Part shown: positions 1-64,000 of the stretch, piece after piece
Layout of the letters: every line of letters starts with the position of its first letter
How positions within the stretch are numbered: the first letter of the stretch is position 1
Origin: an uncultured Oscillospiraceae bacterium
GTDB taxonomy: Bacteria > Bacillota > Clostridia > Oscillospirales > Oscillospiraceae
Length of the DNA: 64,000 nucleotides
Direction: 5' to 3'
Assembly: GCA_947629775.1 (NCBI GenBank)
Contig: CANRFA010000003.1
Span: 48,098-112,097 of the forward strand
Program-made: the position numbers and the translations under genes
The notes under the pieces: model-generated
The model's database searches: none
The model's input: only the letters and a program-made list of their open reading frames with translations
Told to the model about the DNA's origin: nothing

Positions 1-459
1 CTGGGCCAGGGCCATGGCGATATAGATCTTCTGTCGCTGCCCGCCGCTGAGAGAGGAAAGGGGCCGCTCGGCCAGGTCTTCCGCTCCCACCCAGGCCAGG
101 GCCTGGCGGACCGCGGCATGGTCCTCCTCCCGGTAGCGTCTGGGGTACGAAAGCCAGGGGAAGCGGCCGTGGAGCACCATCCGCCGGGCGGTGATCTCCG
201 GCACCGGCCGGCTCTGGGGGAGCACCGCGACCTTCCGGGCAATCTCCTTCGGGGTGTACGCGTTCAGGGGCCGCCCGTCCAGCCACACCTCCCCCTTCGT
301 GACCGGCAGCAGACCGTTGGCGGTGTGGAGCAGAGTGCTCTTGCCACAGCCGTTGGGGCCCAGCAGAACCGTCACCTGTCCGGGGACAAAGGAGAGGCTC
401 ACATCCTCCAGCACCGGGCGCCCCGGGTAGCCCGCCGCTATGTTCCGCAGCTCAACCAT
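1..459 (-). CDS. ABC transporter ATP-binding protein (FecE/FhuC type), runs off the window edge
   Basis: Manual translation MVELRNIAAGYPGRPVLEDVSLSFVPGQVTVLLGPNGCGKSTL has Walker A, and LSGGQRQ appears near the edge. Start overlaps the permease stop. Confidence 0.9.
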   Translation of the reverse strand, partial: MVELRNIAAGYPGRPVLEDVSLSFVPGQVTVLLGPNGCGKSTLLHTANGLLPVTKGEVWLDGRPLNAYTPKEIARKVAVLPQSRPVPEITARRMVLHGRFPWLSYPRRYREEDHAAVRQALAWVGAEDLAERPLSSLSGGQRQKIYIAMALAQ

Positions 460-1477
460 GGCTCCGCCCTCCCCGCTGGCGCAGCAGCAGCCACAGGAAG
501 AAGGGACCGCCCACCAGGGCCAGGGTCACGCCCACCGGCAGCTCGAAGGGGCGAAAGAGCATCCGGGACAGAAGGTCCGCCAGGGTGAGAAAGGCCGCGC
601 CTCCCAGGGCCGTAGCCAGCAGCAGGGCGCCGGCGCTCTCCTCCCCCACCAGCCGGCGGGTCATGTGGGGGACGATGAGGCCCACAAAGCCCAGCAGGCC
701 GGCGAAGCTGACGGCAAAGCCCGCCAGCGCCGCCGCGAGGGTCAGAAAGAGAAGACGGCGGGAGGCCACGGGCAGGCCCAGGCTGTGGGCGCTTTCCGCC
801 CCCAGCCGCAGCACATCCATATCTCCGGCCATCCAGAGCAGAACCAGGGAGGCGGCCAGTATCCCCCAGAAGACGCCGCCCAGGCGCTCCATGGAGAGGT
901 TCTGCAGTCCCCCGATCCGAAAGTCCGTATACCCGTTGAGGGCGTCCGGCACGAAGGTGAGGACGGCGTCGATGCCCGCGCTGAACATGCTGGAAATGGC
1001 TACCCCCGCCAGTACCAGGGTCATGCGGGAGGCGCCGGCCCGGCTGGAGATCCCCAGCACCAGCATCACGCCCGCCAGCGCCCCCAGAAAGGCCGCCAGC
1101 GGCACCAGCCCCGCCGTCCGGGTCCCGAAGGCCGCGCACAGGGCCACCCCGAAGCCCGCTCCGGCGTTGACCCCGATGACGTTCGGGGCGGCGAGCGGGT
1201 TATCCAGTACGCTCTGAATCACCGCTCCGGAGACCGCCAGGGCCCAGCCCGCCAGCAGGCAGCCGCAGGTGCGGGGCAGGCGGGCCAGCAGGACGATGCG
1301 GCGGGCGGTCTCGTCGCCGCCGCCCGTCAGAGCCGAAAGCACGGAGGACAGAGAGAGGGACACCGGCCCCAGACAGAGGCTGGCCGCCCCGCAGAGCAGG
1401 ACCGCCGCCCCCAGGGCGAGCAGGATCCCCCGTACCCGCTCAGGTCCCGGGATAGAGGATGTCTGCCAGCTTTTCAT
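452..1477 (-). CDS. FecCD/BtuC-family ABC permease
   Basis: RLPR, DNPLAAPNVIG, GLLGFVGLIVPH and ELPVG motifs; hydrophobic. Start set at MKSW. Confidence 0.9.
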   Translation of the reverse strand: MKSWQTSSIPGPERVRGILLALGAAVLLCGAASLCLGPVSLSLSSVLSALTGGGDETARRIVLLARLPRTCGCLLAGWALAVSGAVIQSVLDNPLAAPNVIGVNAGAGFGVALCAAFGTRTAGLVPLAAFLGALAGVMLVLGISSRAGASRMTLVLAGVAISSMFSAGIDAVLTFVPDALNGYTDFRIGGLQNLSMERLGGVFWGILAASLVLLWMAGDMDVLRLGAESAHSLGLPVASRRLLFLTLAAALAGFAVSFAGLLGFVGLIVPHMTRRLVGEESAGALLLATALGGAAFLTLADLLSRMLFRPFELPVGVTLALVGGPFFLWLLLRQRGGRSHG

Positions 1478-2483
1478 AGGACTCCCCCCAGCGGGCATTC
1501 GGTTTCAGGTTGTAGAGCCGGTGCTCCAGGGTGTAAAAGCGATCCTCCTGAACCGCCCGCAGGGACTGCCAGGCCGGGTTGGAGAGCAGCGTCTTCTCCA
1601 GGGTCTCCTGAGCCCGGGTGGCGTCCGCTCCCTGGAGCACCACAAAGATGTAATCCGGATCCGCCGCCAGAATAGCCTCCAGGCTCAGGTCCTCCAGCAG
1701 GGCCCCGTCCTGGTCCGCCACATTGACGCAGCCCAGATCCGCCAGCATCTCGCCCAGCACAAAGTCCTCGCTGCCCTTCACCTTGCAGCTGCTGCCGGTG
1801 GCGCGCATGCAGAGCACCGTGGGGGCGGACCCGTCCTGGCGGGCGATGGCGGTCTCCACCTGCTTCTGTACCTGAGTTCCATACTGCTCCAGGGCCTCCG
1901 GATGACCCGTCAGCCGCGTACAGATCTCCAGCATGGAACAGTAGTCCTCAAAGGTCTGGATATCAAAGAAGGCCACCGGGATTCCCGCGCTCTCCAGGGT
2001 GGGCAGCAGATCCACGTCCGCCTGGGTGTTCGTGCTGGCCAGCACCAGATCCGGCCGGGCCGCCAGCAGCGTCTCCAGGTCCGGCTCCTTCACCGGCCCC
2101 AGGTCCGCCACCGTATCCCGCAGGGTGAGGTCAAAGGAGGTCCAGGCGTCCGAGGCGGCGGCCACCAGGGTATCCCCGCCTCCCGCCAGATTCCAGACAT
2201 CCGCGAAGCTCCCGATGAGGGCCGCCACCCGTTCCGGGGGCGCGACGCTCACCTCCCGGTCCAGACCGTCCCGGAAGGTAACCAGGCCGGATTCCGGAGC
2301 GGACTCTGAAGCGGAGGAACCGCCGGAGCTCCCGCCGGCAGATGAAGGGGCGGACGAAGCCGGCCCGGAGGAAGAAGCGGACCCCTCCGTCGCGGAACCG
2401 GCGGAACGACCCGACGAGCAGGCGCTCAGCAGCAGGGCAAGCGCCAGGACACATGCGAAGAAACGCGATTTCATGACAGTCAT
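1440..2483 (-). CDS. Iron-siderophore/cobalamin-type ABC substrate-binding lipoprotein
   Basis: Lipobox LLLSAC, Ser-rich linker, and PERVAAL, EPDLETLLAARPDLV, LESILAADPDYI-type motifs. Confidence 0.88.
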   Translation of the reverse strand: MTVMKSRFFACVLALALLLSACSSGRSAGSATEGSASSSGPASSAPSSAGGSSGGSSASESAPESGLVTFRDGLDREVSVAPPERVAALIGSFADVWNLAGGGDTLVAAASDAWTSFDLTLRDTVADLGPVKEPDLETLLAARPDLVLASTNTQADVDLLPTLESAGIPVAFFDIQTFEDYCSMLEICTRLTGHPEALEQYGTQVQKQVETAIARQDGSAPTVLCMRATGSSCKVKGSEDFVLGEMLADLGCVNVADQDGALLEDLSLEAILAADPDYIFVVLQGADATRAQETLEKTLLSNPAWQSLRAVQEDRFYTLEHRLYNLKPNARWGESYEKLADILYPGT

Positions 2484-2648
2484 CCTTTCCCCGCGCCCCT
2501 GTTGGCCCGGGCGCAATCCGGTTGCCGCGCTCCGGCGGCAGAACGCCGGGCCGAAAACTTCCGGAAGGCGCGGGGCGCTTCGTCCCTCCGGAAGGCAATG
2601 GAAAACGGTCCCTGTCCCATGGCATCTGTGGGCACAGGGGCCAAAACG

Positions 2649-3950
2649 TCAGGCGTCCGGACACAGCCCGCCCCGCAGGACGGACCCCTCCGCGCGCGAA
2701 ATCCGGGTCATAAGCAGCCAGTTGTGGAGGTTCTCCCCCTCCGCCGGCACCGTGACCTCCTCGTAGCGGGGGGTATAGCCCCGCCAGAACCCGTCCCGCT
2801 CCTCCTCGAAGAGCACCGGTACGGTCTGTCCCACCCGGCGTTCCAGGAAGGACGCCTCCAGCTCCGCCGCCACGGCGGAGGCCCGACGGGCGCGCTCCTC
2901 CTTGACCGCGTTGCGCACCTGGTCCGGCATGTCCGCCGCCGGAGTCCCGGGACGGCGGGAGTAGGGAAAGATGTGCATGGCCGAAAAGGCGCATCGGCGC
3001 AGGAAGGTCAGGGTCTCTGTAAACTCTTCCTCCGTCTCGCCAGGGAAGCCGACGATCAGGTCCGTGGTGAGGCCGGGGTCGTCAAAGTGCGAGCGCAGCA
3101 GGCGCACGCTCTCCAGATAGCGGGCTGTGTCGTATCTGCGGTTCATGCGCCGCAGCACGGTGTCCGAACCGCTCTGCAGGGACAGATGGAAGTGGGGACA
3201 GAGGTTTTCCAGCCGGGCGACCCGGGCGCAGAAGGCCTCCGTCACCGTCCGGGGCTCCAGGGAGCCCAGACGGATCCGGCAACCCGGAGCGGCGGCGCAG
3301 ACCGCCTCCACCAGATCCTCCAGCGTGGCGTCCCGGCCCAGATCCCTGCCCCAGGAGGAGAGTTCGATGCCGGTGAGCACGATCTCCCGGTAGCCTTCCC
3401 GGGCCAGACCCTCCGCCTGGCGGGCTGCCTCCTCCACGGACAGAGAACGGACCGGTCCCCGGGCATAGGGGATGATGCAGTAGGAGCAGAAGTTGACGCA
3501 GCCGTCCTCCGCCTTGAGCATCGCCCGGGTGCGTCCCTCCAGGCCGCCGGCGGGCAGCACCTCGAAGACCCGGCGGTCAAAGACGTTGTCCAGGGCGGTC
3601 ATGGGCCGGCGCAGGCGCCAGGTCTCCTCCAGGCGGTCCACAAACCCCAGCCGGTCCCCGGTGCCGGCCACCAGGTCCGCCTCCAGGGCGTCCATATCCG
3701 CGGGATGGGTCTGGGCGTAGCAGCCGCAGACCGCCACCACCGCCTCCGGCGCCATCTTCCGGGCCCGGCGGATCATCTGCCGGGACTTTTTGTCGCTGAT
3801 GGCCGTCACGGAGCAGGTGTTGATCACGTAGGCGTCCGCCTCGCCCTCAAAGGGAACCAGGGTATGCCCCCGCTGTACCAGAAGCTGCTCCAGCGCCTGG
3901 GTCTCGTACTGGTTCACCTTGCAGCCCAGGGTACAGAAGGCGACTTTCAT
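2649..3950 (-). CDS. mtaB: tRNA t6A37 methylthiotransferase
   Basis: TLGCKVNQYE, INTCSVT, radical-SAM CVNFCSYC, HLSLQSGS, C-terminal TRAM-like region. Confidence 0.92.
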   Translation of the reverse strand: MKVAFCTLGCKVNQYETQALEQLLVQRGHTLVPFEGEADAYVINTCSVTAISDKKSRQMIRRARKMAPEAVVAVCGCYAQTHPADMDALEADLVAGTGDRLGFVDRLEETWRLRRPMTALDNVFDRRVFEVLPAGGLEGRTRAMLKAEDGCVNFCSYCIIPYARGPVRSLSVEEAARQAEGLAREGYREIVLTGIELSSWGRDLGRDATLEDLVEAVCAAAPGCRIRLGSLEPRTVTEAFCARVARLENLCPHFHLSLQSGSDTVLRRMNRRYDTARYLESVRLLRSHFDDPGLTTDLIVGFPGETEEEFTETLTFLRRCAFSAMHIFPYSRRPGTPAADMPDQVRNAVKEERARRASAVAAELEASFLERRVGQTVPVLFEEERDGFWRGYTPRYEEVTVPAEGENLHNWLLMTRISRAEGSVLRGGLCPDA

Positions 3951-3951
3951 C

Positions 3952-4287
3952 TCAGGCCCCGTGCTCCGGCACGACGGCGAAGAAGACGAGATCCGCCTGG
4001 CTGTCGTTGATCAGGCTGTGGGAGTGGCCCTTGGGGCAGTAGTGGCAGTCTCCGGCGGCCACCGCCTCGTACTCCCCGTCGATGAGGACCTTTCCGGTCC
4101 CGGCGAGGACGTAGATGATCTCGCTGTTCGTCTCGTGGAGATGATAGCCGATCGTGCTGCCCGGTTCCAGACGGCCGTGGAGGATGCGGTTCGTGCCGTC
4201 AAAGAACATCTTCGCCATGAGCGCGCCCTCGCCCCCCTTGAAGTTGGGGTTGGCGGTCTCCGGCATCTCGTTATAGTGGATAACCAT
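3952..4287 (-). CDS. Cupin domain protein
   Basis: HLH...EIIYVLAG and CPKGHSH cupin motifs. Confidence 0.85.
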   Translation of the reverse strand: MVIHYNEMPETANPNFKGGEGALMAKMFFDGTNRILHGRLEPGSTIGYHLHETNSEIIYVLAGTGKVLIDGEYEAVAAGDCHYCPKGHSHSLINDSQADLVFFAVVPEHGA

Positions 4288-4357
4288 TTGGATATACCTC
4301 CTTATCTCTGCGCGGACATGCGGTCTCTTCCCCCGGCCCGGTGCCGGAAGAGGAAGC

Positions 4358-5839
4358 TCAGATGCCCGCCTCTTCCTTTTCGGGTTCTCCCTTCTCCTCC
4401 AGGTCCTCCTTCGTCAGCTCCATGAGCTGCTCCTTCGTGGGGGACTCCAGGAGCGCCACCCGGTCCGCCTGGCGGGCCACCGCCTTCTCGAAGAGGTTGC
4501 GCACCTCCCGGGCGTTGCCGAAGTTCTCGTCCCGGGTGGCGTACAGGAAGGTAAAGCGGTCCTTCGCCCAGGCCTCCGCTTCGGCCGAGAGGCTGTAGCC
4601 GTTGCGGGAACACTGGCTGCGGAAGATCTCCAGCAGCTGGCCCGCGTCGTAGTCCTCGAAGAAGAAGTACTTGTTGAAGCGGGACTCCAGACCGGGGTTG
4701 GCGTGAATGAACTTCTCCATGGGGCCGGTGTAGCCGGCGACGATCACGATCAGGTCGTCCCGGTGGTCCTCCATGTTCTTCAGCAGCACCTCGATGGCCT
4801 CGCCGCCGAAGTCGTTGGCGTTGTCCCGGTTGGCGAGGGCGTAGGCCTCGTCGATGAACAGGACCCCGCCCATGGCCTTCTGGATAACCTCCTGGGTCTT
4901 GGTGGCGGTCTGCCCCACGTAACCTGCCACCAGGCCGGAGCGATCCACCTCCACCAGCTGCCCCTTGGACAGTACCCCGATGGCCCGGTAGATCTTCGCC
5001 AGCAGACGGGCCACCGTAGTCTTGCCGGTGCCCGGGTTGCCCAGGAAGACCAGGTGCAGCGAGAGGGCCGGGGCGGGCAGTCCCGCCTCCTGGCGCAGCC
5101 GGCGCACCTTCACCAGGTTCACCAGACTCCGGACGTCCTTTTTCACCCGCTCCAGGCCGCACAGGGCGTCCAGTTCCGCCAGGACCTCCTCCAGAGTGGG
5201 CTCCGGCTCCGCCGGGGCCGCCTCCGCCTGAGGTTCCTTCGCCGCCGGCGTGGAGGCGGGGGCCACCGGGTCCGGGGTCTTCGGAGGGGCGGACGGCTTC
5301 CCGGAAGGGGCGGCGGACTTCGTAACAAAATCCGCGGCGTTCACGCTGTGGTGGCCGCTGAGGCCGTCTTTGGTGCAGCGCTCCAGCAGCGTATCCGCGC
5401 AGGCGTTCACAAACCCCGCCTCGCTCTCGCTGACCGCCCCGTCCGCCGCCGCGAAGAGCAGCAGGATGAGGGTCAGCTGGTCCGCGAAGCGCCGGGCCAG
5501 GGTGGTTCCGTGGCCGCGGTCATAGCGGATCAGGTCCTCGTAGAAGGCCGGCGGCTGGAAGAGATCGTACTCCGCCACCTTGGCCGCCAGCTCGAAGAGC
5601 AGGGTGGTCTCGCGGGGGTTCTTCGCCGAGTGGATGGCCTCGTAGAACTCCACATGCCGCTCGGACACGGCGCCGGCCCCGTCCGCCTGCCACACCCCCA
5701 GCACGCAGCGGCGCACGAAGGGGTCTATCTGGCGGCTGAACTTCATGCGCAGCGCGCCGTCCGGTATATAGCGGCGGAAGGCCGTCACCATCTCCTCGTA
5801 CTGCTTGTGGGCCTCTCCGGCCGCGAACGTGCCTTTCAT
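4358..5839 (-). CDS. SpoVK/CbxX-family AAA ATPase with a TerB-like N-terminal region
   Basis: HLVFLGNPGTGKTT, GGVLFIDEAY, NPGLESRF and FGNAREVRN; AAADGAVSESE resembles TerB. Confidence 0.85.
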   Translation of the reverse strand: MKGTFAAGEAHKQYEEMVTAFRRYIPDGALRMKFSRQIDPFVRRCVLGVWQADGAGAVSERHVEFYEAIHSAKNPRETTLLFELAAKVAEYDLFQPPAFYEDLIRYDRGHGTTLARRFADQLTLILLLFAAADGAVSESEAGFVNACADTLLERCTKDGLSGHHSVNAADFVTKSAAPSGKPSAPPKTPDPVAPASTPAAKEPQAEAAPAEPEPTLEEVLAELDALCGLERVKKDVRSLVNLVKVRRLRQEAGLPAPALSLHLVFLGNPGTGKTTVARLLAKIYRAIGVLSKGQLVEVDRSGLVAGYVGQTATKTQEVIQKAMGGVLFIDEAYALANRDNANDFGGEAIEVLLKNMEDHRDDLIVIVAGYTGPMEKFIHANPGLESRFNKYFFFEDYDAGQLLEIFRSQCSRNGYSLSAEAEAWAKDRFTFLYATRDENFGNAREVRNLFEKAVARQADRVALLESPTKEQLMELTKEDLEEKGEPEKEEAGI

Positions 5840-5868
5840 GGTATTCCTCCCCGATTTCGTCTCCTCTT

Positions 5869-5897
5869 ATTATAGGGGAAAGGGAGCCCGGGGTCAA
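5869..5897 (-). promoter_or_regulatory. sigma70/sigmaA-type promoter of the AAA ATPase gene
   Basis: TTGACC-N17-TATAAT on the minus strand. Confidence 0.6.
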
Positions 5898-5945
5898 GCG
5901 CAACGCCGAATCTGTGAACTTTTTGCATTTTCGAGTCTTTTCCCG

Positions 5946-5974
5946 TTGACGAAACACGGTTTTCCAGGTACAAT
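5946..5974 (+). promoter_or_regulatory. sigma70/sigmaA-type promoter
   Basis: TTGACG-N17-TACAAT upstream of the gene at 6048. Confidence 0.6.
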
Positions 5975-6047
5975 GAAACTGTATAGGGAATGACAGGTTC
6001 AGTGGCCCGCACGGCCGCTGTTTTATGTGTACAAGCGGAGGTTTATC

Positions 6048-7376
6048 ATGTCTGACTATCCTGACCAAGGCCGGCGTACCGCACCGCCACCCGGCAGTAC
6101 GGATCCGTCCCGCCTCGCTTCTTCCTATGGCTCCCCCGCGCCGGCCAGGCGCCCTTCCGCCTCCGGCGGATCCGGAACCGTCTCCCGCGCCCCGTCCTCT
6201 CCCGGCCGTTCCACCCCCTCCGGCAGTCCCCGGCCCCGGCGCACGGACGTACGCCGCTGCGAAACCTGCGGGGAGGACTACTCCGTGACCTACCGGGACT
6301 GCCCCTTCTGCGAGGAGGACCAGTCCACCCGGAGAGCCGGAGGCCGCCGGGTGATCCAGGCCAACGTCCGTCCGCAGGGCAGCCGAAGTTCCGGCAGTTC
6401 CGGCGGCTCCCGTCCCACCGGCAACCGTCCCCAGGGCGGCAGCCGGACCCAAGGCGGTTCCCGCGCCCAGGGAGGCTCCCGGACGCAGGGCGGTTCCCGT
6501 ACCCAGGGGGGCAGCCGAACCCAGGGAGGTTCCCGGGCCCAGGGCGGGTCCCGCGCCTCCGGCGGCTCCCGGAGCCGCGGCGGGGGCGGCTACTCCGTCA
6601 ACACCTTCCAGGTGGTGGGCGTGGTCGTCATTCTGGCCCTGTTCATCGCCGTCGCCTTTCTCGTGGTCCGCTTTGTCAAACCGATTCTGACTCCCCAGGA
6701 TTCCGCCAGCGGCTCCGGCAGCGTCTCCACCAGCCAGGCCGCCGGCTCGGGCTCCGCGTCCGGAAGCCAGGGCTCCTCGTCCCAGAGCGCGACCCCCGGT
6801 CCCGCCCCCACGGGCATCATCCTGGACCGGCAGGAACTGGAGCTGCGTCCCGGTGAAACCTGGCAGTTCACCGTCAAGGTCTCTCCCGAAGGCGTCACGC
6901 TGCCCATCACCTGGACCAGCAGCGACGCCACCATCGCCACCGTCGACGCCTACGGCACCGTGCGCATGGTCTACTCCGGCACGGACGCCGTCAGCGCCAC
7001 CATCTCCGCCACCTGCGGCACCCAGCGCACCGACTGCATCGTCCGCTGCAACAGCGCCAGCGGCACGGGCACCGGGACCGGTACGGGAACCGGAACGGAT
7101 ACCGGAACCGGTACGGGCACAGGCACGGGGACGGGGACGGGAACCGGCACAGGAACCGGTACCGGCACGGTCGCCAGCGGCTCCAGCGGCCGGATCGTCA
7201 ACGCCAGCGGCGGCCTCAACATCCGCTCCGGCCCCGGCACCACCTACGACATCATCGCCAGCGCCACCAACGGCTCCAGCGTGAAGGTTCTGGAGGAATC
7301 CAACGGCTGGTATAAGATCGACTACGGAAACGGCAAGACCGGCTACGTCTCCAAGGACTTTGTCTCTGTCAGCTGA
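6048..7376 (+). CDS. Membrane-anchored protein with Zn-ribbon-like N-terminus, Ig-like (Big_2) domain and C-terminal SH3b
   Basis: GGAGG RBS; CETC..CPFC, QGGSR(T/A) repeats, one TM helix, ITWTSSDATIATVD, a GT run, and GLNIRSGPG...GWYKI...GYVS. Confidence 0.8.
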   Translation: MSDYPDQGRRTAPPPGSTDPSRLASSYGSPAPARRPSASGGSGTVSRAPSSPGRSTPSGSPRPRRTDVRRCETCGEDYSVTYRDCPFCEEDQSTRRAGGRRVIQANVRPQGSRSSGSSGGSRPTGNRPQGGSRTQGGSRAQGGSRTQGGSRTQGGSRTQGGSRAQGGSRASGGSRSRGGGGYSVNTFQVVGVVVILALFIAVAFLVVRFVKPILTPQDSASGSGSVSTSQAAGSGSASGSQGSSSQSATPGPAPTGIILDRQELELRPGETWQFTVKVSPEGVTLPITWTSSDATIATVDAYGTVRMVYSGTDAVSATISATCGTQRTDCIVRCNSASGTGTGTGTGTGTDTGTGTGTGTGTGTGTGTGTGTGTVASGSSGRIVNASGGLNIRSGPGTTYDIIASATNGSSVKVLEESNGWYKIDYGNGKTGYVSKDFVSVS

Positions 7377-7386
7377 ACAGTTGTCC

Positions 7387-7423
7387 GCGGACCGCCCTCC
7401 CAGGGCGGTCCGCTTTCTTTTTT
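7387..7423 (+). terminator. Intrinsic terminator
   Basis: GCGGACCGCCC/GGGCGGTCCGC stem followed by a T-tract. Confidence 0.8.
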
Positions 7424-7584
7424 CCGCGCTGTGCGGCTTTGAATCCTGCCCCTTCTCAAAAATTTTTCGGGTAAATTTCCCCACAGGAGATTGCATTCTT
7501 CCGGCTGGATGGTATAATGTTGATCGCTGAGGACTGTTTATGGGCGGCGATGCCAAGCGCCGCAGAATTGAAAGGAAGATGGAT

Positions 7585-10227
<2,643 letters not shown>

Positions 10228-10747
10228 TCCCCGCCGGATCCCGACGTAATCATAAAACCTGCCCGGAGCGGCCCTGCGCCGCTCCGGGCAGTTTCTGTCC
10301 CGCTCCGCCCCGGTCCCCCGGAGGCAGGAAAGCGGGAGTGTGGACCGCTTCTCCCTTCCAGGCCGTCCCAGGCCCGAACTCTCCGCTCCCCGGAGCCCGT
10401 AACCGAGAACTGCCGCAGCCTCTGAATCGCAGAAATCACACTTCTGTCCGGACAAACCCTGGCGCAATCCACCTTCCTCCTGCCTGCAGCACTTCTCTGC
10501 ACACGAAAAAGACCTGCCCGAAGGGACAGACGTCCCCGGGCAGGCCTTTTTGCGCTTTCATCCCGGGCCCCGTAAACCGGGTCCCGATTCTGAGCGTAAT
10601 GCGAACGCTTCCCCGCTGATTGGTCACGGTCTCAGCAGGACTCCAGGCAAAAACACGTTTTCCGGACGGCAGTCCTCAGAACCAACGCCAGCCGGGCCGG
10701 GAAGGGAGCGTAAGCCCTACCTCCCTTGCTCTCTTCCGGCAAACGGC

Positions 10748-11692
10748 TCATCCGCCCTGCGTCGTCCGGGTCCGCAGGACTTCGTACATGCGCCGGGATA
10801 CGGGGGCCTCTACGCCCAGGCGTTCCGCTTCCCGTACGATATAGCCGCTGAAGGTCTCCACCTCGGCGGGGCGTCCGGCGTGCATGTCCCGCTGGAGGGA
10901 ACTGCCGGCGTCGTCCCGGTATTCGTGGTAGAAGCGGTCGATCATCTCTGTCCGGTGCTCCGGCAGAACAGGGACACCCTTCGCCCGGGCCACCCGCCAG
11001 GCCTCGTCCACCAGGGCCTCGTACTCCTTCGCCCTCTGTGGGTCGCTGCGCAGAGGTCCTATGGTACAATCGTAGAAGGCGGTCTCTACGTTGTAGGCGC
11101 AGTTGAGGATGTACTTGCGCCAGATCTCCAGCTCGATGTTCTCCGGCACGCTGTGATCGATACCGGCGGCCGTCAGAACGGCGGACACCTCCTCCACCGC
11201 CCGCCGGACCGTCTCGTCTCCGTTCCGGGTTCCGACGCGCAGATTGGCAAACTGCCCCTGCTGGGTGATGGAGTAATCCGCCCCGGCGAAGGCCACAATG
11301 TAGATGAGGGCGTCCACCACGATCCCCTTCCCCAGGCAGGCCCGCACCCGGTCTCCACAGTCCACCCCGTTCATGACCGGCACCACAATGGTGTCCTCCC
11401 TCACGGCGCCCGCCATCTCCCGGCAGACCTCCTCAAGCGAGTAATTCTTGACGCAGACAAAGATCATGTCCTGGGGGCCCAGCTCCGATATGGGCGCCGC
11501 CGTCTCGGGACGGACCCGGATCTCGCCATGGTAATCGCTGTGCAGGAGCAGCCCATGGGTCCGGATGGACTCCATCCGGGCGCCCCGCACCCCCAGGCTC
11601 AGATGGGGAAAGGTCTTCCCCAGCATGCCGGCCAGATAGCCGCCTACGCCGCCCGCACCCAGGACGGCAATTTTCTTCTCCAGAACGCTCAT
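10748..11692 (-). CDS. panE: 2-dehydropantoate 2-reductase
   Basis: GAGGVG Rossmann motif, VCVKNY, WRKYILNC and SSLQRDMHAGRPAE. Confidence 0.88.
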   Translation of the reverse strand: MSVLEKKIAVLGAGGVGGYLAGMLGKTFPHLSLGVRGARMESIRTHGLLLHSDYHGEIRVRPETAAPISELGPQDMIFVCVKNYSLEEVCREMAGAVREDTIVVPVMNGVDCGDRVRACLGKGIVVDALIYIVAFAGADYSITQQGQFANLRVGTRNGDETVRRAVEEVSAVLTAAGIDHSVPENIELEIWRKYILNCAYNVETAFYDCTIGPLRSDPQRAKEYEALVDEAWRVARAKGVPVLPEHRTEMIDRFYHEYRDDAGSSLQRDMHAGRPAEVETFSGYIVREAERLGVEAPVSRRMYEVLRTRTTQGG

Positions 11693-11738
11693 GTTCTCTT
11701 CCTTTCCCTGCCCCGCATATACGCGGGTCTCTGCTTCT

Positions 11739-12317
11739 CTAAAGGGGCCACCGGAAAACCGGTTTGAGGTCCACCGTCAGGTTCTCCAGAACGGAAACCA
11801 GAATCGACTCCTCCGCCCCGTAAGTCCTCTGCTCACGGTAAACGCCTTCCGCAAGAAGGAACACCTCTACCGTCTGCTCCCTGGGGCTGACCAGCCAGTA
11901 CTCCTTCACCCCGGCTCGCTGGTACATGTCCTTCTTCCGGACTCTGTCGTTGTTCTCCGTAGCGGGAGATAGAATCTCCACAACCAGATCCGGAGCGCCG
12001 CAGCATCCATAACGGTCCAGTTTCGCCTCATCGCAGACCACCGTCAGGTCAGGCTCCAGCACATCCGAAATGTCCTCCGGACGGTCCGTCCGCCTGGCAA
12101 AGGGCCGCACCGAAAAGGGAGCGGAATACACCCTGCCGCGCTTCCCCTCCAGATATCCGGCAAACTGCCGCATCAGCTCCCGGCTGATTTCCTGATGAAC
12201 CCGAATGGGCGTTTCCAGCCTCACGGGTTCTCCATGAATGATTTCAATATTTCCCCTGCCCTCCCAGGCCAGGAAATCCGCAAAGGTCCAGAGAGCGGTT
12301 TCCTCTTCCGTATTCAT
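11739..12317 (-). CDS. Uma2-family (PD-(D/E)xK) endonuclease
   Basis: EPDLTVVCD, GAPDLVVEILSP and YQRAGVKEYWLVSP. Confidence 0.9.
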   Translation of the reverse strand: MNTEEETALWTFADFLAWEGRGNIEIIHGEPVRLETPIRVHQEISRELMRQFAGYLEGKRGRVYSAPFSVRPFARRTDRPEDISDVLEPDLTVVCDEAKLDRYGCCGAPDLVVEILSPATENNDRVRKKDMYQRAGVKEYWLVSPREQTVEVFLLAEGVYREQRTYGAEESILVSVLENLTVDLKPVFRWPL

Positions 12318-13114
12318 GCTCCGTCCCTCCCTGACAGATACCTCTCTTCCCGTTGCCGCAGCCAGGCCCAATCCCGGACAAGGCCCTCCACGTCTGCGGC
12401 TTTGTACTCCAACGTCAGAACGGCTTCCGGGGTATGCCGGACCGCTTCCTCCAGGAAGGTCTCCCAGCAGATTCCCCCGGGCACCCTCTCGGATATGGAC
12501 AGGTGGCGGTCCTCCACGCCGTTGTTGTCATGGATGTGGTACTCCAGAATCCGCCCTCCCAGGGTCCGCTGCATATTGGCGAGATCAAAGCCCTCCACAT
12601 GGGCGTGGCCCGTATCCAGCACGCAGCTCAGGTCCGGCTGCGCCTGAAAGAGGGCCGGAAAGTCCTCCGGGCCGAAGAGGGCCAAGCCGCTCATAGGCAC
12701 GTTCTCCACCAGCAGGAGGACTCCCTCCTCCCGGCAGAAGCGGCTGGCCTCCGCCAGGCGACATCCCGCCTGTTCCCGGCGGTGTCTCTGCTCCTCCTCC
12801 GTTCCCCGGGCAGAGGCGGGAACGTTGGTATGGACGATGTACCGGGAAGCTCCAAAGCGATGATACAGACGGAAGGATTCCCGCAGCCGCCGATAGAGAC
12901 TCTCTTCCGTCTCTTCTCCGGCAAAGTCCAGGTCAGATGGCCCGTGGATGCCCAGACTGCCTGTACGCCCTTCCAGAAGTTCCGGCAGCAACGCCGCCCA
13001 GAAGGCCTCGCCGCCCCGCTCGAAGAAGATCTCGATCCCCAGCTCCGGCGGCAGAGTTCCCATCTCCCGCTCCCGGCCTCCGGAAAAGGGCAGCGAACTG
13101 ACCGCAAACTCCAT
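12314..13114 (-). CDS. Sugar-phosphate isomerase/epimerase (xylose-isomerase-like TIM barrel)
   Basis: LLVENVP, LDTGHAH, EYHIHDNNG..DRHL and LTLE. Confidence 0.8.
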   Translation of the reverse strand: MEFAVSSLPFSGGREREMGTLPPELGIEIFFERGGEAFWAALLPELLEGRTGSLGIHGPSDLDFAGEETEESLYRRLRESFRLYHRFGASRYIVHTNVPASARGTEEEQRHRREQAGCRLAEASRFCREEGVLLLVENVPMSGLALFGPEDFPALFQAQPDLSCVLDTGHAHVEGFDLANMQRTLGGRILEYHIHDNNGVEDRHLSISERVPGGICWETFLEEAVRHTPEAVLTLEYKAADVEGLVRDWAWLRQREERYLSGRDGA

Positions 13115-13262
13115 CCGGCACACATCCTTCCCGCCGGCTGGCCGGCGCTCCGGCCCCGGCCGGTAACTTTTCCGCTTCTTCCCGGCTGTCATCCGTCCCA
13201 ATCCCGGACATACTATCCCTGCCCGTCCCATGGACGGAACTGAGGAGAAGGAGCGTGGAGCG

Positions 13263-13430
13263 ATGAACGGCAGGCAGGCCCAGCAGATCCGGGAAGACGC
13301 GGTGGTCCGGACCTACGTGGACATCAGCAAGCGGGTCAACGGTTCCCTGGAGGACACCGTGGCCCTGGTGCAGGAAGACCTTGGCTACGCCCCGGAGGAC
13401 GCCCGGCAGCGGGTAGTCCGCATCTGGTAG
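13263..13430 (+). CDS. Small hypothetical protein
   Basis: GGAG RBS; 55-aa ORF. Confidence 0.45.
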   Translation: MNGRQAQQIREDAVVRTYVDISKRVNGSLEDTVALVQEDLGYAPEDARQRVVRIW

Positions 13431-13789
13431 AATCCCTCATGGCGGGTCAGAGCGTGCTCTGGCCCGCTTTTTCTGTCCTGGACCTGTTCCTCTCCGCCGG
13501 AAACCAGAGAGATCGAACAGACCATCCTCTAGCGCTCCTGTCCACACCCCCGGACATCTCCTGTATTTTACCCGGATCCACAGACCCGCGCAAGCCCTGA
13601 TTCCGGCTCCCGGACCGTTCTTTTCCTGCCGCACAATCCCACCGCTTTTCGTTCCCGGCCGGAATGTACAAAAGGCGCCAGGTTCCGGCCGGACGCCTTC
13701 CGTATTCTCCCGCGGGAGACAGATGTACATCTTTTCCTGGCGGAGGCCCCGGACGCGAGGTCCCCTGTCCGGTCCCTCCGGCACCCTCC

Positions 13790-15370
13790 TCAGCTCTCTT
13801 GAGGGGCCTCCTTCGCCTGCGGACTGCCGGAGAAGCAGCGGCGCAGCAGATACACCGGGGTACAGCTCCAGGCATGGCAGAAGCTGTTGACGATGAGGCC
13901 TCCGTAGGGGGAGCCATCCGGATGGGCGGGATCCCAGGCCTCCCAGAAGGTGTCCGCTCCCGCCTCCAGCATGCCGCCCCAGTAGTCCCGGATCACGGCC
14001 AGGGCCTTCTCCGCCAGACCGGCCTGCAGCAGAGCGGAGACATAGTAGTGGTGCATGTAGGGGGTCTGCATGGGGAAGTTCTCCAGAATGGCGTCCGAGC
14101 GCTCCATCACATCCCGGGCCTCCTCCGGCTTCAGGACCCCCGCCAGGATCATCCACACCTGGCTGGCGATGGAGATCTGCCCGCCGGAGACAAAGAAGCC
14201 CTGCTCCGGATCCCAGAAGGTCTCCCGGGCGCCGTGCTCCAGCCGCTCTGTCAGGACGGTCAGGTCCGCTTCCCGCTCCCGGTCTCCCATGCGCCGGGCC
14301 AGATTCCGGCCATGGCGGGCGGCATAGAGGAGGATCGCCTGGGCGCAGGCCCGCTTGTCCAGGCCGTCGCACCAGTCCACGAAGGTGGCCTCTCCGTCCT
14401 CCGGCCTGGGCAGAATCCCGTCCGTAAAGCGGGCGCGGATCAGATCAATCTGCTCCATGGCCGCGGGATAGAGATCCTCCAGGGTCTCCGGATCGTCCCG
14501 CTCCTCCAGATACTCCTCCAGGGCCACCGGGAAAAAGAGGGAGTAATCCAGCAGCCAGGTGTCGTCCGCCTCGGGCGCGGGCTTCGTAAAGACGCATGCG
14601 CTGATCCGTCCGTCCGGAAAGCGGGTGCCCGCGAAGAGGTACAGGCAGCGGCGCACCAGATCCAGGCTGCGGAAGCTGGCGTAGCTGGCCAGGGCCTGCA
14701 GGCGCAGATCCCCCATCCACAGCCGCTGGTCCCGCTTGGGCCCGTCCTCGAAGATCTCCTGGGTGCAGTCCGCCAGGGTGCGCAGACCGGCCCGGTCGAT
14801 GCGCTCCAGCAGTCCGTCCCCGATGGACAGCGGGGTCACCTGGCTCAGGTCCGCGGAGGACTCCGTCACACAGCGGACCTCCTGCAGAAGGAGGCGGTAC
14901 TTCGGGGAGGTATCCAGCACCTCCAGCTCCAGAAAGCGGAAGGCGCAGCGGCGGGGCAGGTCCACCCGGGCCGGCAGTTCGTCCACCCGCAGTGTTTCCT
15001 CCTGAATCCAGCTGCGGGAAACCCAGCCGTGGTAGGCTTTGGGATCCTCCTCCAGCTCCCGGCGGATCTCCGCCAGGCGCACCTGGAAGAGAGCCGGCGC
15101 GTCCGGATGGCTGCCGGAGCTGCCCAGCGACAGGGTAATCCGCCCCACCATATGGGTCCCGAAATCCAGACAGATCCGGTCTCCAGGTCCCAGAGGCCGC
15201 CGGGGCAGTTCTTCCAGGGAAACGGGACGGTCTCCCGTCTCCTCCCGCACAAAGGCCTCCATGGGGCCCGCCACCCGGTAGTGAAGGACAGGGCGCAGCT
15301 GCTCCGCCTTCCCCAGAAGCCGAGGGTCGTTTTTCGGGGTGAATCCTTCAATCCTCTGAATCAGTTCCAT
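13790..15370 (-). CDS. Alpha-L-rhamnosidase (GH78-type)
   Basis: LDFG, EDGPKRDQRLWMGD, TFWEAW and SFCHAWS. Confidence 0.85.
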   Translation of the reverse strand: MELIQRIEGFTPKNDPRLLGKAEQLRPVLHYRVAGPMEAFVREETGDRPVSLEELPRRPLGPGDRICLDFGTHMVGRITLSLGSSGSHPDAPALFQVRLAEIRRELEEDPKAYHGWVSRSWIQEETLRVDELPARVDLPRRCAFRFLELEVLDTSPKYRLLLQEVRCVTESSADLSQVTPLSIGDGLLERIDRAGLRTLADCTQEIFEDGPKRDQRLWMGDLRLQALASYASFRSLDLVRRCLYLFAGTRFPDGRISACVFTKPAPEADDTWLLDYSLFFPVALEEYLEERDDPETLEDLYPAAMEQIDLIRARFTDGILPRPEDGEATFVDWCDGLDKRACAQAILLYAARHGRNLARRMGDREREADLTVLTERLEHGARETFWDPEQGFFVSGGQISIASQVWMILAGVLKPEEARDVMERSDAILENFPMQTPYMHHYYVSALLQAGLAEKALAVIRDYWGGMLEAGADTFWEAWDPAHPDGSPYGGLIVNSFCHAWSCTPVYLLRRCFSGSPQAKEAPQES

Positions 15371-15415
15371 GTTCGTTTCCTCCTGACTGCAGACAGACAT
15401 ACATTAAGCTGCGAC

Positions 15416-15444
15416 AGTATAGCCTCCCGCCCCGGATCTGTCAA
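15416..15444 (-). promoter_or_regulatory. Promoter of the rhamnosidase gene
   Basis: TTGACA-N17-TATACT. Confidence 0.65.
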
Positions 15445-15526
15445 CCGTTCCCCGGAATCTGTGCGCTCGAAAAGCGGCCCGCCCCACGAAAACCGGGGAC
15501 GGGCCGCCGACGAACGGAACAGAGGC

Positions 15527-15841
15527 TTACATGATCTTGCGGAACAGCGCCTTGAAGTCCTCCACGCTGGCCTCCTTGGGGTTGCCGGGGGCGCAGGCGT
15601 CCGCGGCGGCGGACTGGGCCAGGAACTCCAGATCCTCTTCCTTCAGCTTCTCCAGCTTCGTGGGGATCCCCACGTCCACGGACAGCTGACGGACGGCGTC
15701 GATGGCGGCCTTGCGGTAGGCGGCCTGGTCCATGCCGGTGGTATCCACGCCCATGGCCTCCGCGATATACTTGAACTTGTCGCCGGTGGCATCCTGGTTG
15801 TACTCCATGACGATGGGCAGCATCATGGCGCAGGCGACGCC
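15527..15841 (-). pseudogene. fucO: 3' fragment of an iron-containing alcohol dehydrogenase (lactaldehyde reductase-like), cut off by the prophage
   Basis: GVACAMMLPIVMEYN...DACAPGNP matches the Fe-ADH C-terminus. The codon before Gly (15842-15844) is TAA where the His of the HG motif is expected. Confidence 0.8.
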
Positions 15842-15901
15842 TTATGTTAATTTGTGCAACGTCCGGCCCACTCCAAAACCGGCAGGCCAGCCCTGAGAGG
15901 C

Positions 15902-15930
15902 AGTATATAGCCTGACCGCCCGGATGTCAA
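15902..15930 (-). promoter_or_regulatory. Outward-facing promoter at the prophage end
   Basis: TTGACA-N17-TATACT about 60 bp from the junction. Confidence 0.65.
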
Positions 15931-15948
15931 GAAAGGAGACCACCCACG

Positions 15949-16146
15949 TCAGGCGGTCTCCTTTTGCTTTCCATGTTCAACGGTGAACTCCGCTTTCCCC
16001 AGATACAGCTCGTTCATCAGGGTTACGGCCAACCACTGCCCAAACTCTTTCCGCTCCTCCTCCGTCAGGTCCTCTACTCTGGTGGTCCCTCCATCGGAAG
16101 TCCTGACGTAACGGGAGACGGTGATCTGCTCCTGGCCTCGCTTCAT
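15949..16146 (-). CDS. Phage hypothetical protein
   Basis: ORF track; protein-like composition. Confidence 0.6.
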   Translation of the reverse strand: MKRGQEQITVSRYVRTSDGGTTRVEDLTEEERKEFGQWLAVTLMNELYLGKAEFTVEHGKQKETA

Positions 16147-16202
16147 ACGCCTGCCACCCCCTATACTGACGGGGCTGCGGAGAACCCGCAGCCCCCTCCG
16201 GT

Positions 16203-16391
16203 TTACTCGGCCCTGTCCAGGTCTCCCTTATCCAGCAGCACGCAGGCCCGCTCGATGAGGTCCTGGAGTACGTAGAGCATTCCGGCGGGCATGGGTCCCA
16301 TTTCGGAGATATACGCCTTCAGGGTCGCATCGATCACCGCTTGCGCTTCATTCATGAGGTTCAGAGCCTCTTCCATGGACTCGTTCATCAT
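16203..16391 (-). CDS. Phage hypothetical protein
   Basis: ORF track; GGAG RBS. Confidence 0.6.
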   Translation of the reverse strand: MMNESMEEALNLMNEAQAVIDATLKAYISEMGPMPAGMLYVLQDLIERACVLLDKGDLDRAE

Positions 16392-16714
16392 ATGCCATCG
16401 CTCCGCTCATTCGTAGTATAGGTCGTGTATGCGTTGACGGAAGCACAACGGGCGTCTCTACCTCTGCTCTCCAGATAGTGCCAGCATCTGACGGTTCCCT
16501 GTGTTTGCCGTCTCCTCCCTTGAGGTTTTTGCCTTCCGCTTCCGCACAGTTTATCATATATCTGATGTACCGGCGCAGGAGAAGCGCTGTTGGAAGGACA
16601 CACGGAGCCCAGGCCCGCAGAAGCGGGCACCGCCGTACAATCGCAATACACACGACCTCTTCGCCGTGATAATACAGAGCTGCATGATACGCAGGCCCCA
16701 GCCCGCAGAATCAT
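16388..16714 (-). CDS. Possible Cys-containing hypothetical protein
   Basis: CVSC and CDC; ATGA overlap with the next gene; lies downstream of the promoter at 16759. Confidence 0.35.
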   Translation of the reverse strand: MILRAGACVSCSSVLSRRRGRVYCDCTAVPASAGLGSVCPSNSASPAPVHQIYDKLCGSGRQKPQGRRRQTQGTVRCWHYLESRGRDARCASVNAYTTYTTNERSDGI

Positions 16715-16758
16715 GCCCGCTCTTCCCGGTGGGAAGGTACTTCCCACCCTACGGCAAC

Positions 16759-16787
16759 AGTATAGCTTCGAATTGGCAATTTGTCAA
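16759..16787 (-). promoter_or_regulatory. Promoter with box A operator overlapping the -35
   Basis: TTGACA-N17-TATACT; TTGGCAATTTGTCAA at 16773-16787; perfect TTGGCATTTTGCCAA at 16829-16843. Confidence 0.7.
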
Positions 16788-16887
16788 TCTGTAATATCAC
16801 AGTTTTCACGCCGTTCTCTCCTGCCTGATTGGCATTTTGCCAATACGGAAAGGCAGGTCTCCCCGCCTTTCCGTATTTCTCCCCCGG

Positions 16888-17067
16888 CTAAAAGCGCCCC
16901 TGCTCCCTGCACCAGTCCTGGTACTGCTCCTCCTCCCTGGCCCGGACGAGCTCCTCCAGCTCCGGCTCGTCCAGCCAGTTCATCTCCTCCTCCGTGCAGT
17001 ACATAGCCAGGTACCTGTACCGGCTGATGTACATGTCCAGCTCCATATCCGTCATCCTGAAGTTCAT
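16888..17067 (-). CDS. Small acidic phage protein (59 aa)
   Basis: Manual translation MNFRMTDMELDMYISRY...EQGRF; GAAAGGGG RBS. Confidence 0.65.
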   Translation of the reverse strand: MNFRMTDMELDMYISRYRYLAMYCTEEEMNWLDEPELEELVRAREEEQYQDWCREQGRF

Positions 17068-17103
17068 GTTACCATTCCCCTTTCTTTCAGACCCTGGGGC
17101 TGC

Positions 17104-17256
17104 TTACGCAGCCCCCGCCGGGATGTTGTAGGTCCAGGTGCAGCCCGCCATGAGGAGCGCCTCCTGGTAGTTGTCCAGGCTCTCCTGGTACTCCAGCTCG
17201 TCCCGTTCGCGCCTGTCCTCCAGGGTGGCTTCCAGGGTGTTGTAATCGTAGTTCAT
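17104..17256 (-). CDS. Small acidic cassette protein
   Basis: MNYDYNTLEATLEDRRERDELEY; conserved hairpin-RBS leader. Confidence 0.7.
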   Translation of the reverse strand: MNYDYNTLEATLEDRRERDELEYQESLDNYQEALLMAGCTWTYNIPAGAA

Positions 17257-17316
17257 TGTTACCTTCCTTTCTGCCCCGGTGGGGCGTCCGTGTTTCCTGT
17301 TTCCTTCGATGATGGG

Positions 17317-17345
17317 ATTATAACTCTGACCGCCCTTCCTGTCAA
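17317..17345 (-). promoter_or_regulatory. Cassette promoter
   Basis: GGGG-TTGACA-N17-TATAAT; box A at 17397-17411. Confidence 0.8.
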
Positions 17346-17444
17346 CCCCAAAAAGCAACTTTTTCAAAAAATTTTCAAGCGCTTATCGCCTTTTCAATGG
17401 CAATCCGCCAACCGCAGGGGTGGGTCCTGCCCGCCGGGGGTATG

Positions 17445-17681
17445 TCACAGGCCCGGCTTCAGCGCTACCCGGATCCCGAAGAACTGGAACCCGGCTCCGT
17501 CCATTTCCTCGCCGAACTCCCTGGCAATGGCGGGCAGGTCCGTTCCCGGCGCTACCAGAATCTCCACCAGGTCCCCTTCTGCCCGTACTCCCGTAAACTC
17601 CGTGGCCGGCGCTATCCACTGTATGTTGCGCACGACGTTTCCTGTATCGAGGAGCTTCTGAGCCAGCTCCATGCCGTTCAT
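17445..17681 (-). CDS. Phage hypothetical protein
   Basis: GGGAGG RBS; ORF track. Confidence 0.65.
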   Translation of the reverse strand: MNGMELAQKLLDTGNVVRNIQWIAPATEFTGVRAEGDLVEILVAPGTDLPAIAREFGEEMDGAGFQFFGIRVALKPGL

Positions 17682-17845
17682 ATCCGTTACCTCCCTGTAT
17701 GGCCGTCCGGTCCGCCGACGCCCCCAGGTCCTGGAGGCCCGGCGGTTCCCGTCTATTCAGCTGTCTGCTGTTTTCGGCCTCTTATGTTTCCACCCCTGGT
17801 CATTATGGCGAAGCCCCGTCGCCGTACAGCGACGGGGTGAAATGC

Positions 17846-18025
17846 TCAGACCCAGGAGATCTCCAGGTACGTGTTCTCGCCCACCTGGGTCCTGTAGTTC
17901 TCCTTGCCTTCCTTTTTCATCGCCCGGACGGCAGCCCGGAGAGCAGGGTCGCCCACTTTTTCGATCGCTTCCTTACGGAGGATCCGGCGGGTTTCCCCGT
18001 TCTCTGTCCAATAGTAACGAACCAT
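17846..18025 (-). CDS. Small basic phage protein (59 aa)
   Basis: Manual translation MVRYYWTENGETRRIL...LEISWV; promoter TTGATA-N17-TAGAAT at 18058-18086. Confidence 0.6.
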   Translation of the reverse strand: MVRYYWTENGETRRILRKEAIEKVGDPALRAAVRAMKKEGKENYRTQVGENTYLEISWV

Positions 18026-18169
18026 CTATGTTTCCATCCTTTCTTTTGTGTTCGTACATTCTACTCCGTTGGAGCTGATTTATCAACCCCATTTAAAAAT
18101 ATGTCTTCCGCCGGCCTGCGCAGCCCCCGCTGTTTTCACGCACCAGGGGCTGTCAGCCTGACGAGGCCA

Positions 18170-18394
18170 TTACATCTCCCGGATGGCTCTGGGGGTATGC
18201 ATACCAGCCTGGAGCATGGCCCTGAGTACTCTGTCCTGGTCTTCCGTGCAGAGGCCAAGGGCTGCCAGGTTCTCCCGGACAGAGCAGGAAAAGCAGACCT
18301 CTTCGCCGGTAACCCGGCCTCTGACGGTAGGACCCCAGGTGTAATAGCCACACCTGGGGCACTGCCAGAAGGTGGAGATGCGAGGTTCAGCCAT
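18170..18394 (-). CDS. Small zinc-finger-like phage protein
   Basis: CPRC...CFSC; coupled to the GGCT gene. Confidence 0.65.
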   Translation of the reverse strand: MAEPRISTFWQCPRCGYYTWGPTVRGRVTGEEVCFSCSVRENLAALGLCTEDQDRVLRAMLQAGMHTPRAIREM

Positions 18395-18851
18395 TGACTG
18401 CCACCCCCAGATCTCTTCCTCTTTCCCCCATATGCTTGAAGGAGTGCTCCACGGCCTTCCAGATGGCGTCCGGGTTGAATCCCATGTTGCGATACCCCTC
18501 CAGGCAGACAGCTACGTATCCCCGGCTGGGCGGTGCGATCTCCCGGTCCTCGTGCATGATATAGGCGAAGCAGTGCAGCTTGCCTACCCGGATATCCTGT
18601 TTGTAGTAGAACCGGGGGTAGCCCTCGTACCGGTCCAGGTTCCGCTCATCCTCCTCCGTAACCTGCCAGATGGCGACCGGAACCCGCCCGTCCCGCTGGC
18701 GCTCGATGGTCAGATAGCTGCCCGTCATGCTCCCCCGGAACCGCAGGGTCCAGCCCCGCAGGGTAGCCCCCCGGATCAGCCTCGCCCCCGGGCACCGGTA
18801 GGCCATCTGCTCCAGGTTCAGGTTGCTTCCGTATGCGATATAGTATTTCAT
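18387..18851 (-). CDS. Gamma-glutamylcyclotransferase (AIG2-like) family protein
   Basis: YIAYGSNL, RCPGA and LDRYEGYP motifs. Confidence 0.88.
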   Translation of the reverse strand: MKYYIAYGSNLNLEQMAYRCPGARLIRGATLRGWTLRFRGSMTGSYLTIERQRDGRVPVAIWQVTEEDERNLDRYEGYPRFYYKQDIRVGKLHCFAYIMHEDREIAPPSRGYVAVCLEGYRNMGFNPDAIWKAVEHSFKHMGERGRDLGVAVNG

Positions 18852-18906
18852 TGTTACCTTCCTTTCTCCCCCGCACCGGGGGCGTCCCTTCGTTTTTGAC
18901 GATGTG

Positions 18907-18935
18907 ATTATAACTCCATCAGCGTTATCTGTCAA
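18907..18935 (-). promoter_or_regulatory. Cassette promoter
   Basis: GGGG-TTGACA-N17-TATAAT; box A at 18985-18999. Confidence 0.8.
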
Positions 18936-19035
18936 CCCCGTTTGTGGATTTTTTGAAAAAAGTTTTTTGCCCTTTCCGTTTCCGCTGGCGGATTGCCAAC
19001 CCGGAGGCGTGATGTCTCCGGGTTGGCAGGGTATC

Positions 19036-19371
19036 TCAGAGGTTCCGGATAGAAGCCATGTAGTTCCGGTTCTTTTCCATGAGGAAGTTGTACCGCTCCC
19101 GGAAGGCGGGCGCCAGGGGGTGGTTGATGCGCTCCAGGGTCCGGGTCATCTTGTACTGGGACAGGTACCAGTAGGCGTAGGAGCCTCCCGTGATGAAATC
19201 CGGGATGATCCAGGTGGAGACGAACTCGCCCGCCGGGTCCGCCTTGGCGAGCCTGTAGAAGTCCCGCTGGTATTGGGTGGTCCCCCGGTAGTTCGTGGAG
19301 CCCCAGGGGCCGTCCGGGTACTCCTTCAACTCCTTGCTCCTCATTTCCCGGCTGATGTCGTAGGCCTTCAT
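19036..19371 (-). CDS. Cassette protein, paralogue of 29706-30065
   Basis: Shares the KMT..LE...HPLAPAFR.RYN motif. Confidence 0.75.
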   Translation of the reverse strand: MKAYDISREMRSKELKEYPDGPWGSTNYRGTTQYQRDFYRLAKADPAGEFVSTWIIPDFITGGSYAYWYLSQYKMTRTLERINHPLAPAFRERYNFLMEKNRNYMASIRNL

Positions 19372-19434
19372 ATTGTTACCGTCCTTTCTGCCCCCTTAAG
19401 GGGCGGTCCGTGTTTCCCTTCGTTTGATAATGGG

Positions 19435-19463
19435 ATTATACCTCTGAAGGCTGTTTCTGTCAA
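19435..19463 (-). promoter_or_regulatory. Cassette promoter
   Basis: TTGACA-N17-TATAAT; box B variant at 19484-19502; perfect box A at 19516-19530. Confidence 0.8.
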
Positions 19464-19657
19464 CCCGGTTCCGTAACTTTTTTCTATGAATCTTTTGCAT
19501 AGGTTTCTACCCGCTTTGGCAACTCGCCAACCCCCGAGGAGATCGCAGGCCTGCCCATCCTCCTGGGATTTATCGGAAAACCGTCCGTGACCCTCCGATA
19601 AACTGCCGGGCCTGGGTGTGACTGCCACCAGGTCCGGAACGATCCAGTACTGGGCCC

Positions 19658-19696
19658 CCGGCGTGCCGACGCTTCCAGATGCTCCCAATCCTGACT
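19658..19696 (+). repeat. 39-bp inverted repeat, left copy
   Basis: 34 of 39 bases match the reverse complement of 26165-26203 by manual alignment. Confidence 0.8.
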
Positions 19697-19879
19697 GATA
19701 CGGTCCATCTCCAGTTCCTGGATGGGGGTTACTGGCAGTATCTCCGCAGACACCCAGGGCTGGACCCCGGCGTCGCAGCGCTTCCAGTATTTGTAACTGA
19801 TTGCAGTTAAACCCTTTTTCTCGGGAGAGGGTCCAGGAATGGGTGTTGATGGGTTATTACCAACCAGAACCCATCGATT

Positions 19880-20465
19880 GGTGATACTGGAGGGATTGTA
19901 AGTAGCACCCATATAGCTCTGTTACTGGAGATATTCCATGATAATACCGGTTATGGGTGTACATGGACAATGTATAATATGGCTCCAGTCATGGGTTATC
20001 CTGGCTTTGATAGGTTTTCAACCCTGTTCTGGAGGTTACTGGACCATATGTAAATCAGATTGGAATATGGGTTGAACTGGAGCCATTGTAAATCAGGTCG
20101 CTTTCTGGGTGACACTGGAGAGAATGGAAATTCGGAAAGAATACGGGTTATGCTGGAGTCAATGGAAATCAGGTGACAATATGGGTAGAGCTGGCCTGAA
20201 TGTCATCAGCCTCCGGATTCGTTTTATCCTGGGTATCCTGGTATTCCAACCCATCAACGGGTGTTTACAGCTATCCTGGGTTTATAACCCATTATCGGAC
20301 CTTTATAGCCGTATTGGGCGTAATACCCATTATCGGGTTCTCGACCCATCACCGGGTGATTATAGCCATTTTGGGTTTGTAACCCATCACCGGGTTCCCA
20401 TGGCTGTTTTGGGTCTGCAACCCATTAACGGGTGATTATAGCCATCTTGGGTTGGATACCCATAT
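19880..20465. repeat. Degenerate 38-bp tandem array
   Basis: CTGGAG-like motif at 19887, 19925, 19963 ... 20229 in 38-bp steps, then about five 38-bp units containing TGGGT-N5-ACCCA. Confidence 0.75.
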
Positions 20466-20582
20466 TGAAAGCGGGTTGGGTGGACTGTCAGAAAGGCCCA
20501 TTTTCAGGGGCGATGGGTGTGAGCGGACGAACTGTAAATCGGACCCATCCAAAAGGCGGATGGGTTTATCTGGACAACGTGT

Positions 20583-20610
20583 AAGGGGGACCCAAGCGGG
20601 TCCCCCTTTT
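20583..20610. terminator. Intrinsic terminator downstream of the amidoligase
   Basis: GGGGGACCC/GGGTCCCCC stem flanked by AA and TTTT. Confidence 0.6.
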
Positions 20611-20645
20611 GTCGTTCCTGTTTTGTCCCCCCCTAGGGGGCTTCC

Positions 20646-21584
20646 TTACATGGAAGCCGCCTGGGTCTGCTGGAGGGAAATGGTGGGCAGGTTCCGGGTC
20701 ATGTGGTACATGGCGTTCTTAAAATCCTCCCCTTCGAACCCGTACCGCCGGAGCCACGCCCGCATGGTATCCCGGGGGCGGTTCGTGGTACAGGGGCTGG
20801 GCGTGGTATTGCGGGCGTATACGCTACCGCATACCATAGCAAGGGAAAACAGCACCCACGCCTTTACCATGCCCGCATGGAGCCCGTTTTTCTTGCCGTT
20901 CCCGGGTTCCTCAAAGTTGAACAGCCGGAACTCAATGGTTCCTTTTGTGAAAAGGGCGTGGAGGTTAACCATATGGTAACGGCTGGGATTGTAGTGTGCG
21001 GTCCGGGGCGTGTAGTGGTAGTTGGCGTACCACAAGTCGCTCACTTCTGCCAGGGACTGGGGGAAGTCCTTGTTCATACCCTCCAGGAAGTCCCTGTCCG
21101 CCCGGGCACAGTAGGTCATCCGGCTTTCCGGAATTCCGATGGCAGTAACTAACAGTTCCTCGTGGCACGCCATCGTATTGGAGAGGTTGCGAATGTCAGT
21201 TGGTCCCAGGTTTTTCCCGTCAATGTGAACGTGTACCCCGCAGCCGTTGGAGGCATAGGACTGCGCCCCCGCGCCCCGGAGGGCACGGATGACTTTCTGG
21301 AGGGTATCCATATCCTGGAGGTACAGGGGAGGCGTTGCCATTTCGCAGCCCCCGCTGTAATCGAGGTCGTGGAGGCTTGCGTCAGACATGAAGCTCCACT
21401 CGCGCCCCTGGGGGTCCGTCACCGCCCACCGGTCGTAGCTGGGTCCCGCATAGCGGACGGTCCCGCCCAACACGTCCCGGGCGACGTTTGCAGCCTTGTC
21501 CCGGGCGATGCCCGTCATTTCAATTTCCACGCCATAGGTGCGGTCCAGCATATCACGCTGGATTTTCATGGAGAGGTTCGTCAT
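20646..21584 (-). CDS. Putative amidoligase (Amidoligase_2 / COOH-NH2 ligase type)
   Basis: YGVEIEM, SDASL, CEMATPPL, CGVHVHI and KGTIEFRLF. Confidence 0.88.
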   Translation of the reverse strand: MTNLSMKIQRDMLDRTYGVEIEMTGIARDKAANVARDVLGGTVRYAGPSYDRWAVTDPQGREWSFMSDASLHDLDYSGGCEMATPPLYLQDMDTLQKVIRALRGAGAQSYASNGCGVHVHIDGKNLGPTDIRNLSNTMACHEELLVTAIGIPESRMTYCARADRDFLEGMNKDFPQSLAEVSDLWYANYHYTPRTAHYNPSRYHMVNLHALFTKGTIEFRLFNFEEPGNGKKNGLHAGMVKAWVLFSLAMVCGSVYARNTTPSPCTTNRPRDTMRAWLRRYGFEGEDFKNAMYHMTRNLPTISLQQTQAASM

Positions 21585-21643
21585 TGTTGCCATTCCTTTC
21601 TGCCCCCGTGGGGGGCGGTCCGTGTTCCCTGTTTACGTTGTAC

Positions 21644-21672
21644 ATTGTAACTCCGTCCGGCTTTCTTGTCAA
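21644..21672 (-). promoter_or_regulatory. Cassette promoter (amidoligase)
   Basis: GGGGG-TTGACA-N17-TACAAT. Confidence 0.8.
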
Positions 21673-21763
21673 CCCCCTTTTATAAGTTTTTTCAACTTTT
21701 TTACCGGAACGTTGACGCCCGCCGGGGTCTTGGGGGGCTTGTGTTCCCCCCTTGACTGTCTAC

Positions 21764-21792
21764 ATTCTAACTCGCACCGCCTTTTCTGTCAA
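21764..21792 (-). promoter_or_regulatory. Second cassette promoter with no ORF of its own
   Basis: TTGACA-N17-TAGAAT; box B at 21811-21831. Confidence 0.75.
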
Positions 21793-22137
21793 CCCCAAAT
21801 GATAACTTTTTTCATGCAACTTCTGCATGAATTCGGGGGTTTCTATCGATTCCATGCATATATGAACGCCGGGGCCTGGTCCGGGGCTTAAATTACCATA
21901 AACTTGTAAAAATGGGGGGGCGGGGTCCCGACGCTTCCAGTATCACCCATTTTGGGCATAGTTACCATTTGTCCATCAACACCCATACGGTCCGTTTCCA
22001 CCCAAATGGGTTCTTCTTCCGATTTTCCATGTATCTGACATGGCAGCTATCACCCATGGGCGCTCCACCCATTTTCCATGGAACTGACATGGGTGTTTTC
22101 GGTAATCTCCAGCCCGCTGTCAGTTTTCCGTTATTCT

Positions 22138-22809
22138 CCATTGGGTCTGTTGCCCATGGACCATAACGTTAAACGACCCAGGAACCTCCATTGGGTTTCT
22201 GTCCCATGGATCATACCGTCACTAAACCCAGCTTTGCCCAATGGGTTCATAACCCATGGACCTTACAGTCAGACAACCCATCCTCCTCCAATGGGTTTAC
22301 AACCCATGGAGCATATCGTGAAACGACCCAGGTTTCTCCACTGGGTCTGTTGCCCATGGACCGTACCGTCAGGCAACCCAGGAACCTCCATTGGCTCTAC
22401 AACCCATGGGTCGTATCGGGATTTAACCCATCATCCTCCATTGGATTTACAACCCATGGGTTGTACCGTAAAACGATCCATCCTCCTCCAATGGGTCCCT
22501 GACCCATGGGTCGTGCCGTTAAGTAACCCAGAAACACCCACTGGGCCTCCAACCCATGGGTCGTAGCGGGATTCAACCCAGGTTTGCCCAATGGATTTAC
22601 AACCCATGGACCGTATCGTCAGACAACCCAGGTTTCCCCAATGGGTGCCTGACCCATGGGTTGTACCGTAAAACGACCCAGGAACCTCCATTGGGTCTAC
22701 GACCCATGGACCATAGCGTTAAACAACCCAGCTTTCCCCAATGGGTCTACAACCCATGGAGCGTACCGCCATTCAACCCATCATCCTCCAATGGGTTCCT
22801 GACCCATGG
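22138..22809. repeat. 50-bp tandem array, block 1 (13 full units plus a partial unit)
   Basis: CCAWTGG every 50 bp from 22138 to 22788; unit CCAWTGGGT-N5-ACCCATGG...ACCCA. Confidence 0.95.
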
Positions 22810-23145
22810 ACCTTGAACCCATTTTGCCGAAAACTGACATGGACCAATTATCCATGGGCCTTCCTCCCATTTTCCATCAAACTGACATGGAAAATCGGTC
22901 CATGGGTGATACAGCCAATCTCCAGAGAACTGACATGGCTATATCCCCCATGGGTTGTTAACCCAATCTCCAGGAAAATGACATGGGTATTTCCTCCATG
23001 GACCTTATCCCCAATTTCCATCAAACTGACATGGCGAAACAACCCATGGGTGAACGACCCATTTCCCATCGAACTGACATGTAAGATAAACCCATGGGTT
23101 ATATCGGTAATTCCCATCGAACTGACATGGGTGCAAGGCCCATGG
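22804..23145. repeat. 48-bp tandem array (7 units)
   Basis: CCATGG at 22804, 22852, 22900, 22948, 22996, 23044, 23092 and 23140, with AACTGACATGG between. Confidence 0.95.
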
Positions 23146-23189
23146 AGTTTTTCGGTAATCTCCAGCCCGTTGCCAGTTTTCCAGTATCC

Positions 23190-23558
23190 TACATGGGTCT
23201 ACCGCCCATGGACCGTACCGTCATTCAACCCAGGTTCCTCCAATGGGTTTACAGCCCATGGACCATACAGACACATAACCCAGAAACCCCCATTGGGTTC
23301 ATAACCCATGGAGTGTACCGTCAGACGACCCAGAAAGCTCCATTGGGTCTATCGCCCATGGACCGTACCGTCAAACGGTCCAGGAACACCCATTGGGTTC
23401 ACTGCCCATGGAGCGTAAAGGAATCCATCCCAATACCACCCATTGGGTTTACAACCCATGGCCTGTATCGCCAAGCAACCCAGGAACACCCATTGGGTCT
23501 ATCACCCATGGGTCGGGATCCCATTTACCGAAAATTGTCATGGCCTGATTTTCCATGG
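23190..23558. repeat. 50-bp tandem array, block 2 (6 full units), then one 48-type unit
   Basis: Unit starts at 23190, 23240 ... 23490. Confidence 0.92.
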
Positions 23559-23799
23559 GTTATGGCTCCAGTCGCCCCGTGTTGCGGACCCTGTTTTTTG
23601 TTGGGTCGCATGGACAGTATTTCCTTTTCGGACCTTTTTATCAGACTTTCCACCAACTTACAATCGGTGGAATACGTTAAGCCCCGGCTGGAAAATCCTG
23701 GCCGGGGCGCCACCGCTGGGAATTGCTGGAGGTATTGCCTTTTGGGTCCGGTTCCCGCCCCGGGGGCGTATGCCCCGGGGGCGGGTTCCTGTTTCCGCT

Positions 23800-24048
23800 T
23801 TACCTGTAGTAGGTTCCGTGAATGTCCGCCATTTCTTCCATTAACTCAAAGGAGATGGGGGTATCTCCCAGTCCTGCCGTAAACGCCCATTCGTCCACGG
23901 CGCTGTAGATATCGTCCCTGTCGTATTCGTTTCCATGGATTTCCATCCATTCCAGCCTTTCCAACAGGTTGTTGAAGTCCTTTTCCGTTACGTACTTCTT
24001 TACCATTTTGGCGGCTTTCTTCCCCATTTTGCCCAAGTACTTTTTCAT
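23800..24048 (-). CDS. Cassette protein (VDEWA family)
   Basis: Conserved leader and RBS; ORF track. Confidence 0.7.
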   Translation of the reverse strand: MKKYLGKMGKKAAKMVKKYVTEKDFNNLLERLEWMEIHGNEYDRDDIYSAVDEWAFTAGLGDTPISFELMEEMADIHGTYYR

Positions 24049-24165
24049 TATATTTCATTCCTTTCTGCCCCTATGGGGCGTTCCCGTTACGTTATGGGGC
24101 GTTCCCGTTTCCCGTTTTGCCCCATGCCCGCCCCGGGGCGTATGCCCCGGGGCTATCCGTTTCTT

Positions 24166-24471
24166 TCAGATGTTGCACGGCATACAGCCGTCCCACAGCG
24201 CCCGCTCTTCCCGGTAGTCTTCCATTTCCTGGAGGATATCCCGGTAGGTATCCGTCATGGCGTCCGCCAACGTCCGGGCGATGTCAGTAGCTTCCAGCCC
24301 CATGTCGTCCGCCCATTCGTTCACGATATAGGCGACGTCCTCCTCGTCGTATTCGTGGGGGGCGTTTTCCACGTTGTACAGCCGGCGGTACAGGTACCCG
24401 GCGTTCCCGTTGTCCACGATGTCCCGCACGATAGCCCGCGCCCTGTTCATCATCCTGTTCATGTTCTTCAT
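24166..24471 (-). CDS. Acidic cassette protein (VNEWA family)
   Basis: Conserved leader; D/E-rich. Confidence 0.75.
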   Translation of the reverse strand: MKNMNRMMNRARAIVRDIVDNGNAGYLYRRLYNVENAPHEYDEEDVAYIVNEWADDMGLEATDIARTLADAMTDTYRDILQEMEDYREERALWDGCMPCNI

Positions 24472-24550
24472 TGTTTACCGTCCTTTCTGCCCCCTATGGG
24501 GCGTTCCCCCCGGAAAGGGGGGCGCTGTTTGTTTCCTGTTTACGTTGTAC

Positions 24551-24579
24551 ATTGTAACTCCACCCGGCCATTCTGTCAA
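24551..24579 (-). promoter_or_regulatory. Cassette promoter
   Basis: TTGACA-N17-TACAAT; box B at 24598-24618; box A at 24630-24644. Confidence 0.8.
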
Positions 24580-24687
24580 CCCTAAATGATAACTTTATTC
24601 ATGCAACTTTTTCATGAATTCCATTACCCGTGGCGTTTTGCCAACCCGTGCCCGTAAAGGCACGGGCTGGCATTTCCTGGAGGGGGC

Positions 24688-25077
24688 TTACGCTTCCCAG
24701 TATCTGGAGTCGTCCCCGTCCTCCTTGCTGTAAATTTCGTCCAGGTGCCATTCCAGTTCCTGGGCATCCCGGTTCCACTTCCTGGAAAGGGCGCCATACC
24801 CGGCGGACGCCAGCCACGTCGCCTGGGCATCCGTAAATTCCCAGACGGCTTTCACAAAAGCGGGGTCCCAACTGTCCAGCCCCTCTTCCGTGTAGTTCTG
24901 TCCGTCAAGGGCGCCGGGGTCCGTTTCCGCCATGCGGACGAAAATCCGGGGATACACTTCCCACACGAATTCGTCCTCCCGCCCCCTGTCGTGGAAAAAC
25001 CCGTGGCTGTTTTCCAGTACAGCGCCCCAGTCAATGGGGTCGAGGGCGTTCATGCCGTTCATGTTGATGGCGTTCAT
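24688..25077 (-). CDS. Acidic cassette protein
   Basis: Conserved leader; D/E/W-rich. Confidence 0.75.
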   Translation of the reverse strand: MNAINMNGMNALDPIDWGAVLENSHGFFHDRGREDEFVWEVYPRIFVRMAETDPGALDGQNYTEEGLDSWDPAFVKAVWEFTDAQATWLASAGYGALSRKWNRDAQELEWHLDEIYSKEDGDDSRYWEA

Positions 25078-25143
25078 TGTTTACCGTCCTTTCTGCCCCC
25101 GTGGGGGGCGTCCGTGGGGTTCCTGTTCCTGTTTACGTTGTAC

Positions 25144-25172
25144 ATTCTAACTCCGTCCTGCCATTCTGTCAA
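25144..25172 (-). promoter_or_regulatory. Cassette promoter
   Basis: GGGGG-TTGACA-N17-TAGAAT. Confidence 0.8.
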
Positions 25173-25425
25173 CCCCCTTTGCTAACTTTTTTCAAAAAAA
25201 TTTTCATGCGCATGCCCGTTGCCGTTGCCGGAACGGCAACTGACAAAAGCTGGACCGATAGGATCCGCCCTTCCATCCGCCCGTATTTTCCATTTACTTG
25301 GAATGGGTTCAATCTCCATGGACCGATTTTCCATGCCCTTTCGTTGGAAGCGCCTGCCATATATCCAGTAGCTGCCATGGTCCATCTGTCTGTCAGAATC
25401 GGCAGTTTCTGGAGGTCCATTTTCT

Positions 25426-25740
25426 ACCCATCAGGTCCATCAATTAACAACCCGATTTTCACCCATTAGGTCCAGCTTTTTACAACCCATTTCAGACCCA
25501 TCAGGCCCATCAACTGACATCCCATTTTGGACCCACCAGGTCCATCTATTAACAGTCCATTTTGGACCCGGATGGTCCATTTGCTGACAACCCATTTTCT
25601 ACCCATCCGGTCCATCAACTTACATCCCATTTTCCACCCATTGACTCCAGCTCCTTACAACCCTTTTTCGAGCCATCAGGTCCATCTATTAACAGTCCAT
25701 TTTTGCCCCATCAGGTCCACCTTCTGACAACCCACTTTTC
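25426..25740. repeat. 35-bp tandem array (9 units)
   Basis: Consensus ACCCATCAGGTCCATC..TTAACA.CCCATTTT.. repeated with an exact 35-bp period. Confidence 0.92.
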
Positions 25741-26164
25741 TTCCGAAAATACCATCTGATGTCATCCCAAAAAGGCCTATCTTCTCCAGTACCTGGGTGA
25801 CCCATTTTGGATACAGAATGTCCATCAAGTGGCAAAAGGTCCCTTCGATGGGAAATGCCAGTTCCCACCCCGCACACCCAGTAACCGGAATTTCCTCCGC
25901 CAAACTCCAGCCTCCGATTTTTTGGACATTTTACAATTAACTGACATTTCAGAAGAGCAAGCTGAAAATATCAGTTTCTGACAATCCCTCCGATTTTTAG
26001 CAAATTCCATCCTGCTCGAAAATACTCCAGCCATTTACAATTTCTCCGATTTTCCTCCAGTTTCCATCCATATAGCATCTTCTCCAGCAAGTGCCATTTC
26101 CTCCGCTACGGTCCATTCTCCAGGCCACTTGTAAACGCTCCAGAAACTGGGGGGTCCAGGCTGG

Positions 26165-26203
26165 AGTCATAATTGGAAGCAACTGGAAGCGTCGGTACGC
26201 CGG
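26165..26203 (-). repeat. 39-bp inverted repeat, right copy
   Basis: Reverse-complement match to 19658-19696. Confidence 0.8.
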
Positions 26204-26331
26204 CCCCCCAGAAACTCCAGTCCCTGGCAGCCCTGGAGTACATTTGCCCAGGCCCCGGATTCCGTTGGCGTTCTGCCAATATCTGCCTCGATTCATGCAA
26301 AAGATTCATGAATAAAAGTTGGCTTTTGGGG

Positions 26332-26360
26332 TTGACAGAAAAGCCCCGCAGAGTTAGAAT
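26332..26360 (+). promoter_or_regulatory. Cassette promoter
   Basis: TTTTGGGG-TTGACA-N17-TAGAAT; box A at 26265-26279; box B at 26292-26312. Confidence 0.82.
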
Positions 26361-26448
26361 ACCAACATCGAAAGGGAACACCCCTCCACCACGAACCGCC
26401 CCGCAGGGGCGGGCACGGACGCCCAAAGGGCAGAAAGGAAAGATAACA

Positions 26449-26703
26449 ATGTCCACCATCAACAAGCTCATGAACGCCATCCGCACCGCCACCACCGGCA
26501 TGAACGCCCACGACATCGCCCCCCTGGAGAACTACCTGGGCTACCTCGTGGAGGCTATCCACGGCGGGGACATGGAGCCCTGCGACGCCTACCTCCTGGC
26601 TGCGGAAGCCGTCAACGTGTGGGCGGATGACGTGAACGCCCCCACCGCCACCGTGGATACCATGGTGGACACCCTGGTGGCTACCGCCCTGACGCTTGCC
26701 TGA
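26449..26703 (+). CDS. Cassette protein (VNVWA family)
   Basis: Conserved leader; start MSTINK. Confidence 0.72.
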   Translation: MSTINKLMNAIRTATTGMNAHDIAPLENYLGYLVEAIHGGDMEPCDAYLLAAEAVNVWADDVNAPTATVDTMVDTLVATALTLA

Positions 26704-26865
26704 GCCGGGCAAGCCCCCGGGGGATTCCCCCCGGGGGACCCCTGCCGGGGCTGGCGGAGAATGCCGGAGGAATCTCCAGCATCTGCCAGGCCCGGCACGC
26801 CGGCCGGCAGCTCTTCCATCAAACGGAAGTATCAGCCGTTCTATGACAGAAAGGAAGTAACTGAC

Positions 26866-27162
26866 ATGCGACTTGTGTATTTGGATACCGTCCGGGATAA
26901 GGTATACGCCTGGGGTATCCGCTACCCCATCCCCATTGACGAGCTGGACCGCCTGTGGAAAGATGCCTATGAGCTGATGGATTCCATCGTCAGCAAGACC
27001 AGGAAATGGATCTGTGTGGAATCCCCCTGGGTATACGTTGACGAGGTAATGGGCTGCGTGAATCAATGGGGGCAAAGGAACAGCCTCAACGTAGAAGACA
27101 TTTCCCAGGAACTGGGTGACTATCTGGCAGACGCCCTGAACGCCCTGGAGTTTGTTTCCTGA
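26866..27162 (+). CDS. Cassette protein (VNQW family)
   Basis: AGAAAGGA RBS; start MRLVYLD. Confidence 0.68.
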   Translation: MRLVYLDTVRDKVYAWGIRYPIPIDELDRLWKDAYELMDSIVSKTRKWICVESPWVYVDEVMGCVNQWGQRNSLNVEDISQELGDYLADALNALEFVS

Positions 27163-27270
27163 CAGAATCATCCATCCCGTTGGCGGGTACAGCCCTCCAG
27201 GGATTGCCATCCCGCCATATCCTCCGAGAAGGCGCATGAAAATTTTTTCGAAGAAAGTTGCTTTTTGGGG

Positions 27271-27299
27271 TTGACAGACTAGCCAGTCAGAGTTAGAAT
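27271..27299 (+). promoter_or_regulatory. Cassette promoter
   Basis: TTGACA-N17-TAGAAT. Confidence 0.8.
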
Positions 27300-27357
27300 A
27301 CCATCATCGAAGGGAAAGACAGGGACGCCCCACAGGGGCAGAAAGGTAAGGTAATAT

Positions 27358-27603
27358 ATGGACGTGAATTGCAGGAAGATGTTCGCCTCCGCTGTGGAGA
27401 CCAGCCTGAAGGGGCTGGACGTCCCCAGCCAGGCCGTCAACGAGCTGGTGGATACCATGTACCGGACGGTGGAGATGGGCGAAATGGAGGGCTGGGGGGA
27501 CCTGGAAATGTTCCGGCGGATCCGCTGGAGCGCCAGGGACTGGCAGGAAGGCCAGGGACTGTATATCCCCTGGCTGGAGGATGATATGGCTGCCCTCGTG
27601 TAA
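27358..27603 (+). CDS. Acidic cassette protein
   Basis: Conserved leader. Confidence 0.72.
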   Translation: MDVNCRKMFASAVETSLKGLDVPSQAVNELVDTMYRTVEMGEMEGWGDLEMFRRIRWSARDWQEGQGLYIPWLEDDMAALV

Positions 27604-27714
27604 AGCCCCCCCAAAGCCACCCCCGGTAACGACCCCGGTATACGCCGGGGGTGGCAATCCGCCATCCATGCCTGAAACTTTCTGAAATTTTTCAAAGAAA
27701 GTTACCTTTTGGAG

Positions 27715-27743
27715 TTGACAAAAGCGGAGCCTGGAGCTATAAT
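27715..27743 (+). promoter_or_regulatory. Cassette promoter
   Basis: TTGACA-N17-TATAAT; box A at 27651-27665. Confidence 0.8.
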
Positions 27744-27808
27744 CACCAGCGTAAACAGGAAGGAAACAGACGGACCGCCCCCCTGCGGGGCAGAAAGGAA
27801 CGGTAACA

Positions 27809-28222
27809 ATGAAGAACGAAAACAGACTGGACAGCCTCTTTGAGGAACTGGTACCCGCCAGCGGAAAGGCGGACAGCCTCGCCGGGGAGCTCGTCCGGGC
27901 GACCTCCCGGATTGGGTTCCGTTTCCTGAATGACGGAGACCAGCTGGGGCGGGGCTACGGGCGGGAAACGTGCAACCCCGCCGGGCGCTTTATCCTGGCG
28001 AAGACGCCCCGTGAAATTGGCGACCTCGTAGCTGCCATGTGGTACACGGAGGACGAAAACGCCTACGAGGCGCAGCTGGATACCCTGGTGGGCAAAGTTG
28101 CGGAGTACGTGGAAACGAACCCCGGCCTGCGCAACACGCCCACGGAGGATATGTGGAGCTTCCGGGATACCTGGGAGGACGTGGACGAAGACGAATACGA
28201 GGACGGGGACGAGGACTGGTAA
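27809..28222 (+). CDS. Phage/MGE hypothetical protein with an acidic tail
   Basis: VPASGKADSLAGELVRA..RIGFRFLNDGD; ends DVDEDEYEDGDEDW. Confidence 0.78.
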   Translation: MKNENRLDSLFEELVPASGKADSLAGELVRATSRIGFRFLNDGDQLGRGYGRETCNPAGRFILAKTPREIGDLVAAMWYTEDENAYEAQLDTLVGKVAEYVETNPGLRNTPTEDMWSFRDTWEDVDEDEYEDGDEDW

Positions 28223-28361
28223 GCACTGGATCCCCCGTTCCGTCAGGGAAAGCCCCCTGCCATCCCCGGCACAAGGATACACAGCCCGCCGGGGATGGCA
28301 ATCTGCCAATATCAGCCAGGATCCATGAAAAAGATTCATGAATAAAAGTTAGCGTTTGGGG

Positions 28362-28390
28362 TTGACAGGATTATCCCCCGGAGTTATAAT
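28362..28390 (+). promoter_or_regulatory. Cassette promoter
   Basis: TTGACA-N17-TATAAT; box A at 28295-28309; box B at 28322-28342. Confidence 0.82.
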
Positions 28391-28453
28391 TCCATTGTAA
28401 ACGAAAGGGAAACAAACGGACCGCCCCAACGGGCAGAAAGGCAAGGTAAAACC

Positions 28454-28780
28454 ATGGAGAAGTTCAACAGCTACACGACCAGCCACATCGTCCCCTGCGT
28501 GAAGGAAAACGCCCCCGGCATGGACGGCGACGACCGGCAGCTCCTCTACCACGAACTGGACCGCCTCGTGGAGTACTTCATCGAGAACGACCCCCCGGAG
28601 GATGATATCCGCCCCTGCGTTATCGAAACCTTGAACGAGTGCGTGGACATGAACGACCCGGACGTTATGAACGCCCTGACGGACAAGCTGGAGGATGCCT
28701 TTATGGATATCCTCTACGAGGAGAAAATGTGGCGCCTCGAAGCCCGCCTGTGGCACGGACCCAATCCCTGGGGCATCTGA
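28454..28780 (+). CDS. Acidic cassette protein
   Basis: Conserved leader; D/E-rich. Confidence 0.75.
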   Translation: MEKFNSYTTSHIVPCVKENAPGMDGDDRQLLYHELDRLVEYFIENDPPEDDIRPCVIETLNECVDMNDPDVMNALTDKLEDAFMDILYEEKMWRLEARLWHGPNPWGI

Positions 28781-29018
28781 GAGCCCCTGGGATCCCCCCG
28801 GGAGAACAGCCTCCCGGGGGCGGGAACTGGAGGCTGCTGTGATATGGCCCATTTCCTGCCAGAATCGGCAGCCCGGCCAGGTATTTCCAGCCCCTCCCCC
28901 TGGGACAACGGCAGGATGGTACGAAGCTTCCGAAAATCGGCAGTTCCGGATGCTGCTGTCAATCCGCTCTATCCGCTAACTTCCCGAAAATTTTTTCTGA
29001 AAAAGTTTACTTTTGGGG

Positions 29019-29047
29019 TTGACAGGAAAACGGTTCAGAGTTATAAT
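29019..29047 (+). promoter_or_regulatory. Cassette promoter
   Basis: TTGACA-N17-TATAAT. Confidence 0.82.
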
Positions 29048-29115
29048 CCTATCATCAACAGGGAACAGGAAACACGGACCGCCCCGCAGACGGGGCAGAA
29101 AGGACGGTAACAAAT

Positions 29116-29442
29116 ATGAACATCGCCAATATCAACTGGGACGCCATCTGCACCCCCTCCGCCCTGTACGGCAAGGAGTGGACCTACCTGCGGGGGGAGG
29201 CATGGAAGAAGGACTTCCTGGACGAGGTAGAGAAATACAACAGCATGGGCAAAGCCCCCTACCACGTCACCCCAGTGGACACCGGATTCCGCAGCGACAA
29301 CGTCTTCGTTGTTTCCCGTATCTGGAACCTCGTCCTGAAGCAGGCGGAGCTCCTGTATGAAAACGGATACGACGACCTTGGCGAAATCTGGATGGACGAC
29401 GCCGTAGGGCTGGAGTCCTACATGGATACCTTCGAGGACTGA
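29116..29442 (+). CDS. Acidic cassette protein
   Basis: Conserved leader. Confidence 0.75.
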   Translation: MNIANINWDAICTPSALYGKEWTYLRGEAWKKDFLDEVEKYNSMGKAPYHVTPVDTGFRSDNVFVVSRIWNLVLKQAELLYENGYDDLGEIWMDDAVGLESYMDTFED

Positions 29443-29610
29443 TCGAAGGTATCCCCTTCCAGGGGCCGGGACCCATTTCCTGGGGGGCCAGGGACGCCGG
29501 CCCCCACTCCGGAAAATGGCGGGGCCTGTTGCGGGCCCGGATGTTGCCGTTTTGCCATTCATCCCAGAAACCTATGCAAAAGATTCATGAATGAAAGTTG
29601 CTTTTTGGGG

Positions 29611-29639
29611 TTGACAGAATTAGCCCCCAGAGTTAGAAT
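29611..29639 (+). promoter_or_regulatory. Cassette promoter
   Basis: TTGACA-N17-TAGAAT; box A at 29544-29558; box B at 29571-29591. Confidence 0.82.
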
Positions 29640-29705
29640 AGCACCATCAAAAGAGAGCAGGAAACAAGCGGACCGCCCCACAGGGGCAGAAAGGTAAGGT
29701 AAACA

Positions 29706-30065
29706 ATGGACAGGAACATCTACCCCATCTGGAACGCAATGGCTACCCGCAGTGACGAGACCCAGGGGAACATGTACGGGCGGTACGAAGGGACCCCCCA
29801 GTTCCTGGAGGACTTCCGCCACCTTGCGGAAGTGGACCTCAAGGAGGGCGACGGCTTCTACGTGAAAACGTGGATGCAGCCCGCCATCCCCGGGCTGTGG
29901 ACCCTGGACCAGCTCAAAATGACCCACATCCTGGAGGGCATGGGACACCCCCTCGCCCCCGCCTTCCGGCAGCGCTACAACGAAACCCTGGACCTCCTCC
30001 GGGTCCGGCTCCGGGAATACCGGAGCCTCCTGGAGTCCCGGCGCAGCCGGAAGCACGCAGCCTGA
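29706..30065 (+). CDS. Cassette protein, paralogue of 19036-19371
   Basis: Shared HPLAPAFR.RYN motif. Confidence 0.75.
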   Translation: MDRNIYPIWNAMATRSDETQGNMYGRYEGTPQFLEDFRHLAEVDLKEGDGFYVKTWMQPAIPGLWTLDQLKMTHILEGMGHPLAPAFRQRYNETLDLLRVRLREYRSLLESRRSRKHAA

Positions 30066-30377
30066 GCCAATACCCCCCCGCCCGGCGGAGCCCTGCCGGG
30101 CGGGGTTGCCGTTTTGCCATCGTGGATGCAGATTCATGCAGAAGATTCATGGATTTAATTTACATTCGGGGGATACTCAGCCAGATCCAGGAAGGTGGAG
30201 GATCCTCCGATAATTCCCATCCGCCGGCAGATGGGTTATGTTTCGTGTACTGTTAAATGCTTCCAGCGCTGCGACGCCGGCCCCCCTGGCTCCTGTTTTC
30301 CCCGAAACTGCATGATGGGCTGTCGGGGCGGGCAGGCGGGCATGAAAAAAGGGAGGTGGATGTCCACCTCCCCGTTA

Positions 30378-30638
30378 TCAGACAGCCTCCTGAAGGCTGA
30401 TGGGTCCCCGCTCCTGGTCAGCCCGGAACGCCGGGATGGAGTCAGCCAGGGACTTTTCCACGCCGGGTGGGAGATACTTGGAGATTCTCCCAACCAGGCA
30501 GGGGTAGGAATACGACCGCTTCTCCCCCAAAGCCTCCTGGATGACGTTCAGGCACTCGTCTTTGCTGTACAAGCGGCTGATATCCTCCTCGCTCAGGTAC
30601 ACGTGCAGGTTCAGGGTTACGGAATAGCACTCTTTCAT
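30378..30638 (-). CDS. Phage hypothetical protein
   Basis: ORF track; AAGGAAGG RBS. Confidence 0.55.
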   Translation of the reverse strand: MKECYSVTLNLHVYLSEEDISRLYSKDECLNVIQEALGEKRSYSYPCLVGRISKYLPPGVEKSLADSIPAFRADQERGPISLQEAV

Positions 30639-30674
30639 GTGATACCTTCCTTTCCTCCGCAGTGCGGACCCTGC

Positions 30675-31325
30675 TCAGGTCCGCACGCTGATTGTGTAAT
30701 CCTCCTCGAAGGTGATTCCGGGAATCCGGACAGTGCCCCGGGACTGCCGGATGAGTTTCATGACGGCAGCGGTGTCTACCGGGCGAATCTCGACCCCGTT
30801 CACAGAGGTGGGGACCAGGCTGGGATCCACGGAAACAATACGCCAGGTCTTCGTATGCCGGATCCCTTCCGCCTCCGCCGGACGGACAGCGGTGGGCTGC
30901 ATACCCTCCAGCACCTCCGCCTGCGTTTCCGCCCAGTCTGCGGTAGCGTTATCGCCCCGCTCTCGTGCCATCGCAGCCTCCTGGCGGGCCTTCTCCGCAG
31001 CCTTGAGGGCTTCCATGCGGACCGCCTCCTGGCGGGCCCTGGCAGCCTCCTGGCGGGCCCTGGTAAATGCCCCCATCTTCGCTTTGATGGTCTTCTCCGC
31101 CTCCGCAAACGGACCCATCATCTGCTTCCTGCGCTCCATGACTGCCTGATAAGCCGTCCAGGCAGCGCTGCGCAGGGGCTCCCAGTACTCTTCCGCCTTT
31201 TTCCCCGCTGCCTTTACCTGCCTCGCAAGCTCCCCCGCTGCCCGGTACTCCTCGTCGTTGGTAACCTGCATGGCTCCAACCTGCGCCAGCAGAGCCTCCT
31301 GCGCTCCCATCGTGGCCATCTCCAC
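30675..31325 (-). CDS. Phage coiled-coil protein
   Basis: Ala/Glu/Arg-rich helical sequence; AAGGAGG RBS. Confidence 0.7.
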   Translation of the reverse strand: MEMATMGAQEALLAQVGAMQVTNDEEYRAAGELARQVKAAGKKAEEYWEPLRSAAWTAYQAVMERRKQMMGPFAEAEKTIKAKMGAFTRARQEAARARQEAVRMEALKAAEKARQEAAMARERGDNATADWAETQAEVLEGMQPTAVRPAEAEGIRHTKTWRIVSVDPSLVPTSVNGVEIRPVDTAAVMKLIRQSRGTVRIPGITFEEDYTISVRT

Positions 31326-31378
31326 TGCGGATGCCTCCTTTCAGAATGTGCCCTCGTTACCTCCGGGGCGGGCCGTTC

Positions 31379-31537
31379 TCAGTTGTGGGTGGCGTTGAAG
31401 TTCTCGATCGCCCACCGGTTGCCGGTTGCGTACACCGCCCGGCGGGTCCGCTCATACACGCTCCCCGTTGTCCGTTTCAGCCTCCTGCGCTCCGGCTCCT
31501 CCTGCTCCTTCCGGTCCTTGTCGCTGTACTTCTTCAT
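31379..31537 (-). CDS. Small phage protein (52 aa)
   Basis: Manual translation ...VYERTRRAVYATGNRWAIENFNATHN; promoter TTGACA-N17-TATACT at 31582-31610. Confidence 0.65.
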   Translation of the reverse strand: MKKYSDKDRKEQEEPERRRLKRTTGSVYERTRRAVYATGNRWAIENFNATHN

Positions 31538-31678
31538 ATCAGGGTCCTCCTTTGTCTGTGTCCCCCCTTCAGGGTGATGACAGTATAACTCTGAAGGCCG
31601 TTTGTGTCAACCCCAAATGTAAACTTTTTTATCGGAAATTTTTGTGCGAACTCACAATGATGATGGCATTCTGCCAAT

Positions 31679-31909
31679 CTACACCCAGCACAGCCCGCCC
31701 GTTTGCACAGGCTGGTCCTGGATGACGGGGTCCAGCCTGCGCATCAGGGTATCGAACCGGGCAGCAGCCTGGAGCCGGTACTGGGGCCAGATATACTCCC
31801 CCATGGGGTTGGCTCCCGTGATCTTCACATCGCCCAGGGCGGTACACCGGGCGACAAACAGAGCCTCGTATATGGAGGCAAGTTCTTTTTCGGTAACTTC
31901 AATGGTCAT
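31679..31909 (-). CDS. Phage hypothetical protein
   Basis: ORF track. Confidence 0.5.
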   Translation of the reverse strand: MTIEVTEKELASIYEALFVARCTALGDVKITGANPMGEYIWPQYRLQAAARFDTLMRRLDPVIQDQPVQTGGLCWV

Positions 31910-32029
31910 ACAGATTTCCCTCTCATTCCATTCAGGTGATTCTCCGATTCTGTATCGGGCGGAGAAACAGGCGGTCAGGGTCTGACCGCCTGGCGTGAGC
32001 GCTCCGGGCTCCCATCCAGGAGCGGGGAC

Positions 32030-32230
32030 TTACATCAGTCCTCGGCTCCTCGCTTCATCCTCATAGGCCTGCGCTGCCCGCAGCCCCTGCGCCACCAGCT
32101 CGTCCGGCAGGGTATCCGCTACGAGGCGATAGGCATCACGGGTCCCGGCAGCCATAAAGAGCACCTTTTCGTCATCCGCTTCCATGGCTTCCCGGCGGAA
32201 TTCATTGTAGGTCTTCGTTACCATCTTCAT
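32030..32230 (-). CDS. Phage hypothetical protein
   Basis: ORF track; GAGGGAG RBS. Confidence 0.62.
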   Translation of the reverse strand: MKMVTKTYNEFRREAMEADDEKVLFMAAGTRDAYRLVADTLPDELVAQGLRAAQAYEDEARSRGLM

Positions 32231-32274
32231 TCTCTCCCTCTCCCCGTAAAGCCGGTAGGTCAGCTTTCTGCGTA

Positions 32275-32499
32275 TCAGGCGAGGATGTAGTTCCGCAGGG
32301 TTTCGTCCCTGCAGTCCTTATCCAGCCAGACCTCAAAACCCGCCGGGTTGCGCTCCTCAATGACATCCATCAGCCACGCCCGCATGATGGGAATCTCCGG
32401 GGTGTGCCGGAGCCTGGAGGTTTCCTCCCAGATGTCCAGAAGGCTCTCCGTGCTCCGGCTCTTCAGGATGGCCGGCACCTTCGTTGCGCTGTACTTCAT
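32275..32499 (-). CDS. Cassette protein
   Basis: Conserved leader; TTGACA at 32587-32592. Confidence 0.68.
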   Translation of the reverse strand: MKYSATKVPAILKSRSTESLLDIWEETSRLRHTPEIPIMRAWLMDVIEERNPAGFEVWLDKDCRDETLRNYILA

Positions 32500-32708
32500 T
32501 GTTACCTTTCCTTTCTGCCCTGTTGGGCTCTGTCTTCTGTTGCCTGTCCCTCATTGCCCCTATAGATTACCTCTGATTGTCTTTCTTGTCAACCCCCTTT
32601 TGTAAGTTTATAAGAAAAATTTTTCAGCTCCATCAACGTCACATTGCCGTTCCGCCATCTGCGCATAAAAAAAGGCCCGCAGCCTGTAACAGCTGCGGGC
32701 TTCTGCGT

Positions 32709-33155
32709 CTACGCTTCCCGGTACTGGGCGGTGAAGGCGGTGGCGATCCCACGGGAAACGGGCAGCACCTGCTCCTCGCCTTCCACGAAGAAGTACCGGC
32801 CTTCCCGGTCCAGGTACAGCTCCGTTCCCGGCTCATCGTTGGTCGCAGAGGAGGCCACCAGGGTAGCCTTGCCGGTATCGTAGGTCACTCCACGGACCCG
32901 CTTTTTGATCCGGTTCGCTTCCTCCTTGGGCGTATCCTCTGCGCCGTCCCCGTCTTTCCCGCTGGCTACAGGGACGAGGGCGACCTCGTAGCCAATCTTC
33001 CCAACCGCCCGCACAAAATCGTCAAAGCGGAAGTTGTTTTCCGCCAGCTTCCTGGAGAGCTTCTGAGGCGTCCATCCCAGAATGCAGGCAAAATCCGCAT
33101 ACTTCATGCCCTTGCTTTTCAGCGCAGGCCCCACCAGATCCTTGGCAGTTACCAC
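32709..33155 (-). CDS. XRE-like HTH protein with a C-terminal YDT domain
   Basis: MKYADFACILGWTPQKLSRKL looks like an HTH; GTG start after AGGAG; TTGACA at 33224-33229. Confidence 0.6.
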   Translation of the reverse strand: MVTAKDLVGPALKSKGMKYADFACILGWTPQKLSRKLAENNFRFDDFVRAVGKIGYEVALVPVASGKDGDGAEDTPKEEANRIKKRVRGVTYDTGKATLVASSATNDEPGTELYLDREGRYFFVEGEEQVLPVSRGIATAFTAQYREA

Positions 33156-33286
33156 TTGAACCAGTCTCCTTTCAGTCTTGCTGCCTGATGCATACCGGTA
33201 ATATAGCATGCAGACGCCTATTCTGTCAACCCCCTTTTGATACCATCCGGGGATCTTTTTTCTGGCTGTTGCATCGTGCCAGGCTT

Positions 33287-33556
33287 CTATGTTCGCCTCT
33301 GGACAACATCCCACCGGTATCTGTCCGTTTTCTTCCGCTTGGCCTTGCCGGGCCTCCGTATGGTCAGCCGGGTGCTCCCCAGGGAGTATTCAGTCGAAAT
33401 CTCGCACTCGTCCGGCCACTTCGCCATGGCCTCGTCGATCACCCGCTGGGTTTCGGACCCTACCAGCCCCCACGCATCCCGTTTCCTGTTCAGGCTGGTC
33501 TCCGTTTTCCCGGCGGGGGCAGTTGCGATGACAACGTACATATCATCCACCTCCAC
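33287..33556 (-). CDS. Phage hypothetical protein
   Basis: ORF track. Confidence 0.55.
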   Translation of the reverse strand: MEVDDMYVVIATAPAGKTETSLNRKRDAWGLVGSETQRVIDEAMAKWPDECEISTEYSLGSTRLTIRRPGKAKRKKTDRYRWDVVQRRT

Positions 33557-33839
33557 TCATCTGGCGGAACATCTCCTGGATATCTACGGAGGTGATGGAG
33601 ATGTCGCTGAGGAGAAAGTGATAAAGCTCCGTCTCATCTTTGGAAAACCTGCTCTCCAGGTGGTTGCACATGGCCTGGACCCCGGCCATGATAACCGGCC
33701 AGTCATTCCGGGAGAAGCCGGTAAAGATCGTGAGAGTCCCCTTGGCGCTTTCCGCTGTGGCCTCCGCAATGATTCTGTTCATTCTGTCGAGGTCCCCCTC
33801 GTTGGAGGCCCTGGTCGCATCATTCAGGATATGTTTCAT
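33543..33839 (-). CDS. Phage hypothetical protein
   Basis: Promoter TTGACA-N17-TATAAT at 33897-33925, with box A overlapping the -35. Confidence 0.62.
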   Translation of the reverse strand: MKHILNDATRASNEGDLDRMNRIIAEATAESAKGTLTIFTGFSRNDWPVIMAGVQAMCNHLESRFSKDETELYHFLLSDISITSVDIQEMFRQMSGGG

Positions 33840-33981
33840 TGTTTCCCCTTTCTGAACCCTGAGTGTGAATCCGCCCCAGTTCCGTTTGATGCCATGATTA
33901 TAGCTCTGAATGGGCAATCTGTCAACCCCGGATGATAAAAAGATGAACTTTTTTATCGGAAATATCCTCCGGGCGCTAACT

Positions 33982-34482
33982 TTACTTCCCCAGGAGGCGG
34001 TCCCGCTTTTCCTGAAGGGTGCGGAGCTTTCCGCAGTACTCCTTCACGGACACTTCGCCCCGTCTCTTGGCCCTTCCTAACTGTTTGATCTCGTCATCGA
34101 TATCCGCTATCTTTTCGGCTGTCTCAGACTCGCCCATCCGGGCCAGGGTCAGCTGATCCTGCCACTTTTCCCGCAGGACCAGCGGGAACGGGGTCCAGGA
34201 GATGGCTGGCAGGCTGAAGGACAACCGATCGTGGGGCTTGTCATCCACGTTCAGCTCCGGATGCAGCTTGATAATGTAGTAGATCTCGTAGAGGAACATA
34301 TCCGCTTCCGATGGGAACTCGTGGTATTCGACCTTTGTGATTCTCTCCAGGTCGAGCTTGCGGTGAAATGGTTTCCCGTACACATGGCGTCGTATTCTGT
34401 CCTGGAGCAGCTGCTTTGTACGGCCCACATAGACGATTCTGTCGCCGTAATAGACTCTGTAGACAATGAATCCTTTTACCAT
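33982..34482 (-). CDS. GIY-YIG nuclease domain protein
   Basis: IVY...YVGRT, DRIRRH, YEIYYI and PELN. Confidence 0.8.
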   Translation of the reverse strand: MVKGFIVYRVYYGDRIVYVGRTKQLLQDRIRRHVYGKPFHRKLDLERITKVEYHEFPSEADMFLYEIYYIIKLHPELNVDDKPHDRLSFSLPAISWTPFPLVLREKWQDQLTLARMGESETAEKIADIDDEIKQLGRAKRRGEVSVKEYCGKLRTLQEKRDRLLGK

Positions 34483-34494
34483 ACGAGCCTCCAG

Positions 34495-34767
34495 TTACCA
34501 CAGCAGCCCGTTATTCTGCAGGGTCTCCAGCTGGCTCCTGTCGCATTTACTGCGAAGGAAGAATACGGCGTCGGGGTCCAGAATCCACTTTTCCAGAGGC
34601 TGAAGACCTTCCGGCGAAGGCTCCTCGTGGGACAGATCCAACGAAGGAGCTGCGGGTGTCCCGTATGCCAGCAGGTCCTCCAGTGACAGGTAGAAATCCC
34701 CGGACACTCTCACACGATACAGGGGAACACCCTCCGGGGTTGTATAAACAGGCGCAGGATTGTACAT
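34495..34767 (-). CDS. Phage hypothetical protein
   Basis: AAGGAG RBS; start MYNPAP. Confidence 0.5.
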   Translation of the reverse strand: MYNPAPVYTTPEGVPLYRVRVSGDFYLSLEDLLAYGTPAAPSLDLSHEEPSPEGLQPLEKWILDPDAVFFLRSKCDRSQLETLQNNGLLW

Positions 34768-34784
34768 ACAGAATTTCTCCTTTC

Positions 34785-35402
34785 TCACGGGTCCAGCATG
34801 GTCCGGATACGCCCAAGCCCCTGGCATCTGCCCTGGATCCAGCTGATGGAGGTCCCGAAGGCGCTTGCCAGTTTCTCCAGGTCAACTTTGCCATCCTGCC
34901 CCATTAACGCATTCAGATACCAGTCCAGATCATCCTCCGGGGCCAGGAAGCTGTCTGTAAAAGCCTGCACGGCGTACCAGCTCTCCCCTTTTCCCGCCGG
35001 GATTGAAAAGGCCCCCGTCTCCAGGGCGTCCCACCTGTCCCAGTCCAGCCGGTAGCCCATGCCCAGAAACAGGTGGCCCAGCGCCCTTGCGACATAGACG
35101 GTCTCTTTGGGGGACAGAGGCGCTTCCCGGTCCCTTTTCCGGCTCACGGCATCCACCGGGTAGGCTATTGTAAAGCTCTGGCCGTCTTTCCGTACCAGTT
35201 CGTAGGGATGGATGGGACACAGGTCGCAGAGTTCCAGGATGGATAACGGCTCCAGGGTTCCTCCTATCCGCTCTACGATGGAGCGCATATTGGTCACGGG
35301 TGTCTGTACCCCGTACTCAGAACGGGCCCAGCGGGCTGTATCCTTGCCTCTGTTTATCGCCCGCCTCCAGCTCAGTGGCATATAGGTATAGTAGTAGATC
35401 AT
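34785..35402 (-). CDS. ImmA/IrrE-like protein with a degenerate HExxH motif
   Basis: ARALGHLFLGMGY where AHELGHLFLHMGY is expected; AFTDSFLAP where ANxFAxxLLMP is expected. Confidence 0.7.
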   Translation of the reverse strand: MIYYYTYMPLSWRRAINRGKDTARWARSEYGVQTPVTNMRSIVERIGGTLEPLSILELCDLCPIHPYELVRKDGQSFTIAYPVDAVSRKRDREAPLSPKETVYVARALGHLFLGMGYRLDWDRWDALETGAFSIPAGKGESWYAVQAFTDSFLAPEDDLDWYLNALMGQDGKVDLEKLASAFGTSISWIQGRCQGLGRIRTMLDP

Positions 35403-36034
35403 GAAAGGCTCCCCTTCCAGCGCCCGGCGTTATCAGGGCGATCCGGGTTGAACGCAGTGGTGGCCTGATTCCCCCACATGGTCCAGCCGTCTCTGTCTCC
35501 ACGGGCAAAGAGCTCGATCCTGGGGCCACGGCTGCACTCCTCTATAATGGGGATCAGTTCGTCCGGCTTCCGGCTGTGTTCCCGCTTGGCTGCCCGTATC
35601 AGATTCACCTGAGTCCGGCCCGCCTGCAGGGTCCGGTTATTGGCACTGCCCCTCCGGATCCCGAACAGGATCATCTCGGTTACGTTGCGGAAGTAGAATC
35701 CGGTGCCGGATCCGTCCGGCCTGCCGTCTTTCCGCACCTTTTCCCACACAATGTTCGTCTTATAGTCAAATCCCCAGGCCTTCATGACCTCCAGGCCCTC
35801 CGGCAGCATGGCATTGGGCACCCAGAGATACAGATGGGCTTTGGGATCTGCGATGGAGCTGACCGGCAGCTTTTTGATGGAGTCCAGATCCATGGTTTCA
35901 TACTTGGGGATTCGCTTGTACTCCGGCGAGGCCCTGGTTGTCCGGTTTGAAAACCGCCAGGGCGGGTCGGCATAGATGGTTCCGTACCGGACATCTCCAG
36001 CCCGCTCCAGCAGACTCTCTGCGGTACTGTTCAC
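35399..36034 (-). CDS. MT-A70 family N6-adenine methyltransferase
   Basis: IYADPPW, HLYLWVP, AWGF.YKT, REHSRKP and IELFAR. Confidence 0.88.
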   Translation of the reverse strand: MNSTAESLLERAGDVRYGTIYADPPWRFSNRTTRASPEYKRIPKYETMDLDSIKKLPVSSIADPKAHLYLWVPNAMLPEGLEVMKAWGFDYKTNIVWEKVRKDGRPDGSGTGFYFRNVTEMILFGIRRGSANNRTLQAGRTQVNLIRAAKREHSRKPDELIPIIEECSRGPRIELFARGDRDGWTMWGNQATTAFNPDRPDNAGRWKGSLS

Positions 36035-36039
36035 GCCTC

Positions 36040-36243
36040 TCACCCTCCTGTACCCGGCGTCCGGGTAGCTTCCTCGAACCATGCCAGCCAGTCCATGCGG
36101 GGTTCGCACAGCTTGCTCCCGCAGACAGGGCAGTAAAAGACGGGAGAGCAGCAGCAGGTCTCGTCCCCGTCAATGGTGTACTTCAGCCCTGATACGATCT
36201 TCACCGGGCCTTTCCCCCTCAAACCCTCACAGAATCTGCACAT
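36040..36243 (-). CDS. Small Zn-ribbon protein
   Basis: CRFC...CPVCG. Confidence 0.55.
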   Translation of the reverse strand: MCRFCEGLRGKGPVKIVSGLKYTIDGDETCCCSPVFYCPVCGSKLCEPRMDWLAWFEEATRTPGTGG

Positions 36244-36658
36244 CCGCTTTCTCCCATCTGCCCTTCAGGGCCATCCTGTCGATTTTAGCCAGGGCCTGCT
36301 CCCTGCTGTGTACGCAGTGCATGACAAACATATTGCAGTTGCTTTCACATTTCCGCCGGTCAACCAGGTACTGAATCGTGGGCCGGACAGCCTGGACAAC
36401 GTAGATCTTCCTCTTGGGGGGCCAATCCTCCGGGCAGTCCACGGCTACAGGGCACCCCACGCAACTTTGCCTGGGCAGGTCCATCTCCAGAAAGCGGACG
36501 ATGGTTCCGTCCTGGATCCGATAGTTCGCATCCAGGTAGCGTCCGTCACAGACACCCTCCGCTGCGCTTCCCTCCATCTCCCAGATACAGCTTATGGGCT
36601 CCGGCTCCATGCCAAACAGTTCAGGGTAGGAACATCCCTCGCACGCCTTATTGTCCAT
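36227..36658 (-). CDS. Cys-rich phage protein, tandem paralogue 1
   Basis: DGTIVRFLEMDL and HCVHSREQALAKI. Confidence 0.7.
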   Translation of the reverse strand: MDNKACEGCSYPELFGMEPEPISCIWEMEGSAAEGVCDGRYLDANYRIQDGTIVRFLEMDLPRQSCVGCPVAVDCPEDWPPKRKIYVVQAVRPTIQYLVDRRKCESNCNMFVMHCVHSREQALAKIDRMALKGRWEKADVQIL

Positions 36659-37148
36659 CTGCTTTCCTCCATTCGCCTTTCCTGGCCAGCCGGTCGATCT
36701 TAGCCATCGCCTGTTCCCTGCTCTGCACGCAGTGCATCACATACATGTTGCAGTTGCTGACGCATTTCTCTCCAACATACGTGTACTGCACCGTAGGGCG
36801 AAATTCCTGGACAACATAGATTTTCCTCCTGGGACACCGCTCTGGCTCTGAAGAGTTTGTCACATTGATGTGAGAAATTTCCGATTCTGAAAAGTTTGTC
36901 ACATTTGAAGACCAGGCTTCAAAGCACTCCCCCTCGACAGGGTAGCCTCTGCAGCTCTCCATGGCGAGGTCCATCTCCAGGAAACGTATAAGGGTTCCGT
37001 CTCTGGTCAGATAATCCGCATCCAGGTAGCACCCGTCCCGGACGTCACCTGCGTCGTCTCCTTCCATGTCCCAGATACAGCAACTGGGTCTTGCCGTTAC
37101 CCCCGTCTTTTTGGGGAAGGGGCAGGTCTCGCACGCCTTATTCTCCAT
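36648..37148 (-). CDS. Cys-rich phage protein, tandem paralogue 2
   Basis: DGTLIRFLEMDL and HCVQSREQAMAKI. Confidence 0.7.
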   Translation of the reverse strand: MENKACETCPFPKKTGVTARPSCCIWDMEGDDAGDVRDGCYLDADYLTRDGTLIRFLEMDLAMESCRGYPVEGECFEAWSSNVTNFSESEISHINVTNSSEPERCPRRKIYVVQEFRPTVQYTYVGEKCVSNCNMYVMHCVQSREQAMAKIDRLARKGEWRKADGQ

Positions 37149-37566
37149 AGCCTTCCTCCAATTCGGTCCATTCGTTTGCTGCAGCCAGATTCCGTATCTT
37201 TTCCAGAGCCTGCCCCCGGTTGTGGATACAGTGAATCACGTGCCACTCGCAACCGCTTACGCACTTTGCGTCCCACTTGTACTGGACGGTGGGTTTGTAT
37301 ACCTGCACGGCATACAGATTGCGCTTATACCGCCATTTCAGCCCACACTCCACAGCCAGCGGGCAGGAATGACAGCTGCTCTCCAGCACCTCCATCTCCA
37401 GGAACCTCACAACCGTACCGTCTCTCCTCCTGTAGGACGGATCCAGGAAGAACCCGCTGTATGCATGATCCAGCTCATCCTCTTTCATCTCCAGCAGGCA
37501 CCACTTGGGCTCCCTCTTTCCGTCTACCATATCCGGATAGGGGCAGCTCTCGCATACTTTGTTCAC
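37138..37566 (-). CDS. Cys-rich phage protein, tandem paralogue 3
   Basis: DGTVVRFLEMEV and HCIHNRGQALEKI; GTG start assumed. Confidence 0.68.
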   Translation of the reverse strand: MNKVCESCPYPDMVDGKREPKWCLLEMKEDELDHAYSGFFLDPSYRRRDGTVVRFLEMEVLESSCHSCPLAVECGLKWRYKRNLYAVQVYKPTVQYKWDAKCVSGCEWHVIHCIHNRGQALEKIRNLAAANEWTELEEGYGE

Positions 37567-37612
37567 GGGCGCTCCAACGTCCCCTTTCGGCCACGTGACC
37601 AGGCTTTCGTTG

Positions 37613-37936
37613 TCAGCCCTCACTTTCCTCATCCTCCGGCTTCATGTATTTCTGCGTCACCTCGATGGCCCGGCTCCTGTACAGCTTCTCCAGCTGCTTC
37701 ACGGCCTTATAGTTTCCATACCGCCCAGCCAAGGCGTCCAGGAGGGCGTGGGTGCGGGCCATATGCAAGGTCAATGCGTTCATGGTCTTTCGGACGGGAC
37801 CCTGATTCTGAACCTCCGAAATCCCGCCCAGGCAGGCACGGGCTTCCTTCAGGAATCGCCTGTAGAACTCATCGCCGTCTCCCATAGCCAGAAGCGTGCC
37901 ATAGGTCAGGACCTCTATTTCCTCCTGTTCCGTCAT
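37613..37936 (-). CDS. Phage hypothetical protein
   Basis: ORF track. Confidence 0.6.
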   Translation of the reverse strand: MTEQEEIEVLTYGTLLAMGDGDEFYRRFLKEARACLGGISEVQNQGPVRKTMNALTLHMARTHALLDALAGRYGNYKAVKQLEKLYRSRAIEVTQKYMKPEDEESEG

Positions 37937-37960
37937 CGCTCATTCCCCCCCTTACATCTG

Positions 37961-38347
37961 TCAGCCGTTCTCTTCACGGGTCATTTGCAGCGCCAGCCGG
38001 TCCAGCTTCGCCACCCGGGCCTCCCGCAGAGCCTCCGTATTTCCGTACATGATCTGCAGCTGGTCCAGCATGATCTGGACGTCAGCCATCTCCTCCGTGA
38101 TTCCGTCCGGATACGGTTTCCCACGAAGGTCCTTGCACAGCTCCTTGGTAAGCTCGGACATCTCCTCCATCGCTACATGGAGCTGATTGACCCGGCCATA
38201 GTGTTTGATCGCCCTGCGAAGGATGGCATCTTCCGTGACAGGCCTGTCATCCAGGGGGAAGCCGTGCCCGCATACCCAGCAGAAGCGGGCACCCGCCCGG
38301 TGCTCGATATTGTGGCAGTTTGGACAGATATATTCATGGTACGACAT
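37961..38347 (-). CDS. MazG-like NTP pyrophosphohydrolase with an N-terminal Zn ribbon
   Basis: CPNC..CWVC; AMEEMSEL...EEMADV. Confidence 0.8.
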   Translation of the reverse strand: MSYHEYICPNCHNIEHRAGARFCWVCGHGFPLDDRPVTEDAILRRAIKHYGRVNQLHVAMEEMSELTKELCKDLRGKPYPDGITEEMADVQIMLDQLQIMYGNTEALREARVAKLDRLALQMTREENG

Positions 38348-39032
38348 GTGCGCATACCTCCAGCTCTTTCTCGGTTACGTCCCAGTATGGATCTCGATCA
38401 TACCCCTTGCCAGGGCAGACGGCGTGCCAGTCCGGGTCCAGCACACATTCTTCATCCTTCATAGGGCACCCCTCGCAGGCGTTAAAGCGGGCCTTTCCGG
38501 CTATCTGGTGGAGATGATACAGGGAGTCTCCCTTCCATTCCTCCCACAGTCCATGCGACTTCAGGGCGTCCCGGAAGGTCCCCAGGCCGTATCCTATGGC
38601 GTTACACAGCCGTTGCAGCTCACAGTTCCCGCAGTTACTAATCCTGTCGCACCAACCGGCCAGCTCCTCCAGGGACATCTCCCAGGTACACCGGTCCCAG
38701 TCGCCCCTGCAGAGGTCACAGGCCGGAGAAACGCCAATGGGGCAGATAAACCAGCAGGAGAGAGGCGCAAGCCCATCAAATCTGACCCGCTGATCCTTGG
38801 CCGTCTCATGCAGGAACGCCAGGCCCTTATTCTTCAGGACGTCCCAGGATACCGGACCAGTAACGAGGTGCCGGTCGGCGTTCTCCAGGTCGTCATATAA
38901 AACGCTCAAAGGCACCCCTATTGTCTCACACGCTTCCCGCTGGGGGCAGCTCTCGCAGGGGCGGGATCGAAAATGCATCCGGCAGAAGCCCGCCATATCC
39001 TCCAGCGGGATATGCATCAGACGCTCATTCAT
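38334..39032 (-). CDS. Cys-rich phage protein with internal repeats
   Basis: LEDMAGFC..CESCP and LEELAGWC..CGNC. Confidence 0.62.
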   Translation of the reverse strand: MNERLMHIPLEDMAGFCRMHFRSRPCESCPQREACETIGVPLSVLYDDLENADRHLVTGPVSWDVLKNKGLAFLHETAKDQRVRFDGLAPLSCWFICPIGVSPACDLCRGDWDRCTWEMSLEELAGWCDRISNCGNCELQRLCNAIGYGLGTFRDALKSHGLWEEWKGDSLYHLHQIAGKARFNACEGCPMKDEECVLDPDWHAVCPGKGYDRDPYWDVTEKELEVCAHVVP

Positions 39033-39399
39033 GGTCCTTCGCCCCCGCTTTCTCCCGTTTCAGCCCCCATTGCTCCCAGAGGATATCGCTCAGGCCATCA
39101 ACATTCACCTGTCCGCTCAGGATCGCCGGGCAGGTTTTCGGGTTCCAGCTCATAGGGCAGTCCGGCGTGTACAGTTCGCACATACACGCTCCGTGGAAGA
39201 ATTCGTCAAAAGCGTGCCAGCGCCATGTCATATCACGGTCCGGCGTTTCGGGTTCTGCTCTCTCCGCATAGTACCGGATTTCCTTGGGCACTTCCTCCAG
39301 GGAGCGATACAGGTCATACCTTATGGGCCGTACTCCCGTGTTCCGGGCCATCCAGACGGTCTTCTCTCCGTCCGTCAGGCACCTCACATCCAGACTCAC
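39025..39399 (-). CDS. TDG-family tandem paralogue 1
   Basis: LTDGEKTVWMARNT; AAGGAGG RBS with a GTG start. Confidence 0.62.
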   Translation of the reverse strand: MSLDVRCLTDGEKTVWMARNTGVRPIRYDLYRSLEEVPKEIRYYAERAEPETPDRDMTWRWHAFDEFFHGACMCELYTPDCPMSWNPKTCPAILSGQVNVDGLSDILWEQWGLKREKAGAKDHE

Positions 39400-39404
39400 C
39401 TGTG

Positions 39405-39785
39405 TTACCTCCTTTGCAGCTTCTGGAAGTCTTCCGGAGTCAGACGGCCCTCCAGGTACGGACAGTCCTGCCATGCTGACTCCTTCGCCCTCCAGCACTC
39501 CTCTTGCGAACAGACGTCCGTACTGAAGCACCAGCTGTGATCCTTCCGAAAGAACCCGCAGAATCTGGCCTCCGGATAGAACACGTCCAGCACCTTATAC
39601 AGAATAGCTTCCAGCACGTCCGGGCGACACTTCTGCGCTCCCTCCGCCAGGATTTTGTCTCTGACCGGCATCTCATCCACGGAATCATACCGGCGCAGCT
39701 CGCCCGTGTATTGGTCGTATACCACCCACACGCTGTTCTGGCCGTCCGTAAAGTGCTTCATATCCCAGGGCGAATCACGGCTCAT
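39405..39785 (-). CDS. TDG-family tandem paralogue 2
   Basis: FTDGQNSVWVVYD. Confidence 0.62.
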   Translation of the reverse strand: MSRDSPWDMKHFTDGQNSVWVVYDQYTGELRRYDSVDEMPVRDKILAEGAQKCRPDVLEAILYKVLDVFYPEARFCGFFRKDHSWCFSTDVCSQEECWRAKESAWQDCPYLEGRLTPEDFQKLQRR

Positions 39786-40146
39786 GTATGCGCTCCCCTT
39801 CCTTCGCCAGACTGCGTGGAAAGACAAAGCCCCCCAGGCACGGGCAGACATACCAGGACTGCACCTTGGGGCACTCGTGCTCCTTGCAGACGTCTGAAGG
39901 CCACAGTCCTTCATGATTCCAGTCCCGCAGCTCACAGTACATCAGACCTGGGTAAAAGATATGGGCGCACTGCCACTCGATCGCCAGCTCCAGCGTCACC
40001 GGCGTGGGTTCCTCTACCAGGGCGCTGATCTCAGCGGGCGGGATGTCATCTCCCGCCCACCGCTGATAACTGACAGGCTGGGTGTCCGTGTTTCGGGCCA
40101 CCCACACCGCCTGCTTCCCGTCAGTGAATCGCTTCACACTTACCAT
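39775..40146 (-). CDS. TDG-family tandem paralogue 3
   Basis: FTDGKQAVWVARNTDT. Confidence 0.62.
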   Translation of the reverse strand: MVSVKRFTDGKQAVWVARNTDTQPVSYQRWAGDDIPPAEISALVEEPTPVTLELAIEWQCAHIFYPGLMYCELRDWNHEGLWPSDVCKEHECPKVQSWYVCPCLGGFVFPRSLAKEGERIHEP

Positions 40147-40523
40147 CTGCACCACTCCTCATATTCCTCCGGCGTCAGTACCTTGCCCAGTCTGGGACAG
40201 TTCCGCCAGCCGTTACAGATGGTCTCGCACATGCACTCCTCCTGAATGCATACATGGTGGATACCGAAGGGATTGTTTCCTTCCCTTCCCCGTCCACACC
40301 AATGGAGTTCCGAGTAGAAGATCCCGGTAACACCGTAGGCGTGGGCCAGCTCCACCGTTACCAGCTCCGGAGCGCTCAGGTCCACTTCCTCCATATCCTC
40401 GTCCGGGACCTCCATGTAGTCTGTGTAAACCCGGGAGTTCTTCCATGGATTGCCCTCTGTATCGGTGTCATAGACAATCCACGCTGTCTTACGCCCGTCA
40501 AACAGGCACTTGCAGACTTTCAT
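40140..40523 (-). CDS. TDG-family tandem paralogue 4
   Basis: LFDGRKTAWIVYDTDT. Confidence 0.62.
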   Translation of the reverse strand: MKVCKCLFDGRKTAWIVYDTDTEGNPWKNSRVYTDYMEVPDEDMEEVDLSAPELVTVELAHAYGVTGIFYSELHWCGRGREGNNPFGIHHVCIQEECMCETICNGWRNCPRLGKVLTPEEYEEWCRW

Positions 40524-40595
40524 CAGCTTTCATGCCTCCTTCTCACGCAGCGCTCTGCCCGCCAGGGACAGGAGAATCACCCGGCCCATAGTCTT

Positions 40596-41042
40596 TCACT
40601 CCAGCTCATCTTCCGTGTGCCTCCAGTAGTCAGCCTTCAGGTCCAGCCAGTCTGCCGGGCAGAAGGCGCAATGATCGCCCTCCCCCATAGGGCAGCTCCT
40701 CCAGCAGTTCTCCCGCCCATTCTCTTTCATGGCCTTCACGGCCTCCTGCGTCATCTGGGGCAGCGTCATCTCCGCTGCTGCTGAGTGCCCGTACTTCCTC
40801 AGAGACTCCATGTACCAGTCCAGATCGCCCTCCATGGGCGAACCCAGATGGGAACAGAGCTGCATCAGCGGGCACTCCATGCAGTCTCTCCTGCTGGCTT
40901 TTCTGGTTTTGCAGTACTGGGCCAGCCTCCAGAACGGGAGCTCTGGGATGGGACGTCCGGTCACCCAGACAACCCCCGTCTCCCCATGGCCTACCATATG
41001 AGCCAGTCTGACCACCGTCTCCTTCGTCAGATCCATCCTCAT
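40596..41042 (-). CDS. Cys-rich phage protein
   Basis: LAQYC...CMECPLMQLC. Confidence 0.6.
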   Translation of the reverse strand: MRMDLTKETVVRLAHMVGHGETGVVWVTGRPIPELPFWRLAQYCKTRKASRRDCMECPLMQLCSHLGSPMEGDLDWYMESLRKYGHSAAAEMTLPQMTQEAVKAMKENGRENCWRSCPMGEGDHCAFCPADWLDLKADYWRHTEDELE

Positions 41043-41054
41043 GCTATCCCTCCT

Positions 41055-41246
41055 CTACGGAATCCCTACAAGCAACAGACCGAGGAACACTGCCATAGCG
41101 CAGATGGCGCACCTCCTGAATCCCTGGGCTGCATCTTCATCATTCATCATCCTGGCTTCGTAGCCAAGGTCGATCATCATAGCCAGAATCAGCGTCAGGG
41201 ACGTCAGGAGTATGAATCCCGCTGCCTTCTTTACCTCCCAGGGCAT
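41055..41246 (-). CDS. Small membrane protein (2 TM)
   Basis: Two hydrophobic stretches. Confidence 0.5.
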   Translation of the reverse strand: MPWEVKKAAGFILLTSLTLILAMMIDLGYEARMMNDEDAAQGFRRCAICAMAVFLGLLLVGIP

Positions 41247-41249
41247 GGC

Positions 41250-41564
41250 TTACTCCCCTTTCCAGTAATGGCCCAGACTGCTCCCCATATAGAGATGTTG
41301 AAAATCGGCCCTCTGCGTGATATCCACCGGGTCGTCAAACAGAGAGCACGGATCCAGGGCTATCACGCACTCGTACCTCATGCCATAGGGGCAATCCTCA
41401 AAACGATCATACTCATTCCGCCAGTAGCGGGCCAGGGCGAGGCACAGGACAGGCACATTCCTCGTTTCCCTGCCCCGCCCGCAGACGGCATAGGCGCCCT
41501 TGGGCGCAGGTATGATCATCCTGATCTCCATGCGCTCCATAGGATTGTCCGGTAGCGTTTTCAT
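41250..41564 (-). CDS. Phage hypothetical protein
   Basis: ORF track. Confidence 0.55.
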   Translation of the reverse strand: MKTLPDNPMERMEIRMIIPAPKGAYAVCGRGRETRNVPVLCLALARYWRNEYDRFEDCPYGMRYECVIALDPCSLFDDPVDITQRADFQHLYMGSSLGHYWKGE

Positions 41565-41603
41565 CGTATCATCCTCTCATAAGTCCATATGGCGCATTCC
41601 AGG

Positions 41604-41789
41604 TCAGCTGCGCCTTATTACCTCCGCCTCAAAACAGGCCAGAACCCTCCCGCTTTTTCTGCACTGATCGCACACGTCCCGCTTCTTCCCGCCCGCAGCG
41701 CCTTCCAGATAGCGCTCCAGGCTGATGGAGGTCAGTTTGTACCCCTCCTCCAGCAGCGCCCTGCAACGGGGACACACTCGCACCTTCAT
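41604..41789 (-). CDS. Small Zn-ribbon protein
   Basis: CPRC...CDQC. Confidence 0.6.
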   Translation of the reverse strand: MKVRVCPRCRALLEEGYKLTSISLERYLEGAAGGKKRDVCDQCRKSGRVLACFEAEVIRRS

Positions 41790-41849
41790 TCCGCTTCAAA
41801 CCTCCCATTCAGCAGACTTTACTCGTGGCCTGCAAGCCCAACTGCTCGT

Positions 41850-42035
41850 TTACCTGTTCAGTCTCTTGCTGACAGGAGCCGTCCCATCCCCTGGATTCGC
41901 TTCCAGCAGCTTCGCACGCTTCACCCGAAAGGGATGGTGGCAGTTCCCGCAGTGGAGCCATTCCCACTTTGCCTCCACGTAGGCCTTCATTGGCTGCCCG
42001 CACCAGGGGCAAACAGCGTATCCCGGCTTCTTCAT
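41850..42035 (-). CDS. Small Zn-ribbon protein
   Basis: CPWC...CGNC. Confidence 0.55.
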   Translation of the reverse strand: MKKPGYAVCPWCGQPMKAYVEAKWEWLHCGNCHHPFRVKRAKLLEANPGDGTAPVSKRLNR

Positions 42036-42334
42036 TTGCGATTCTCCTCCCCGGCCCCCACCTCCAGCATCAGCAGCTGGGTTATCTTTTCCTGCACCTG
42101 CACCGTCCTTGTCACAACGGTGTTCAGGCGCTCACACTTCTCCTCTGCACTGCCATCATATTCGTTCAGGCTGCTCTGCAGATCCAGGGTTTCCATTACG
42201 GTCTCGTAGATATCCTCCTGCAGATCCAGCCAGTCATCGTACCGGTTCTTCTTTCTCACCCGGCCCAGATATATGGCACACAGCAGCACAGCGGTTGCTG
42301 CGATGTACATAATACAGGTCCCCAGCTTAATCAC
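42032..42334 (-). CDS. Membrane-anchored coiled-coil protein
   Basis: N-terminal hydrophobic helix; start uncertain. Confidence 0.45.
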   Translation of the reverse strand: MIKLGTCIMYIAATAVLLCAIYLGRVRKKNRYDDWLDLQEDIYETVMETLDLQSSLNEYDGSAEEKCERLNTVVTRTVQVQEKITQLLMLEVGAGEENRK

Positions 42335-42500
42335 CCCAACTGAATATACTTCCGGCTCCGGGCCAGTACCAACGTCAGGAGTATTACTGCTCCCGCAAGG
42401 CCAAGCCAGATCCCCTGCGTGATCCACATGGCCCGTAAGAGCTCCTGCTCGGTCTTTGCCAGACGAGCGCAGGTCTTTTGGTTCATCTGTCATTCCCCCT

Positions 42501-42848
42501 TCAGTCAAATGCAGCGATAACCACGATACAGGGTACCCAGTGGTTCTGATACTCAGCAATCAGCCGGTTCAGTTCCTCCTCGTAGTCATCCACGTCCCGG
42601 CCATACACCTGCTCCTCCATATCCTGCGTGAACTCCCAGGAATGAGTATAGAACCAGCCGGAATCCTCCGGCTGTTCGCAGTCCAGAATCTCGCCATCCT
42701 CCACCATGGTCCAGATGGCGCAGTCATGAAGCTCACAATCCGGGCCTGACATATCGCTGTCCACGTGGAATACCAGGGGCAGCTCGGGATGCCTGATAAT
42801 CAGGTCCCGCAGTTCCCTGGTATCATGAAAGATCCCCTTCATCGTCAT
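42501..42848 (-). CDS. Phage protein, paralogue of 42823-43191
   Basis: ELRDLIIRHPELP...HWVPCIVV. Confidence 0.65.
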   Translation of the reverse strand: MTMKGIFHDTRELRDLIIRHPELPLVFHVDSDMSGPDCELHDCAIWTMVEDGEILDCEQPEDSGWFYTHSWEFTQDMEEQVYGRDVDDYEEELNRLIAEYQNHWVPCIVVIAAFD

Positions 42849-43191
42849 CCTCCAGCCCTTCGCAATATACGATGATGCAGGGCACCCAGTGACCCTCATA
42901 CTCCCGTATGGTTTCCTCCAGCTTCAACTCCCAGCCGTCCAGCCCCTGCTCCTGATACTGTTCACTCAGGTCGCCTGTCAGGTCCGCACGGGAGGTATAG
43001 AAGCAGGTAGACTCCCTGGGCTGCTCACAGTCCAGCACCTCACCCAGCTCCGCCCATACGGCCTTGCAGCAGGTGTGCAGCCCCCAGCACCAGTCCTTGG
43101 GCTCATAGTCCACCCGCAGCACCATGGGGAGATCGGGGTATCTGATAATCAGATCCCGCAGCTCCTTAGCCTCCAGAAATACGCCAGCCAT
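42823..43191 (-). CDS. Phage protein, paralogue of 42501-42848
   Basis: ELRDLIIRYPDLP...HWVPCIIV. Confidence 0.65.
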   Translation of the reverse strand: MAGVFLEAKELRDLIIRYPDLPMVLRVDYEPKDWCWGLHTCCKAVWAELGEVLDCEQPRESTCFYTSRADLTGDLSEQYQEQGLDGWELKLEETIREYEGHWVPCIIVYCEGLEDDDEGDLS

Positions 43192-43657
43192 CCTCCTGCC
43201 CCCTCCAGCCGGTCAGAATCCGGGCGCAACCCTCTATCACGGCCAGCTTTTCTTCCTTATTCTTCGGGTTCATGGCATAACGGAATATCTCCATGGCACG
43301 CACACGGTCCCGCATCTCCGCCGTTTCCAGTACCCGGATATCGGCATGGAGCTTTGCCAGGCGGTTTTGCGTGGCCTCTATGCTCTTCATGTAAGAGTCC
43401 AGCTCCGCCCGTTCCTCTTTCAGGTTCTTCCGTTCCAGCTCCAGGGCCTGTCTGTCCGCTTCAAGCTGTTCCTTCGTCCTCTCCAGGGGGTCCAATACGC
43501 CTTCCTCCAGCAGGCCGGCATCCGTTGCCAGGAGCTTCAGGAGCCGGTAGCCCTGCCATGAATCCAGCACTTCACGGGCTGATCTTTCATCGCAGTCGTA
43601 AAACTCACAGTACCGCTTCAGGAGATCGTCCCCGTATATCCGTATTGGCTTAACCAT
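43166..43657 (-). CDS. Phage coiled-coil protein
   Basis: GGAGGGAG RBS; start MVKPIR. Confidence 0.6.
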   Translation of the reverse strand: MVKPIRIYGDDLLKRYCEFYDCDERSAREVLDSWQGYRLLKLLATDAGLLEEGVLDPLERTKEQLEADRQALELERKNLKEERAELDSYMKSIEATQNRLAKLHADIRVLETAEMRDRVRAMEIFRYAMNPKNKEEKLAVIEGCARILTGWRGQEDGWRISGG

Positions 43658-43854
43658 GCTTCTCCCTCCTCGTTTCACCCTCCAGTGCAGTGTAGGCCAT
43701 CCACGTCCTGTGGTACTCCTGGGGCTCCAGGTAGGTCCATCGCCCGTCCAGCATGGCATACATCCTCCGCTCCTTCACACCCTGCGGATTCGTCTGCATG
43801 CTCCACGCCACATACCCCTCCCCATCCACATACAGAGATGGGGTGTTGACAATG
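43650..43854 (-). pseudogene. 3' part of a phage gene interrupted by the tnpB remnant
   Basis: IVNTPSLYVDGEGY...EYHRTWMAY reads straight from the IS right end and has no start codon of its own. Confidence 0.5.
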
Positions 43855-44490
43855 GTGAATTACCCCGCCCCGGGGTGTCGCAAGCTCCACTTCCAGAAGG
43901 GGCGGGGCTTCCGGCAGTCCCGGTAAGAGGTCAAACTATTCATCGATGCCTATCCTATAAGGATTACCTTTGATTGGTTATGCCGGATTGTCCGGCATTC
44001 TTCTTCCGGCGCCTGCGCTTCAGAGTCCTGCGACCTATGTGTCTGGTCTTCCCCTTGTCATCGGTCCAGGTCAAAGGATGAGTGGCATCGAATTTCTCCT
44101 TCTGCCGCTTGCGGTTTTCGAGGAAGTGTTCCTCGTCCGGGTAATGGATGACGCGACAGTTGTTGAAATCCGGTTCCAGTCCAACCCCCTCGTCGTACAT
44201 CTCGGGGATTGCCTTTCTGCCTGTATTAGCGCTGCCATTCAGGTCAGAATTGATAGTTCTGTCCATTGGCTCGGAGTAGTAGAGGCCACGGAACTGAGGA
44301 TTGGTGGTCTTCCGTTTTCCGGTTGTTCGGTCCAGTTTTTGGACCTTCCGCCTTCCCTTATACACCGTTGGTCCTCTCACGCCGGAGAATTCAGGTTTCG
44401 TATCCCCTTCCTCGCCGTACACAGGAATCGGGTCTCTGTCCAGGAAGGACGCCTTACTGGTATAGGACTCCTCCTGCAGAAAAACGTGAG
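43855..44490 (-). mobile_element. tnpB: 5'-truncated IS200/IS605-type element: tnpB C-terminal remnant with right end and probable omegaRNA region
   Basis: QEESYTSKASFLD, FRGLY and INSDLNGSANTGRK; terminal GAAGCCCCGCCCC...GGGGCGGGG-TAATTCAC. Confidence 0.78.
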
Positions 44491-44555
44491 GGATCCTCTT
44501 TCTTCCACTCCAGATCCTCCAGCTTCAGTGGTCTGCGCTCTCGGAGCCTTGTGAT

Positions 44556-44681
44556 TTAGACCAGCTTCCCCATAAAGGATACGGACCTGCAGAGATCGCA
44601 AACCTCTTTGGGCGGACGCCCTGGGCAGGAAGGGCACCGCTGCTTTTTTGCGTAGATCTCCAGCTGGTCAAAGAAGTTCAT
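44556..44681 (-). CDS. Small Cys-containing ORF (possibly the 5' part of the interrupted gene)
   Basis: MNFFDQLEIY..CPSC..CDLC; the frame continues ITRLRERRPLKLEDL past the stop. Confidence 0.4.
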   Translation of the reverse strand: MNFFDQLEIYAKKQRCPSCPGRPPKEVCDLCRSVSFMGKLV

Positions 44682-44697
44682 GCTCTCAACCCCCTCA

Positions 44698-45129
44698 TCA
44701 TTCGTCATCTTTCGGTGGTCCACGGTCAACGATCCGCTGGCACGCCTCCAGGAGCCAGGTGGCAATGGGGTCCGGTCCCCAGTCACGCTTGCTGTTAATG
44801 GCTTTCAGGAGCTTCCTGGTATTCTCCGTCTCCCCGTCATAGCCCTCGAATACAAGGATCCAATCGTCCGGCTTCACTCGAAATATGGAGGCACACAAGT
44901 AGCTCACAGGACAGCTCTCGCAGTAGCCCCTAATAGGGGCACAGTAAGACCTCAGGTCCCGGAGCGTGATATCCGGCCAGGTTTTCTGGGGCTTTTCCTG
45001 GGGAGCGGGTTCCTGTATTTCGTCCAGGAGTTGCTTCCCGAAGGCCAACAGAAAGCCCAGGCAGGCAATCATGGCAACCAGGATCACGCACAGGGCCATA
45101 ACTTTCAGCATTCCTCCGCCTCCCTCCAC
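44698..45129 (-). CDS. Membrane-anchored Cys-containing phage protein
   Basis: TM helix, then LRSYC..CESCPVSYLC. Confidence 0.55.
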   Translation of the reverse strand: MEGGGGMLKVMALCVILVAMIACLGFLLAFGKQLLDEIQEPAPQEKPQKTWPDITLRDLRSYCAPIRGYCESCPVSYLCASIFRVKPDDWILVFEGYDGETENTRKLLKAINSKRDWGPDPIATWLLEACQRIVDRGPPKDDE

Positions 45130-45217
45130 TCCATAAGGGTCAGGGCCGTTACTTCCAGGAGGCCGGTATCCGTTTCCTCCACGCAGACATACAAGGTTTT
45201 GGTCTCTTCCATAGCAG

Positions 45218-45556
45218 TCACCTCAGTCTCTGTCCGCAGTGCCGGCAATACAGGTCCGACCTGCTGACCGGCATCCGGCACATCTCGCAGTGATAGTGGA
45301 TTCTTCCGCCTATAGACTCCGGGTAAGCCCCGCAGGGGCTGTCCAGGCGCTTGATGTTACGGTAAAGGGCCGTCTCCGGGCAGATTCGCAGCTTCCCATG
45401 GTCAAAAGAGGGTTCAGCGGTAAGACAAGTGATTCCAACAGACGCCCTGGGACCTGTGCTCGGGTCCTTCAGGTCGATTATCAGCTCGGTATCCACGGGG
45501 TAATCCATGCTTACCACGTACAGCGACATGGCGTCAAACATGTCATGTATCGTCAT
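45218..45556 (-). CDS. Phage protein with a C-terminal Zn ribbon
   Basis: CEMC...YCRHCGQRL. Confidence 0.6.
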   Translation of the reverse strand: MTIHDMFDAMSLYVVSMDYPVDTELIIDLKDPSTGPRASVGITCLTAEPSFDHGKLRICPETALYRNIKRLDSPCGAYPESIGGRIHYHCEMCRMPVSRSDLYCRHCGQRLR

Positions 45557-45559
45557 AGC

Positions 45560-46297
45560 TCAATCCTCCAGGGTGATACCCAGGTCAGAGGCCAGGCTCC
45601 ACACATGATCGATTACGGCGAGGGAATACATATCCGGGTGTTTCAGGGCACGGCGAATGGGCCCGGCCACGTCCCGATCCGGGTGTCCGCTGCCCGTGTA
45701 CCTGCACTGACACTTGTCGATAGGCCAGTGACAGGCAGGGCAGATGTCCGGTTTGATAATCCGGTCTCCGTTCCCACGCTCCCCGATGGGTCCCCTGGCG
45801 CAGGGGTACATCTCATAACACCGTCCCGTATAGCCACACATGGGCACCAGCAGCCCCCGAAACTCCGGGCAGGCATCCTCAATAAGGTCGCACATGCGCT
45901 GGACAGCCTGGCGGGTCTCCGGCGCAGCGGTGGAGCACAAACGCTTATTGGCTACGATAAGCAGGCTTTCCCCGTTTAGATCCCAGATCATGTCCACCGG
46001 GGCATCCTGGGGGGCTTTATTCCGGTCATACTCGTCCTGTCGGTCATTCCGCTGGGATTTCACGTACGGCTGGGCGTGTACGTGGCGTGTGAGGTGACCG
46101 GAAAGCCAGTAGGGGATCCCCTCAAACAGGACCGAAAATCTCAGGTAGCGGATAGGGGAGTGACGGGCCATCAGGATCCGGCGCTTCCACTCCATGTCCG
46201 GTGGATTCACGGGGTGCTTGCCAATCGTCACCAAGGCCCGGCGCTTAACCTCCATCCACTCCCGTTCTCCGGGATACTCCAACAGTTCCACATTCAT
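45560..46297 (-). CDS. thyX: ThyX-like flavin-dependent thymidylate synthase
   Basis: RHSPIR, HLTRH-x8-SQR (variant of RHRx7SxR) and KRLC. Confidence 0.72.
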   Translation of the reverse strand: MNVELLEYPGEREWMEVKRRALVTIGKHPVNPPDMEWKRRILMARHSPIRYLRFSVLFEGIPYWLSGHLTRHVHAQPYVKSQRNDRQDEYDRNKAPQDAPVDMIWDLNGESLLIVANKRLCSTAAPETRQAVQRMCDLIEDACPEFRGLLVPMCGYTGRCYEMYPCARGPIGERGNGDRIIKPDICPACHWPIDKCQCRYTGSGHPDRDVAGPIRRALKHPDMYSLAVIDHVWSLASDLGITLED

Positions 46298-46878
46298 TTG
46301 GCATCCCCCTTTTTGGCCCGCTTTCTGGATTCAACCTCAAGGTTATGGATTCCAGCAGCTGCAATTCTCCATTCCTCTGCTGGGGTCAGCTGAAAGAACT
46401 GCGGGTGCCTGGGGCTGTCAATGGGCTTCCCGTCATCATCCAGCATTGCGGTCCAGCTGTCACAGGCAGGCCAGTGGATCCCCTTCAGCTCCGGGTTCTG
46501 GCAGCAGTTGCGCCAGTCCGTCCAGGCGCAGTTTGTGCAGGTGTAGTCCACAGGGAGATCAGCCATAACCCCGTCAGTGGCCCAGGAGGCTACAAACTTG
46601 CCTGGATACTGTGCGTAACATCCGTTGCAGCCCAGGGCAACCAGCTTGCCATCCTCCGTCAGAGCAAAGGAAAGCGGTTCCTCCAGGTCCTTTGCCCAGG
46701 CCTTTCTGGAGAAGTCCATGAAGTCCAGCCATTCCTTCTCTGGAGTGGCAGCTGTGAAAGTCACTTCCCGGCCCTTCAGAACCTGCAAAGCAATCTCCAG
46801 GGCAGTTCTTTTTGTTATGTCAAAGCAGGAGTCGGCCTCTTTCCTCAGCACCGCAATGGCATAGTCCAGATCATTCAT
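46294..46878 (-). CDS. Phage hypothetical protein
   Basis: ORF track; start MNDLDY. Confidence 0.55.
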   Translation of the reverse strand: MNDLDYAIAVLRKEADSCFDITKRTALEIALQVLKGREVTFTAATPEKEWLDFMDFSRKAWAKDLEEPLSFALTEDGKLVALGCNGCYAQYPGKFVASWATDGVMADLPVDYTCTNCAWTDWRNCCQNPELKGIHWPACDSWTAMLDDDGKPIDSPRHPQFFQLTPAEEWRIAAAGIHNLEVESRKRAKKGDAK

Positions 46879-47044
46879 AAGCGCTCTCCCACCTTTCACA
46901 GGTCCACCAGCAGCTTACCTTACCGGCTCCAAAGGGAGTCTCTACCACAGATTCCGGGCTGTCCGGGTTCGTACACTCGCTCCCCAGCCAGAAATACCAC
47001 CGGCATTCATCGCAGATCATGTCGTCCCTGCCGATTTTGTCCAT
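46871..47044 (-). CDS. Cys-rich micro-protein, paralogue A
   Basis: CDECRWY..SECTNPDS..WWTCERWE. Confidence 0.6.
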   Translation of the reverse strand: MDKIGRDDMICDECRWYFWLGSECTNPDSPESVVETPFGAGKVSCWWTCERWESAYE

Positions 47045-47204
47045 CGCTATCCTCCCACTTATCACAGGTCCACCAGAAACACACCTTGCCGGTCCCACAG
47101 GGCGTCTCAGCGCCGGATCTCTGGCTGTCCGGATTCGTACACTCGCTGCCAGGCTGAAAATACCACCTGCACTCCTCACAGATCGTGTCAGCTCTGCCGT
47201 CCAT
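47007..47204 (-). CDS. Cys-rich micro-protein, paralogue B
   Basis: CEECRWY..SECTNPDS..WWTCDKWE. Confidence 0.6.
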   Translation of the reverse strand: MDGRADTICEECRWYFQPGSECTNPDSQRSGAETPCGTGKVCFWWTCDKWEDSDGQNRQGRHDLR

Positions 47205-47361
47205 TCCTGTCCTCCCACTTCCCGCAGGACTCCCAGGCGCTTACCCGGCCCGGCCCCAGAGGGCTGTCCTTGCTGCCAAAATGCCCGCTGTCCGGGTTCA
47301 TACACCGCATGGACCTCCGCTGCCAGTGCCTGCAGTTCCAGCACACTCCTTTACTCTCCAC
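47188..47361 (-). CDS. Cys-rich micro-protein, paralogue C
   Basis: CWNCRHW..CMNPDS..WESCGKWE. Confidence 0.55.
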   Translation of the reverse strand: MESKGVCWNCRHWQRRSMRCMNPDSGHFGSKDSPLGPGRVSAWESCGKWEDRNGRQS

Positions 47362-47734
47362 GTCTGTTCCCCCATTCAAAGCTGACTTTGTAGCGGTCCG
47401 GCGGGCACTTGCATACCTTTCCGCAATCGTCTATCACAATCAGGTCCCCATCCTCGGTTACGGCAAACCGGTCCACTTCAAAGCCGGGCAGCTCATACGC
47501 CCAGTCTTCCATGATGACATCGTCCGGGTACTGCCCTGTTTCCGGGTCCGTCACCGTGAATCCCCGCAGGCTGTCCCAGCACCGGCCCTGACGTTCTCTC
47601 CTCATCTGTTTGTCCATCAGAGCCAGGGCGGTTATAAGGGCCTGTTCAAACTGATCCTTGCCCTCATAAGCTCCCCAGCTCCAGGACTTTCCCAGAGTCC
47701 TGTTCAGCTCTGCCCACGCCGTCTCAAGGCTCAT
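47351..47734 (-). CDS. Phage hypothetical protein
   Basis: ORF track. Confidence 0.6.
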   Translation of the reverse strand: MSLETAWAELNRTLGKSWSWGAYEGKDQFEQALITALALMDKQMRRERQGRCWDSLRGFTVTDPETGQYPDDVIMEDWAYELPGFEVDRFAVTEDGDLIVIDDCGKVCKCPPDRYKVSFEWGNRRGE

Positions 47735-47749
47735 ACGGCATCTCCCCCT

Positions 47750-47962
47750 TCACATGCTGATATCCATGATGGGATCCACGCCCAGCATCCGGCAGATCCG
47801 TCCGGCCAGCTCCTCGCACACATCCGGATCCAGCAGCCAGTTCAGGCCGTCCAGATCGCAGCTTTGGCAGCAGGCGTCTTCCCTGCCTCGGTTCACACAG
47901 GTCCAGCATACATGCCCTATGTTCCGGGCCAGATACCAGCCTGTTTTCTCCTTTGCCGTCAT
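47750..47962 (-). CDS. Small Cys-rich protein
   Basis: CWTC...CCQSC. Confidence 0.55.
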   Translation of the reverse strand: MTAKEKTGWYLARNIGHVCWTCVNRGREDACCQSCDLDGLNWLLDPDVCEELAGRICRMLGVDPIMDISM

Positions 47963-48270
47963 TGAGGATCCCTCCCCAGCCGGGAGTAGTACACCGGCAG
48001 TCCGTCTTTCAGCTCGCCTTCCTTGTGAGTTACGAATCCATGCTGCTGAAAGCGGTAAAGGCGATACAGCTCCCGCATACAGGGCATGGCGCTGGCAAGG
48101 TGGTCCGCAGTCACCGGTTCCTCCGGCCCGTATAAGGTCAGATACCAGTAGGCCAGACAGTCATCTGCCGTATCCCACGCCCTCTGGCTCATGTCACGAT
48201 CAATGTTCTCCAGCAGTTGACCGGCGAAGCTGTCCAGTTTCCTGTCCAGCATCTCAGTTGTGGTATCCAT
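47959..48270 (-). CDS. Phage hypothetical protein
   Basis: ORF track. Confidence 0.55.
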   Translation of the reverse strand: MDTTTEMLDRKLDSFAGQLLENIDRDMSQRAWDTADDCLAYWYLTLYGPEEPVTADHLASAMPCMRELYRLYRFQQHGFVTHKEGELKDGLPVYYSRLGRDPQ

Positions 48271-48478
48271 CTTCGCCGTTCCCCTTTCCGTTGTAATACG
48301 TGTAATCTGAGGGCCGGTTTGTATTCCCCTGGCTCACACGCTTCACGGGCTGATCCGTCTTATGGCTTATCGTCACGCAGACTTCATGCACTGCCCCACG
48401 GATGGCTGCTACAACGAGGATGAAAAGCGCTGCAAACAGCAGCGGATGCTCACCTGCGAAGGCCCACATCCCAGTCAC
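48254..48478 (-). CDS. Small membrane protein
   Basis: One hydrophobic helix. Confidence 0.45.
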   Translation of the reverse strand: MTGMWAFAGEHPLLFAALFILVVAAIRGAVHEVCVTISHKTDQPVKRVSQGNTNRPSDYTYYNGKGNGEDGYHN

Positions 48479-48962
48479 CTCTTTCCACCGTAAAATTCAG
48501 AACCCATACTTCCGGGTCGTTTTCCCGCCTGTAGTCGCTGAATCTGCTCAGTTTCCAGTCCAGCAGAAGGGCTGCCAGCGGGTTTGCCGTCTCCAGCCCG
48601 TCTACCAGACAGTCTCCAAACCCGCAGCTGATTCCATCCTCGACTGTCAACTGCGACATCCTCTTGCGCTTTACCCCGGTAATCCGCAGGCCCAACCGGC
48701 AGGCAGCAGATGGCAGCAGGGTCGCTGCGTGCCATCTGCAATTGCACAGATCGAAGCTGTCCGCATCCGCCTGCCAGCAGATGCGATCCCCTTCGTACCG
48801 AAAGGCCTCCTTGACCAGAATGACATCTCCAGGGAGGTATGGGGTCTTCCCACTCTTCCTGTTCGCCTTGGTTACCGGAAGAATCTCAGCAGTCTTAGTG
48901 CCTGCCAGCAGGGCCTCGACTTTCCGGGCTGACATACAGATCGATCTCCTGGGTGTAACCAT
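48450..48962 (-). CDS. ASCH/PUA-like phage protein
   Basis: GDVILVKEAF, RLGLRITGVK and DPEVWVLNF. Confidence 0.6.
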   Translation of the reverse strand: MVTPRRSICMSARKVEALLAGTKTAEILPVTKANRKSGKTPYLPGDVILVKEAFRYEGDRICWQADADSFDLCNCRWHAATLLPSAACRLGLRITGVKRKRMSQLTVEDGISCGFGDCLVDGLETANPLAALLLDWKLSRFSDYRRENDPEVWVLNFTVERGDWDVGLRR

Positions 48963-49161
48963 CCTCTACCTCGCCTTTCCTCGCCTTCAGACATAACAGG
49001 CCGTCCTTATTCACTGCCCAGTCTCCCTGGCGCAGCCTCCACTTGCGCTGCTTCTCTACCACGTAGTTCCAACCGCAGTGACTGCACTCTCCAGGCAGAC
49101 ACGTTGCTCTCGGATTCACAAAGCCCTTCAGAATGCACTTATCCTTTTCCATACGCTTCAC
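48895..49161 (-). CDS. Small Cys-containing phage protein
   Basis: C..GECSHCGW. Confidence 0.45.
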   Translation of the reverse strand: MKRMEKDKCILKGFVNPRATCLPGECSHCGWNYVVEKQRKWRLRQGDWAVNKDGLLCLKARKGEVEDGYTQEIDLYVSPESRGPAGRH

Positions 49162-49221
49162 CTCCTGTCTCCAGGGGAAGCGCCTCCAGGAGCCAGATTG
49201 ATCCCCGCCCTTTTCAAGTCA

Positions 49222-49674
49222 TTACCCCCTCTTCCAGCTGTCTGAATCAGGCGGGCCAGCCATGCTGCCCGTACTGCCCCAACCGCCACGGTTCGTATTT
49301 CCAAGGCTGTCCACCGGCTGGAAGGTTATGCCCGGGGCCTTCTTCAGCACCTGAAACTGGCAGATCCGGGCCCCCTTGGGGACGTCCGTATCCCGGATGG
49401 CGTAGGCCGGAAACTTCCAGATATCCCCGTCTCCGCAGAAGTCGGATTCGAAGATGCCTATGGAATTAGCCTGCAGCAGCCCCCAGCGCTTGCACGTGGA
49501 GCTGCGTGGAGCCATGATGGCGTAATAGCCGTCCGGTAACTGCATGCTTACTCCAAGGTCGATCATGCAAACCTCGCCCTTGCGCATATGTGCCTCTTCA
49601 GCGGTGCTCAGATCCACCCACTCTCCGTGGCGTTCGGGAAGCGGGTTGCCATGCGTGTTGATTCTCACCTTCAT
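49222..49674 (-). CDS. dut: Trimeric dUTPase
   Basis: APRSS, NSIGIFESDFCG, RICQF and RGGWGSTG. Confidence 0.85.
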   Translation of the reverse strand: MKVRINTHGNPLPERHGEWVDLSTAEEAHMRKGEVCMIDLGVSMQLPDGYYAIMAPRSSTCKRWGLLQANSIGIFESDFCGDGDIWKFPAYAIRDTDVPKGARICQFQVLKKAPGITFQPVDSLGNTNRGGWGSTGSMAGPPDSDSWKRG

Positions 49675-49711
49675 GGCGGACCCCTGCTCATCCTTCGCTC
49701 TGGCGCTCAAC

Positions 49712-50002
49712 TCACTCATTCTGCTTCCCCTCGCTCTTCATTTCGGAAACCAGCTCCCCTCCGCAGGCTGCGTAGCCCGCAAGATCGATAAAGCTGTCCA
49801 GCGTAGCGGTTCCGGACTGGATCCGGCCTATCTTCAGCAGCCCCATCATGACCGCTACATCAACGGGGGTAAACGGTATCCCCTTATAGGCCTCCCACAG
49901 TCTCCCAATCGCCGTAAAGTTGTCTTCCGGCTTCCCGTAATCGGTCTGGCGCTGACCGCAGACGCAGCCATACGCCGTCTCCAGAATTTCCTTTCTCTTC
50001 AT
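49712..50002 (-). CDS. Phage protein (DUF6378-like)
   Basis: RQTDYGKPEDNF, LLKIGR and DSFIDLAGYAACG. Confidence 0.75.
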   Translation of the reverse strand: MKRKEILETAYGCVCGQRQTDYGKPEDNFTAIGRLWEAYKGIPFTPVDVAVMMGLLKIGRIQSGTATLDSFIDLAGYAACGGELVSEMKSEGKQNE

Positions 50003-50364
50003 CCGGGATTCTCCTTTTCATTCCAGCTCAGGCGCACAGCTCGATCGTCCCAGTATTCGTCCGCTCCAACCTTGCGACAGTCTGATCCGAAATACGCTAT
50101 GCGCCAGGCCGGGTTCTCGTTGACTGCCTCGAACTCCAACCCCCAGCTTTGGCAGGCCTCCACGGCCTCCTCCAGCAGATCCCCCTCCCTGCACGTCCAC
50201 AGGACCAGGCAGCTCCCAGCCCGCTGCTCGGCCAGCGCCCTGCGGATGACCGGCCAGTTGGGAGGCCCAACCTCCGGAAACTGCTCCCGGCACAGACACC
50301 CGTCAAAATCAATCGCAATCACCCGTCTCAATCCGTCCATTCCGCCTTTGATGCCTTCGGTCAT
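49999..50364 (-). CDS. HAD-superfamily hydrolase (phage type)
   Basis: IAIDFDGCL, LWTCR and KVGADEYWDD. Confidence 0.75.
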   Translation of the reverse strand: MTEGIKGGMDGLRRVIAIDFDGCLCREQFPEVGPPNWPVIRRALAEQRAGSCLVLWTCREGDLLEEAVEACQSWGLEFEAVNENPAWRIAYFGSDCRKVGADEYWDDRAVRLSWNEKENPG

Positions 50365-51092
50365 TTCTTCCCTCTCCCCTGCTGGTCGTCAAAACAGTAG
50401 GCGTATCCATCCGGCCAGTAGGGATCCGCTACACGCCCCTTGCACCTCCTGCTGATGGATGTGCTGGATGCGTAATTCGCCTTGGCTGCCTCCTTGATCG
50501 AAGGATACCTGGCTACCACGTTATGATCCCTGTCCATCTTCCGCACCGGCCTCCTCCAGGCATTCTTCTTTATCACCGGAGCTGCCTGCGCTTTTGGCCC
50601 TCTCTTTTCCTCGTCGTAGGTGAAGGTGTATCCACTGGGCCAAAAAGGGTCTACAACCTGACCTTTGCATTTCCTCCATACATTGGAAGCTGAAATGCCG
50701 TTGGCGTCCGCAGCTGCCTGAATGGATTTATAGAAGGCGAGGATGTTCCCTTCCCGATCGACTTTCCTCACGGCCCGCCTGTGTCTGTTCATCCATCTGC
50801 ATGGAGTGTTCAGCGGGATCAGCTCCAGGTTCCGCAAGGAGTTGTCGGTGCAGTCCTCGCTCCGGTGTATGATCTTGTAGCCCGGCTTCCGTCCGCCCAG
50901 GTAGGCGTCCGCCATCAGCCCGGCCACGGTCACTCTTACGCTCCCCTTATTGGGCAGCAGCAGATTGACAACCGCCCGCCCGGAATAGACGTGCTGTCCC
51001 AGCGGGATCCACACACCGTCCACCTGTTTCTCCACAGTTCCGGCTGTACTGATCCGGTAAGGAATCCGGTAGCCCGGGATCATTCTGTACAT
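50361..51092 (-). CDS. NUMOD4/HNH-like protein with two NUMOD1-like repeats
   Basis: YRISTAG, HRSEDCTDNSLRNL, FYKSIQAAA and YPSIKEAA. Confidence 0.68.
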   Translation of the reverse strand: MYRMIPGYRIPYRISTAGTVEKQVDGVWIPLGQHVYSGRAVVNLLLPNKGSVRVTVAGLMADAYLGGRKPGYKIIHRSEDCTDNSLRNLELIPLNTPCRWMNRHRRAVRKVDREGNILAFYKSIQAAADANGISASNVWRKCKGQVVDPFWPSGYTFTYDEEKRGPKAQAAPVIKKNAWRRPVRKMDRDHNVVARYPSIKEAAKANYASSTSISRRCKGRVADPYWPDGYAYCFDDQQGRGKK

Positions 51093-51964
51093 TCCGGGGC
51101 CTCCTGAACGAAGGCAAACCACGTTCCGTCCCTGAACGGCTTGGGCTGTGGCAGCTTCGCCCTTTCCGCAATCTCCCTGATCGAATGGTGGGAATCTCTC
51201 CCGGCCTCCGTCAGAGTCCTGTAGACCCTGAGCAGATTCCCGTCCCTGTCGTACTTCGCCACCGGCCTGCAATGTTTCTCCCGGCTTGCCTCCCGTACCT
51301 CGTCTTTTGATGCGAGGCGGAGATTGACCAGTCTGCAGTCTTTCGGATCCCCGTTGATGGGCCAGGCCTGAAACCCTGCCGGGATCTCGCCCCTGTAAGC
51401 CTGATAGATCAGGTTCCTCACCGCAACAGGGCTGGATCGCCCGCTGGAGTCCTGAATGCAGACATACTCGACCGGCGATTCAGACCTCGTAAACCTGTTC
51501 TTGCGCTCCCAGTTCCCTTCCTTATATACCTCCACCTCTCCAGCTTCGTTTACCCTGACGGGATACCTGGTCCCCTGAAGTATATTCCACCCAGGTTCGT
51601 TATCATCTGGAAAAGTGATGTTCACCAGTCTGTGCCTGCGCAGGCCATTGATATGGCCCAGCTCCTGAAAGGTCATGATCTTCAGGTTCTCCAGGCGGTC
51701 GTCCGTTTTGTCCCCGTTCAGGTGAACCGCTACGCACCCTCTGGGGATTCTGCCAAGAAAGGCGGTTGCCACCAGCGAAGATACCGATTTTGCGATCTTC
51801 TCTCCTCCATTGGTATACAGGTGGACGTGCCTGCGCCCCTTGCTGAGATAGTACCGGGCCTGACTCCACTCACCATCTGCCAGCTGTTCCACGTCTCCGG
51901 CGCTGCTTACACGGATGGGAATCCGGAGTCCGTCAATCTGTCTCCATCTGATCTGCATATACAA
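51080..51964 (-). CDS. Double NUMOD4/HNH-like unit plus NUMOD1
   Basis: HLNGDKTDDRLENL, PINGDPKDCRLVNL and YRTLTEAG. Confidence 0.7.
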   Translation of the reverse strand: MYMQIRWRQIDGLRIPIRVSSAGDVEQLADGEWSQARYYLSKGRRHVHLYTNGGEKIAKSVSSLVATAFLGRIPRGCVAVHLNGDKTDDRLENLKIMTFQELGHINGLRRHRLVNITFPDDNEPGWNILQGTRYPVRVNEAGEVEVYKEGNWERKNRFTRSESPVEYVCIQDSSGRSSPVAVRNLIYQAYRGEIPAGFQAWPINGDPKDCRLVNLRLASKDEVREASREKHCRPVAKYDRDGNLLRVYRTLTEAGRDSHHSIREIAERAKLPQPKPFRDGTWFAFVQEAPECTE

Positions 51965-52439
51965 ATCGCTTCCCTTTCAATGATGTGCGCCATTTCCCAG
52001 CGCACCAGCCTGACACGCTTCTTTCATGAACCCCGTAGGCCCTGGCAGCGGATCGGACGGACTCAAACCGCTCTATCGTTCCATCCTCGCTGCACACGCA
52101 CACCGGCCTGGTTGGCCTCCTCCGCCCGCCCGTCCGCCCACACTCGGCGGATACCGCAAACCTGAGATTGCAAAGCCTCTGATCCTCCTTGTTCCCATTG
52201 ACGTGCAGGACATAAGTGGCAGGAGGGATCTTCCCAATGAATCCCTCCATCACCAGCCTGCCACATGGAACAGAAACGCTTTTCCCCCGCTTACCCTTCA
52301 GGGATACGCAAGCCCCTCCGTTTCTGTCCCTGTGGACGGCGGGCCTGCTCCAGGCCCCGTTGATATACCGCTCAATCACACCATCCGCATTCACCCGCAC
52401 CGGATAGGCAAACCGGTTAATCTGCCTCCACGGATCCAA
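51933..52439 (-). CDS. NUMOD4/HNH-like protein plus NUMOD1
   Basis: HVNGNKEDQRLCNL and FESVRSAA; start uncertain. Confidence 0.62.
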   Translation of the reverse strand: MDPWRQINRFAYPVRVNADGVIERYINGAWSRPAVHRDRNGGACVSLKGKRGKSVSVPCGRLVMEGFIGKIPPATYVLHVNGNKEDQRLCNLRFAVSAECGRTGGRRRPTRPVCVCSEDGTIERFESVRSAARAYGVHERSVSGWCAGKWRTSLKGKRFVYADQMETD

Positions 52440-52453
52440 AGCTGCCCGCCCCC

Positions 52454-52609
52454 CTACGCATTGACGAGCAGTCTGTCTGCTTCGAGCAGCTCTACAATCC
52501 GCAGGCAAAGTTCCATGCCAGCCTTCAGGCCCGGACTCAGATTGTGCTGGACCAGCCATGGCTCCACCGCATCCTGATAGATCGCCTGCATAAGGGTGAT
52601 ATCAGACAT
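52454..52609 (-). CDS. Small protein, paralogue of 53194-53382
   Basis: Manual translation ..IYQDAVEPWLVQH..ELCLRIVELLE. Confidence 0.58.
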   Translation of the reverse strand: MSDITLMQAIYQDAVEPWLVQHNLSPGLKAGMELCLRIVELLEADRLLVNA

Positions 52610-52615
52610 GCCCGT

Positions 52616-53197
52616 TCACCGCCGTTCATCCAGGTAGGAGGCCTGCATGTCTGCGATATGGAGGAACAGGGCCAGAGGGAACTCCTCGTACACGTGCCCC
52701 AGGTTGCGGAAGCCTCCCTTGACGGAATCGTCAAAGGCCCCCATGTGCCACCGGATCGCCAGCGCCTCCTCCGCAGACAGGTGGATATACCGTTCAATGA
52801 GCCACAGGGACTTTTCGCCATGCCCCAGAGGGCAGTCGTCCCAGAAGCTCCAGGTCTGTTCCCCATTGACCAGCCTGGGCCGGTATACCCCAACCTTGCA
52901 GACATCGTGGAGCAGCCCGCAGATCGCAAGGCTCTCCCTGCTCACAGCGAATATTCCAGACGGGGCTCCCGCCAGAAGGATCCGCTCCTGGTCAATCAGC
53001 TCCACGAGCCTGTTGTACACGTGCAGGCTGTGTTCGCACAGGCCCCCTTCATAGGCCCCGTGGAATTTCGTACTGGCCGGGGAGGAGAAGAAATCGCTCC
53101 CCTCCAGCCAGCTCAGGAGCCTGTCAGACCCCTCCCTGTGGATGGCGCTGCCGTACGCCTCCACGAAGGCTTCCCTGTTCTCCGCTACGCTTTTCAT
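52616..53197 (-). CDS. HD-domain phosphohydrolase
   Basis: PASTKFHG..GGLCEHS and LLHDVCK. Confidence 0.85.
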   Translation of the reverse strand: MKSVAENREAFVEAYGSAIHREGSDRLLSWLEGSDFFSSPASTKFHGAYEGGLCEHSLHVYNRLVELIDQERILLAGAPSGIFAVSRESLAICGLLHDVCKVGVYRPRLVNGEQTWSFWDDCPLGHGEKSLWLIERYIHLSAEEALAIRWHMGAFDDSVKGGFRNLGHVYEEFPLALFLHIADMQASYLDERR

Positions 53198-53382
53198 ACG
53201 GCCTCCCTTTCTGCTGCGGAACCCGTGCCTCCCGCAGCCAAGGCTTCTTCATCCTCAAGCGCTTCCAGAATCCGGACGCAGAACTCCACTCCGTCCCTCC
53301 TGCTTACCAGCCACTCGTGCTTTTCCAGCCATGGCTCCAGCAGATCCTGATACAGCCTGATGCCTGTCGCCAGATCCGCCAT
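53194..53382 (-). CDS. Small protein, paralogue of 52454-52609
   Basis: LYQDLLEPWLEKH..EFCVRILEALE. Confidence 0.58.
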   Translation of the reverse strand: MADLATGIRLYQDLLEPWLEKHEWLVSRRDGVEFCVRILEALEDEEALAAGGTGSAAEREAV

Positions 53383-53540
53383 TACGCATCCCACTCCTCG
53401 TTGAGAAGGGGCAGGGACTCAAACCAGCGTTCGAGGCCCGGGAACAGAGGAAGGATCCGGTCCATGGCATCCGCTGCCAGCCCCATAGCCAAAAAGACAC
53501 CGTTGATCACAATCACGTATACCAGAAACTCCGCCAGCAT
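53382..53540 (-). CDS. Small single-TM protein (52 aa)
   Basis: Manual translation MLAEFLVYVIVINGVFLAMG...; AAAGGAG RBS. Confidence 0.55.
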   Translation of the reverse strand: MLAEFLVYVIVINGVFLAMGLAADAMDRILPLFPGLERWFESLPLLNEEWDA

Positions 53541-53618
53541 AACCCCGTTCTCCTTTCATCGTTGCCGTTGGCAATCTGCCAACATCGATACCTGGCTCCC
53601 CTCGCCGGGGACAAGTGT

Positions 53619-53647
53619 ATTCTACATCTGATTTGGCAAGCTGTCAA
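53619..53647 (-). promoter_or_regulatory. Promoter with two box A operators
   Basis: TTGACA-N17-TAGAAT; TTGGCAAGCTGTCAA over the -35 and TTGGCAATCTGCCAA at 53568-53582. Confidence 0.72.
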
Positions 53648-53752
53648 CGCTGATTTAGAACTTTCTTCAACTTTTTTCAGAATCTTTCCGTCTGGCGATA
53701 AGTCCCGGTGCAAACGAAAAGCCCGCCCTGACAACCAGAGCGGGCAGTCTGC

Positions 53753-54505
53753 TCAGATATCAAGTTCCATCAGGACGGGGCAGCCGTACACAGCAACGGC
53801 CCCTTCCAGCACCTCCACACTGACGATCCGGGAGGCCAGCGCCTCCGTCACATAGAAGGAGGAGAACCGAAAGCCAAAGTCCTTCTCCTTCATGACCCTG
53901 GTCTTCCAGTAGGTGTAGGCCTTCCCGTGAGGGTGCGTGTACCGGTAGGCATCGACATAGCCCTGCCCCAGCAGGTCCCTCAGCTTCTCCCTCTCCTCCG
54001 GGAGGTATCCGGGTTGCCTGGCGCAGTACCTGGGATCCTCCAGATCGTCATCCTCCAGGCACACCAGCATGGCCCCGCCCATGATCACCGGCTTCTTCCT
54101 CTGCAGGGCAGCTGCGTAATCGTTCAGCTTCGCCATCCAGCGCAGCTTGTCCAGCACCTTGCCCAGCGCCCCGCTGGGGGTGGAGAAGTTCACCAGGTAA
54201 AACTCCTCATACTCCAGGGTCGTGACCCTTACCGTATCCGGCTTCTTCTCCGTCCCCATCCCGTACTGTACGGACAGAGGGGCCTCCCTGACCAGCGTAA
54301 CGGTGTTGCGATACGTACACAGCTCCTCGTCATTTACGTTCCAGTACTGGAGATAGCCATCCCCCAGGAGCTTTTCGGACCTCTCCCGCTTCAGCTTAGG
54401 CTTCTGGAAGAATACGGCGTCGAAGTCCCCCCTGGTGAATACCTCCAGCTCCCCACGCTTCTTCCTGGCGTTCAGCCCGCTCAGGTCCCACGTCATCAGC
54501 TTCAT
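53753..54505 (-). CDS. Exonuclease III/AP endonuclease homologue with degenerate catalytic motifs
   Basis: Overall Xth pattern (..SVQYG, RVTTLEY, GYVDAYRYTHP..YTYW) with the active-site motifs altered. Confidence 0.75.
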   Translation of the reverse strand: MKLMTWDLSGLNARKKRGELEVFTRGDFDAVFFQKPKLKRERSEKLLGDGYLQYWNVNDEELCTYRNTVTLVREAPLSVQYGMGTEKKPDTVRVTTLEYEEFYLVNFSTPSGALGKVLDKLRWMAKLNDYAAALQRKKPVIMGGAMLVCLEDDDLEDPRYCARQPGYLPEEREKLRDLLGQGYVDAYRYTHPHGKAYTYWKTRVMKEKDFGFRFSSFYVTEALASRIVSVEVLEGAVAVYGCPVLMELDI

Positions 54506-54546
54506 GCCTGTTCATCTCTCCTTCACCCACGTGGATGGATACCAGC

Positions 54547-54575
54547 ATGATACTACTGAATTGCCAGTTTGTCAA
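54547..54575 (-). promoter_or_regulatory. Promoter with a box A variant over the -35
   Basis: TTGACA-N17-TATCAT; TTGCCAGTTTGTCAA. Confidence 0.6.
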
Positions 54576-54683
54576 CTGCTCAACCCCATTCAGTAAAAAA
54601 TTTGAACCTTTTTCAAAAAGGGACTTGCATTGTAGCGCCTACTGTGATACAATAGGGGCTACTTAAAGAAGGGGGTATACAAA

Positions 54684-55154
54684 ATGAGGGAGCTGACAGC
54701 TGTAGAGACCGCCAATCTGTCCAGAATGGAGGCCCGGCTCAAGGAGCTGGCTGACTGCGGGCTGCTGGATGTTATGAAGGAAGTATGGCCGGAGCGGGCA
54801 GATCTGGTCCGGGAGGCCTTTGTAGACGAGTTCGCCAGGAGTCCGTCCGTGAAGGCGGAGCTGCGGGGTTCCACGGAAGCAAAGCGAACCAGCGCAGACG
54901 TAGTAGACCGGATCGTCCTGAAGTGGAGGAAGGATATTGTCACCCGGATGATCGAATACTACTCGCTCAACTACGACAGGAACCAGATGCTCGACCTGCT
55001 CAACCAGATGTGGCGGAAGGAACCTACGGCTGGCGGGTTTGATTACCCGTACCGTGGACCCTCCCGTGATATCCAGGACAACCTCTTCGCCAACTGGAAC
55101 GCACGGCACCGGACCCTCCCGCCCATCCAGGAAACCTTTGAGGGTTACTGCTGA
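54684..55154 (+). CDS. Phage hypothetical protein
   Basis: Promoter TTGCAT-N17-TACAAT at 54625-54653; hairpin at 55161-55200. Confidence 0.65.
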   Translation: MRELTAVETANLSRMEARLKELADCGLLDVMKEVWPERADLVREAFVDEFARSPSVKAELRGSTEAKRTSADVVDRIVLKWRKDIVTRMIEYYSLNYDRNQMLDLLNQMWRKEPTAGGFDYPYRGPSRDIQDNLFANWNARHRTLPPIQETFEGYC

Positions 55155-55228
55155 GATCATAAAAAGCCCCCGTCCAGGCTGTTGCCTGAGCGGGGGTTTC
55201 GTTCATAGACTCATATACCTCCAGGATC

Positions 55229-55267
55229 AAAAAAAGCCCCCCACCCGGCTCGTAGCCAGGAGGGGGG
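55229..55267 (-). terminator. Intrinsic terminator, minus strand
   Basis: GC-rich stem followed by a T7 tract on the minus strand. Confidence 0.6.
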
Positions 55268-55637
55268 TATATGCCGTCAGTCTTTCAGCGGGGTATGAGC
55301 GAGGGGGAGCACTCGACACCCCAGGCTGGCGGGCGATAAACGGGTCGGAGGTTAGAACCCGCAGTCGCTGCAGGAAACCGGCGTGACACTATCAATTGTC
55401 GTAAGCCGTATATAAAACTGTCAAGTATACAGCGTGATTTTTCACACATTTATACTTCAGTTATATCAGATTTGAAAGTCATAACAGTAAACATACAGGT
55501 AAAAAGGCCACTAACATGGTTTCTTTCCCCTTCATGTTTATCTGCAAAAGGGGTTGACTTTCTGCGGAGAATGTGTTACCCTGTCAGAGCTGATTTCGGT
55601 CAGCGTCATATATCCTGTTGGGAAAGGAAGGTCAGTT

Positions 55638-55952
55638 ATGGAATATGACTTAACGTGGGAGCCATTCAGCTCTGTCAGGACCGGTGCGGAGGAGCTGTGC
55701 GATCAGTATCTGGAGGAGCGCTACAGCATGATAACCGGCATTTATAAGGGGTATGAAGGAGATGAGATCATCGAGTACATAGAGTCTCTCATCCAGGCCG
55801 ATTTTACAAAGCCTGGGGAGCGCATCCCGTCAGGCACTGTGACATACCACGGTGCTCCAATCCATATTGGGGATGTGTGCGAGGCGTGGCACCGCAGTCC
55901 GCATGGTTTCGGGTGCAGCCTGGCCTTCAGCCGGTCAAGGATGAACGGCTGA
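55638..55952 (+). CDS. Phage hypothetical protein
   Basis: AAAGGAAGG RBS; start MEYDLT. Confidence 0.55.
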   Translation: MEYDLTWEPFSSVRTGAEELCDQYLEERYSMITGIYKGYEGDEIIEYIESLIQADFTKPGERIPSGTVTYHGAPIHIGDVCEAWHRSPHGFGCSLAFSRSRMNG

Positions 55953-55955
55953 AGG

Positions 55956-57041
55956 CTAATCGTATGGCAGGAAGTCTTTGCCGTAGATGTCATTCATCCA
56001 GTCAAAGACCTTCGCCATGCCGTATCCGCCCTTGCTGGGACCCCAGATCTCCTTGGGGTTCCAGCTGCCTGCAGGGGCAGCGGGATCGTAGTCCGGGTTG
56101 GGCGTGAACTCCCCACCGCTCATGCAGTATTCGTACTGGTGCGGGTGGGTGCGCTTCAGCTGCTGGAACCGGCTTTCTCCCTTGCCTATGTGGGCTCCGA
56201 AGGCGCAGAAGATACAGCCCGTTCGCTGGCACCCGGTACAGTGGTGCTTGCCCTTGGCGTCCGTCTCAATCTCCCCGTAGACGGAGCAGATGGGCAGCTG
56301 ATTCCTGCGGATGTACTCCAATACATCCTGATTCGTCCAGAAGCTCATGGGCCTGCTGGCCTCGTTCCCCTTCGTGAAGGCGTTGCAGCCGGTCTGGACC
56401 CATGAGGTTCTCCTGCGCAGACTCTCCTCCGCCATCGTCGCCAGGATGACTTTCCGGCCCGTCTCCTTCTGATACACATGCTGCGGGTTCTTCTTGCTCA
56501 GATCGCAGCACCTGTCGGAGAAACGGACGGGCAGATCGTACATGGGCCTCCACCTCTTGGCGTCCAGAGCGCTGAATCCTCCATCCCTGCGCAGAAACGT
56601 GCCTTCCAGCCTCTGCATCCGGGTGCTGTGCGGGTTCCGCCTGGCCCCCTGCAATACGTCGCAGACCTGCTTGGAGACCACTGGGTATCCATGGGTGGAG
56701 AGAATATCCCGAAAGGTTACCAGGTTGCCCGGAGTTTTCCCAAAGCGGTTCCGCCCCCACCTGGGCCGGATTTCGGTCACGTTCTCATGGGAAAGGGCGA
56801 ATCGCCTCACTTCCGGAAACTCCAGCCCCGTGTTGATGAATACCGCCGGAATCCCGGGAAACATCTTCCTGGCGATATCCAGCAGCACCGTACTGTCCTT
56901 GCCACCGCTGAAGCTGACGTACACCTGCCCATCGTAGTGTTTGTACCACTCGATAAGACGGGTCTGTGTGATCATGATTTTGCGCTCCAGTGGCAGCTTC
57001 TGCAACTCCTTTAATCTGTTCTGGTCATGAACTCCATCCAT
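55956..57041 (-). CDS. PAPS/APS-reductase family protein
   Basis: SFSGGKDS, NTGLE, RCC and RTGCIFC. Confidence 0.85.
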   Translation of the reverse strand: MDGVHDQNRLKELQKLPLERKIMITQTRLIEWYKHYDGQVYVSFSGGKDSTVLLDIARKMFPGIPAVFINTGLEFPEVRRFALSHENVTEIRPRWGRNRFGKTPGNLVTFRDILSTHGYPVVSKQVCDVLQGARRNPHSTRMQRLEGTFLRRDGGFSALDAKRWRPMYDLPVRFSDRCCDLSKKNPQHVYQKETGRKVILATMAEESLRRRTSWVQTGCNAFTKGNEASRPMSFWTNQDVLEYIRRNQLPICSVYGEIETDAKGKHHCTGCQRTGCIFCAFGAHIGKGESRFQQLKRTHPHQYEYCMSGGEFTPNPDYDPAAPAGSWNPKEIWGPSKGGYGMAKVFDWMNDIYGKDFLPYD

Positions 57042-57395
57042 CCTGTAAACCTCCTCAGCTTCATATGGTAATTGACATAAAGAGTCCCCCGTGCTATACT
57101 CTCTGGCGGATGGAGCTTGCCTGGGAAGGTGCAAGACAGTCTGAAGGGCACAGAGCTTTGCGACAGCTCTGTGCCCTTAATTTTTTCTCAGAAAGTTGAA
57201 AAAAAGACTTGCTTTCCGGGCAGGTCTATGGTATCTTTAAGGAGCACTAGAAAAGTGCGGCCATCCCCGCTCTAGGGGGGCCGGGAACTCTCCAGCCCGG
57301 CCCCCTTTTACTCCTCTTTACAGTTAAGAATCCTGCACCCAGAGAGTGATGCGGTCCGTATCCGGGCCAAATCCTCTATGCGGTGCAGGATTTCG

Positions 57396-58751
57396 TCATT
57401 TCAGGTACGTCTTATCGCAGTAGCCGGTCAGATTGCCCGCTACCACGCACAGCCAGACGTGTCCATTCGTCCCGATGTTGTAGTAGCCGTAGCACCGGAC
57501 CTTCGTTCCATTCTTCAGGGTGGTGAGGATCCCTTCGTTGGTGCCAGCGCCCCATCTCAGGTGAAGCCCCGCCTTCGCTGCTACCGTCCACGTTTTATTG
57601 TAGGACTCCGACTTCTTCTGCGCCACCTGATAGGCGGGCTTGGACGTACTGGACGTGCTGGATGTACTGGTACTTACAGAGGGCGTTGCGGTGGCCGTGG
57701 AGGCGCTTGTACCGCCCAGCTTCGCTGCAATGGACTTATAGTCCGGGGTAATGAACCCCCGGATGTACCGCCCATTCTGCTTCATGGACCGGGTTGTCAC
57801 CTTATTGGACTTGTTCCCCTCCGTTACCACAAAGGAGGTGCCGGATACCTTGGTCACAATCCCAATATGGTTAGGCGCTCCCGTATTGTCCCCCTTGCCG
57901 GAGTCTTCCCAGTCGTAGATAATGGCGTCTCCGATTTTGGGCATGTAGGAGTCAGACTCCACCCACGTCCCTTTCGACTTGGCGATCTCGATGAACTTGC
58001 TGCATGAACACTCCGTGCCTGTATAGTCTGCGATCCCGCAGGCAATCCACGTGGCAGACACCGTAGCAGCGCACCAGGCGTCCTTCAGTCCCATCTTATA
58101 GCCTCTCGCCAGGGGCTTGTGGCCGTTGTAGATGTCCAGAATCTTCTGATGCGTTGAGCTGCCCTCTTTAGCGCCCATCCATCCGTTAATGGTGGATACC
58201 ACCTTATTCCTCAGTTCCGTCTCTGTCATTGCGCTTCCTCCTCCCTGATTTGCAACGTACTTCTCGCCGTACCCGGCCCGCTTTGCCTTCGCAGCCTCGC
58301 TCTGGTCAGCCGGGCGCTCGAACTGTAGCAGGAAGGCGTCCGACGCTTCCCGCACCGTCCTGGCACCCTTCAGAGTTTCCAACAGGCCCTTATAGCCCGT
58401 CTTCAGCTCCTGCATCATGAATTCCAGCTGCGTCTCAAGGTCCCCTATGGACTTCCCACGGGTCCTGGCGTAATCCAGCAGAGCCTCTTTCCGGCTCCAA
58501 TACGTCCACTGGCACATCCCGTATCCGGCGCTGTCATGGATGAACCCGGAATAACCCCCGCTGTCCACCGCTGCCGTGTATTCAGCGTCAGACAGCCCCA
58601 GGCGCTTTTCAGCGCTGTTTTGCAGGTTGATGGGGTTCAGCCCGCTTTCCGCATACAGATTGCCCATTACTCCGGCAGCGCCCTCCGGGGTCAGGCCCTG
58701 CCCGGTCAGGAAGTTGCGGATCTTATCCGTATCAGTTGAACCGGTAAGCAT
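57396..58751 (-). CDS. Endolysin: phage-tail-lysozyme + CHAP + SH3b
   Basis: GNLYAESG..GYGMCQWT, WCAATVS...HIGIV, and GLHLRWGAG..GYC. Confidence 0.85.
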   Translation of the reverse strand: MLTGSTDTDKIRNFLTGQGLTPEGAAGVMGNLYAESGLNPINLQNSAEKRLGLSDAEYTAAVDSGGYSGFIHDSAGYGMCQWTYWSRKEALLDYARTRGKSIGDLETQLEFMMQELKTGYKGLLETLKGARTVREASDAFLLQFERPADQSEAAKAKRAGYGEKYVANQGGGSAMTETELRNKVVSTINGWMGAKEGSSTHQKILDIYNGHKPLARGYKMGLKDAWCAATVSATWIACGIADYTGTECSCSKFIEIAKSKGTWVESDSYMPKIGDAIIYDWEDSGKGDNTGAPNHIGIVTKVSGTSFVVTEGNKSNKVTTRSMKQNGRYIRGFITPDYKSIAAKLGGTSASTATATPSVSTSTSSTSSTSKPAYQVAQKKSESYNKTWTVAAKAGLHLRWGAGTNEGILTTLKNGTKVRCYGYYNIGTNGHVWLCVVAGNLTGYCDKTYLK

Positions 58752-58768
58752 ATCCAGCCTTCTTTCTC

Positions 58769-59143
58769 TCAGCCAACGGGTCCATCATCGCCCTTGCCCT
58801 TCATATCCTCCAGCTTCCAGGCCCTGTCCTGTCGCTTGTCCTTATTCGTCTTGATCCAGCCCATGATTCCGCATTCTCCGCCCAGCGTGGCAAACACGCA
58901 GGTAATCAGCGTATCAGGCACTGACAGATAGTTCACAAACATCCAGATACACGCCACCGTAAAGGCCAAAAGGGCAATCCCTACGAGAATCAGAATCAGG
59001 TTCATTACCCCAATTCTCTCTACAAGCCCCTTGCCGGTCTCCTGCCTCTTCCCATGGTTCACCTTTACCACCCGGTTTATCCCGGTAAAGGCTATCACCC
59101 CAAGACAGAAGCTGATGAAGCAGGCTGCTATCAGGTCAGGCAT
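58769..59143 (-). CDS. Holin-like membrane protein
   Basis: Multiple TM helices; adjacent to the endolysin. Confidence 0.6.
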   Translation of the reverse strand: MPDLIAACFISFCLGVIAFTGINRVVKVNHGKRQETGKGLVERIGVMNLILILVGIALLAFTVACIWMFVNYLSVPDTLITCVFATLGGECGIMGWIKTNKDKRQDRAWKLEDMKGKGDDGPVG

Positions 59144-59873
59144 CCGGTTCCACCGGCTTTACCTCAGACTGAGCGCCGTCAGAGGCCGTCTCAGACCCTC
59201 CCGGCTCCTTGGCTGTGTCCTTGCTTTCCTCCGGCTCAACAGGGCCAGCAGGGGCCATATCCGGAACCATAGGCATATCCGACTCTGCGGGTTCTACAGG
59301 GCTTTCAGGAGTCTCCGGATGAACCTCAGTATCCGTATTACCTTCAGGAGCCTCCACAGGAAGCTCAGGATTCTCAGGAGCTTCAGGAAACGTCTCTACC
59401 ACCAGGGGTGTATCTGTATTCCCCTCCGGCTCCATGGGCGCTACAGGGGCTTCAGGAACCATCTCCAGGTACTCGCTGTCCCCGTAATCCGGCTCCACTT
59501 GCACATAATCCGTGTTGCCCGTGGATCCACTGGCAGGGGCCGAGGTATTCTTTCCCTTGGACTTGGGATTGGTAATCGCCTGATTCAGAGCGTACACCTC
59601 ACTCTCCACCATGGCCCGGAGCCGGTCATAGTCGATCGTGAACTTATTGGCCTTCAGCCAGCTCTGCATGGCCTCCATAACGTACTGGAGCTTTTCCGTC
59701 CCCAGGCTCAACAGCTGCTCCGCTGCCTGCACGTACACCTTCACCTGAGTCAGGATATCCTCCGTGTGGGTCTGCTCCACCTGCGCCTTCACAAATGGAA
59801 TCAGAAAGCGGGTAATAATTACAACAGCCCCTGCCATTACGGCAGAGGCTATCGCTGTCAGGTCCAGTCTCAT
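59136..59873 (-). CDS. LL-H-type holin with an acidic Pro/Glu-rich extension
   Basis: TM helix, VQAAEQ..G.EKL and ESEVY, followed by a PE-rich tail. Confidence 0.65.
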   Translation of the reverse strand: MRLDLTAIASAVMAGAVVIITRFLIPFVKAQVEQTHTEDILTQVKVYVQAAEQLLSLGTEKLQYVMEAMQSWLKANKFTIDYDRLRAMVESEVYALNQAITNPKSKGKNTSAPASGSTGNTDYVQVEPDYGDSEYLEMVPEAPVAPMEPEGNTDTPLVVETFPEAPENPELPVEAPEGNTDTEVHPETPESPVEPAESDMPMVPDMAPAGPVEPEESKDTAKEPGGSETASDGAQSEVKPVEPDA

Positions 59874-59891
59874 GACTCTTTCCTCCTGCTC

Positions 59892-60344
59892 TTACAGAAA
59901 ATCGTTCGTAGCCAGTCTCTCCAGATAGACCTCTTCAATCCTCTTGGCCGTCAGCTCCGTAATGTGATTGGGGAACTCCGGATGCTCCCGGCAATAGTCC
60001 GTATACGTATCGATGTCCCGCAGAGTCTGGTCGAAATGGTCCTTTGTCTGTTTCTCCCCATGGAGGATTTCATCTCCGAACCGCAGGATTCTCGCCCTTG
60101 CGTTGATCGCTGCCTGCTCCTCTGCCTCCTTGCGCACAAACTCCAGCTGATCCTGAAGGTGCTGCATCGTACCTTCCATCTCTTTCATTTGCGCTACAAT
60201 ATCACCGTTCAGGGCCCGGCCAAGGCTCTTCGCCAGAAAGCTCCAGGGATTCAGCTTCAGCGGTGCTATCTCCAACAGTGTCAGCAATACGAGGGCGGTC
60301 CCACCTGTCCCTGCCATGATTTCTCCCAGATTCATCTCTTCCAC
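59892..60344 (-). CDS. Lysis-region phage membrane protein
   Basis: EIAPLKLNPWS and RILRFGDE. Confidence 0.65.
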   Translation of the reverse strand: MEEMNLGEIMAGTGGTALVLLTLLEIAPLKLNPWSFLAKSLGRALNGDIVAQMKEMEGTMQHLQDQLEFVRKEAEEQAAINARARILRFGDEILHGEKQTKDHFDQTLRDIDTYTDYCREHPEFPNHITELTAKRIEEVYLERLATNDFL

Positions 60345-60360
60345 CCCCTTACTGGCACAG

Positions 60361-61278
60361 TTATTTTATCTCAGCGTATATCATTCCAGCAAAGTTTGTA
60401 TTTGCAACAATCATCCCGTTCCCACACGCAATGTCAGTTAAACTCGAAAAACGTCCTGCAACTCCTTCACACTTTGCCCAGTTTTCAGCATCATATGAGT
60501 AGTATACCATGCTTGAGTTGGCAGCAAAAAATATACCGTTATAATGTTGTAAACCATATACTTTCTCTATTTGAATTGATTGGCTCCCTCTAGTCCAGTT
60601 TAATCCATCGTAGCTCACATTTATATTATAATTAGTTTTGCCCTGTGCAAAAGCATAATATTTTTTATCGACAGATATGCACAAGAGGTCGCTCGCTTGA
60701 TATTCTGTAGTTGGGTTTGTTGAGAACCATTTGTTTCCATCAAAGCTCACATAGCCCGTTCCTTGGTACAAATGGAATATAGTATTATCGGTTGATATTG
60801 GGTTTGGATAATATAACCAAGGAGGATTAAAATCTTCCTCCTTCCATGTAATCCCGTCATCGCTGCTTGCCATTCTTTTATAATTAGAACTGCCATATCC
60901 GTACATGTAAAACTTCCCGCCCCCATACACAAGCGTTGGGGAACTCAAGGTGAGATTTGTTCCTGTTGTCCATGTAACACCATCGCTACTATAATATAGC
61001 TGGCTCCCAACACTTGCTACAAATACTCCTGACCCAAAAACAACTTTATCTACCCACTTTGGGGTATCTGTGCAAGCAGTCCATTGCTTGCCATCTTTGC
61101 TATAATATATACCTCTGTCACCATAACCAATAAACTTACCATTTTCAAATATTACTGAGCCTAATTGATCCATGTTGCTTTTCTGAGAACCTGACATAGT
61201 GTAGCCTTTCTGAAAGTCTAACGCACCGCTAAACCCGCCTCCAGAAGATTCTCCAGGGCCAATCGAATTGAATACCAT
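60361..61278 (-). CDS. Putative beta-propeller receptor-binding/tail protein
   Basis: Repeated S.DG..W motifs; AT-rich. Confidence 0.6.
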   Translation of the reverse strand: MVFNSIGPGESSGGGFSGALDFQKGYTMSGSQKSNMDQLGSVIFENGKFIGYGDRGIYYSKDGKQWTACTDTPKWVDKVVFGSGVFVASVGSQLYYSSDGVTWTTGTNLTLSSPTLVYGGGKFYMYGYGSSNYKRMASSDDGITWKEEDFNPPWLYYPNPISTDNTIFHLYQGTGYVSFDGNKWFSTNPTTEYQASDLLCISVDKKYYAFAQGKTNYNINVSYDGLNWTRGSQSIQIEKVYGLQHYNGIFFAANSSMVYYSYDAENWAKCEGVAGRFSSLTDIACGNGMIVANTNFAGMIYAEIK

Positions 61279-61328
61279 TTACATCAGCTCCGTTCTATTG
61301 GGCAGTTCTAGAGTGCACTGCAAAAACC

Positions 61329-62342
61329 CTATCTGCCCAAAATCAGTACCTTAATATGTGTTTCATCCAGCCTTGCCATGACCCGGAACGGAGTCCGCTC
61401 TCCAGATCGAACTGCTATTCCTTCCTGGCCTGGCCGAACAAATCCGTTGACTTTCGCTGAACCGTCGTCCACCATGACCAGTTTGCCTACCAGCCCCACT
61501 GCATCCCACTCCGGTCTGTCTTCCCTGGCTACGTACTCTTGGTTGGAATCGTAGTCAGGATTCAGCTTCATATGAGTCTCTACACGCTCAGGACGAATGA
61601 CATTTCCTTCAGAGTCAAGATCAGCAGGGACTGTGTAATCTTCCCATAGAGTCCGACCGAACACATCCGTCATGTACATCCCGGACCATTGATCGCTGTA
61701 CACATCTCCTAGACAGGAAGGGTTCCCGGATACGATACCGATGATATCTTCGATAACGGTATCAGGTCCAGCAAGACTGATCATTTCTCCATCAAGAGTA
61801 ACGAATCTGCCTGCACGGTCTTCGTTGGATGGATTGCCGTCTTCCCATTCAAACATCTCGGCGTAGTCGGCACCGGAAGTGTTGAAGGAACCTGATCCGT
61901 ACACTTTACCATTGTTGGCCACTCGAAATGCATTTGAGCGATAACTATCACTACTTCCATTTCCTATAATAAGAAACGAGGAAGTGTCTGCTTTATTGTA
62001 TTCTCCGATTGCTGTTTGATAATCGCCACTTGCTTCTGTATATTGACCACCAGCATGTGAACTAAATCCTGATGCAACTGTATGATAACCCTCTGCATGG
62101 GCATCTTGTGCGGTCGCTTTTGTACCTGAGCCTTCAGCGTGAGACACAGGGCCTTGTGCGGTCGTATTAGTTCCTTCAGCGTGAGACTCATTACCACTTG
62201 CGGTCGCAAAAGCTCCTTCAGCGTGAGACTCATCACCCTCTGCCGAACATGAATGTCCCTCCGCTGTCGCATTCGCCCCAAGTTTTGTACCTTCTTTTTT
62301 ACCTTGTACGGTGCTTCCACCATCCACTAGATTAAAAATCAT
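61329..62342 (-). CDS. Tail fibre with SHAEG repeats and a Peptidase_G2-like intramolecular chaperone
   Basis: SHAEG repeats; GADYAEMFEW.DGN..EDR.G.FV and EW..VGLVGKL. Confidence 0.78.
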   Translation of the reverse strand: MIFNLVDGGSTVQGKKEGTKLGANATAEGHSCSAEGDESHAEGAFATASGNESHAEGTNTTAQGPVSHAEGSGTKATAQDAHAEGYHTVASGFSSHAGGQYTEASGDYQTAIGEYNKADTSSFLIIGNGSSDSYRSNAFRVANNGKVYGSGSFNTSGADYAEMFEWEDGNPSNEDRAGRFVTLDGEMISLAGPDTVIEDIIGIVSGNPSCLGDVYSDQWSGMYMTDVFGRTLWEDYTVPADLDSEGNVIRPERVETHMKLNPDYDSNQEYVAREDRPEWDAVGLVGKLVMVDDGSAKVNGFVRPGQEGIAVRSGERTPFRVMARLDETHIKVLILGR

Positions 62343-62416
62343 CTTCTACACCACCTTTCACTGGCAACACTCAAGGGTGCTACCCCCCCATTTTAAGACC
62401 ATATTGGTTTCCCCCC

Positions 62417-63790
62417 TTACTTCAAAGGTATGATTACGACATAGACAATCAGAGTTGAGAAAGGCTTGGTGTCGCAGGAAAACGTCAGAGTGCCAGAGCC
62501 CTGAGCGGTGACTTTCACGCCTGACTGAATGTATGCTGTCAGACTGCCCATAGCCGGTGTTGGGATAATCAAAGCATCCGTCTCTGACGCTGTAACTCCG
62601 GCTACTGGCTTCGTGCATGAATTGGATGTCCAGTCGCCAGCAGCAATGGACAGAGTTACCGTACTGGGCTTTTTAGCGTAGTCATGCGTATGGTTTGCAG
62701 CTGCATAGTCAGTACCTTCTACAGCCTTAAGAACTGTCTTCCCGTCACCCTTCAGAATACCGGTAATGTTGGTCGTGGTAGTTGTACTGACGGTATTGGG
62801 TCCGGCATCACCCTTGGCTCCTGCTGCGCCATCTTTACCGGCAGCTCCAGCGGGTCCGGTGGGTCCAGCGGGTCCTGCCGGGCCTGTTGCACCCTTCAGG
62901 TTGGTAAAATTGAAGGTGAATACCTTCTTGGTATCCTCTCCGGTGGCCGTAATGGTACAGCCGGGGGTTCCGGTCCCGGAATCAACGGTTACTTGAGGCG
63001 TTCCAAACCCGGCAGCTGCACCGGCAGCGCCAGCAGGTCCTGTAGCGCCTGCTGAACCAGCGGGACCTGCGGGTCCTGCCGGACCGGTCGCCCCCTGGGG
63101 ACCTTTGATATTCACGCTTTCAGGTGCAGTGCTTGAGGCTGTACCCTTGGCCCAGCTCAACAGACCGGTGCCGTCTACTGAGGGCACCCAGGTTACGCCG
63201 TCAGCGCCCTTAGCGCCAGCTGCACCTGCTGTTCCGGCTGGTCCTGTATCGCCCTTGGCTCCCTTGAGGTTGTCGAAGTTGAACGTGAACACCTTGGCCG
63301 TATCCTCGCCAGAGGCTTCCACCGTAACGGACGGAGTGCCTCCAGTACCGGTCCCAATTGTCGCCACAGGCTTTCCAAATCCGGCTGCTGCGCCCGTATC
63401 GCCCTTGGCTCCCGCTGCTCCATCCTTGCCGGGATTGCCCTGGGGGCCTTTGATGTTCTTCGCTGCCGGAGTACTGGAGGCATTTTTCTCCCAGGTCAGA
63501 TCTCCTGAGTCGCTGACGGTAGGAACCCACGTATCGCCCGTTGCGCCTTGCAGACCCTGCGGACCGGTAGCGCCCTTCAGTTCCCCGTCATCCAGCTTCT
63601 GCTGGAAGGTATCTCCATCCTCGAAGGTCACTTCCTTCGCCTGGTGCGTATGAACTGCATTCGCCTTGGACGTTTTCATTTCCTCCAGCGCTGCTGTGAC
63701 TTTCTGGATTGTCTCCTGCAGGTAGTTCAGCGTGTAGTTCTTCACAGCCTCCAGACCGGATTGCAGATGTTCGATGCCAATTAGCTTCAT
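62417..63790 (-). CDS. Collagen-like tail fibre protein
   Basis: Gly-X-Y runs and a duplicated GFG...KVFTFNF.NLKG module. Confidence 0.8.
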   Translation of the reverse strand: MKLIGIEHLQSGLEAVKNYTLNYLQETIQKVTAALEEMKTSKANAVHTHQAKEVTFEDGDTFQQKLDDGELKGATGPQGLQGATGDTWVPTVSDSGDLTWEKNASSTPAAKNIKGPQGNPGKDGAAGAKGDTGAAAGFGKPVATIGTGTGGTPSVTVEASGEDTAKVFTFNFDNLKGAKGDTGPAGTAGAAGAKGADGVTWVPSVDGTGLLSWAKGTASSTAPESVNIKGPQGATGPAGPAGPAGSAGATGPAGAAGAAAGFGTPQVTVDSGTGTPGCTITATGEDTKKVFTFNFTNLKGATGPAGPAGPTGPAGAAGKDGAAGAKGDAGPNTVSTTTTTNITGILKGDGKTVLKAVEGTDYAAANHTHDYAKKPSTVTLSIAAGDWTSNSCTKPVAGVTASETDALIIPTPAMGSLTAYIQSGVKVTAQGSGTLTFSCDTKPFSTLIVYVVIIPLK

Positions 63791-63834
63791 ATTCTACCTC
63801 CAGTATGGATTGGGCCTTTTCGCCCATTATTAAA

Positions 63835-63865
63835 GAGACCCCACCGGTCAGTCCGGCGGGGTCTC
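63835..63865 (-). terminator. Intrinsic terminator
   Basis: GAGACCCC.CCGG/CCGG.GGGGTCTC stem. Confidence 0.6.
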
Positions 63866-63873
63866 ATTGCTTT

Positions 63874-63999
63874 TCAGTCTTCCTTCGCCAGTTCGAGAAG
63901 CATCTCGTACTCAGACTCAGGGATGATCTCCAGCGCCCACTCACGGGGGACGTAGCACTTCTTGCGCTTCGTCTCCCCCTTCTGGCGGTAGTACTTATT
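63874..63999 (-). CDS. C-terminus of a phage protein (partial)
   Basis: Open frame NKYYRQKG...LELAKED followed by a stop; the start lies outside the window. Confidence 0.5.
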   Translation of the reverse strand, partial: NKYYRQKGETKRKKCYVPREWALEIIPESEYEMLLELAKED

Positions 64000-64000
64000 C

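Follow-up and report, generated by a model that had tools for sequence, protein, structure and literature searches.

Layout of the array field in the prophage

We analysed a 64,000-nt window of DNA from an uncultured gut bacterium and found five repeat arrays, all based on a single short word, ACCCA/TGGGT, that make up about 4 kb of gene-free DNA within a prophage of about 104 kb. This prophage is integrated: both junctions lie in one Fe-ADH gene (core GGCGTC), and a large serine recombinase (serine integrase) is encoded at its right end. The arrays sit in an accessory module of promoter cassettes (Table 1). Tandem Repeats Finder called a 38-mer array (20038-20453), two 50-mer arrays (22136-22812, 13.5 copies; 23193-23511, 6.4 copies), a 48-mer array (22879-23159) and a 35-mer array (25417-25740, 9.2 copies), with higher-order periods of 100/150 and 70/105/140 bp; the higher-order period of 50-mer array A is 150 bp. 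Units are about 70-80% identical within arrays. Each of the three copies of a 47-nt element lies between an array and an outward-facing promoter, and the hairpin behind the 38-mer array resembles a terminator when read on the plus strand. Both 38a and the tract beyond the 35-mer array are marked, in mirror orientation, by a second word, CTGGAG/CTCCAG; the latter tract includes the 200 bp with the lowest G+C content in the region (25900-26099, 37-42% GC).

Table 1. Arrays, promoters and genes of the field and the replisome-organiser gene. Positions are those of the window; the prefix C3: marks coordinates on contig C3. Array bounds are for units read in register.
Feature	Position	Strand	Description
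Perfect consensus promoter TTGACA-17-TATAAT (P19463)	19435-19463	-	Drives a basic 111-aa ORFan at 19036-19371
47-nt inverted repeat	19650-19696		83% match to partner at 26165-26211; left arm holds GACGCTTCCAG
38-mer array, part a (38a)	19812-20229	+	~11 units; ATGGGT and (A)CTGGAG on the same strand
38-mer array, part b (38b)	20230-20470	strandless	~6 units TGGGT-N5-ACCCA(T)-N4-CGGGT; inverted plus everted half-sites
Degenerate tail after 38b	20471-20575	strandless	Scattered TGGGT/ACCCA words, up to the hairpin at 20583-20608
Amidoligase_2 gene	20646-21593	-	Between the 38-mer and 48/50-mer arrays
Sister cassette promoters	21644-21672, 21764-21792, 24551-24579, 25144-25172	-
Third copy of the 47-nt inverted-repeat element	21915-21945
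Two 48-mer units plus linker	21945-22136	strandless	Units ACCCATTTTCCAT..AACTGACATGG..CCATGGG; linker TTTTCGGTAATCTCCAGCCCG
50-mer array A	22137-22812	strandless	13.5 units: CCA-w-TGGGT-N5-rCCCATGG ... GTAnCG ... AACCCA(G/T)
Seven 48-mer units plus second linker copy	22813-23188	strandless	Linker TTTTCGGTAATCTCCAGCCCG
50-mer array B	23189-23511	strandless	6.4 units
Single terminal 48-mer unit	23512-23575	strandless
Three small acidic ORFan genes	23800-24048, 24166-24471, 24688-25077	-	Between the 48/50-mer and 35-mer arrays
35-mer array	25411-25760	+	~10 units; half-sites all direct, AACCCATTTTC-nACCCATCAGGTCCATC
CTCCAG / CTCCGATTTT-rich tract	25780-26220	+	Mirror of the CTGGAG words in 38a
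Sister cassette promoter (P26332)	26332-26360	+
Replisome-organiser gene (DUF6291 protein)	C3:160378-161454

The arrays share one half-site

The first-pass annotation had described arrays of different periods with one half-site in common, TGGGT/ACCCA. We confirmed this for five arrays with four periods, far beyond what composition gives. ACCCA or its complement was common to all five consensus units, with 10 copies in total; among 5000 composition-preserving shuffles of these units, any shared 5-mer occurred in 0.16%, and none reached 10 copies. The outcome named in the annotation as refuting, a motif no more enriched than in shuffled arrays, did not occur. Reading the units in register also bore out that TGGGT-N5-ACCCA forms the core of the 50-mer and of the second half of the 38-mer (38b), and that the 35-mer uses the half-site as direct repeats, each unit carrying three same-strand (A/G/T)CCCAT or TCCAT words 9-11 bp apart. 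In full, the palindrome reads CCA-w-TGGGT-N5-(A/G)CCCATGG; its left arm has an additional base. Every 50-mer has a third site, AACCCA(G/T), and some units contain the everted palindrome ACCCATGGGT. Altogether, the field holds roughly 110 ACCCA/TGGGT half-sites at a spacing of 5-24 bp.

We then scanned the prophage and the host for the motif. The results showed that all 16 exact copies of TGGGT-N5-ACCCA in the 3.07-Mb assembly lie in the field (20277-23494), and the rest of the prophage contained no copy of the full site at up to 3 mismatches. ACCCAT occurred 46 times in 3.06 kb of arrays versus 13 times in the other 98 kb of the prophage (about 105-fold). The extended shared word was (C)AACCCA(T); the arrays had 21 copies of CAACCCA and the rest of the prophage a single one. 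REP/BIME elements were rejected, as no copy of the site lies outside the field and Y1_Tnp was absent from the matches (in one search, the best 25 of 43 families). A CRISPR array or repeat mimic was also rejected: whole units repeat at about 70-80% identity and bear no relation to the host repeat GTCACAATTCCTGGGAGAGGTAGAGTAA.

Two independent metagenome contigs from other samples carried the arrays with identical copy numbers. One (L015) covered all arrays with 1 mismatch in 7720 bp, and the other (L153) covered the 38-, 48- and 50-mer arrays with 3 mismatches in 5386 bp. None of these mismatches fell within any array, indicating that the field is not an assembly artefact. Nothing similar to the arrays was found in any collection searched. 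The nearest related prophage, G414 (portal 61% identical; structural, RecT and DnaC modules syntenic), had neither arrays nor promoter cassettes nor an organiser homologue, and in the Heliusvirales phage NatCom_991 the Amidoligase_2 gene directly abuts a GGACT gene, with no array between them. Judged by the genomes compared, the arrays are dispensable in the lineage.

Conservation within units resembles that of protein-binding sites

We compared the 19 units of the 50-mer column by column. The results showed that 16 of the 50 columns were invariant, in three blocks, and that CCCATGG was present in 19/19 units; the other columns departed from the consensus in up to 11/19 units. None of 20000 simulations with uniform substitution matched this pattern. 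In the palindrome arms, no pair had changed on both sides, so that departures were uncompensated. Non-uniform constraint without covariation fits sequence-specific recognition of double-stranded DNA. The field is non-coding, presents a common half-site in three arrangements (inverted, everted and direct), and is conserved site by site without covariation, which together give it the look of the binding sites of one protein. From these sequence features, we consider it fairly likely that the field comprises candidate double-stranded DNA binding sites for a single sequence-specific protein. Such a protein would read (A)ACCCA(T) inverted, everted and direct, much as iteron-type initiators and omega/ParR-type proteins recognise a short word of their own in more than one arrangement. 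The earlier proposal that one phage protein coats several kb here thus stands in part: the binding-site-like conservation and the shared word speak for it, whereas the centromere role attached to it is poorly supported.

The same conservation data bear on two other explanations. Functionless satellite DNA that slippage or unequal crossing-over had produced in a dispensable stretch of the prophage could account for the higher-order periods, for the finding of the arrays only in this phage across the collections searched, and for their absence from the related prophage. However, the substitutions were too strongly non-uniform for any of the simulations to match, one word recurs across different units and periods, the copy numbers are the same in three assemblies, and 4 kb of junk would be costly for a packaged genome, making this origin unlikely. 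Alternatively, the arrays might be transcribed by read-through from cassette promoters and act as RNA, either as hairpin arrays or as a sponge for an RNA-binding protein or ribosomes. No U-tailed terminators are present, on the cassettes' own strand, in the minus-strand cassettes that lie upstream of the arrays, the 50-mer array gave an RNA fold z-score of -8.8, and ACCCAU and CUCCAG lie on the outward strand of both arms. Nevertheless, any palindrome array is expected to give a low fold energy, the right arm is invariant in sequence and the arm departures are uncompensated, no consensus promoters pointing into the arrays were found, and the best Rfam score was 23.5 bits against a gathering score of 57. 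A structured RNA family was rejected, with neither covariation-supported helices nor an Rfam match, and a role of the arrays as RNA appears improbable.

The field is probably not a plasmid-style centromere

The arrays had first been read as a centromere-like system, with no ParA, ParM, TubZ or Rep gene visible in the window. That absence holds beyond the window: PF01656 (CbiA/ParA) had 10 matches in the genome and none on the prophage, and ParM (StbA), TubZ (Tubulin) and Rep_3 were absent from the Pfam matches of about 130 prophage proteins (in one search, the best 25 of 43 families). The prophage does encode three ParB_N proteins, at C3:151-154 kb. These adjoin the terminase genes, two of the three are fused to methylases, and at least one has a counterpart in the related array-free prophage.

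A partition centromere would involve a binding protein that coats the arrays and an NTPase that segregates the phage in an extrachromosomal form. The 50-mer arrays, with 13.5 and 6.4 units and an inverted repeat in each, resemble F sopC, which has 12 repeats of 43 bp, each with a 16-bp inverted repeat; both have tandem units of about 43-50 bp, one inverted repeat per unit and about 12-14 copies (PMC3177203). Unlike sopC, the 50-mer arrays belong to an integrated replicon, come without a sopA/sopB-like operon, consist of units that share about 70-80% identity rather than being near-identical, and are accompanied by extra direct half-sites and by other arrays with the same word. A ParABS/Sop type I locus was rejected on these grounds: clustered inverted-repeat units are present (one palindrome per 50-mer unit), but a ParA and ParB operon and an extrachromosomal low-copy state are not. 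Type II (parC/ParR/ParM) and type III (tubC/TubR/TubZ) loci were rejected because no gene for an actin- or tubulin-like NTPase was found beside the arrays or among the Pfam matches of about 130 prophage proteins (in one search, the best 25 of 43 families).

The short mixed-orientation repeats also resemble parS of pSM19035, whose RHH ParB protein, omega, recognises 7-bp heptads of mixed orientation that precede promoters and requires at least 4 contiguous, gap-free heptads (PMC9499535). As in the omega arrays, one short word occurs here direct and inverted, in several places and upstream of promoters, but the half-sites are non-contiguous, lying 5-24 bp apart. An omega heptad array was rejected, as the half-sites do not form a contiguous run and neither an RHH family nor a delta-like ParA was among the matches (in one search, the best 25 of 43 families). 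Given an integrated prophage with a serine integrase and both junctions identified, no partition NTPase found, ParB_N proteins placed beside the terminase and a related phage that lacks the arrays, the field is probably not a plasmid-style centromere, and we consider partition a very remote prospect.

Relation of the arrays to the promoter cassettes

The arrays could also serve as operators or architectural elements, with a module protein coating or looping them and thereby silencing, insulating or activating the consensus promoters; candidate binders would be the basic 111/119-aa ORFan pair or a 74-aa zinc-ribbon protein. Omega of pSM19035 and KorB of RK2 are analogues that act on several promoters. 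Each array block is followed by the same order of GACGCTTCCAG, a TTCATG-N9-CATGAA palindrome and a TTGACA-17-TAnAAT promoter firing outward (P19463, P21792 and P26332). The basic ORFan is the first gene past P19463; its sole relative is a paralogue located where the other arm ends. The related prophage lacks arrays and cassettes alike, and the omega heptads likewise occur in mixed orientations upstream of promoters (PMC9499535). However, adjacency is weak evidence, because every occupant of a cassette slot has another promoter downstream of it; about 12 other cassettes are array-free, and the position of half-sites within cassettes is not fixed. Among 59 proteins of the region, no HTH/RHH regulator was detected. 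The AlphaFold2 model of the basic ORFan was poor (pLDDT 52), one sample's contig has a stop codon in this gene, and the arrays are far bigger than any operator. We therefore regard promoter control by the arrays as doubtful.

A possible second binding locus of the replisome organiser

The DUF6291 replisome-organiser gene contains an iteron-like repeat of 340 bp with 10-bp phasing. As a period of 10 is not a multiple of 3, this repeat within a coding region is constrained at the DNA level; in-gene repeats were present in 5/11 other DUF6291 genes. We searched the genome for 400-bp windows with more than 5 ACCCA/TGGGT words, and found only the arrays (26, 19, 17, 16, 11 and 8) and the organiser repeat (10). 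Of the 66 genomic copies of ACCCAnTGG, the left palindrome arm, the arrays accounted for 20, the organiser repeat for 8, the remaining 97 kb of the prophage for 3 and the host for 35. On a circular map, the organiser repeats lie 10.8-16.8 kb from the arrays. The prophage also encodes RecT, a PD-(D/E)XK exonuclease, SSB, RusA and an IstB/DnaC-like loader.

Other comparisons gave a different picture. At its conserved core, the organiser repeat has ACTGG rather than ACCCA or CCCATGG, and ACTGG is not clearly enriched in the arrays. With all array-enriched 6- and 7-mers, the organiser repeat was no outlier (9th of 33 tandem arrays) and its windows were not among the top ones; since this broad word test was negative, the link to the organiser rests on two words chosen after looking. 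A search with the organiser's 8-mers found 4-8 near-matches per 400-bp window at C3:67046-69946, an interval that includes the 38-mer array as well as the first part of the 48/50-mer block, but some windows also reached 4-5 when reversed words served as controls. A comparable distant field was absent from 10/10 other DUF6291 prophage regions.

In phage SPP1, the origin-binding protein gp38 recognises oriL, which lies within the gp38 gene, and also oriR, situated about 13 kb from there in a long intergenic segment that carries morons. At oriR, bound gp38 has been proposed to halt the fork and set off the theta-to-sigma switch, with processing carried out by an exonuclease, an annealing recombinase, SSB and a resolvase (PMC6316719, PMC3485210). 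The prophage resembles SPP1 in having one set of candidate initiator sites inside the initiator gene and a second in a long non-coding moron-bearing segment at a similar map distance, in direct repeats beside a less G+C-rich stretch, and in possessing an exonuclease, annealing recombinase, SSB, Holliday-junction resolvase and helicase loader. It differs in that its organiser is a DUF6291 protein rather than a known gp38 homologue, its two loci share ACCCA/TGGGT and ACCCAnTGG only and have different core repeats, the field is about 10 times the size of oriR with five arrays and four periods, and the phage is temperate and integrated.

The direct repeats and inverted half-repeats of one word are also seen in iteron replicons such as P1 oriR/incA and F incC, where one initiator reads both, as monomer and as dimer, and extra arrays act as sinks or handcuffing sites. 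Unlike these replicons, the prophage has no Rep_3-type initiator, and its unit lengths, site number and integrated state differ. An iteron or lambdoid origin fits poorly: the organiser gene is about 11-17 kb away rather than adjacent and has an array of its own, the AT-rich patch is modest (a GC dip only to 37-42%), and DnaA boxes are at chance level only. To our knowledge, more than 100 half-sites over 4 kb is far above any described origin.

Taken on these sequence comparisons, it is possible, and we propose it tentatively, that the field is an oriR-like second binding locus of the phage's replisome organiser. The in-gene 10-bp-phased array would be the primary origin, and the organiser would also bind the field as a second locus, as in SPP1, where it might arrest forks, act as an initiator sink or provide a second origin. 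We counted as support that G414, which lacks the arrays, also lacks an organiser homologue. What the sequence shows is the arrays with their shared word and site-specific constraint, an integrated prophage in which no partition genes were found, an SPP1-like gene set and the map distance; binding by any protein, the organiser as the binder and the effect of binding are inferred.

A possible decoy function of the field

Decoy DNA would titrate a protein that the phage does not need in cis, such as a host factor, a rival mobile element's initiator or, to set an induction threshold, the phage's own initiator. The field has every palindromic site in the cell and 76 copies of ACCCAT/ATGGGT versus 616 in the 2.97-Mb host part, no gene for a binder is adjacent, the neighbours are small acidic proteins resembling anti-defence proteins, and the field is apparently dispensable in the lineage. 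Outside the arrays, the place richest in array words is non-coding DNA upstream of a Rep-like gene on contig C41, whose product contains two HTH_36 domains, DnaD_N and DUF6017; this upstream region also has the palindrome ACCCATTTT-N8-AAAATGGGT. However, the similarity to C41 is compositional (ACCCATTTT occurs 14 times in the genome versus 7 times for a reversed control), and a host factor without palindromic sites in the host genome is an unlikely target. We know of no multi-kb DNA decoy in a phage. Titration of any such protein is improbable in our view, and we give little more credence to the specific form of a phage-borne DNA sponge, several kb of decoy sites soaking up the phage's own initiator or the initiator or regulator of a rival element. 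If the sponge acted on the phage's own initiator, it would set a sharp threshold between leaky expression and committed replication; if it acted on a rival element, the candidate target would be the Rep-like protein of contig C41.

Layout and uniqueness of the repeat field

Tandem Repeats Finder recovered all of the arrays that the first-pass annotation had described as having four different periods and one half-site (table below). ACCCA or its complement was common to all five consensus units, with 10 copies. In 5000 shuffles, any 5-mer was common to the units in 0.16%, and 10 copies were never reached; enrichment no greater than in shuffled arrays, which the first-pass annotation had itself named as refuting its proposal, was therefore not what we found. 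The exact palindrome TGGGT-N5-ACCCA occurred 16 times in the window, and these were the sole 16 copies in the whole 3.07-Mb assembly. The density of ACCCAT in the arrays was ~105-fold over that in the remaining prophage, and CAACCCA was found 21 times in the arrays versus once elsewhere in the prophage. Two metagenome contigs from other samples carried the arrays with equal copy numbers and zero differences within them; the phage is present in samples ERZ27249608 and ERZ27249609. Coding repeats were ruled out by the periods (50, 48, 38 and 35), the flat GC3 and the absence of an array-spanning frame, and stop-codon recoding of the phage was rejected because open frames gained nothing clear. 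The field is ~4 kb of gene-free, conserved-word DNA in an integrated prophage, with ~110 half-sites.

No relatives of the arrays were found in a pattern scan of IMG/VR or among the matches listed for GTDB genome contigs. A search of 401 host-family genomes gave, apart from the arrays of the window itself, a single match attributable to chance; two JGI metagenome scans and blastn against GenBank phages and PLSDB plasmids were empty or gave chance matches. The proteins flanking the arrays were ORFans or had distant relatives only. On a giant-virus MAG contig (IMGVR_UViG_GVMAG-S-1074334-30_000001; L004:3636-3992), two instances of CCCATGG at 50-bp spacing were seen, 250 bp from each other; the repeat is probably unrelated.

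Coordinates of the array field, its accessory module and associated loci (window positions unless another sequence is named)
Feature	Position	Remark
38-mer array, two halves	19812-20229 and 20230-20470	read in register
48-mer blocks	21945-22136, 22813-23188, 23512-23575	read in register
50-mer arrays	22137-22812 (13.5 units), 23189-23511 (6.4 units)	read in register
35-mer array	25411-25760	read in register
47-nt inverted repeat	arms 19650-19696 and 26165-26211	brackets whole field
Exact TGGGT-N5-ACCCA copies	all at 20277-23494
Promoter cassettes	16700-30100	leftward up to ~25.2 kb, rightward from 26.3 kb
GGACT gene	18387-18935
Amidoligase_2 gene	20646-21593
Basic ORFan paralogues	19036-19371 and 29706-30065	one per module arm
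Fe-ADH, C-terminal half	15527-15826	starts GVACAMM
Left prophage junction	~15842
Right prophage junction	L003:15768-15885 (C3:~167925)
Large serine recombinase and HTH_3 repressor-like gene	right end of prophage
Cro-like gene	right end of prophage	divergent
SLT, PD-(D/E)XK exonuclease, RecT	right end of prophage
DUF6291 replisome-organiser-like gene and IstB/DnaC-like loader	right end of prophage
SSB, RusA	right end of prophage
Organiser in-gene repeat	L003:8675-9013 (C3:160772-161110)
Large terminase gene	L002:16751-18622
Locus of the Rep-like gene, contig C41	L222:6521-9700	HTH_36 x2, DnaD_N, DUF6017
Palindrome, C41 upstream region	L222:9097-9130

Site anatomy and constraint

The consensus of the 50-mer was TCCAwTGGGT-N5-rCCCATGG-..GTAnCG..A..-AACCCA(G/T). 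Invariant columns numbered 16 of 50 and fell into three clusters, and at the remaining columns as many as 11 of the 19 units departed from the consensus. None of 20000 uniform-substitution simulations matched the number of invariant columns or the seven-long run. Constraint thus acts on the arrays at specific sites. Because phage genomes leave little room to spare, 4 kb of gene-free, conserved-word DNA calls for an explanation, and a functionless satellite seems an improbable account of it.

Simultaneous change of both palindrome arms was never seen in the 50-mer, and where the left arm departed from the consensus, the right arm was still CCCATGG. The arms were thus conserved as words and not as base pairs, an indication that double-stranded DNA is recognised, not folded RNA or a single strand. 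The same pattern speaks against a function of the arrays as RNA, which we consider unlikely; an Rfam search of the arrays gave zero matches. The half-sites occurred in three arrangements, namely inverted with a gap of 5 bp, everted (ACCCATGGGT, ACCCA-N4-CGGGT), and direct with a spacing of 9-11 bp in the 35-mer. A second word marked the outer parts in mirror orientation, as CTGGAG in 38a and CTCCAG at 25780-26220. The safest reading, and one we regard as fairly probable, is that the arrays are a putative binding-site field for one sequence-specific DNA-binding protein.

Several other roles were rejected. A Chi-like or restriction/BREX-like word did not fit, as ACCCAT was unskewed and mildly under-represented (O/E 0.70 in the phage and 0.80 in the host). 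The CI/Cro intergenic region has TTCAAGAA-type repeats and zero ACCCA, and its operators are unrelated to the half-site. Mimicry of a CRISPR repeat was ruled out by comparison with that of the host, whose array (repeat GTCACAATTCCTGGGAGAGGTAGAGTAA) is split over two contig ends, C23:1-170 and C91:8150-8312.

The accessory module around the arrays

The arrays lie 4-10 kb from the left junction, within an accessory module of ~16 near-identical promoter cassettes. In order, a cassette comprises an AT-rich upstream element with TTCATG-N9-CATGAA, a TTGACA-17-TAnAAT promoter, a GC leader hairpin, an RBS and a small ORFan; the products are small, mostly acidic ORFans, together with the amidoligase and the GGACT gene. 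In make-up these cassettes are similar to the PeSL promoter/stem-loop cassettes, which shuffle genes in T4-type phages (PMC2839356, PMC4122927). The GGACT and Amidoligase_2 genes directly adjoin each other in Heliusvirales phage NatCom_991 (PV036413.1), whereas here they are separated by the 38-mer array, a promoter and an ORFan. The closest relatives of the amidoligase were at most 49% identical, and a related-locus search seeded with it found nothing. The two basic ORFans are 44% identical and have HPLAPAFR(E/Q)RYN in common; the left one has a stop codon in sample ERZ27249609 (window 19168). Zero relatives of the 111-aa copy were found in 5.8 billion sequences, or of either copy in 1.8 billion representatives, and the AlphaFold2 model of the basic ORFan was too poor in quality for a fold search. 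Basic proteins of 59 and 74 aa are encoded at 17846-18025 and 18170-18394; these, the 111/119-aa basic pair, the three ParB_N proteins, the organiser (C3:160378-161454) and the Rep-like protein of contig C41 are candidate binders of the arrays. The promoters adjoining arrays are P19463, P21792/P21672, P25172 and P26332. The arrays might serve as an operator or architectural platform for this cassette module, which we hold to be doubtful, and the chance that they act as a decoy appears slighter still.

An integrated prophage and the centromere question

The G+C content was ~62-71% in the window's host part and ~57% from about 15.85 kb onward, and the lower-GC element extended to the end of contig C3. 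The final 60 nt of this contig encode ...GLGIAHSMAHTLGAVYDTPHGV; the contig stops ~60 nt into host DNA. Both junctions were located within one Fe-ADH gene (...TPHGV|ACAMM...), with GGCGTC as the common core; on the phage side, the arms TTGCACAAATTAACATAA / CCTTGTGTCAATTTGTGCAA make up an inverted repeat of the attP type. Together, these sequence features identify the element as an integrated temperate phage of ~104 kb. Besides the right-end genes, it encodes tail fibres, endolysin, portal, capsid and a T4-type terminase. The large terminase aligned to its relatives in two pieces at identities of at most 53%, which suggests an insertion, e.g. an intein or homing element. In the small-gene region there are 1.8 copies of a 166-bp repeat unit, 78% identical (window 46886-47189).

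The first-pass annotation had proposed a candidate centromere-like system. The prophage gave zero matches to ParA-type ATPases, and ParM, TubZ and the replication initiator Rep_3 were absent among the Pfam matches listed for ~130 prophage proteins. Three ParB_N proteins are present; they adjoin TerS/TerL, and two of the three are fused to methylases. We also compared a related ~110-kb prophage from a complete genome within the genus (L141-L147; G414:C1:1.68-1.79 Mb). Its portal is 61% identical and its structural, RecT and DnaC modules are syntenic; its initiator and accessory regions differ, and the tandem arrays and the cassette battery are both missing. By this comparison, we judge that the field stands outside the core life cycle of the phage lineage. 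A centromere would serve no evident purpose in an integrated phage that lacks a partition NTPase, and the likeness of the arrays to sopC is one of form only (PMC3177203). The integrated state, the missing NTPase and the array-free relative all tell against the proposal, and we consider a partition centromere highly improbable.

The replisome organiser as possible binder

Across the whole genome, 400-bp windows with more than five ACCCA/TGGGT were found only in the arrays (up to 26) and in the in-gene repeat of the DUF6291 replisome-organiser-like gene (10). The left palindrome arm, ACCCAnTGG, occurs 66 times in the genome, with 20 copies in the arrays, eight in the 340-bp organiser repeat, three in the other 97 kb of the prophage and 35 in the host. 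The organiser repeat contains 24 ACTGG at an exact spacing of 10 bp, has periods of 10, 30 and 60, and encodes an SGxQSQPV linker. That a coding sequence keeps a 10-bp period speaks for selection at the DNA level, as with the iterons within lambda O and SPP1 gene 38. The organiser repeat, located in the initiator gene, is probably where phage replication originates. Of 11 other DUF6291 genes from the host family, 5 likewise had short repeats inside the gene. The related prophage lacks an organiser homologue, as it lacks the arrays, and no relatives of the organiser N-domain were found in 80 genomes of the genus.

SPP1 is a close precedent. Its oriL lies within gene 38 and its oriR in a lengthy intergenic stretch that carries three morons, ~13 kb off on the circle; gp38 binds both, and a stalled fork at gp38-oriR is the proposed trigger for replication to become concatemeric (PMC6316719, PMC3485210). 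Here, measured across attP, 10.8-16.8 kb separate the arrays from the organiser repeat, compared with ~13 kb between oriL and oriR, and the helper functions encoded are the same. The field might thus be an oriR-like second locus of the organiser, acting as a fork barrier, sink or second origin, a reading we put forward only tentatively. Conservation in the organiser repeat centres on ACTGG, a word without clear enrichment in the arrays, and in an unbiased test with all array-enriched 6-mers and 7-mers the repeat ranked ninth of 33 tandem arrays and was no outlier. A distant field was found in 0 of 10 other DUF6291 prophage regions, and in 11 such regions no second cluster of in-gene organiser words was clearly above reversed-word controls.

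The top windows of the unbiased test lay on contig C41, in non-coding DNA upstream of the Rep-like gene; the contig also carries a RecD-like helicase. This 1.5-kb region has 19 array-type 6-mers per 400 bp versus a mean of 2.4, making it the genome's richest outside the arrays, and its palindrome is ACCCATTTT-N8-AAAATGGGT, that is, TTACACCCATTTT-N8-AAAATGGGTATAA.

If the field is the organiser's second locus, it would carry the fork-arrest model of SPP1 over to a gut phage that is temperate and very different, and would be an extreme natural case (~110 half-sites) in which to study the timing of replication by initiator sinks or roadblocks. As a decoy or a platform for silencing promoters, the field would represent a novel type of cis-element in the accessory region of phages, a region that is probably anti-defence. 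Either way, the conserved blocks CCA-w-TGGGT, CCCATGG and AACCCA provide a precise probe for a putative DNA-binding protein in a phage region that is nearly all ORFans.

What the first reader, a model, noticed from the sequence alone, without database searches (positions are those of the whole stretch)
22050..23560. Higher-order 50/48-bp satellite, apparently non-coding, inside a prophage
Seen: 13 units of exactly 50 bp (22138-22787), then 7 units of 48 bp (22804-23139), then 6 more 50-bp units (23190-23489). The same ~35-bp junction (TTTTCGGTAATCTCCAGCCCG.TG.CAGTTTTCC) precedes both 50-bp blocks, at ~22095 and ~23150, so the layout is [48][junction][50] twice. Unit length and the CCAWTGG/CCATGG/ACCCA anchors are fixed while the bases between them vary, so nearly every unit carries a CCATGG site. 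A 50-bp period cannot keep a reading frame. Inference: selection acts on spacing, as expected for a protein-binding lattice (centromere-like partition site, origin or packaging scaffold) or a processed RNA array. The 48-mer reads TGG-N9-CCA-TGG-N9-CCA, two 9-nt variable segments per unit, which is loosely reminiscent of TIGR-type dual-spacer arrays.
Basis: partly seen in the sequence, partly recalled or inferred. Interest (0 to 1): 0.88.

Follow-up and report, generated by a model that had tools for sequence, protein, structure and literature searches.

The report
Phased orphan repeat arrays in a prophage
A 1.6-kb stretch of a 104-kb prophage is made of about 30 non-coding repeat units of exactly 50 or 48 bp, in which short palindromic anchor words are kept and the bases between them are scrambled; this most likely marks a row of protein-binding sites, but nothing like it was found elsewhere and its function is unproven.

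Summary
Window 21940-23560 holds two 48-bp units, a junction, 14 x 50 bp, 7-8 x 48 bp, the same junction, 6-7 x 50 bp and a final 48-bp unit. All units are in register without a single indel.

Conservation is bimodal. The anchors CCAWTGGGT, CCCATGG, ACCCA and CTGACATGG are nearly invariant, while the segments between them approach randomness.

No ORF crosses the array and no Pfam or Rfam family matches it. Hairpin pairing shows no covariation.

The element is a ~104-kb Brigit-like prophage with a large serine recombinase. The array lies in an arm of about 15 strong-promoter cassettes that encode mostly acidic orphan proteins. It abuts a 45-nt module shared by three cassette promoters, and the other two of those promoters also carry a related array (38 bp and 35 bp).

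Tests argued against several readings:
- Partition: no ParA on the prophage.
- Origin: a likely origin sits in the replisome-organiser gene.
- attP mimicry.
- Restriction decoy or Chi.
- ToxI-like antitoxin.
- TIGR: no Nop protein, and the flanks have the wrong polarity.

No relative exists in any collection searched.

My best reading, at about 0.35, is a DNA-level lattice of operator-like sites with a local regulatory or architectural role.

The parts
21913..21952 (-). Conserved module (ATTGGG.GCA.CTGGAAGCGTCGGnACnCCG..CCCC) at the promoter-proximal end of the array. The same module lies upstream of promoters P19463(-) and P26332(+).
   Evidence: Inverted and direct repeat pairs I13 and I25; three-way alignment A2.
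21940..22005 (.). Degenerate leading units built from the words of the 35-bp array (CCATTT, ACCCAT, GGTCC).
   Evidence: Read directly from the sequence.
22006..22101 (.). Two 48-bp-type units ahead of the first junction.
22096..22137 (.). Junction J1: TTTTCGGTAATCTCCAGCCCGCTGTCAGTTTTCC plus 8 nt.
   Evidence: the same 34-mer recurs at 23148.
22138..22837 (.). Block A: 14 units of exactly 50 bp. Consensus CCAWTGGGTnTACAACCCATGGAnCGTACCGTCAnACAACCCAGnATCCT.
22804..23147 (.). Block B: 7 units of exactly 48 bp, reading CCATGG-N9-CCCAWTTyCCATCrAACTGACATGG-N9. The two 9-nt segments are near-random.
   Evidence: pairwise identity of the N9 segments is 0.31 and 0.36.
23148..23189 (.). Junction J2, a copy of J1.
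23190..23511 (.). Block C: 6.5 units of 50 bp.
23506..23560 (.). Terminal 48-bp-type unit.
23745..23790 (-). GC-rich hairpin right after the stop of the 82-aa gene (23800-24048, minus strand). It has no U-run, so read-through into the array on the minus strand is possible.
21644..21792 (-). Two tandem consensus promoters (TTGACA-N17-TAGAAT and TTGACA-N17-TACAAT) that fire away from the array into the amidoligase gene (20646-21593, minus strand).
19880..20465 (.). Related array with a 38-bp period. Its second half carries TGGGT-N5-ACCCA palindromes.
25417..25769 (.). Related array with a 35-bp period (CCATTTTnnACCCATCAGGTCCATCnnnnTRACAnC). It is very G-poor on the + strand (G 11%, C 35%).

Best explanation
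The array is a DNA-level lattice of operator-like protein-binding sites.

**Anatomy of the proposed sites**
- Each 50-bp unit carries a 22-bp imperfect palindrome, CCAWTGGGT-N5-ACCCATGG. Its two TGGGT/ACCCA half-sites sit one helical turn apart. A third ACCCA lies 24 bp further on.
- Each 48-bp unit carries CATGG-N9-CCATG and (T)GG(GT)-N5-(AC)CCA. Here the half-sites are kept, the spacer length is kept, and the spacer sequence is free.

**Proposed mechanism**
- A sequence-specific dimeric protein, phage- or host-encoded and not identified, would occupy every unit. That would coat about 1.5 kb with roughly 30 dimers.
- This array and its two sister arrays each abut the same 45-nt module upstream of a strong cassette promoter. 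I therefore infer a local role: silencing, insulating or titrating for the cassette arm. I do not infer partition, replication or packaging.

**Shown versus inferred**
- Shown: the anatomy, the constraint on anchors and spacing, the absence of coding, the absence of pairing covariation, and the position relative to promoters.
- Inferred: that a protein binds, that it binds DNA rather than RNA, and what the binding achieves.
For: 1. Anchors are nearly invariant while the segments between them are scrambled. In the 50-bp units 21 columns are at least 90% conserved and 8 are at most 50% conserved. The variance of column identity is 4.6 times that of a uniform-rate model, with 0 of 2000 simulations reaching it. 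The 48-bp units give 0 of 2000 as well.
2. There is no indel in 19 aligned 50-bp units at about 70% pairwise identity, nor in the 48-bp units. Geometry is therefore constrained.
3. The conserved words are palindromic, with half-sites 10 bp apart. TGGGT-N5-ACCCA occurs 16 times in the 3.07-Mb genome, and all 16 are in these arrays.
4. The palindrome pairs in 90.6% of cells, but covariation is no better than in shuffles (0.079 against 0.082; 294 of 500 shuffles reach it). The three G8 variants are not compensated. Each arm is thus kept for its sequence, not for pairing.
5. In the 48-bp unit the variable parts have a fixed length (9 nt) and near-random sequence (identity 0.31 and 0.36). That is the pattern of a spacer between two half-sites.
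6. The three arrays sit just distal to one shared module, about 150-260 bp upstream of P19463, P21792 and P26332. The cassette promoters themselves carry other N5/N9-spaced palindromes, such as TTGGC-N5-GCCAA.
7. No promoter points into the array, and RNA-folding z-scores are modest at -2.2 to -4.2.
Against: - No binding protein is identified. The adjacent gene products are orphans and mostly very acidic (pI 4.1-4.7), so they are not obvious DNA binders.
- The four array types have different periods (35, 38, 48 and 50 bp). No single helical phasing is preserved across them.
- The 35-bp array has no palindrome.
- The non-anchor bases are strongly C-over-G on the + strand, with GC skew -0.2 to -0.5. 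A purely symmetric DNA site does not explain that, and it may point to a strand-specific (RNA or ssDNA) constraint.
- Transcription could not be examined.
- No relative exists in which conservation of the sites could be checked.
Confidence: 0.35

Rival explanations
1. The array acts as RNA. It is transcribed, for example by read-through from the P24579 cassette on the minus strand. The repeated hairpins (CCAUGGGU-loop-ACCCAWUGG; CAUGG-N9-CCAUG) would then bind or sponge a protein, or be cut into 48/50-nt units.
For: - The hairpin after the upstream gene has no U-run, so read-through is possible.
- The arms pair in 90.6% of cells.
- The minus strand of the 48-bp block folds with z = -4.2.
- The strong strand asymmetry of the non-anchor bases suits a strand-specific molecule.
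- Tandem 34-50-nt RNA units are known from type III antitoxins and from TIGR arrays.
Against: - No compensatory changes occur, and mismatches are left unrepaired.
- G-U-compatible mismatches show no strand preference.
- The minimum-free-energy folds are irregular, not one hairpin per unit.
- There is no dedicated promoter or terminator.
- There is no Rfam match, even at E of 1 or less.
- The 35-bp sister array cannot form G-C stems (G 11%).
Confidence: 0.22
2. The array is a neutral or selfish satellite. Slippage or unequal crossing-over amplified a unit in a dispensable part of a large accessory arm, and it has no function.
For: - There are four arrays with related words but different periods, plus a block-level duplication ([48]-J-[50] twice). 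This looks like satellite turnover.
- The arm is not present in the nearest relatives.
- No partner protein or RNA signal was found.
Against: - A neutral array at about 30% divergence should carry indels and evenly spread substitutions. Observed are 0 indels and a bimodal pattern, with anchors at least 90% kept and N9 segments at near-random identity (0 of 2000 simulations).
- The array is identical in unit number in three assemblies from two samples.
Confidence: 0.12
3. The array is a centromere-like partition site, analogous to sopC of plasmid F, for an extrachromosomal phase of the phage.
For: - The anatomy resembles sopC, which from my own knowledge is 12 tandem 43-bp units each with a palindromic core.
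- The phage encodes two ParB_N-domain proteins.
Against: - None of the four ParA-type ATPases of the genome is on the prophage contig.
- A search for ParM found nothing, but its control did not ring either, so that test is uninformative.
- The phage integrates through a large serine recombinase, and clean att junctions are visible.
- The ParB_N proteins sit beside the terminase. One is fused to what reads as a SAM-binding methyltransferase motif. Amidoligase-carrying phages from metagenomes, which are densely coded around that gene, show a ParB_N/methylase gene near the terminase as well.
Confidence: 0.05
4. The 48-bp block is a guide-RNA-type array of a TIGR-like or new kind. Two conserved repeats (24 nt and 6 nt) alternate with two 9-nt variable guide segments.
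For: - The grammar matches TIGR arrays: two alternating repeats with two 9-nt spacers, and both repeats share the same termini (PMC12045711).
- The N9 segments are near-random.
- TIGR systems occur in phages and in Flavonifractor.
- Stem-loop TIGR loci can be split into sub-arrays.
Against: - TIGR spacers are flanked 5'-CCA...UG-3'. Here they are flanked 5'-UGG...CCA-3' on both strands.
- No chain of C-N9-D intervals at 18-nt spacing exists anywhere in the window.
- The in-phase CCA-N10-CG and CCA-N11-TG intervals of the 50-bp units cover conserved columns, not variable ones.
- There is no Nop-domain protein in the genome.
- N9 pairs match the host genome no more often than shuffled controls.
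- The neighbouring proteins are only 82-129 aa.
Confidence: 0.05
5. Block B encodes a protein repeat. In + frame 1 the 48-bp unit reads as a 16-aa repeat, LTW-xxx-PW-xxx-P(F/I)xx(K/E). Each 9-nt variable segment equals three codons, and the frame is open across all units (ORF 22741-23304).
For: - There are 0 stops in that frame across block B.
- N9 equals three codons, and 48 equals 16 codons.
Against: - The chance that 48 random codons of this composition are open is 0.086, which is not compelling.
- Differences in the conserved part are highest at codon position 1 (0.23, against 0.10 and 0.14). That is the opposite of a coding signature.
- There is no ribosome-binding site or promoter on the + strand.
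- There is no Pfam hit.
- There is no homologue among 1.84 billion representative proteins except the window's own ORF.
- The 50-bp blocks share the same anchors and cannot keep a frame.
Confidence: 0.04

Closest known systems
sopC centromere of plasmid F, and similar tandem-repeat centromeres or iteron arrays such as P1 incA and P4 crr (described from my own knowledge)
   Same: - Head-to-tail units of fixed length.
- Each unit has a short palindromic or iterated protein-binding core.
- The array is non-coding and sits on a mobile replicon.
   Different: - The array here is three to five times longer.
- Its units are only about 70% alike, with scrambled inter-anchor bases.
- It comes in four periods.
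- No partner ATPase or initiator is encoded nearby. ParA is absent from the prophage, and the likely origin is elsewhere.
TIGR arrays of TIGR-Tas systems (PMC12045711; bioRxiv 10.64898/2026.09.09.750476)
   Same: - In the 48-bp units, two different conserved repeats alternate with two 9-nt variable segments.
- Both repeats share the same end motifs.
- It occurs in a phage, and the locus is split into sub-arrays.
   Different: - The polarity of the flanks is inverted: UGG-N9-CCA instead of CCA-N9-UG.
- The period is 48 nt, not 36.
- There is no Nop/Tas protein.
- The 50-, 38- and 35-bp arrays lack the dual-spacer grammar.
Type III antitoxin arrays (ToxI and relatives)
   Same: Tandem non-coding units of 34-50 nt, sometimes copied by phages.
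   Different: - There is no ToxN gene in this genome.
- ToxN occurs in 2 of 24 genomes of the same genus, and the 36-nt repeats found beside one of them are unrelated in sequence.
- ToxI units are few and nearly identical, whereas here there are about 30 diverged units.
Intergenic mosaic repeats of bacteria, such as pneumococcal BOX (boxB 45 bp in tandem), Neisseria NIME/dRS3 and REP/BIME (described from my own knowledge)
   Same: Non-coding arrays in which short inverted-repeat anchors are kept and the intervening sequence varies.
   Different: Those elements are dispersed in many copies over a chromosome. This one is confined to one 6-kb stretch of one prophage and is absent from the rest of the genome and from 112 genomes of the genus.

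Membership tests
TIGR-Tas array | A Tas protein with a Nop domain is encoded next to the array. | tested here: not met
   PF01798 finds nothing in the whole genome at E of 0.1 or less, while the archaeal controls ring. Only sub-threshold hits appear in 4 of 401 genomes of the family. Divergent Tas proteins could escape this model.
TIGR-Tas array | Two 8-12-nt variable spacers per unit. | tested here: inconclusive
   This is met in the 48-bp units, which have two 9-nt near-random segments. It is not met in the 50-, 38- and 35-bp units.
TIGR-Tas array | Each spacer is flanked 5' by box C (CCA and variants) and 3' by box D (UG/CG), in chains at about 18-nt spacing. | tested here: not met
   The flanks are UGG...CCA on both strands. 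There is no chain of 4 or more such intervals in the window. In-phase C-N-D intervals fall on conserved columns.
Tandem-repeat partition centromere (sopC/parC type) | Tandem units with a palindromic or iterated binding core. | tested here: met
Tandem-repeat partition centromere (sopC/parC type) | A partition NTPase (ParA, ParM or TubZ) and a centromere-binding protein are encoded on the same replicon. | tested here: not met
   Of the PF13614 hits, 4 are in the genome and none is on the prophage contig C3. The ParM test was uninformative because its control did not ring. TubZ was not tested.
Iteron-type replication origin | The site lies beside or inside the initiator gene and next to the helicase-loader module. 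| tested here: not met
   The organiser-like gene (DUF6291) has 28 copies of a 10-bp-phased repeat and is followed by an IstB/DnaC-like loader. It lies at C3:159364-161400, far from the array.
Type III toxin-antitoxin (ToxIN) antitoxin array | A ToxN/AbiQ-family toxin gene lies directly downstream, or a cognate toxin is present in the host. | tested here: not met
   PF13958 is absent from this genome. It is present in 2 of 24 genomes of the same genus, and the 36-nt repeats found beside one of them are unrelated.
Pseudo-attP sites of the large serine recombinase | Similarity of the unit to the phage arms of attL/attR. | tested here: not met
   The junction arms are AATTTGTGCAA in inverted orientation. 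No TGGGT or CCATGG words are present there.
Protein-coding tandem repeat | An open frame across the array, a codon-position bias of substitutions, and homologues. | tested here: not met
   There are 9-28 stops per frame. Codon position 1 is the most variable. There are no Pfam hits or homologues.

The most novel reading that the evidence does not exclude
The arrays are a new kind of nucleic-acid device in a phage anti-defence arm. There are two forms this could take:
- A guide-type array with the TIGR grammar but mirrored flanks (UGG-N9-CCA) that works with an unrecognised small protein.
- A decoy or sponge (DNA or RNA) that soaks up a sequence-specific host factor, alongside the acidic, DNA-mimic-like cassette proteins.
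Probability: 0.07. Interest if true: 0.85.

Novelty: new variant of a known kind. Interest (0 to 1): 0.55.

Why it matters
Phage genomes are compact, so about 2.6 kb of non-coding arrays kept in strict register, with anchors under clear constraint, is unusual.

If a protein lattice forms here, it would be a large cis-acting nucleoprotein element. It would control or insulate a battery of very strong promoters that drive orphan, mostly acidic (possibly anti-defence) proteins in a phage of gut-type Oscillospirales. That would be a regulatory design not described for temperate phages.

If it instead acts as RNA, it would add a new class of repeat-spacer-like array.

In either case the anchor-and-fixed-spacer grammar gives a concrete search pattern for similar elements that repeat finders tuned to high identity overlook.

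Tried and rejected
**Searches for relatives (all negative)**
- blastn against the phage and plasmid collections found nothing.
- The unit pattern gave only single chance hits in IMG/VR and in GTDB genomes.
- A period-tolerant CCCATGG x3 scan of JGI metagenomes found only unrelated satellites.
- blastn in 60 related genomes gave two 42-bp chance hits without arrays.
- The flanking amidoligase has only the identical copy and relatives at 48% identity or less, which sit in densely coded siphovirus contigs.
- The adjacent 111-aa protein is an orphan.
- The cassette-promoter pattern gave only chance hits in IMG/VR.
- Major-capsid-protein relatives (FP_Brigit, G014, G477) share neither the arm genes nor the arrays: a repeat scan of G014 and G477 found no such array, and FP_Brigit is densely annotated over both stretches read, 1-30000 and 44000-61716.
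- Spurious ORFs translated from the arrays have no relatives among 5.8 billion clustered proteins or 1.84 billion representative proteins.

**Hypotheses tested and rejected**
- Coding.
- TIGR.
- A ToxI mimic.
- A ParA-type centromere.
- A replication origin.
- Pseudo-attP sites.
- A restriction-site decoy or Chi-like array. CCATGG, TGGGT and CTGGAG are neither avoided nor enriched in the host, with observed/expected ratios of 0.82-0.98.
- Known RNA families.
- An RNA hairpin maintained by covariation.

- No structures were predicted. The neighbouring proteins are orphans, so single-sequence models would not have been reliable.
Full report
**1. The observation**

- Printed in register, 22138-22837 gives 14 lines of 50 bp.
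- 22804-23187 gives 8 lines of 48 bp.
- 23190-23539 gives 7 lines of 50 bp.
- Two further 48-bp units lie at 22006-22101, and one lies at 23506-23553.
- A 34-nt junction recurs at 22096 and 23148.

TRF reports periods of 50, 48 and 50, with 0% indels in the first block. MAFFT aligns 19 of the 50-bp units in 50 columns without a gap. A one-unit pattern matches 17 times, against 0.00 in shuffles.

Mean pairwise identity is 0.70 for the 50-bp units and 0.64 for the 48-bp units. Identity at lag 3 is only a little higher than at other lags (0.74 against 0.67-0.71). The "higher order" is therefore mainly the block layout [48]n-junction-[50]n repeated twice.

Two ENA metagenome contigs from two samples carry the same array with the same number of units. 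They have 1 and 3 SNPs, all outside the arrays. The array is therefore not an assembly artefact.

**2. Context**

The window lies in contig C3 of a 3.07-Mb, 62% G+C draft genome. From window 15842 to about 119800 (C3:167897) the G+C content drops to 50-60%. This stretch is a prophage of about 104 kb.
- It is inserted in an Fe-ADH gene, with inverted AATTTGTGCAA arms at the junctions.
- It has a large serine recombinase at the far end.
- Its TerL carries a Hint-like insert.
- It encodes RecT, an organiser-like protein (DUF6291) followed by an IstB/DnaC-like loader, and two ParB_N proteins.
- Lysin, holins and tail fibres lie at 57-64 kb.
- Its major capsid protein is 53% identical to that of Faecalibacterium phage FP_Brigit. 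FP_Brigit has the same gene order and is densely coded over both stretches read, 1-30000 and 44000-61716.

The array lies in the 16-34-kb arm.
- This arm holds about 15 cassettes. Each has a near-consensus TTGACA-N17-TAnAAT promoter, a conserved leader and a strong ribosome-binding site.
- The cassette products are orphans with no Pfam or PHROG match. The exceptions are an amidoligase and a GGACT protein.
- Most products are very acidic, with pI 4.1-4.7.

Sister arrays lie at 19880-20465 (38 bp) and 25417-25769 (35 bp) and use the same words.

All three arrays end at a shared 45-nt module, ATTGGG.GCA.CTGGAAGCGTCGGnACnCCG..CCCC. This module lies about 150-260 bp upstream of promoters P19463, P21792 and P26332.

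**3. What the array is not**

*Coding.*
- Every frame has 9-28 stops over 21900-23900, and the ORFs in it have no Pfam match.
- The 48-bp block is open in one + frame and reads as a 16-aa repeat, with each N9 equal to three codons.
- However, the chance of that openness is 0.086, and differences in the conserved part peak at codon position 1.
- There is also no ribosome-binding site, and the only similar protein among 1.84 billion representatives is the window's own ORF.

*Known RNA.* There is no Rfam match at the gathering thresholds or at E of 1 or less.

*TIGR.*
- Published TIGR arrays have 9-nt spacers flanked CCA...UG and a Nop-domain Tas protein (PMC12045711; bioRxiv 10.64898/2026.09.09.750476).
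- Here the two 9-nt variable segments of the 48-mer are flanked UGG...CCA on both strands.
- A chain test modelled on TIGRFinder finds nothing in the window.
- The in-phase CCA-N10-CG and CCA-N11-TG intervals of the 50-mer cover conserved columns.
- PF01798 is absent from the genome.
- N9 pairs match the genome no more often than shuffled ones.

*ToxI-like antitoxin.* There is no ToxN here. ToxN occurs in 2 of 24 genomes of the genus, and the 36-nt repeats found beside one of them are unrelated.

*Centromere.* The four ParA-type genes of the genome lie on other contigs.

*Origin.* A run of 28 copies of a 10-bp-phased repeat lies inside the organiser gene next to the loader. This is the usual place for a phage origin.

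*attP mimic.* The att arms are unrelated to the array words.

*Restriction decoy or Chi.* The anchor words are neither avoided nor enriched in the host.

**4. What the sequence does show**

Conservation is sharply bimodal.
- In the 50-bp units 21 columns are at least 90% conserved and 8 are at most 50% conserved.
- The variance of column identity is 0.041, against 0.009 under a uniform-rate star model (0 of 2000 simulations).
- The 48-bp units give 0.042 against 0.020 (0 of 2000).
- Their N9 segments are at near-random identity, 0.31 and 0.36.

With roughly 200 differences from consensus and no indel, neutral decay is unlikely. This step is an inference from general indel-to-substitution ratios.

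The anchors are palindromic: CCAWTGG, CCATGG and TGGGT-N5-ACCCA. The last occurs 16 times in the genome, and all 16 are in these arrays.

The palindrome pairs in 90.6% of cells. Even so, covariation equals that of shuffles, and broken pairs are not repaired. G-U-compatible mismatches show no strand preference.

RNA-fold z-scores are modest (-2.2 to -4.2), and the folds are irregular.

This pattern fits sequence-specific recognition of each arm better than selection for pairing. Fixed-length, free-sequence spacers between kept half-sites are what dimeric DNA-binding proteins produce.

**5. Best explanation and its limits**

I read the arrays as a DNA-level lattice of operator-like sites, with about 30 in this array. 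They sit at the distal edge of the upstream regions of three strong cassettes. I infer that they silence, insulate or titrate within the cassette arm. My confidence is about 0.35.

Several points count against this reading:
- No binder is known.
- The periods differ among the arrays.
- The 35-bp array has no dyad.
- The filler bases are strongly C-over-G on the + strand, which hints at a strand-specific constraint.

An RNA role (0.22) cannot be excluded, because expression data were out of reach. The remaining readings rate lower:
- neutral satellite, 0.12
- centromere, 0.05
- guide array, 0.05
- coding repeat, 0.04

**6. Novelty**

No relative was found in:
- the phage, plasmid, IMG/VR, GTDB or JGI collections
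- 112 genomes of the genus or 400 genomes of the order
- protein space, searched through the arrays' spurious ORFs

.

The nearest relatives by capsid lack the whole arm. They say nothing about conservation of the period.

The closest known anatomy is a tandem-repeat centromere or iteron array such as sopC. The closest grammar for the 48-bp block is TIGR. In both cases a defining feature was tested and not met.

I class the array as a new variant of a known kind (protein-binding repeat arrays), of moderate interest. It is a real, constrained and orphan element whose function remains to be shown.

Noticed in passing
window 16759-33925 and 53647: There are about 15 cassettes. Each has a near-consensus TTGACA-N17-TAnAAT promoter, an upstream AAAGTT..TTTGGGG box, a TTGGC-N5-GCCAA or TTCATG-N9-CATGAA palindrome, a leader hairpin (CCGCCCC-N4-GGGGCAG) and a strong ribosome-binding site. 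They drive small orphan proteins, most with pI 4.1-4.7. The arrangement recalls host-takeover or anti-defence modules.
   Followed up: partly
C3:160833-161110 (window coordinates 112736-113013, outside the window): There are 28 copies of a 10-bp-phased repeat (CCACTGGnnn) inside a DUF6291 organiser-like gene. They encode a 10-aa repeat, SGxQSQPVxT. An IstB/DnaC-like loader follows directly. This is probably the phage replication origin.
   Followed up: partly
C3:148848-150719 (outside the window): The terminase large subunit carries an insert of about 170 aa that begins CVEMNTPVLMGDG. It gives a weak Hint-domain match, so it is a probable intein.
   Followed up: no
window 15842 and C3:167897: These are the prophage junctions inside an Fe-ADH gene. 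The phage arms are AATTTGTGCAA in inverted orientation around a GACGCC core. The large serine recombinase lies at the far right end, and prophage length is about 104 kb.
   Followed up: partly
window 19036-19371 / 29706-30065, and 23800-24048 / 24166-24471 / 28454-28780: Two paralogue families occur among the cassette proteins. The 111-aa and 119-aa proteins are 44% identical. The 82-, 101- and 108-aa proteins are about 32% identical. None has a homologue in the 5.8-billion-protein collection at word-sharing sensitivity.
   Followed up: partly
window 21644-21792: Two complete cassette promoters lie in tandem, 120 bp apart, ahead of the amidoligase gene. The first cassette is empty, with a promoter and leader but no gene.
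   Followed up: no
window 46886-47189: A 166-bp tandem duplication is present (1.8 copies, 78% identity) in the arm of minus-strand genes.
   Followed up: no
L232 (G005:C108, same genus): A ToxN-family gene lies next to three 36-nt tandem repeats. This is a probable type III toxin-antitoxin locus in a related genome.
   Followed up: partly

Follow-up and report, generated by a model that had tools for sequence, protein, structure and literature searches.

A 5′-truncated IS1341-type tnpB remnant with a predicted ωRNA 3′ scaffold in a prophage

TnpB–ωRNA pairs are carried by IS200/IS605 elements, the ISDra2 TnpB of Karvelis 2021 reportedly being one example. Any IS605-family ωRNA targets the empty site of its own element. 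Members of the IS200/IS605 group that contain tnpB only are classified as IS1341-type (PMC10691335). Standalone ωRNAs work in trans, according to the portion of PMC10691335 that cites Altae-Tran 2021, and ωRNAs borne by PATEs are thought to depend on TnpB supplied in trans (Meers 2023 preprint, PMC10055086).

Here we analyse a locus within a 64,000-nt stretch of DNA (the window) from an uncultured Oscillospiraceae bacterium. A preliminary description had proposed that a truncated tnpB with an intact right end interrupts a phage gene, and that the remaining ωRNA could program a TnpB in trans against phages carrying the uninterrupted allele. Our results uphold the anatomy, and suggest that the locus is most probably an ordinary 5′-truncated IS1341-type relic, able neither to move nor to cut.

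Anatomy and prophage setting of the tnpB remnant

The locus occupies the mid-part of a 168-kb contig. Every gene around it lies on the minus strand, so that the relic is co-oriented with the phage operon, and the prophage surroundings include an endolysin, two HNH endonucleases, a PAPS reductase and a DNA methyltransferase. The features are as follows.

43855..44490, minus strand: 5′-truncated remnant, about 636–639 nt, of a tnpB-only IS200/IS605-family (IS1341-type) element (blastn against its own genome and metagenomic contig L005; alignment A1)
43964..44488, minus strand: tnpB 3′ fragment of ~175 codons plus TAA stop, from the RuvC-II Glu through the RuvC-III Asp to a basic tail (translation, identity to full-length TnpBs, alignment A4)
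43855..43975, minus strand: right end and predicted ωRNA 3′ scaffold (covariance model R1, shared motifs, compensatory pairs)
43863..43911, minus strand: terminal stem-loop, GAAGCCCCGCCCC ... GGGGCGGGG (folds, helix pairing across relatives)
43835..43854, minus strand: predicted guide segment CATTGTCAACACCCCATCTC, phage DNA immediately 3′ of the right end (divergence point of right-end copies)
43650..43854, minus strand: 5′-truncated phage ORF, …IVNTPSLYVDGEGY…YHRTWMAYTALEGETRREKHG and stop (ORF list)
44506..44520, minus strand: GGAGG, 7 nt and GTG, likely start of the phage gene cut by a deletion (sequence and ORF list)
44556..44681, minus strand: small upstream phage ORF, MNFFDQLEIYAKKQRCPSCPG…GKLV and stop (sequence and ORF list)

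Two further sets of phage genes on the minus strand of the window were recorded. The 245-aa protein encoded at 45560–46297 has a partial ThyX match (PF02511, residues 92–145, E 2e-10) and a Cys-rich C-terminal extension, and is without a PHROG match. The adjoining small genes at 42501–42899 and 42823–43191 are paralogues (…ELRDLIIRHPELPLVFHVD… and …ELRDLIIRYPDLPMVLRVD…), neither of which matches Pfam or PHROG.

The minus-strand frame 44494–43964 reads IPHVFLQEESYTSKASFLD...RGLYY...INSDLNGSAN...RRTLKRRRRKKNAGQSGITNQR up to its stop, also containing FRGLYYSEPMDRTINSDLNGSANTGRK, and is still open over 176 codons. The fragment alone matched no Pfam or NCBIfam model. It is 50% identical to the C-terminus of the 609-aa TnpB on contig C48 of its own genome, and 69% and 61% identical, respectively, to two 637-aa metagenomic TnpBs, P0006 and P0007, both retrieved with a chimeric query. 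The C48 protein (P0004) scores above the Pfam cut-offs for PF01385 and PF07282 (OrfB_IS605, Cas12f1-like TNB), while precomputed Pfam annotation assigns PF01385 to P0006 and PF01385 with a faint PF07282 to P0007. In alignment A4 the homology begins at HVFLQEE and spans the last ~28% of the protein only. The RuvC-II Glu (EESYTS) and the RuvC-III Asp (NSDLNGSAN) are kept, both in invariant columns, and nothing remains of the N-terminal ~450 residues with RuvC-I, WED and REC. Local alignment judged against shuffled sequence found no tnpB-like sequence upstream of ~44494 in either DNA or protein; GGATCC and ATCTGG look-alikes upstream of 44494 were discarded, with alignment scores equal to those of shuffled sequence.

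The preliminary description of a tnpB that is truncated, retains an intact right end and lies in a prophage is therefore supported by the translation, the TnpB homology and the exact terminus, and its claim that RuvC-I is absent by the comparison with full-length TnpBs and the lack of upstream tnpB homology. Judged by its sequence, the fragment is a gene piece rather than a TnpB, and cannot yield an active nuclease because RuvC-I, WED and REC are missing. The tnpA gene is indeed absent as well, but this is not a loss, since the full-length relatives on L005 and L006 carry tnpB only.

The TnpB clade in alignment A4 (P0004, P0006, P0007, P0008 and P0010) consists of long proteins of 500–640 aa with variable Lys/Glu-rich insertions, and is without a Cys zinc finger between RuvC-II (EESYTS) and RuvC-III (NSDLNGSAN). 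Close full-length TnpB relatives of the fragment were found neither among 400 genomes of the family (E<=1e-10) nor, by peptide patterns, in GTDB contigs.

Right end, predicted ωRNA scaffold and signs of decay

The terminal hairpin is formed by GAAGCCCCGCCCC (43911–43899) and GGGGCGGGG (43871–43863), and the element terminates with TTCAC at 43855 (…GGGGCGGGGTAATTCAC). Right-end copies on C4, C98, C125 and C116 of the same genome, and in the metagenomic loci L005 and L006, all carry ...GGTAATTCAC and diverge from the next base. The hairpin and the TTCAC end at 43855 thus agree with the preliminary description, and because the copies diverge directly after TTCAC, both its coordinates and its guide, beginning CATTGTCAACACCCC, are correct as a prediction. 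The 14- and 16-mers of this guide occur once in the genome, and the guides of all copies are genome-unique.

Within 43855..43975 the conserved motifs are a GTAATCC-TTA-TAGGATAG hairpin, TGAATAG, the terminal stem and GGGGTAATTCAC. The corresponding signature of the clade is a GTAAYCC-N3-GGRATAG hairpin just past the stop codon, a TGAATAG box and a terminal stem ending GGGGTAATTCAY. This ωRNA 3′ signature lies at 2214–2326 in L005, 4147–4259 in L006, about 1746–1866 in L009, about 2610–2715 in L012 and on the minus strand of L003 (C48), and is common to L009, L012 and C48, whose TnpBs are only 45–55% identical. RNAalifold returned 16 pairs, six of them with compensatory changes. When we specified the structure of the terminal module ourselves, it was 96% paired with three double-change pairs, compared to 43–60% when the partners were slid. 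The outer helix of the terminal stem-loop is 100% paired with two double changes, and the two unpaired cells of the inner hairpin (alignment columns 12/22) belong to the window copy and L012.

A covariance-model search for the ωRNA had been suggested as a check. Model R1, built from seven sequences and trained partly on the window copy, gave the window scaffold 117 bits (E 1.4e-26), and marked seven sites in the genome, namely those in the window, C4, C48, C98, C180, C116 and C125. No ωRNA family of Rfam matched at a permissive threshold. Over its last 100 nt the scaffold agrees with the consensus copy at 94 of 96 positions. The clade motifs, the covariation and the covariance model all point to a clade-conserved, covarying ωRNA 3′ scaffold at the right end, as the preliminary description had supposed.

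A second 5′-truncated member of this subfamily is located at C4:147388–147656 (locus L002 1394–1662) and matches the window copy at 97.8% identity. It comprises the last 54 tnpB codons and the right end, about 271 nt, and its insertion point is the 3′ end of an EamA-type transporter gene. On the 5′ side the relic is joined to the interior of an AraC-like regulator copy, 74 nt of which also occur at the start of contig C56; the C4 relic is therefore another case in which a deletion removed the 5′ part of the element.

When L005 serves as outgroup, the shared 271 nt contain a single event derived in the window copy, a change of GGGG to GGAAG at 43890–43894. This tract is paired in every relative, and the conserved helix is broken in the window copy, whose predicted fold is −43.4 kcal/mol compared to −52.3 kcal/mol for the L005 consensus copy. 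The C4 relic has three derived events against the same outgroup, one of which removes 2 nt from the terminal stem. Of the six positions that distinguish the two relics, five (three events) fall in the last 120 nt of the scaffold. Small as these numbers are, purifying selection on the RNA would not be expected to give such a distribution. No promoter-like site was found in 43500–45300.

Left junction, flanking gene and sibling copies

The left breakpoint of the remnant lies somewhere within 44486–44494. The left end seen in L005, C47, C55 and C7 has a CCCCCGG-ACTTGT-CCGGGGG hairpin and a TTGACA/TACAAT promoter, neither of which occurs in the window; the proposed absence of the left end thus stands. 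In all four left-end flanks (L005 30–45 and the starts of contigs C55, C7 and C47), TTAT is found 5–6 nt ahead of a conserved CGGCGG and ~18–19 nt from the foot of the hairpin. A spacing of ~18–19 nt between TTAT and the hairpin is the geometry known for IS608. By its position, TTAT is likely the target motif, or TAM, of this TnpB family. The left junction in the window has no TTAT-type motif. The preliminary placement at ~44490 falls within the range given above. With neither a left end nor a TTAT-type motif, the junction is the end of a deletion and not an insertion boundary, and the deletion probably took some phage DNA too.

The preliminary description had also joined the two flanks in frame. 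The arithmetic is right (GAT CC|C ATT GTC), and the chance of an in-frame join is one in three, but the simple join is not the ancestral allele, because the joined frame is startless, a start signal lies in another frame and the left junction is without left end or TTAT. The left frame used for the join (…LKLEDLEWKKEDP) starts directly after the TAA of the upstream ORF (44556..44681), with no ATG, GTG or TTG in the joined frame after this stop. A strong Shine–Dalgarno sequence with GTG (44520–44506) is found six codons ahead of the junction; its frame is a different one and does not continue into the downstream ORF. The downstream ORF (43650–43854) stays open as far as a TAA within the right end. 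The earliest start codon available in its frame, GTG 43829, has no ribosome-binding site, and the stop of the ORF overlaps the next phage gene, which starts at ATG 43657; these features fit a phage gene whose 5′ part was severed by the insertion.

The uninterrupted allele that the preliminary description predicted did not emerge, and neither an empty allele nor a genuine homologue of the flanking ORF was present in any collection searched. Among 5.8 billion proteins the joined 89-aa protein found its own locus only, and the downstream ORF, an ORFan, matched only itself. The flanking ORF protein (P0002) likewise returned its own locus only from 300 genomes of the same family and from JGI metagenomes, IMG/VR and GTDB contigs, as did 4 kb of locus DNA against INPHARED and the neighbouring genes of the relic in IMG/VR. 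Full HMMER matches of P0002 among 1.8 billion representatives were spurious, being translated tandem repeats (P0128, 23 stretches). A search with the downstream neighbour gave two short ENA contigs, L020 and L021. L020 (787 bp), apparently from the same study as the window assembly, carries the same insertion, since its sequence starts within the right end and runs on into an identical flank, and it confirms the right junction only; L021 starts too late to cover that junction. At only ~79% identity, relatives within the genus are too distant for the empty site of the C116 copy to define the target motif.

The preliminary description had also called for a full-length cognate tnpB. The assembly contains one full TnpB, that of C48, and one Y1 transposase (C21). 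The C48 protein is only 50% identical to the fragment, but sibling elements can be traced at contig ends as follows.

C98:7140–7244, C125:5251–5326, C116:1–75 and C180:2906–2989: right ends at contig ends
C55:1–77, C7:1–67 and C47:1–400: left ends at contig ends

The right ends of C98, C125 and C116 are 96–100% identical to the window or L005, and that of C180 is of the C48 type; the C47 left end also includes the first 47 tnpB codons. Next to its right end, C125 matches the L005 flank without a difference over 100 nt, and L005 is a metagenomic contig with a 637-aa TnpB. The shortest assembled contig is 2502 nt, and because of this minimum a collapsed IS body of ~2.3 kb would be dropped. Full-length sibling elements are thus very probably present in the organism but unassembled, and a compatible TnpB is probably present as well, which bears out that part of the expectation. 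Over the fragment, the nearest full-length relative (L005 type) is 85% identical to the window copy in DNA and 69% in protein. The L005 tnpB may lack a proper start codon, which makes the activity of its product uncertain.

Origin of the locus and comparison with known systems

The ordinary relic that we favour would have arisen when a tnpB-only IS1341-type element inserted into the early region of a large prophage, within a small ORFan gene and in the orientation of the phage genes. A later deletion would then have stripped the left end, the promoter, about 450 tnpB codons and probably some phage DNA, so that tnpB codon ~455 now follows directly on phage sequence at about 44490. What is left, 175 codons and the right end, would be drifting neutrally; it cannot move because the left end is missing, and the scaffold would be nearly intact because the truncation is recent. 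Our data show the anatomy, the family, the exact right end, the missing left-end and N-terminal sequence and the scaffold lesion. We infer the order of these events and the neutrality of the drift, and neutral decay is judged from only a handful of substitutions. The open 176-codon frame, the 94/96 scaffold, the co-orientation and the probable siblings could be held against decay; all of them fit a young relic, and also use in trans.

Use in trans would make the locus a functional orphan ωRNA: an RNA produced by read-through of the phage operon, with phage DNA to the right of 43855 as guide, would be loaded in trans by a sibling TnpB, and the complex would cut phages with the ancestral allele of TAM and target, either excluding them or driving homing of the insertion. 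Such a system appears mechanistically sound and is already a known kind of thing, with literature precedents in trans-acting standalone and PATE-borne ωRNAs (PMC10691335, PMC10055086). The clade covariance model gives the scaffold 117 bits and none of the conserved motifs is missing from it, read-through transcription would follow from the co-orientation with the phage genes, seven contigs terminate in left or right ends of very similar elements, whose collapsed ~2.3-kb IS body would be dropped by the 2.5-kb cut-off, and the C125 flank equals that of L005, which encodes a 637-aa TnpB. However, the relic is without its own promoter, and the derived lesion in a conserved helix costs about 9 kcal/mol. 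The nearest full-length TnpB is only 69% (protein) and 85% (DNA) identical over the fragment and possibly without a proper start codon, and the sole assembled TnpB is 50% identical. Furthermore, the target allele is absent from every collection searched and the sister relic on C4 is clearly decaying. We therefore regard a functional orphan ωRNA as unlikely. The more elaborate proposal of a phage-borne, nuclease-less guide module, in which the relic ωRNA would be made in the lytic phase and use a host TnpB to cut co-infecting relatives with a TTAT-CATTGTCAAC… allele, we consider quite improbable.

If the left junction were chimeric, as might happen in a fragmented metagenome-type assembly, the real locus would contain a full-length element. 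Contigs break at every other copy of the relic's IS, and the independent 787-bp L020 backs the right junction only. A mis-join is nonetheless unlikely because no part of the junction 131-mer longer than 19 nt recurs in the genome; the locus is also mid-way in a 168-kb contig, and the 639-nt copy is no collapsed repeat, since it belongs to a distinct subfamily, 85% identical to the L005 type. Taken together, we give an artefact of assembly very little credence. The fragment might also be expressed as a novel small protein, such as a C-terminal TnpB domain that competes for ωRNA or DNA, which would be consistent with the frame open over 176 codons and with an internal GTG that gives a 152-aa ORF. 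This GTG is without a ribosome-binding site, translation from the phage GTG at 44508 would enter the fragment in another frame, and the 152-aa ORF is not on record by exact-sequence look-up, which leaves such a product barely credible.

As it stands, the relic matters little, being another decayed IS remnant at a time when trans-acting orphan ωRNAs have already been described. Were it true that a prophage relic arms a host TnpB against rival phages, transposon guide RNAs would be linked to phage–phage competition, and a phage guide module would amount to RNA-guided superinfection exclusion or to homing of the insertion between phages. The analysis has two by-products of greater use, a 3′ ωRNA signature (GTAAYCC…GGRATAG, TGAATAG, GGGGTAATTCAY) with a likely TTAT target motif for a clade of long, zinc-finger-less TnpBs outside Rfam, and a clear case of a 2.5-kb contig cut-off concealing active IS copies in draft genomes.

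Compared to IS1341-type TnpB–ωRNA elements, the locus is alike in that the predicted ωRNA covers the 3′ end of tnpB together with the right end and would take its guide from the right-end flank, and in that the left and right ends of its full-length relatives have subterminal hairpins with IS608-like geometry. Of the IS200/IS605 hallmarks, the window copy has the right-end subterminal hairpin and the conserved terminus, and is without the left end and TAM. It differs from IS1341-type elements in keeping only the last ~28% of the gene without left end or promoter, and in belonging to a clade of long TnpBs (500–640 aa) without a Cys zinc finger, whose ωRNA is outside Rfam. Like standalone and PATE-borne ωRNAs, it is a scaffold with no nuclease of its own, and effector-bearing copies are probably present in the same genome. 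PATEs, however, keep both ends and are mobilised, whereas the window copy was stripped of its left end by deletion, carries 525 nt of dead tnpB and is immobile; it is not a PATE because the left end is missing. The closest likeness is to ordinary truncated IS pseudogenes, with which the locus shares a one-sided deletion, lost function, copy-specific lesions and a second relic in the same genome, and from which it differs in nothing of substance, its one peculiarity being that what remains happens to be an RNA-guide module.

Follow-up and report, generated by a model that had tools for sequence, protein, structure and literature searches.

The locus described here raises the question of whether a gene that retains the full length of exonuclease III (ExoIII), while the catalytic residues of the enzyme are all replaced, is a decaying copy or encodes a protein kept for another purpose and, in the latter case, what that purpose might be. 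The gene occupies positions 53753..54505 on the minus strand of the window, i.e., the whole stretch of 64,000 nucleotides that was analyzed and that corresponds to positions 48098-112097 of contig C3 (167,982 bp) in a 3.07-Mb draft genome. It encodes 250 amino acids plus stop, and its product is referred to as P0001 in the following. An earlier note on this DNA had assigned positions 53753-54575, which is exactly the open reading frame plus its promoter, to an ExoIII pseudo-enzyme that had been repurposed.

Full-length homology of P0001 to the ExoIII/Xth family of AP endonucleases is evident from alignments with solved enzymes of this family, which run end to end, from residue 1 to 248-250. 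When phmmer was run against PDB, the protein matched H. pylori XthA (8igi; E 9.7e-42, residues 1-248) and B. subtilis ExoA (5cfe; E 6.3e-32), to which it is 33-40% identical, and the PDB search also retrieved human APE1 (E about 1e-24), a plant ARP and the chains of Pseudomonas Crc (E 2.5e-12). The PHROG family 19169, annotated as 'endonuclease', matches at 2.6e-25, and the Pfam profile PF03372 (Exo_endo_phos) reaches an E value of 0.03, which is below the cutoff. Structure prediction, proposed earlier as a check, yielded an AlphaFold2 model (65 sequences in the alignment; pLDDT 89.2, pTM 0.90) with the four-layer alpha/beta-sandwich of the EEP fold, which Foldseek superimposed on both 8igi and 5cfe with a TM score of 0.94 and on APE1-DNA complexes with about 0.93; such predictions, here and for the second protein introduced below, lean on alignments of canonical enzymes. 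By descent, P0001 belongs to the ExoIII/ExoA branch and more precisely to the Clostridia-type ExoA proteins. It is not closer to Crc than to the active enzymes (2.5e-12 for Crc vs. 1e-32 to 1e-41 for ExoA/XthA), and owing to this independent origin it is not a member of the Crc family.

The coding frame is supported by composition. GC3 (0.84) and the codon-usage score (0.334) both lie above those of all neighboring genes, and the chance of an open frame of 250 codons at this composition is about 8e-5. A further open reading frame of 207 amino acids on the opposite strand (53927-54550, plus strand) scores lower in codon usage than the real frame and is a by-product of the high GC3 of the gene.

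The motif replacements listed in the earlier note are all present in P0001, namely WDLSG (residues 6-10), FQKPK (33-37), NFSTP (106-110), GAML (144-147), RFSS (213-216) and YGCP (240-243). Conservation of the catalytic columns was taken from an alignment of P0001 with 205 homologues, where these nine columns are 96-100% conserved, with N111 at about 75%. P0001 differs at every one of them (N7D, E35K, Y108S, N111S, D145A, N147L, D215S, D240Y and H241G). Among columns conserved to at least 95%, P0001 retains 18 of the 22 non-catalytic ones but none of the eight catalytic ones (p 8.5e-5 in Fisher's test), and the four non-catalytic columns that have changed all adjoin catalytic motifs; the claim that scaffold and full length are kept thus agrees with the alignment. 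Loss of catalytic residues in an otherwise preserved scaffold is far from the pattern of random divergence. In the numbering of human APE1 (using a sequence identical to PDB 1e9n), all ten catalytic and metal-binding positions (N68, D70, E96, Y171, N174, D210, N212, D283, D308 and H309) are replaced. The metal-binding positions E96, D70, N68 and D308 read K35, S9, D7 and Y240 in P0001, the catalytic Asp-His pair D283-H309 reads S215 and G241, and D210, N212, Y171 and N174, by which water and phosphate are positioned, read A145, L147, S108 and S111. P0001 is therefore devoid of the residues for EEP-type phosphodiester hydrolysis and, since it fails to show the defining catalytic features of the family, should not be filed as an exodeoxyribonuclease.

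The surroundings of the gene differ in composition from the remainder of the contig. The GC content of contig C3 is 0.62-0.67 before about 64 kb (about 15.9 kb of the window), drops to 0.53-0.58 there and remains at the lower level as far as the contig extends. The low-GC stretch encodes tail-fibre, holin and endolysin proteins, a PAPS-reductase-like protein, an HD hydrolase, three HNH endonucleases, a dUTPase, a ThyX-like protein, a DNA methyltransferase, an amidoligase, a ParB-like/methyltransferase protein and the large terminase, with a serine integrase at its far end. Based on the GC drop and this gene content, the stretch is a temperate prophage of about 104 kb, within which the gene for P0001 is flanked on one side by the lysis/PAPS-reductase block and on the other by the nucleotide-metabolism block. 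The host genome carries a separate, canonical exoA on contig C1, the product of which is 35% identical to P0001. PADLOC returned no match for the gene or its neighbors.

Several of the other prophage genes deserve mention in their own right. Three consecutive and partly overlapping HNH/homing-endonuclease-like open reading frames (303, 294 and 208 amino acids; 50361-52559, minus strand) lie between a phosphoheptose-isomerase-like gene and the HD hydrolase gene and are absent from the related phage contig described below. The large terminase (623 amino acids; G000:C3:148848-150719, outside the window) spreads residues 2-617 over about 460 positions of PHROG 979, which points to an insertion of about 150 amino acids that extends from CVEMNTPVLMGDG to near ...LINKNC and looks intein-like. 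The combination of the PAPS-reductase-like protein (392 amino acids; 55956-57134, minus strand), the ParB-like/methyltransferase-like protein (469 amino acids; G000:C3:151110-152519), the amidoligase and the DNA methyltransferase could be a sign that the phage DNA is modified.

A catalytic-site screen of the 205 retrieved homologues flagged a second protein, P0150 (268 amino acids), that is 28% identical to P0001 and encoded on L016, a 14-kb phage contig. Both proteins pair in a maximum-likelihood tree with an SH-aLRT support of 97, or 96 when the 12 catalytic-site columns are left out. As both branches are long (2.2 and 3.8 substitutions per site vs. a median of 0.69), the orthology is backed by separate evidence, i.e., by synteny and by shared rare residues. 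Eight genes of L016 are collinear with their counterparts in the window, in the order endolysin C-terminus (56% identity), ExoIII-like protein (28%), HD hydrolase (54%), dUTPase (57%), three unnamed genes (31, 47 and 34%) and ThyX-like protein (64%), such that divergence is greatest for the ExoIII-like pair, while its neighbors share 31-64% identity and five of them 47-64%. Residues that occur in less than 10% of the family and are common to P0001 and P0150 number 17, whereas the average for other homologues is 3.4 (sd 3.0). They include S9 and K35 in the former metal site, G143, L150, D152, Y167, M205 and D209 as well as Y160-C161 in the former Asn ladder, and most of them are located in loops of the former DNA-binding/active-site face.

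The ThyX-like gene at the end of the collinear block (45560-46297, minus strand, 244 amino acids) has no match among PHROG families and, of the Thy1 profile in Pfam, covers the final quarter only (positions 138-191 of 191, E 2e-10); its counterpart on L016 is annotated as Thy1. The gene in the window may be a divergent or partly degenerate thyX.

P0150 resembles P0001 in its catalytic state. It carries the changes N7S, E35K, Y108F, N111S, D145N, N147Q and D215N, its SDH motif is gone, and it likewise retains none of the eight catalytic and 18 of the 22 scaffold columns (p 8.5e-5). The exchange of E96 of the metal site for lysine (K35) is common to both proteins. The model of P0150 is of similar quality (pLDDT 89.1, pTM 0.90). 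Inactive state, intact frame and preserved scaffold are therefore found together in the orthologue (n=1). Since P0150 is also dead with its scaffold kept, and since an open frame would be improbable for a neutral sequence at this divergence (about 8e-5 per copy), selection has preserved the fold, and catalysis was lost before the two phages split. The proposal that the pseudo-enzyme is a maintained protein and not a decaying copy has gained from P0150, in which no catalytic position is intact and the exchange of glutamate for lysine recurs, and the question raised earlier of whether the substitutions are conserved in orthologues can be answered in the affirmative for the sole, syntenic orthologue found. 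With one orthologue known, the comparison provides solid grounds to classify P0001 as a maintained pseudo-enzyme and not as a pseudogene.

Further relatives were sought in several collections. Word-indexed searches of 5.8e9 proteins yielded no further orthologue with either P0001, for which the next match was 37% identical and all matches were canonical, or P0150. A HMMER search of 1.8e9 representatives returned P0150 as the sole orthologue among the best 150 of 2,982 matches. IMG/VR was scanned with P0001, with a neighboring protein of 156 amino acids and with the alignment of P0001 and P0150, in each case with no match, and a scan of the collection of genome contigs gave no further orthologue. 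Two hundred genomes of the host family contained no second ExoIII copy save a truncated canonical fragment in one of them (G126), 160 loci from IMG/VR and metagenomes anchored on the neighboring HD gene contained no ExoIII-like gene, and a search with the HD family revealed no phage closer than L016. Apart from that, four small ENA metagenome contigs encode identical copies of P0001, the only ones in the collections searched; these contigs are about 100% identical to the window and show four differences, all outside the gene in question. The nearest sequences apart from these are canonical exoA genes, present in single copy in the host's own family, with at most 37% identity. Three sets of candidates were set aside: P0075 and P0121, which have many of the rare residues in common with P0001 but are canonical and reside in unrelated non-phage contexts, ExoIII matches from GenBank phages, which are canonical and mostly located in host-flank DNA (e.g., phiD12), and structural neighbors in BFVD, which comprise giant-virus AP endonucleases only. 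Separately, five homologues among the best 150 representatives listed (P0082, P0074, P0141, P0124 and P0123) show four to five changes at the nine catalytic positions and do not group with P0001; they may represent ExoIII-fold proteins that degenerated independently. A description of a phage-encoded dead ExoIII was not found in a limited search of the literature.

With respect to its expression, the gene is equipped with all elements of a transcription unit. A Shine-Dalgarno sequence read from the DNA (GAAGGAGAG; 54516..54524, minus strand) is located 10 nt upstream of the ATG and is preceded by a sigma-70-type promoter, TTGACA-17-TATCAT (54547..54575, minus strand; 11 of 12 matches), which has an AT-rich GAAAAAGGTT element upstream that is common to other prophage promoters. 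An intrinsic terminator (53721..53745, minus strand) with an 11-bp stem containing eight GC pairs, followed by TTTTCGTTTG, begins 8 nt past the stop codon. The next promoter, TTGACA-17-TAGAAT (53619..53647, minus strand), restarts transcription of the downstream genes for proteins of 52 and 66 amino acids and the HD hydrolase, which makes the gene for P0001 an insulated single-gene unit. The same order of terminator (1221-1251), promoter (1358-1386), gene (1433-2239), terminator (2248-2272) and next promoter (2318) is present on L016, such that the arrangement of a moron-like autonomous phage cassette, with its own promoter and its own terminator, is found in both phages.

The gene had been described as having its own box A promoter, and this holds true: a box-A-like palindrome (TTGCCAGTTTGTCAA; 54561..54575) that agrees with TTGGCA-N3-TGCCAA at 13 of 15 positions covers the -35 hexamer and part of the spacer, and we infer that it is a candidate operator. 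Box A overlaps the -35/spacer region at four strong promoters, at 16773-16787, 33911-33925, 53633-53647 and 54561-54575 (promoters at 16787, 33925, 53647 and 54575), as compared with 0.01 expected, and the consensus occurs upstream of many prophage promoters (15 matches vs. 2.9 expected). In view of these occurrences, the gene appears to be part of a phage regulon, and the position of box A over the -35 hexamer suggests regulated and not constitutive expression. The leader that follows the 53647 promoter contains a perfect copy of box A (TTGGCAATCTGCCAA) at 53568-53582, and at the other cassette promoters (16-34 kb) box A is located about 60 bp upstream; the two placements suggest that one DNA-binding protein exerts control in two ways. 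A blastn-short comparison with the window revealed no copy of the long 'expression cassette' of the prophage in the region upstream of the gene, which shares with that cassette just the promoter core, the AT-rich upstream element and half-sites of box A.

What, then, might a dead ExoIII do for a phage? Our preferred, although tentative, reading is that P0001 is a non-cutting binder of the DNA backbone or of DNA lesions. According to this proposal, a dead ExoIII-fold protein would be under selection in a lineage of large temperate Clostridia phages, would be transcribed by the host RNA polymerase from a promoter that carries an operator, probably soon after induction or infection, and would bind rather than cut via the remodeled face of the former active site, where K35 takes the place of the Mg2+-binding glutamate and where the shared rare residues mostly cluster. 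The likeliest ligand would be the DNA phosphate backbone at a nick, a gap, a 3' end or a lesion. P0001 might then act as a natural substrate trap or dominant-negative AP endonuclease, comparable to the APE1 E96Q/D210N mutant made in the laboratory, with the effect that DNA intermediates of phage or host would be covered from host base-excision repair or from a glycosylase-type defense.

A DNA or phosphate ligand is suggested by the fact that equivalents of APE1 Y128, R156, R181, R281 and W267 are kept in both proteins, by K35, and by the basic residues R14 and K15, which are common to both copies and lie in the first DNA-contact helix; in addition, the gene heads a module of nucleotide and DNA metabolism with HD hydrolase, HNH endonucleases, dUTPase and the ThyX-like gene. 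Binding without cutting is plausible as APE1 E96Q/D210N is catalytically dead while still binding AP substrates (PMC9474862), and a dominant-negative APE1 has been reported (McNeill and Wilson, 2007, as cited in PMC9474862). The same two positions as in this APE1 variant (e.g., PDB 5dfj) are neutralized in both dead proteins, the equivalent of D210 being alanine in P0001 (D145A) and asparagine in P0150 (D145N). In P0001, however, eight further active-site residues are lost and the abasic-sugar pocket and Asn ladder are remodeled, such that retained binding of AP sites is not to be assumed.

The pocket formed by F266, W280 and L282 in APE1 is made up of Y/F/F in one of the two dead proteins and of T/S/R in the second, the equivalents of the phosphate-contacting Asn ladder (N222, N226 and N229) are replaced, the equivalent of G127 is threonine or arginine in the dead pair, and the insertion loop containing M270 and M271 is one residue shorter. 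P0150 is moreover acidic (pI 5.1) and keeps four of eight basic DNA-face positions. Variable pocket, replaced ladder, loop deletion and the acidity of P0150 would all speak against a DNA binder, and the fact that the pair evolves fastest among the eight shared genes would also fit a protein-protein interface. The most specific version of the idea, in which the dead AP endonuclease clamps abasic sites, nicks and 3' ends uncut and blocks host base-excision processing or glycosylase defense from breaking the possibly modified phage DNA, appears rather unlikely. Glycosylase-based antiviral defense that creates abasic sites exists (PMC11078745) and would offer a plausible target for a DNA shield. 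As neither pocket nor Asn ladder is conserved, the classical AP-site shield put forward in the earlier note is not backed by conservation, though some of the backbone-binding basic residues remain.

The same observations lend weight to an alternative in which the dead fold serves as an adaptor or decoy that binds a host or phage protein, such as a repair enzyme, a defense sensor or an RNA chaperone, while lacking any affinity of its own for nucleic acids. Such a role is nearly as likely as DNA binding in view of the non-conserved pocket and Asn ladder and the acidic P0150. Its precedent is Crc (PDB 4jg3, 4f1r), a pseudo-enzyme of ExoIII fold that acts by binding, as is proposed for P0001, that has neither nuclease nor nucleic-acid-binding activity and works only with Hfq (PMC3662782), and the chains of which are among the matches to P0001; a pair with 28% identity that has diverged most among eight syntenic genes is typical of arms-race interfaces. 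Crc differs from P0001 in several respects. Of the four core catalytic residues, D220 and H246 are retained in Crc (PMC3662782), whereas P0001 retains none of the four and more of the basic DNA face, and Crc is chromosomal and Hfq-dependent, acting in complex with Hfq on A-rich RNA, whereas P0001 is phage-encoded. Unlike in Crc, basic residues on the DNA face are kept or gained in the dead proteins (R93, K/R116, R213, K35, R14 and K15). Furthermore, no conserved partner gene adjoins, the adjacent small open reading frames differing between the two phages and matching no family, and P0001 descends from Clostridia-type ExoA and not from Crc.

A role for a small phosphorylated ligand, be it a nucleotide, a signaling nucleotide or a precursor of a modified base, with P0001 serving as a sponge or performing non-EEP chemistry via Cys161/Cys242, serine and lysine, seems improbable. 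The new C161, which is common to both copies, does adjoin the retained C242, a lysine occupies the metal site, and the HD hydrolase, dUTPase and ThyX-like genes of nucleotide metabolism are close by. The pocket residues beyond K35, S9 and S111, on the other hand, differ between the two copies, known sponge, defense and anti-defense families in PADLOC gave no match, and we found no precedent for such a role in this branch of the fold. Binding of a cyclic-nucleotide-like signal had been suggested from the sequence at the outset; nothing was found specifically in its support. Least probable is that P0001 is a relic of a captured host exoA that has lost its function and is drifting, with its frame open by chance or under very weak constraint, a view that the very long branches, the existence of just two known members with no close relatives and the additional 207-aa frame in the GC-rich sequence might favor but that is at odds with two independently evolving copies that are intact over their full length and keep 18 of 22 scaffold positions at 28% identity, the low probability of an open frame in each copy, the strongest GC3 and codon-usage signal of the neighborhood, promoter, Shine-Dalgarno site and terminator conserved in both phages, and confidently predicted folds for both proteins.

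For the annotation of such genes, the comparison has a practical consequence. PF03372 rejects both dead proteins, and the NCBIfam xth equivalog TIGR00633 accepts both (148.9 bits for P0001 and 108.6 bits for P0150 vs. a cutoff of 99.05), so that PGAP-style annotation would mislabel them as active exodeoxyribonuclease III; automatic annotation will call both of them active enzymes. P0001 shares fold and length with the ExoIII/ExoA enzymes represented by 8igi, 5cfe and TIGR00633, but lacks all ten catalytic and metal-binding residues and several DNA-contact residues, and differs from them in being phage-borne, in having its own promoter-terminator unit and in evolving fast.

The dead phage ExoIII thus adds to the known pseudo-enzymes of the EEP fold, and it constitutes a clean case of a phage having turned a repair nuclease into a non-catalytic protein, with fold, position and transcription unit kept at 28% identity. 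Should P0001 bind to lesions in DNA or to a repair or defense factor of the host, it would be an ExoIII-derived addition to the counter-defense and host-takeover repertoire of phages, and if the DNA shield were true, it would represent a new class of proteins that derive from a repair enzyme and act in anti-defense or DNA shielding. As glycosylase-based defenses that create abasic sites are only now being described, an ExoIII-derived member of the counter-defense repertoire would be timely.
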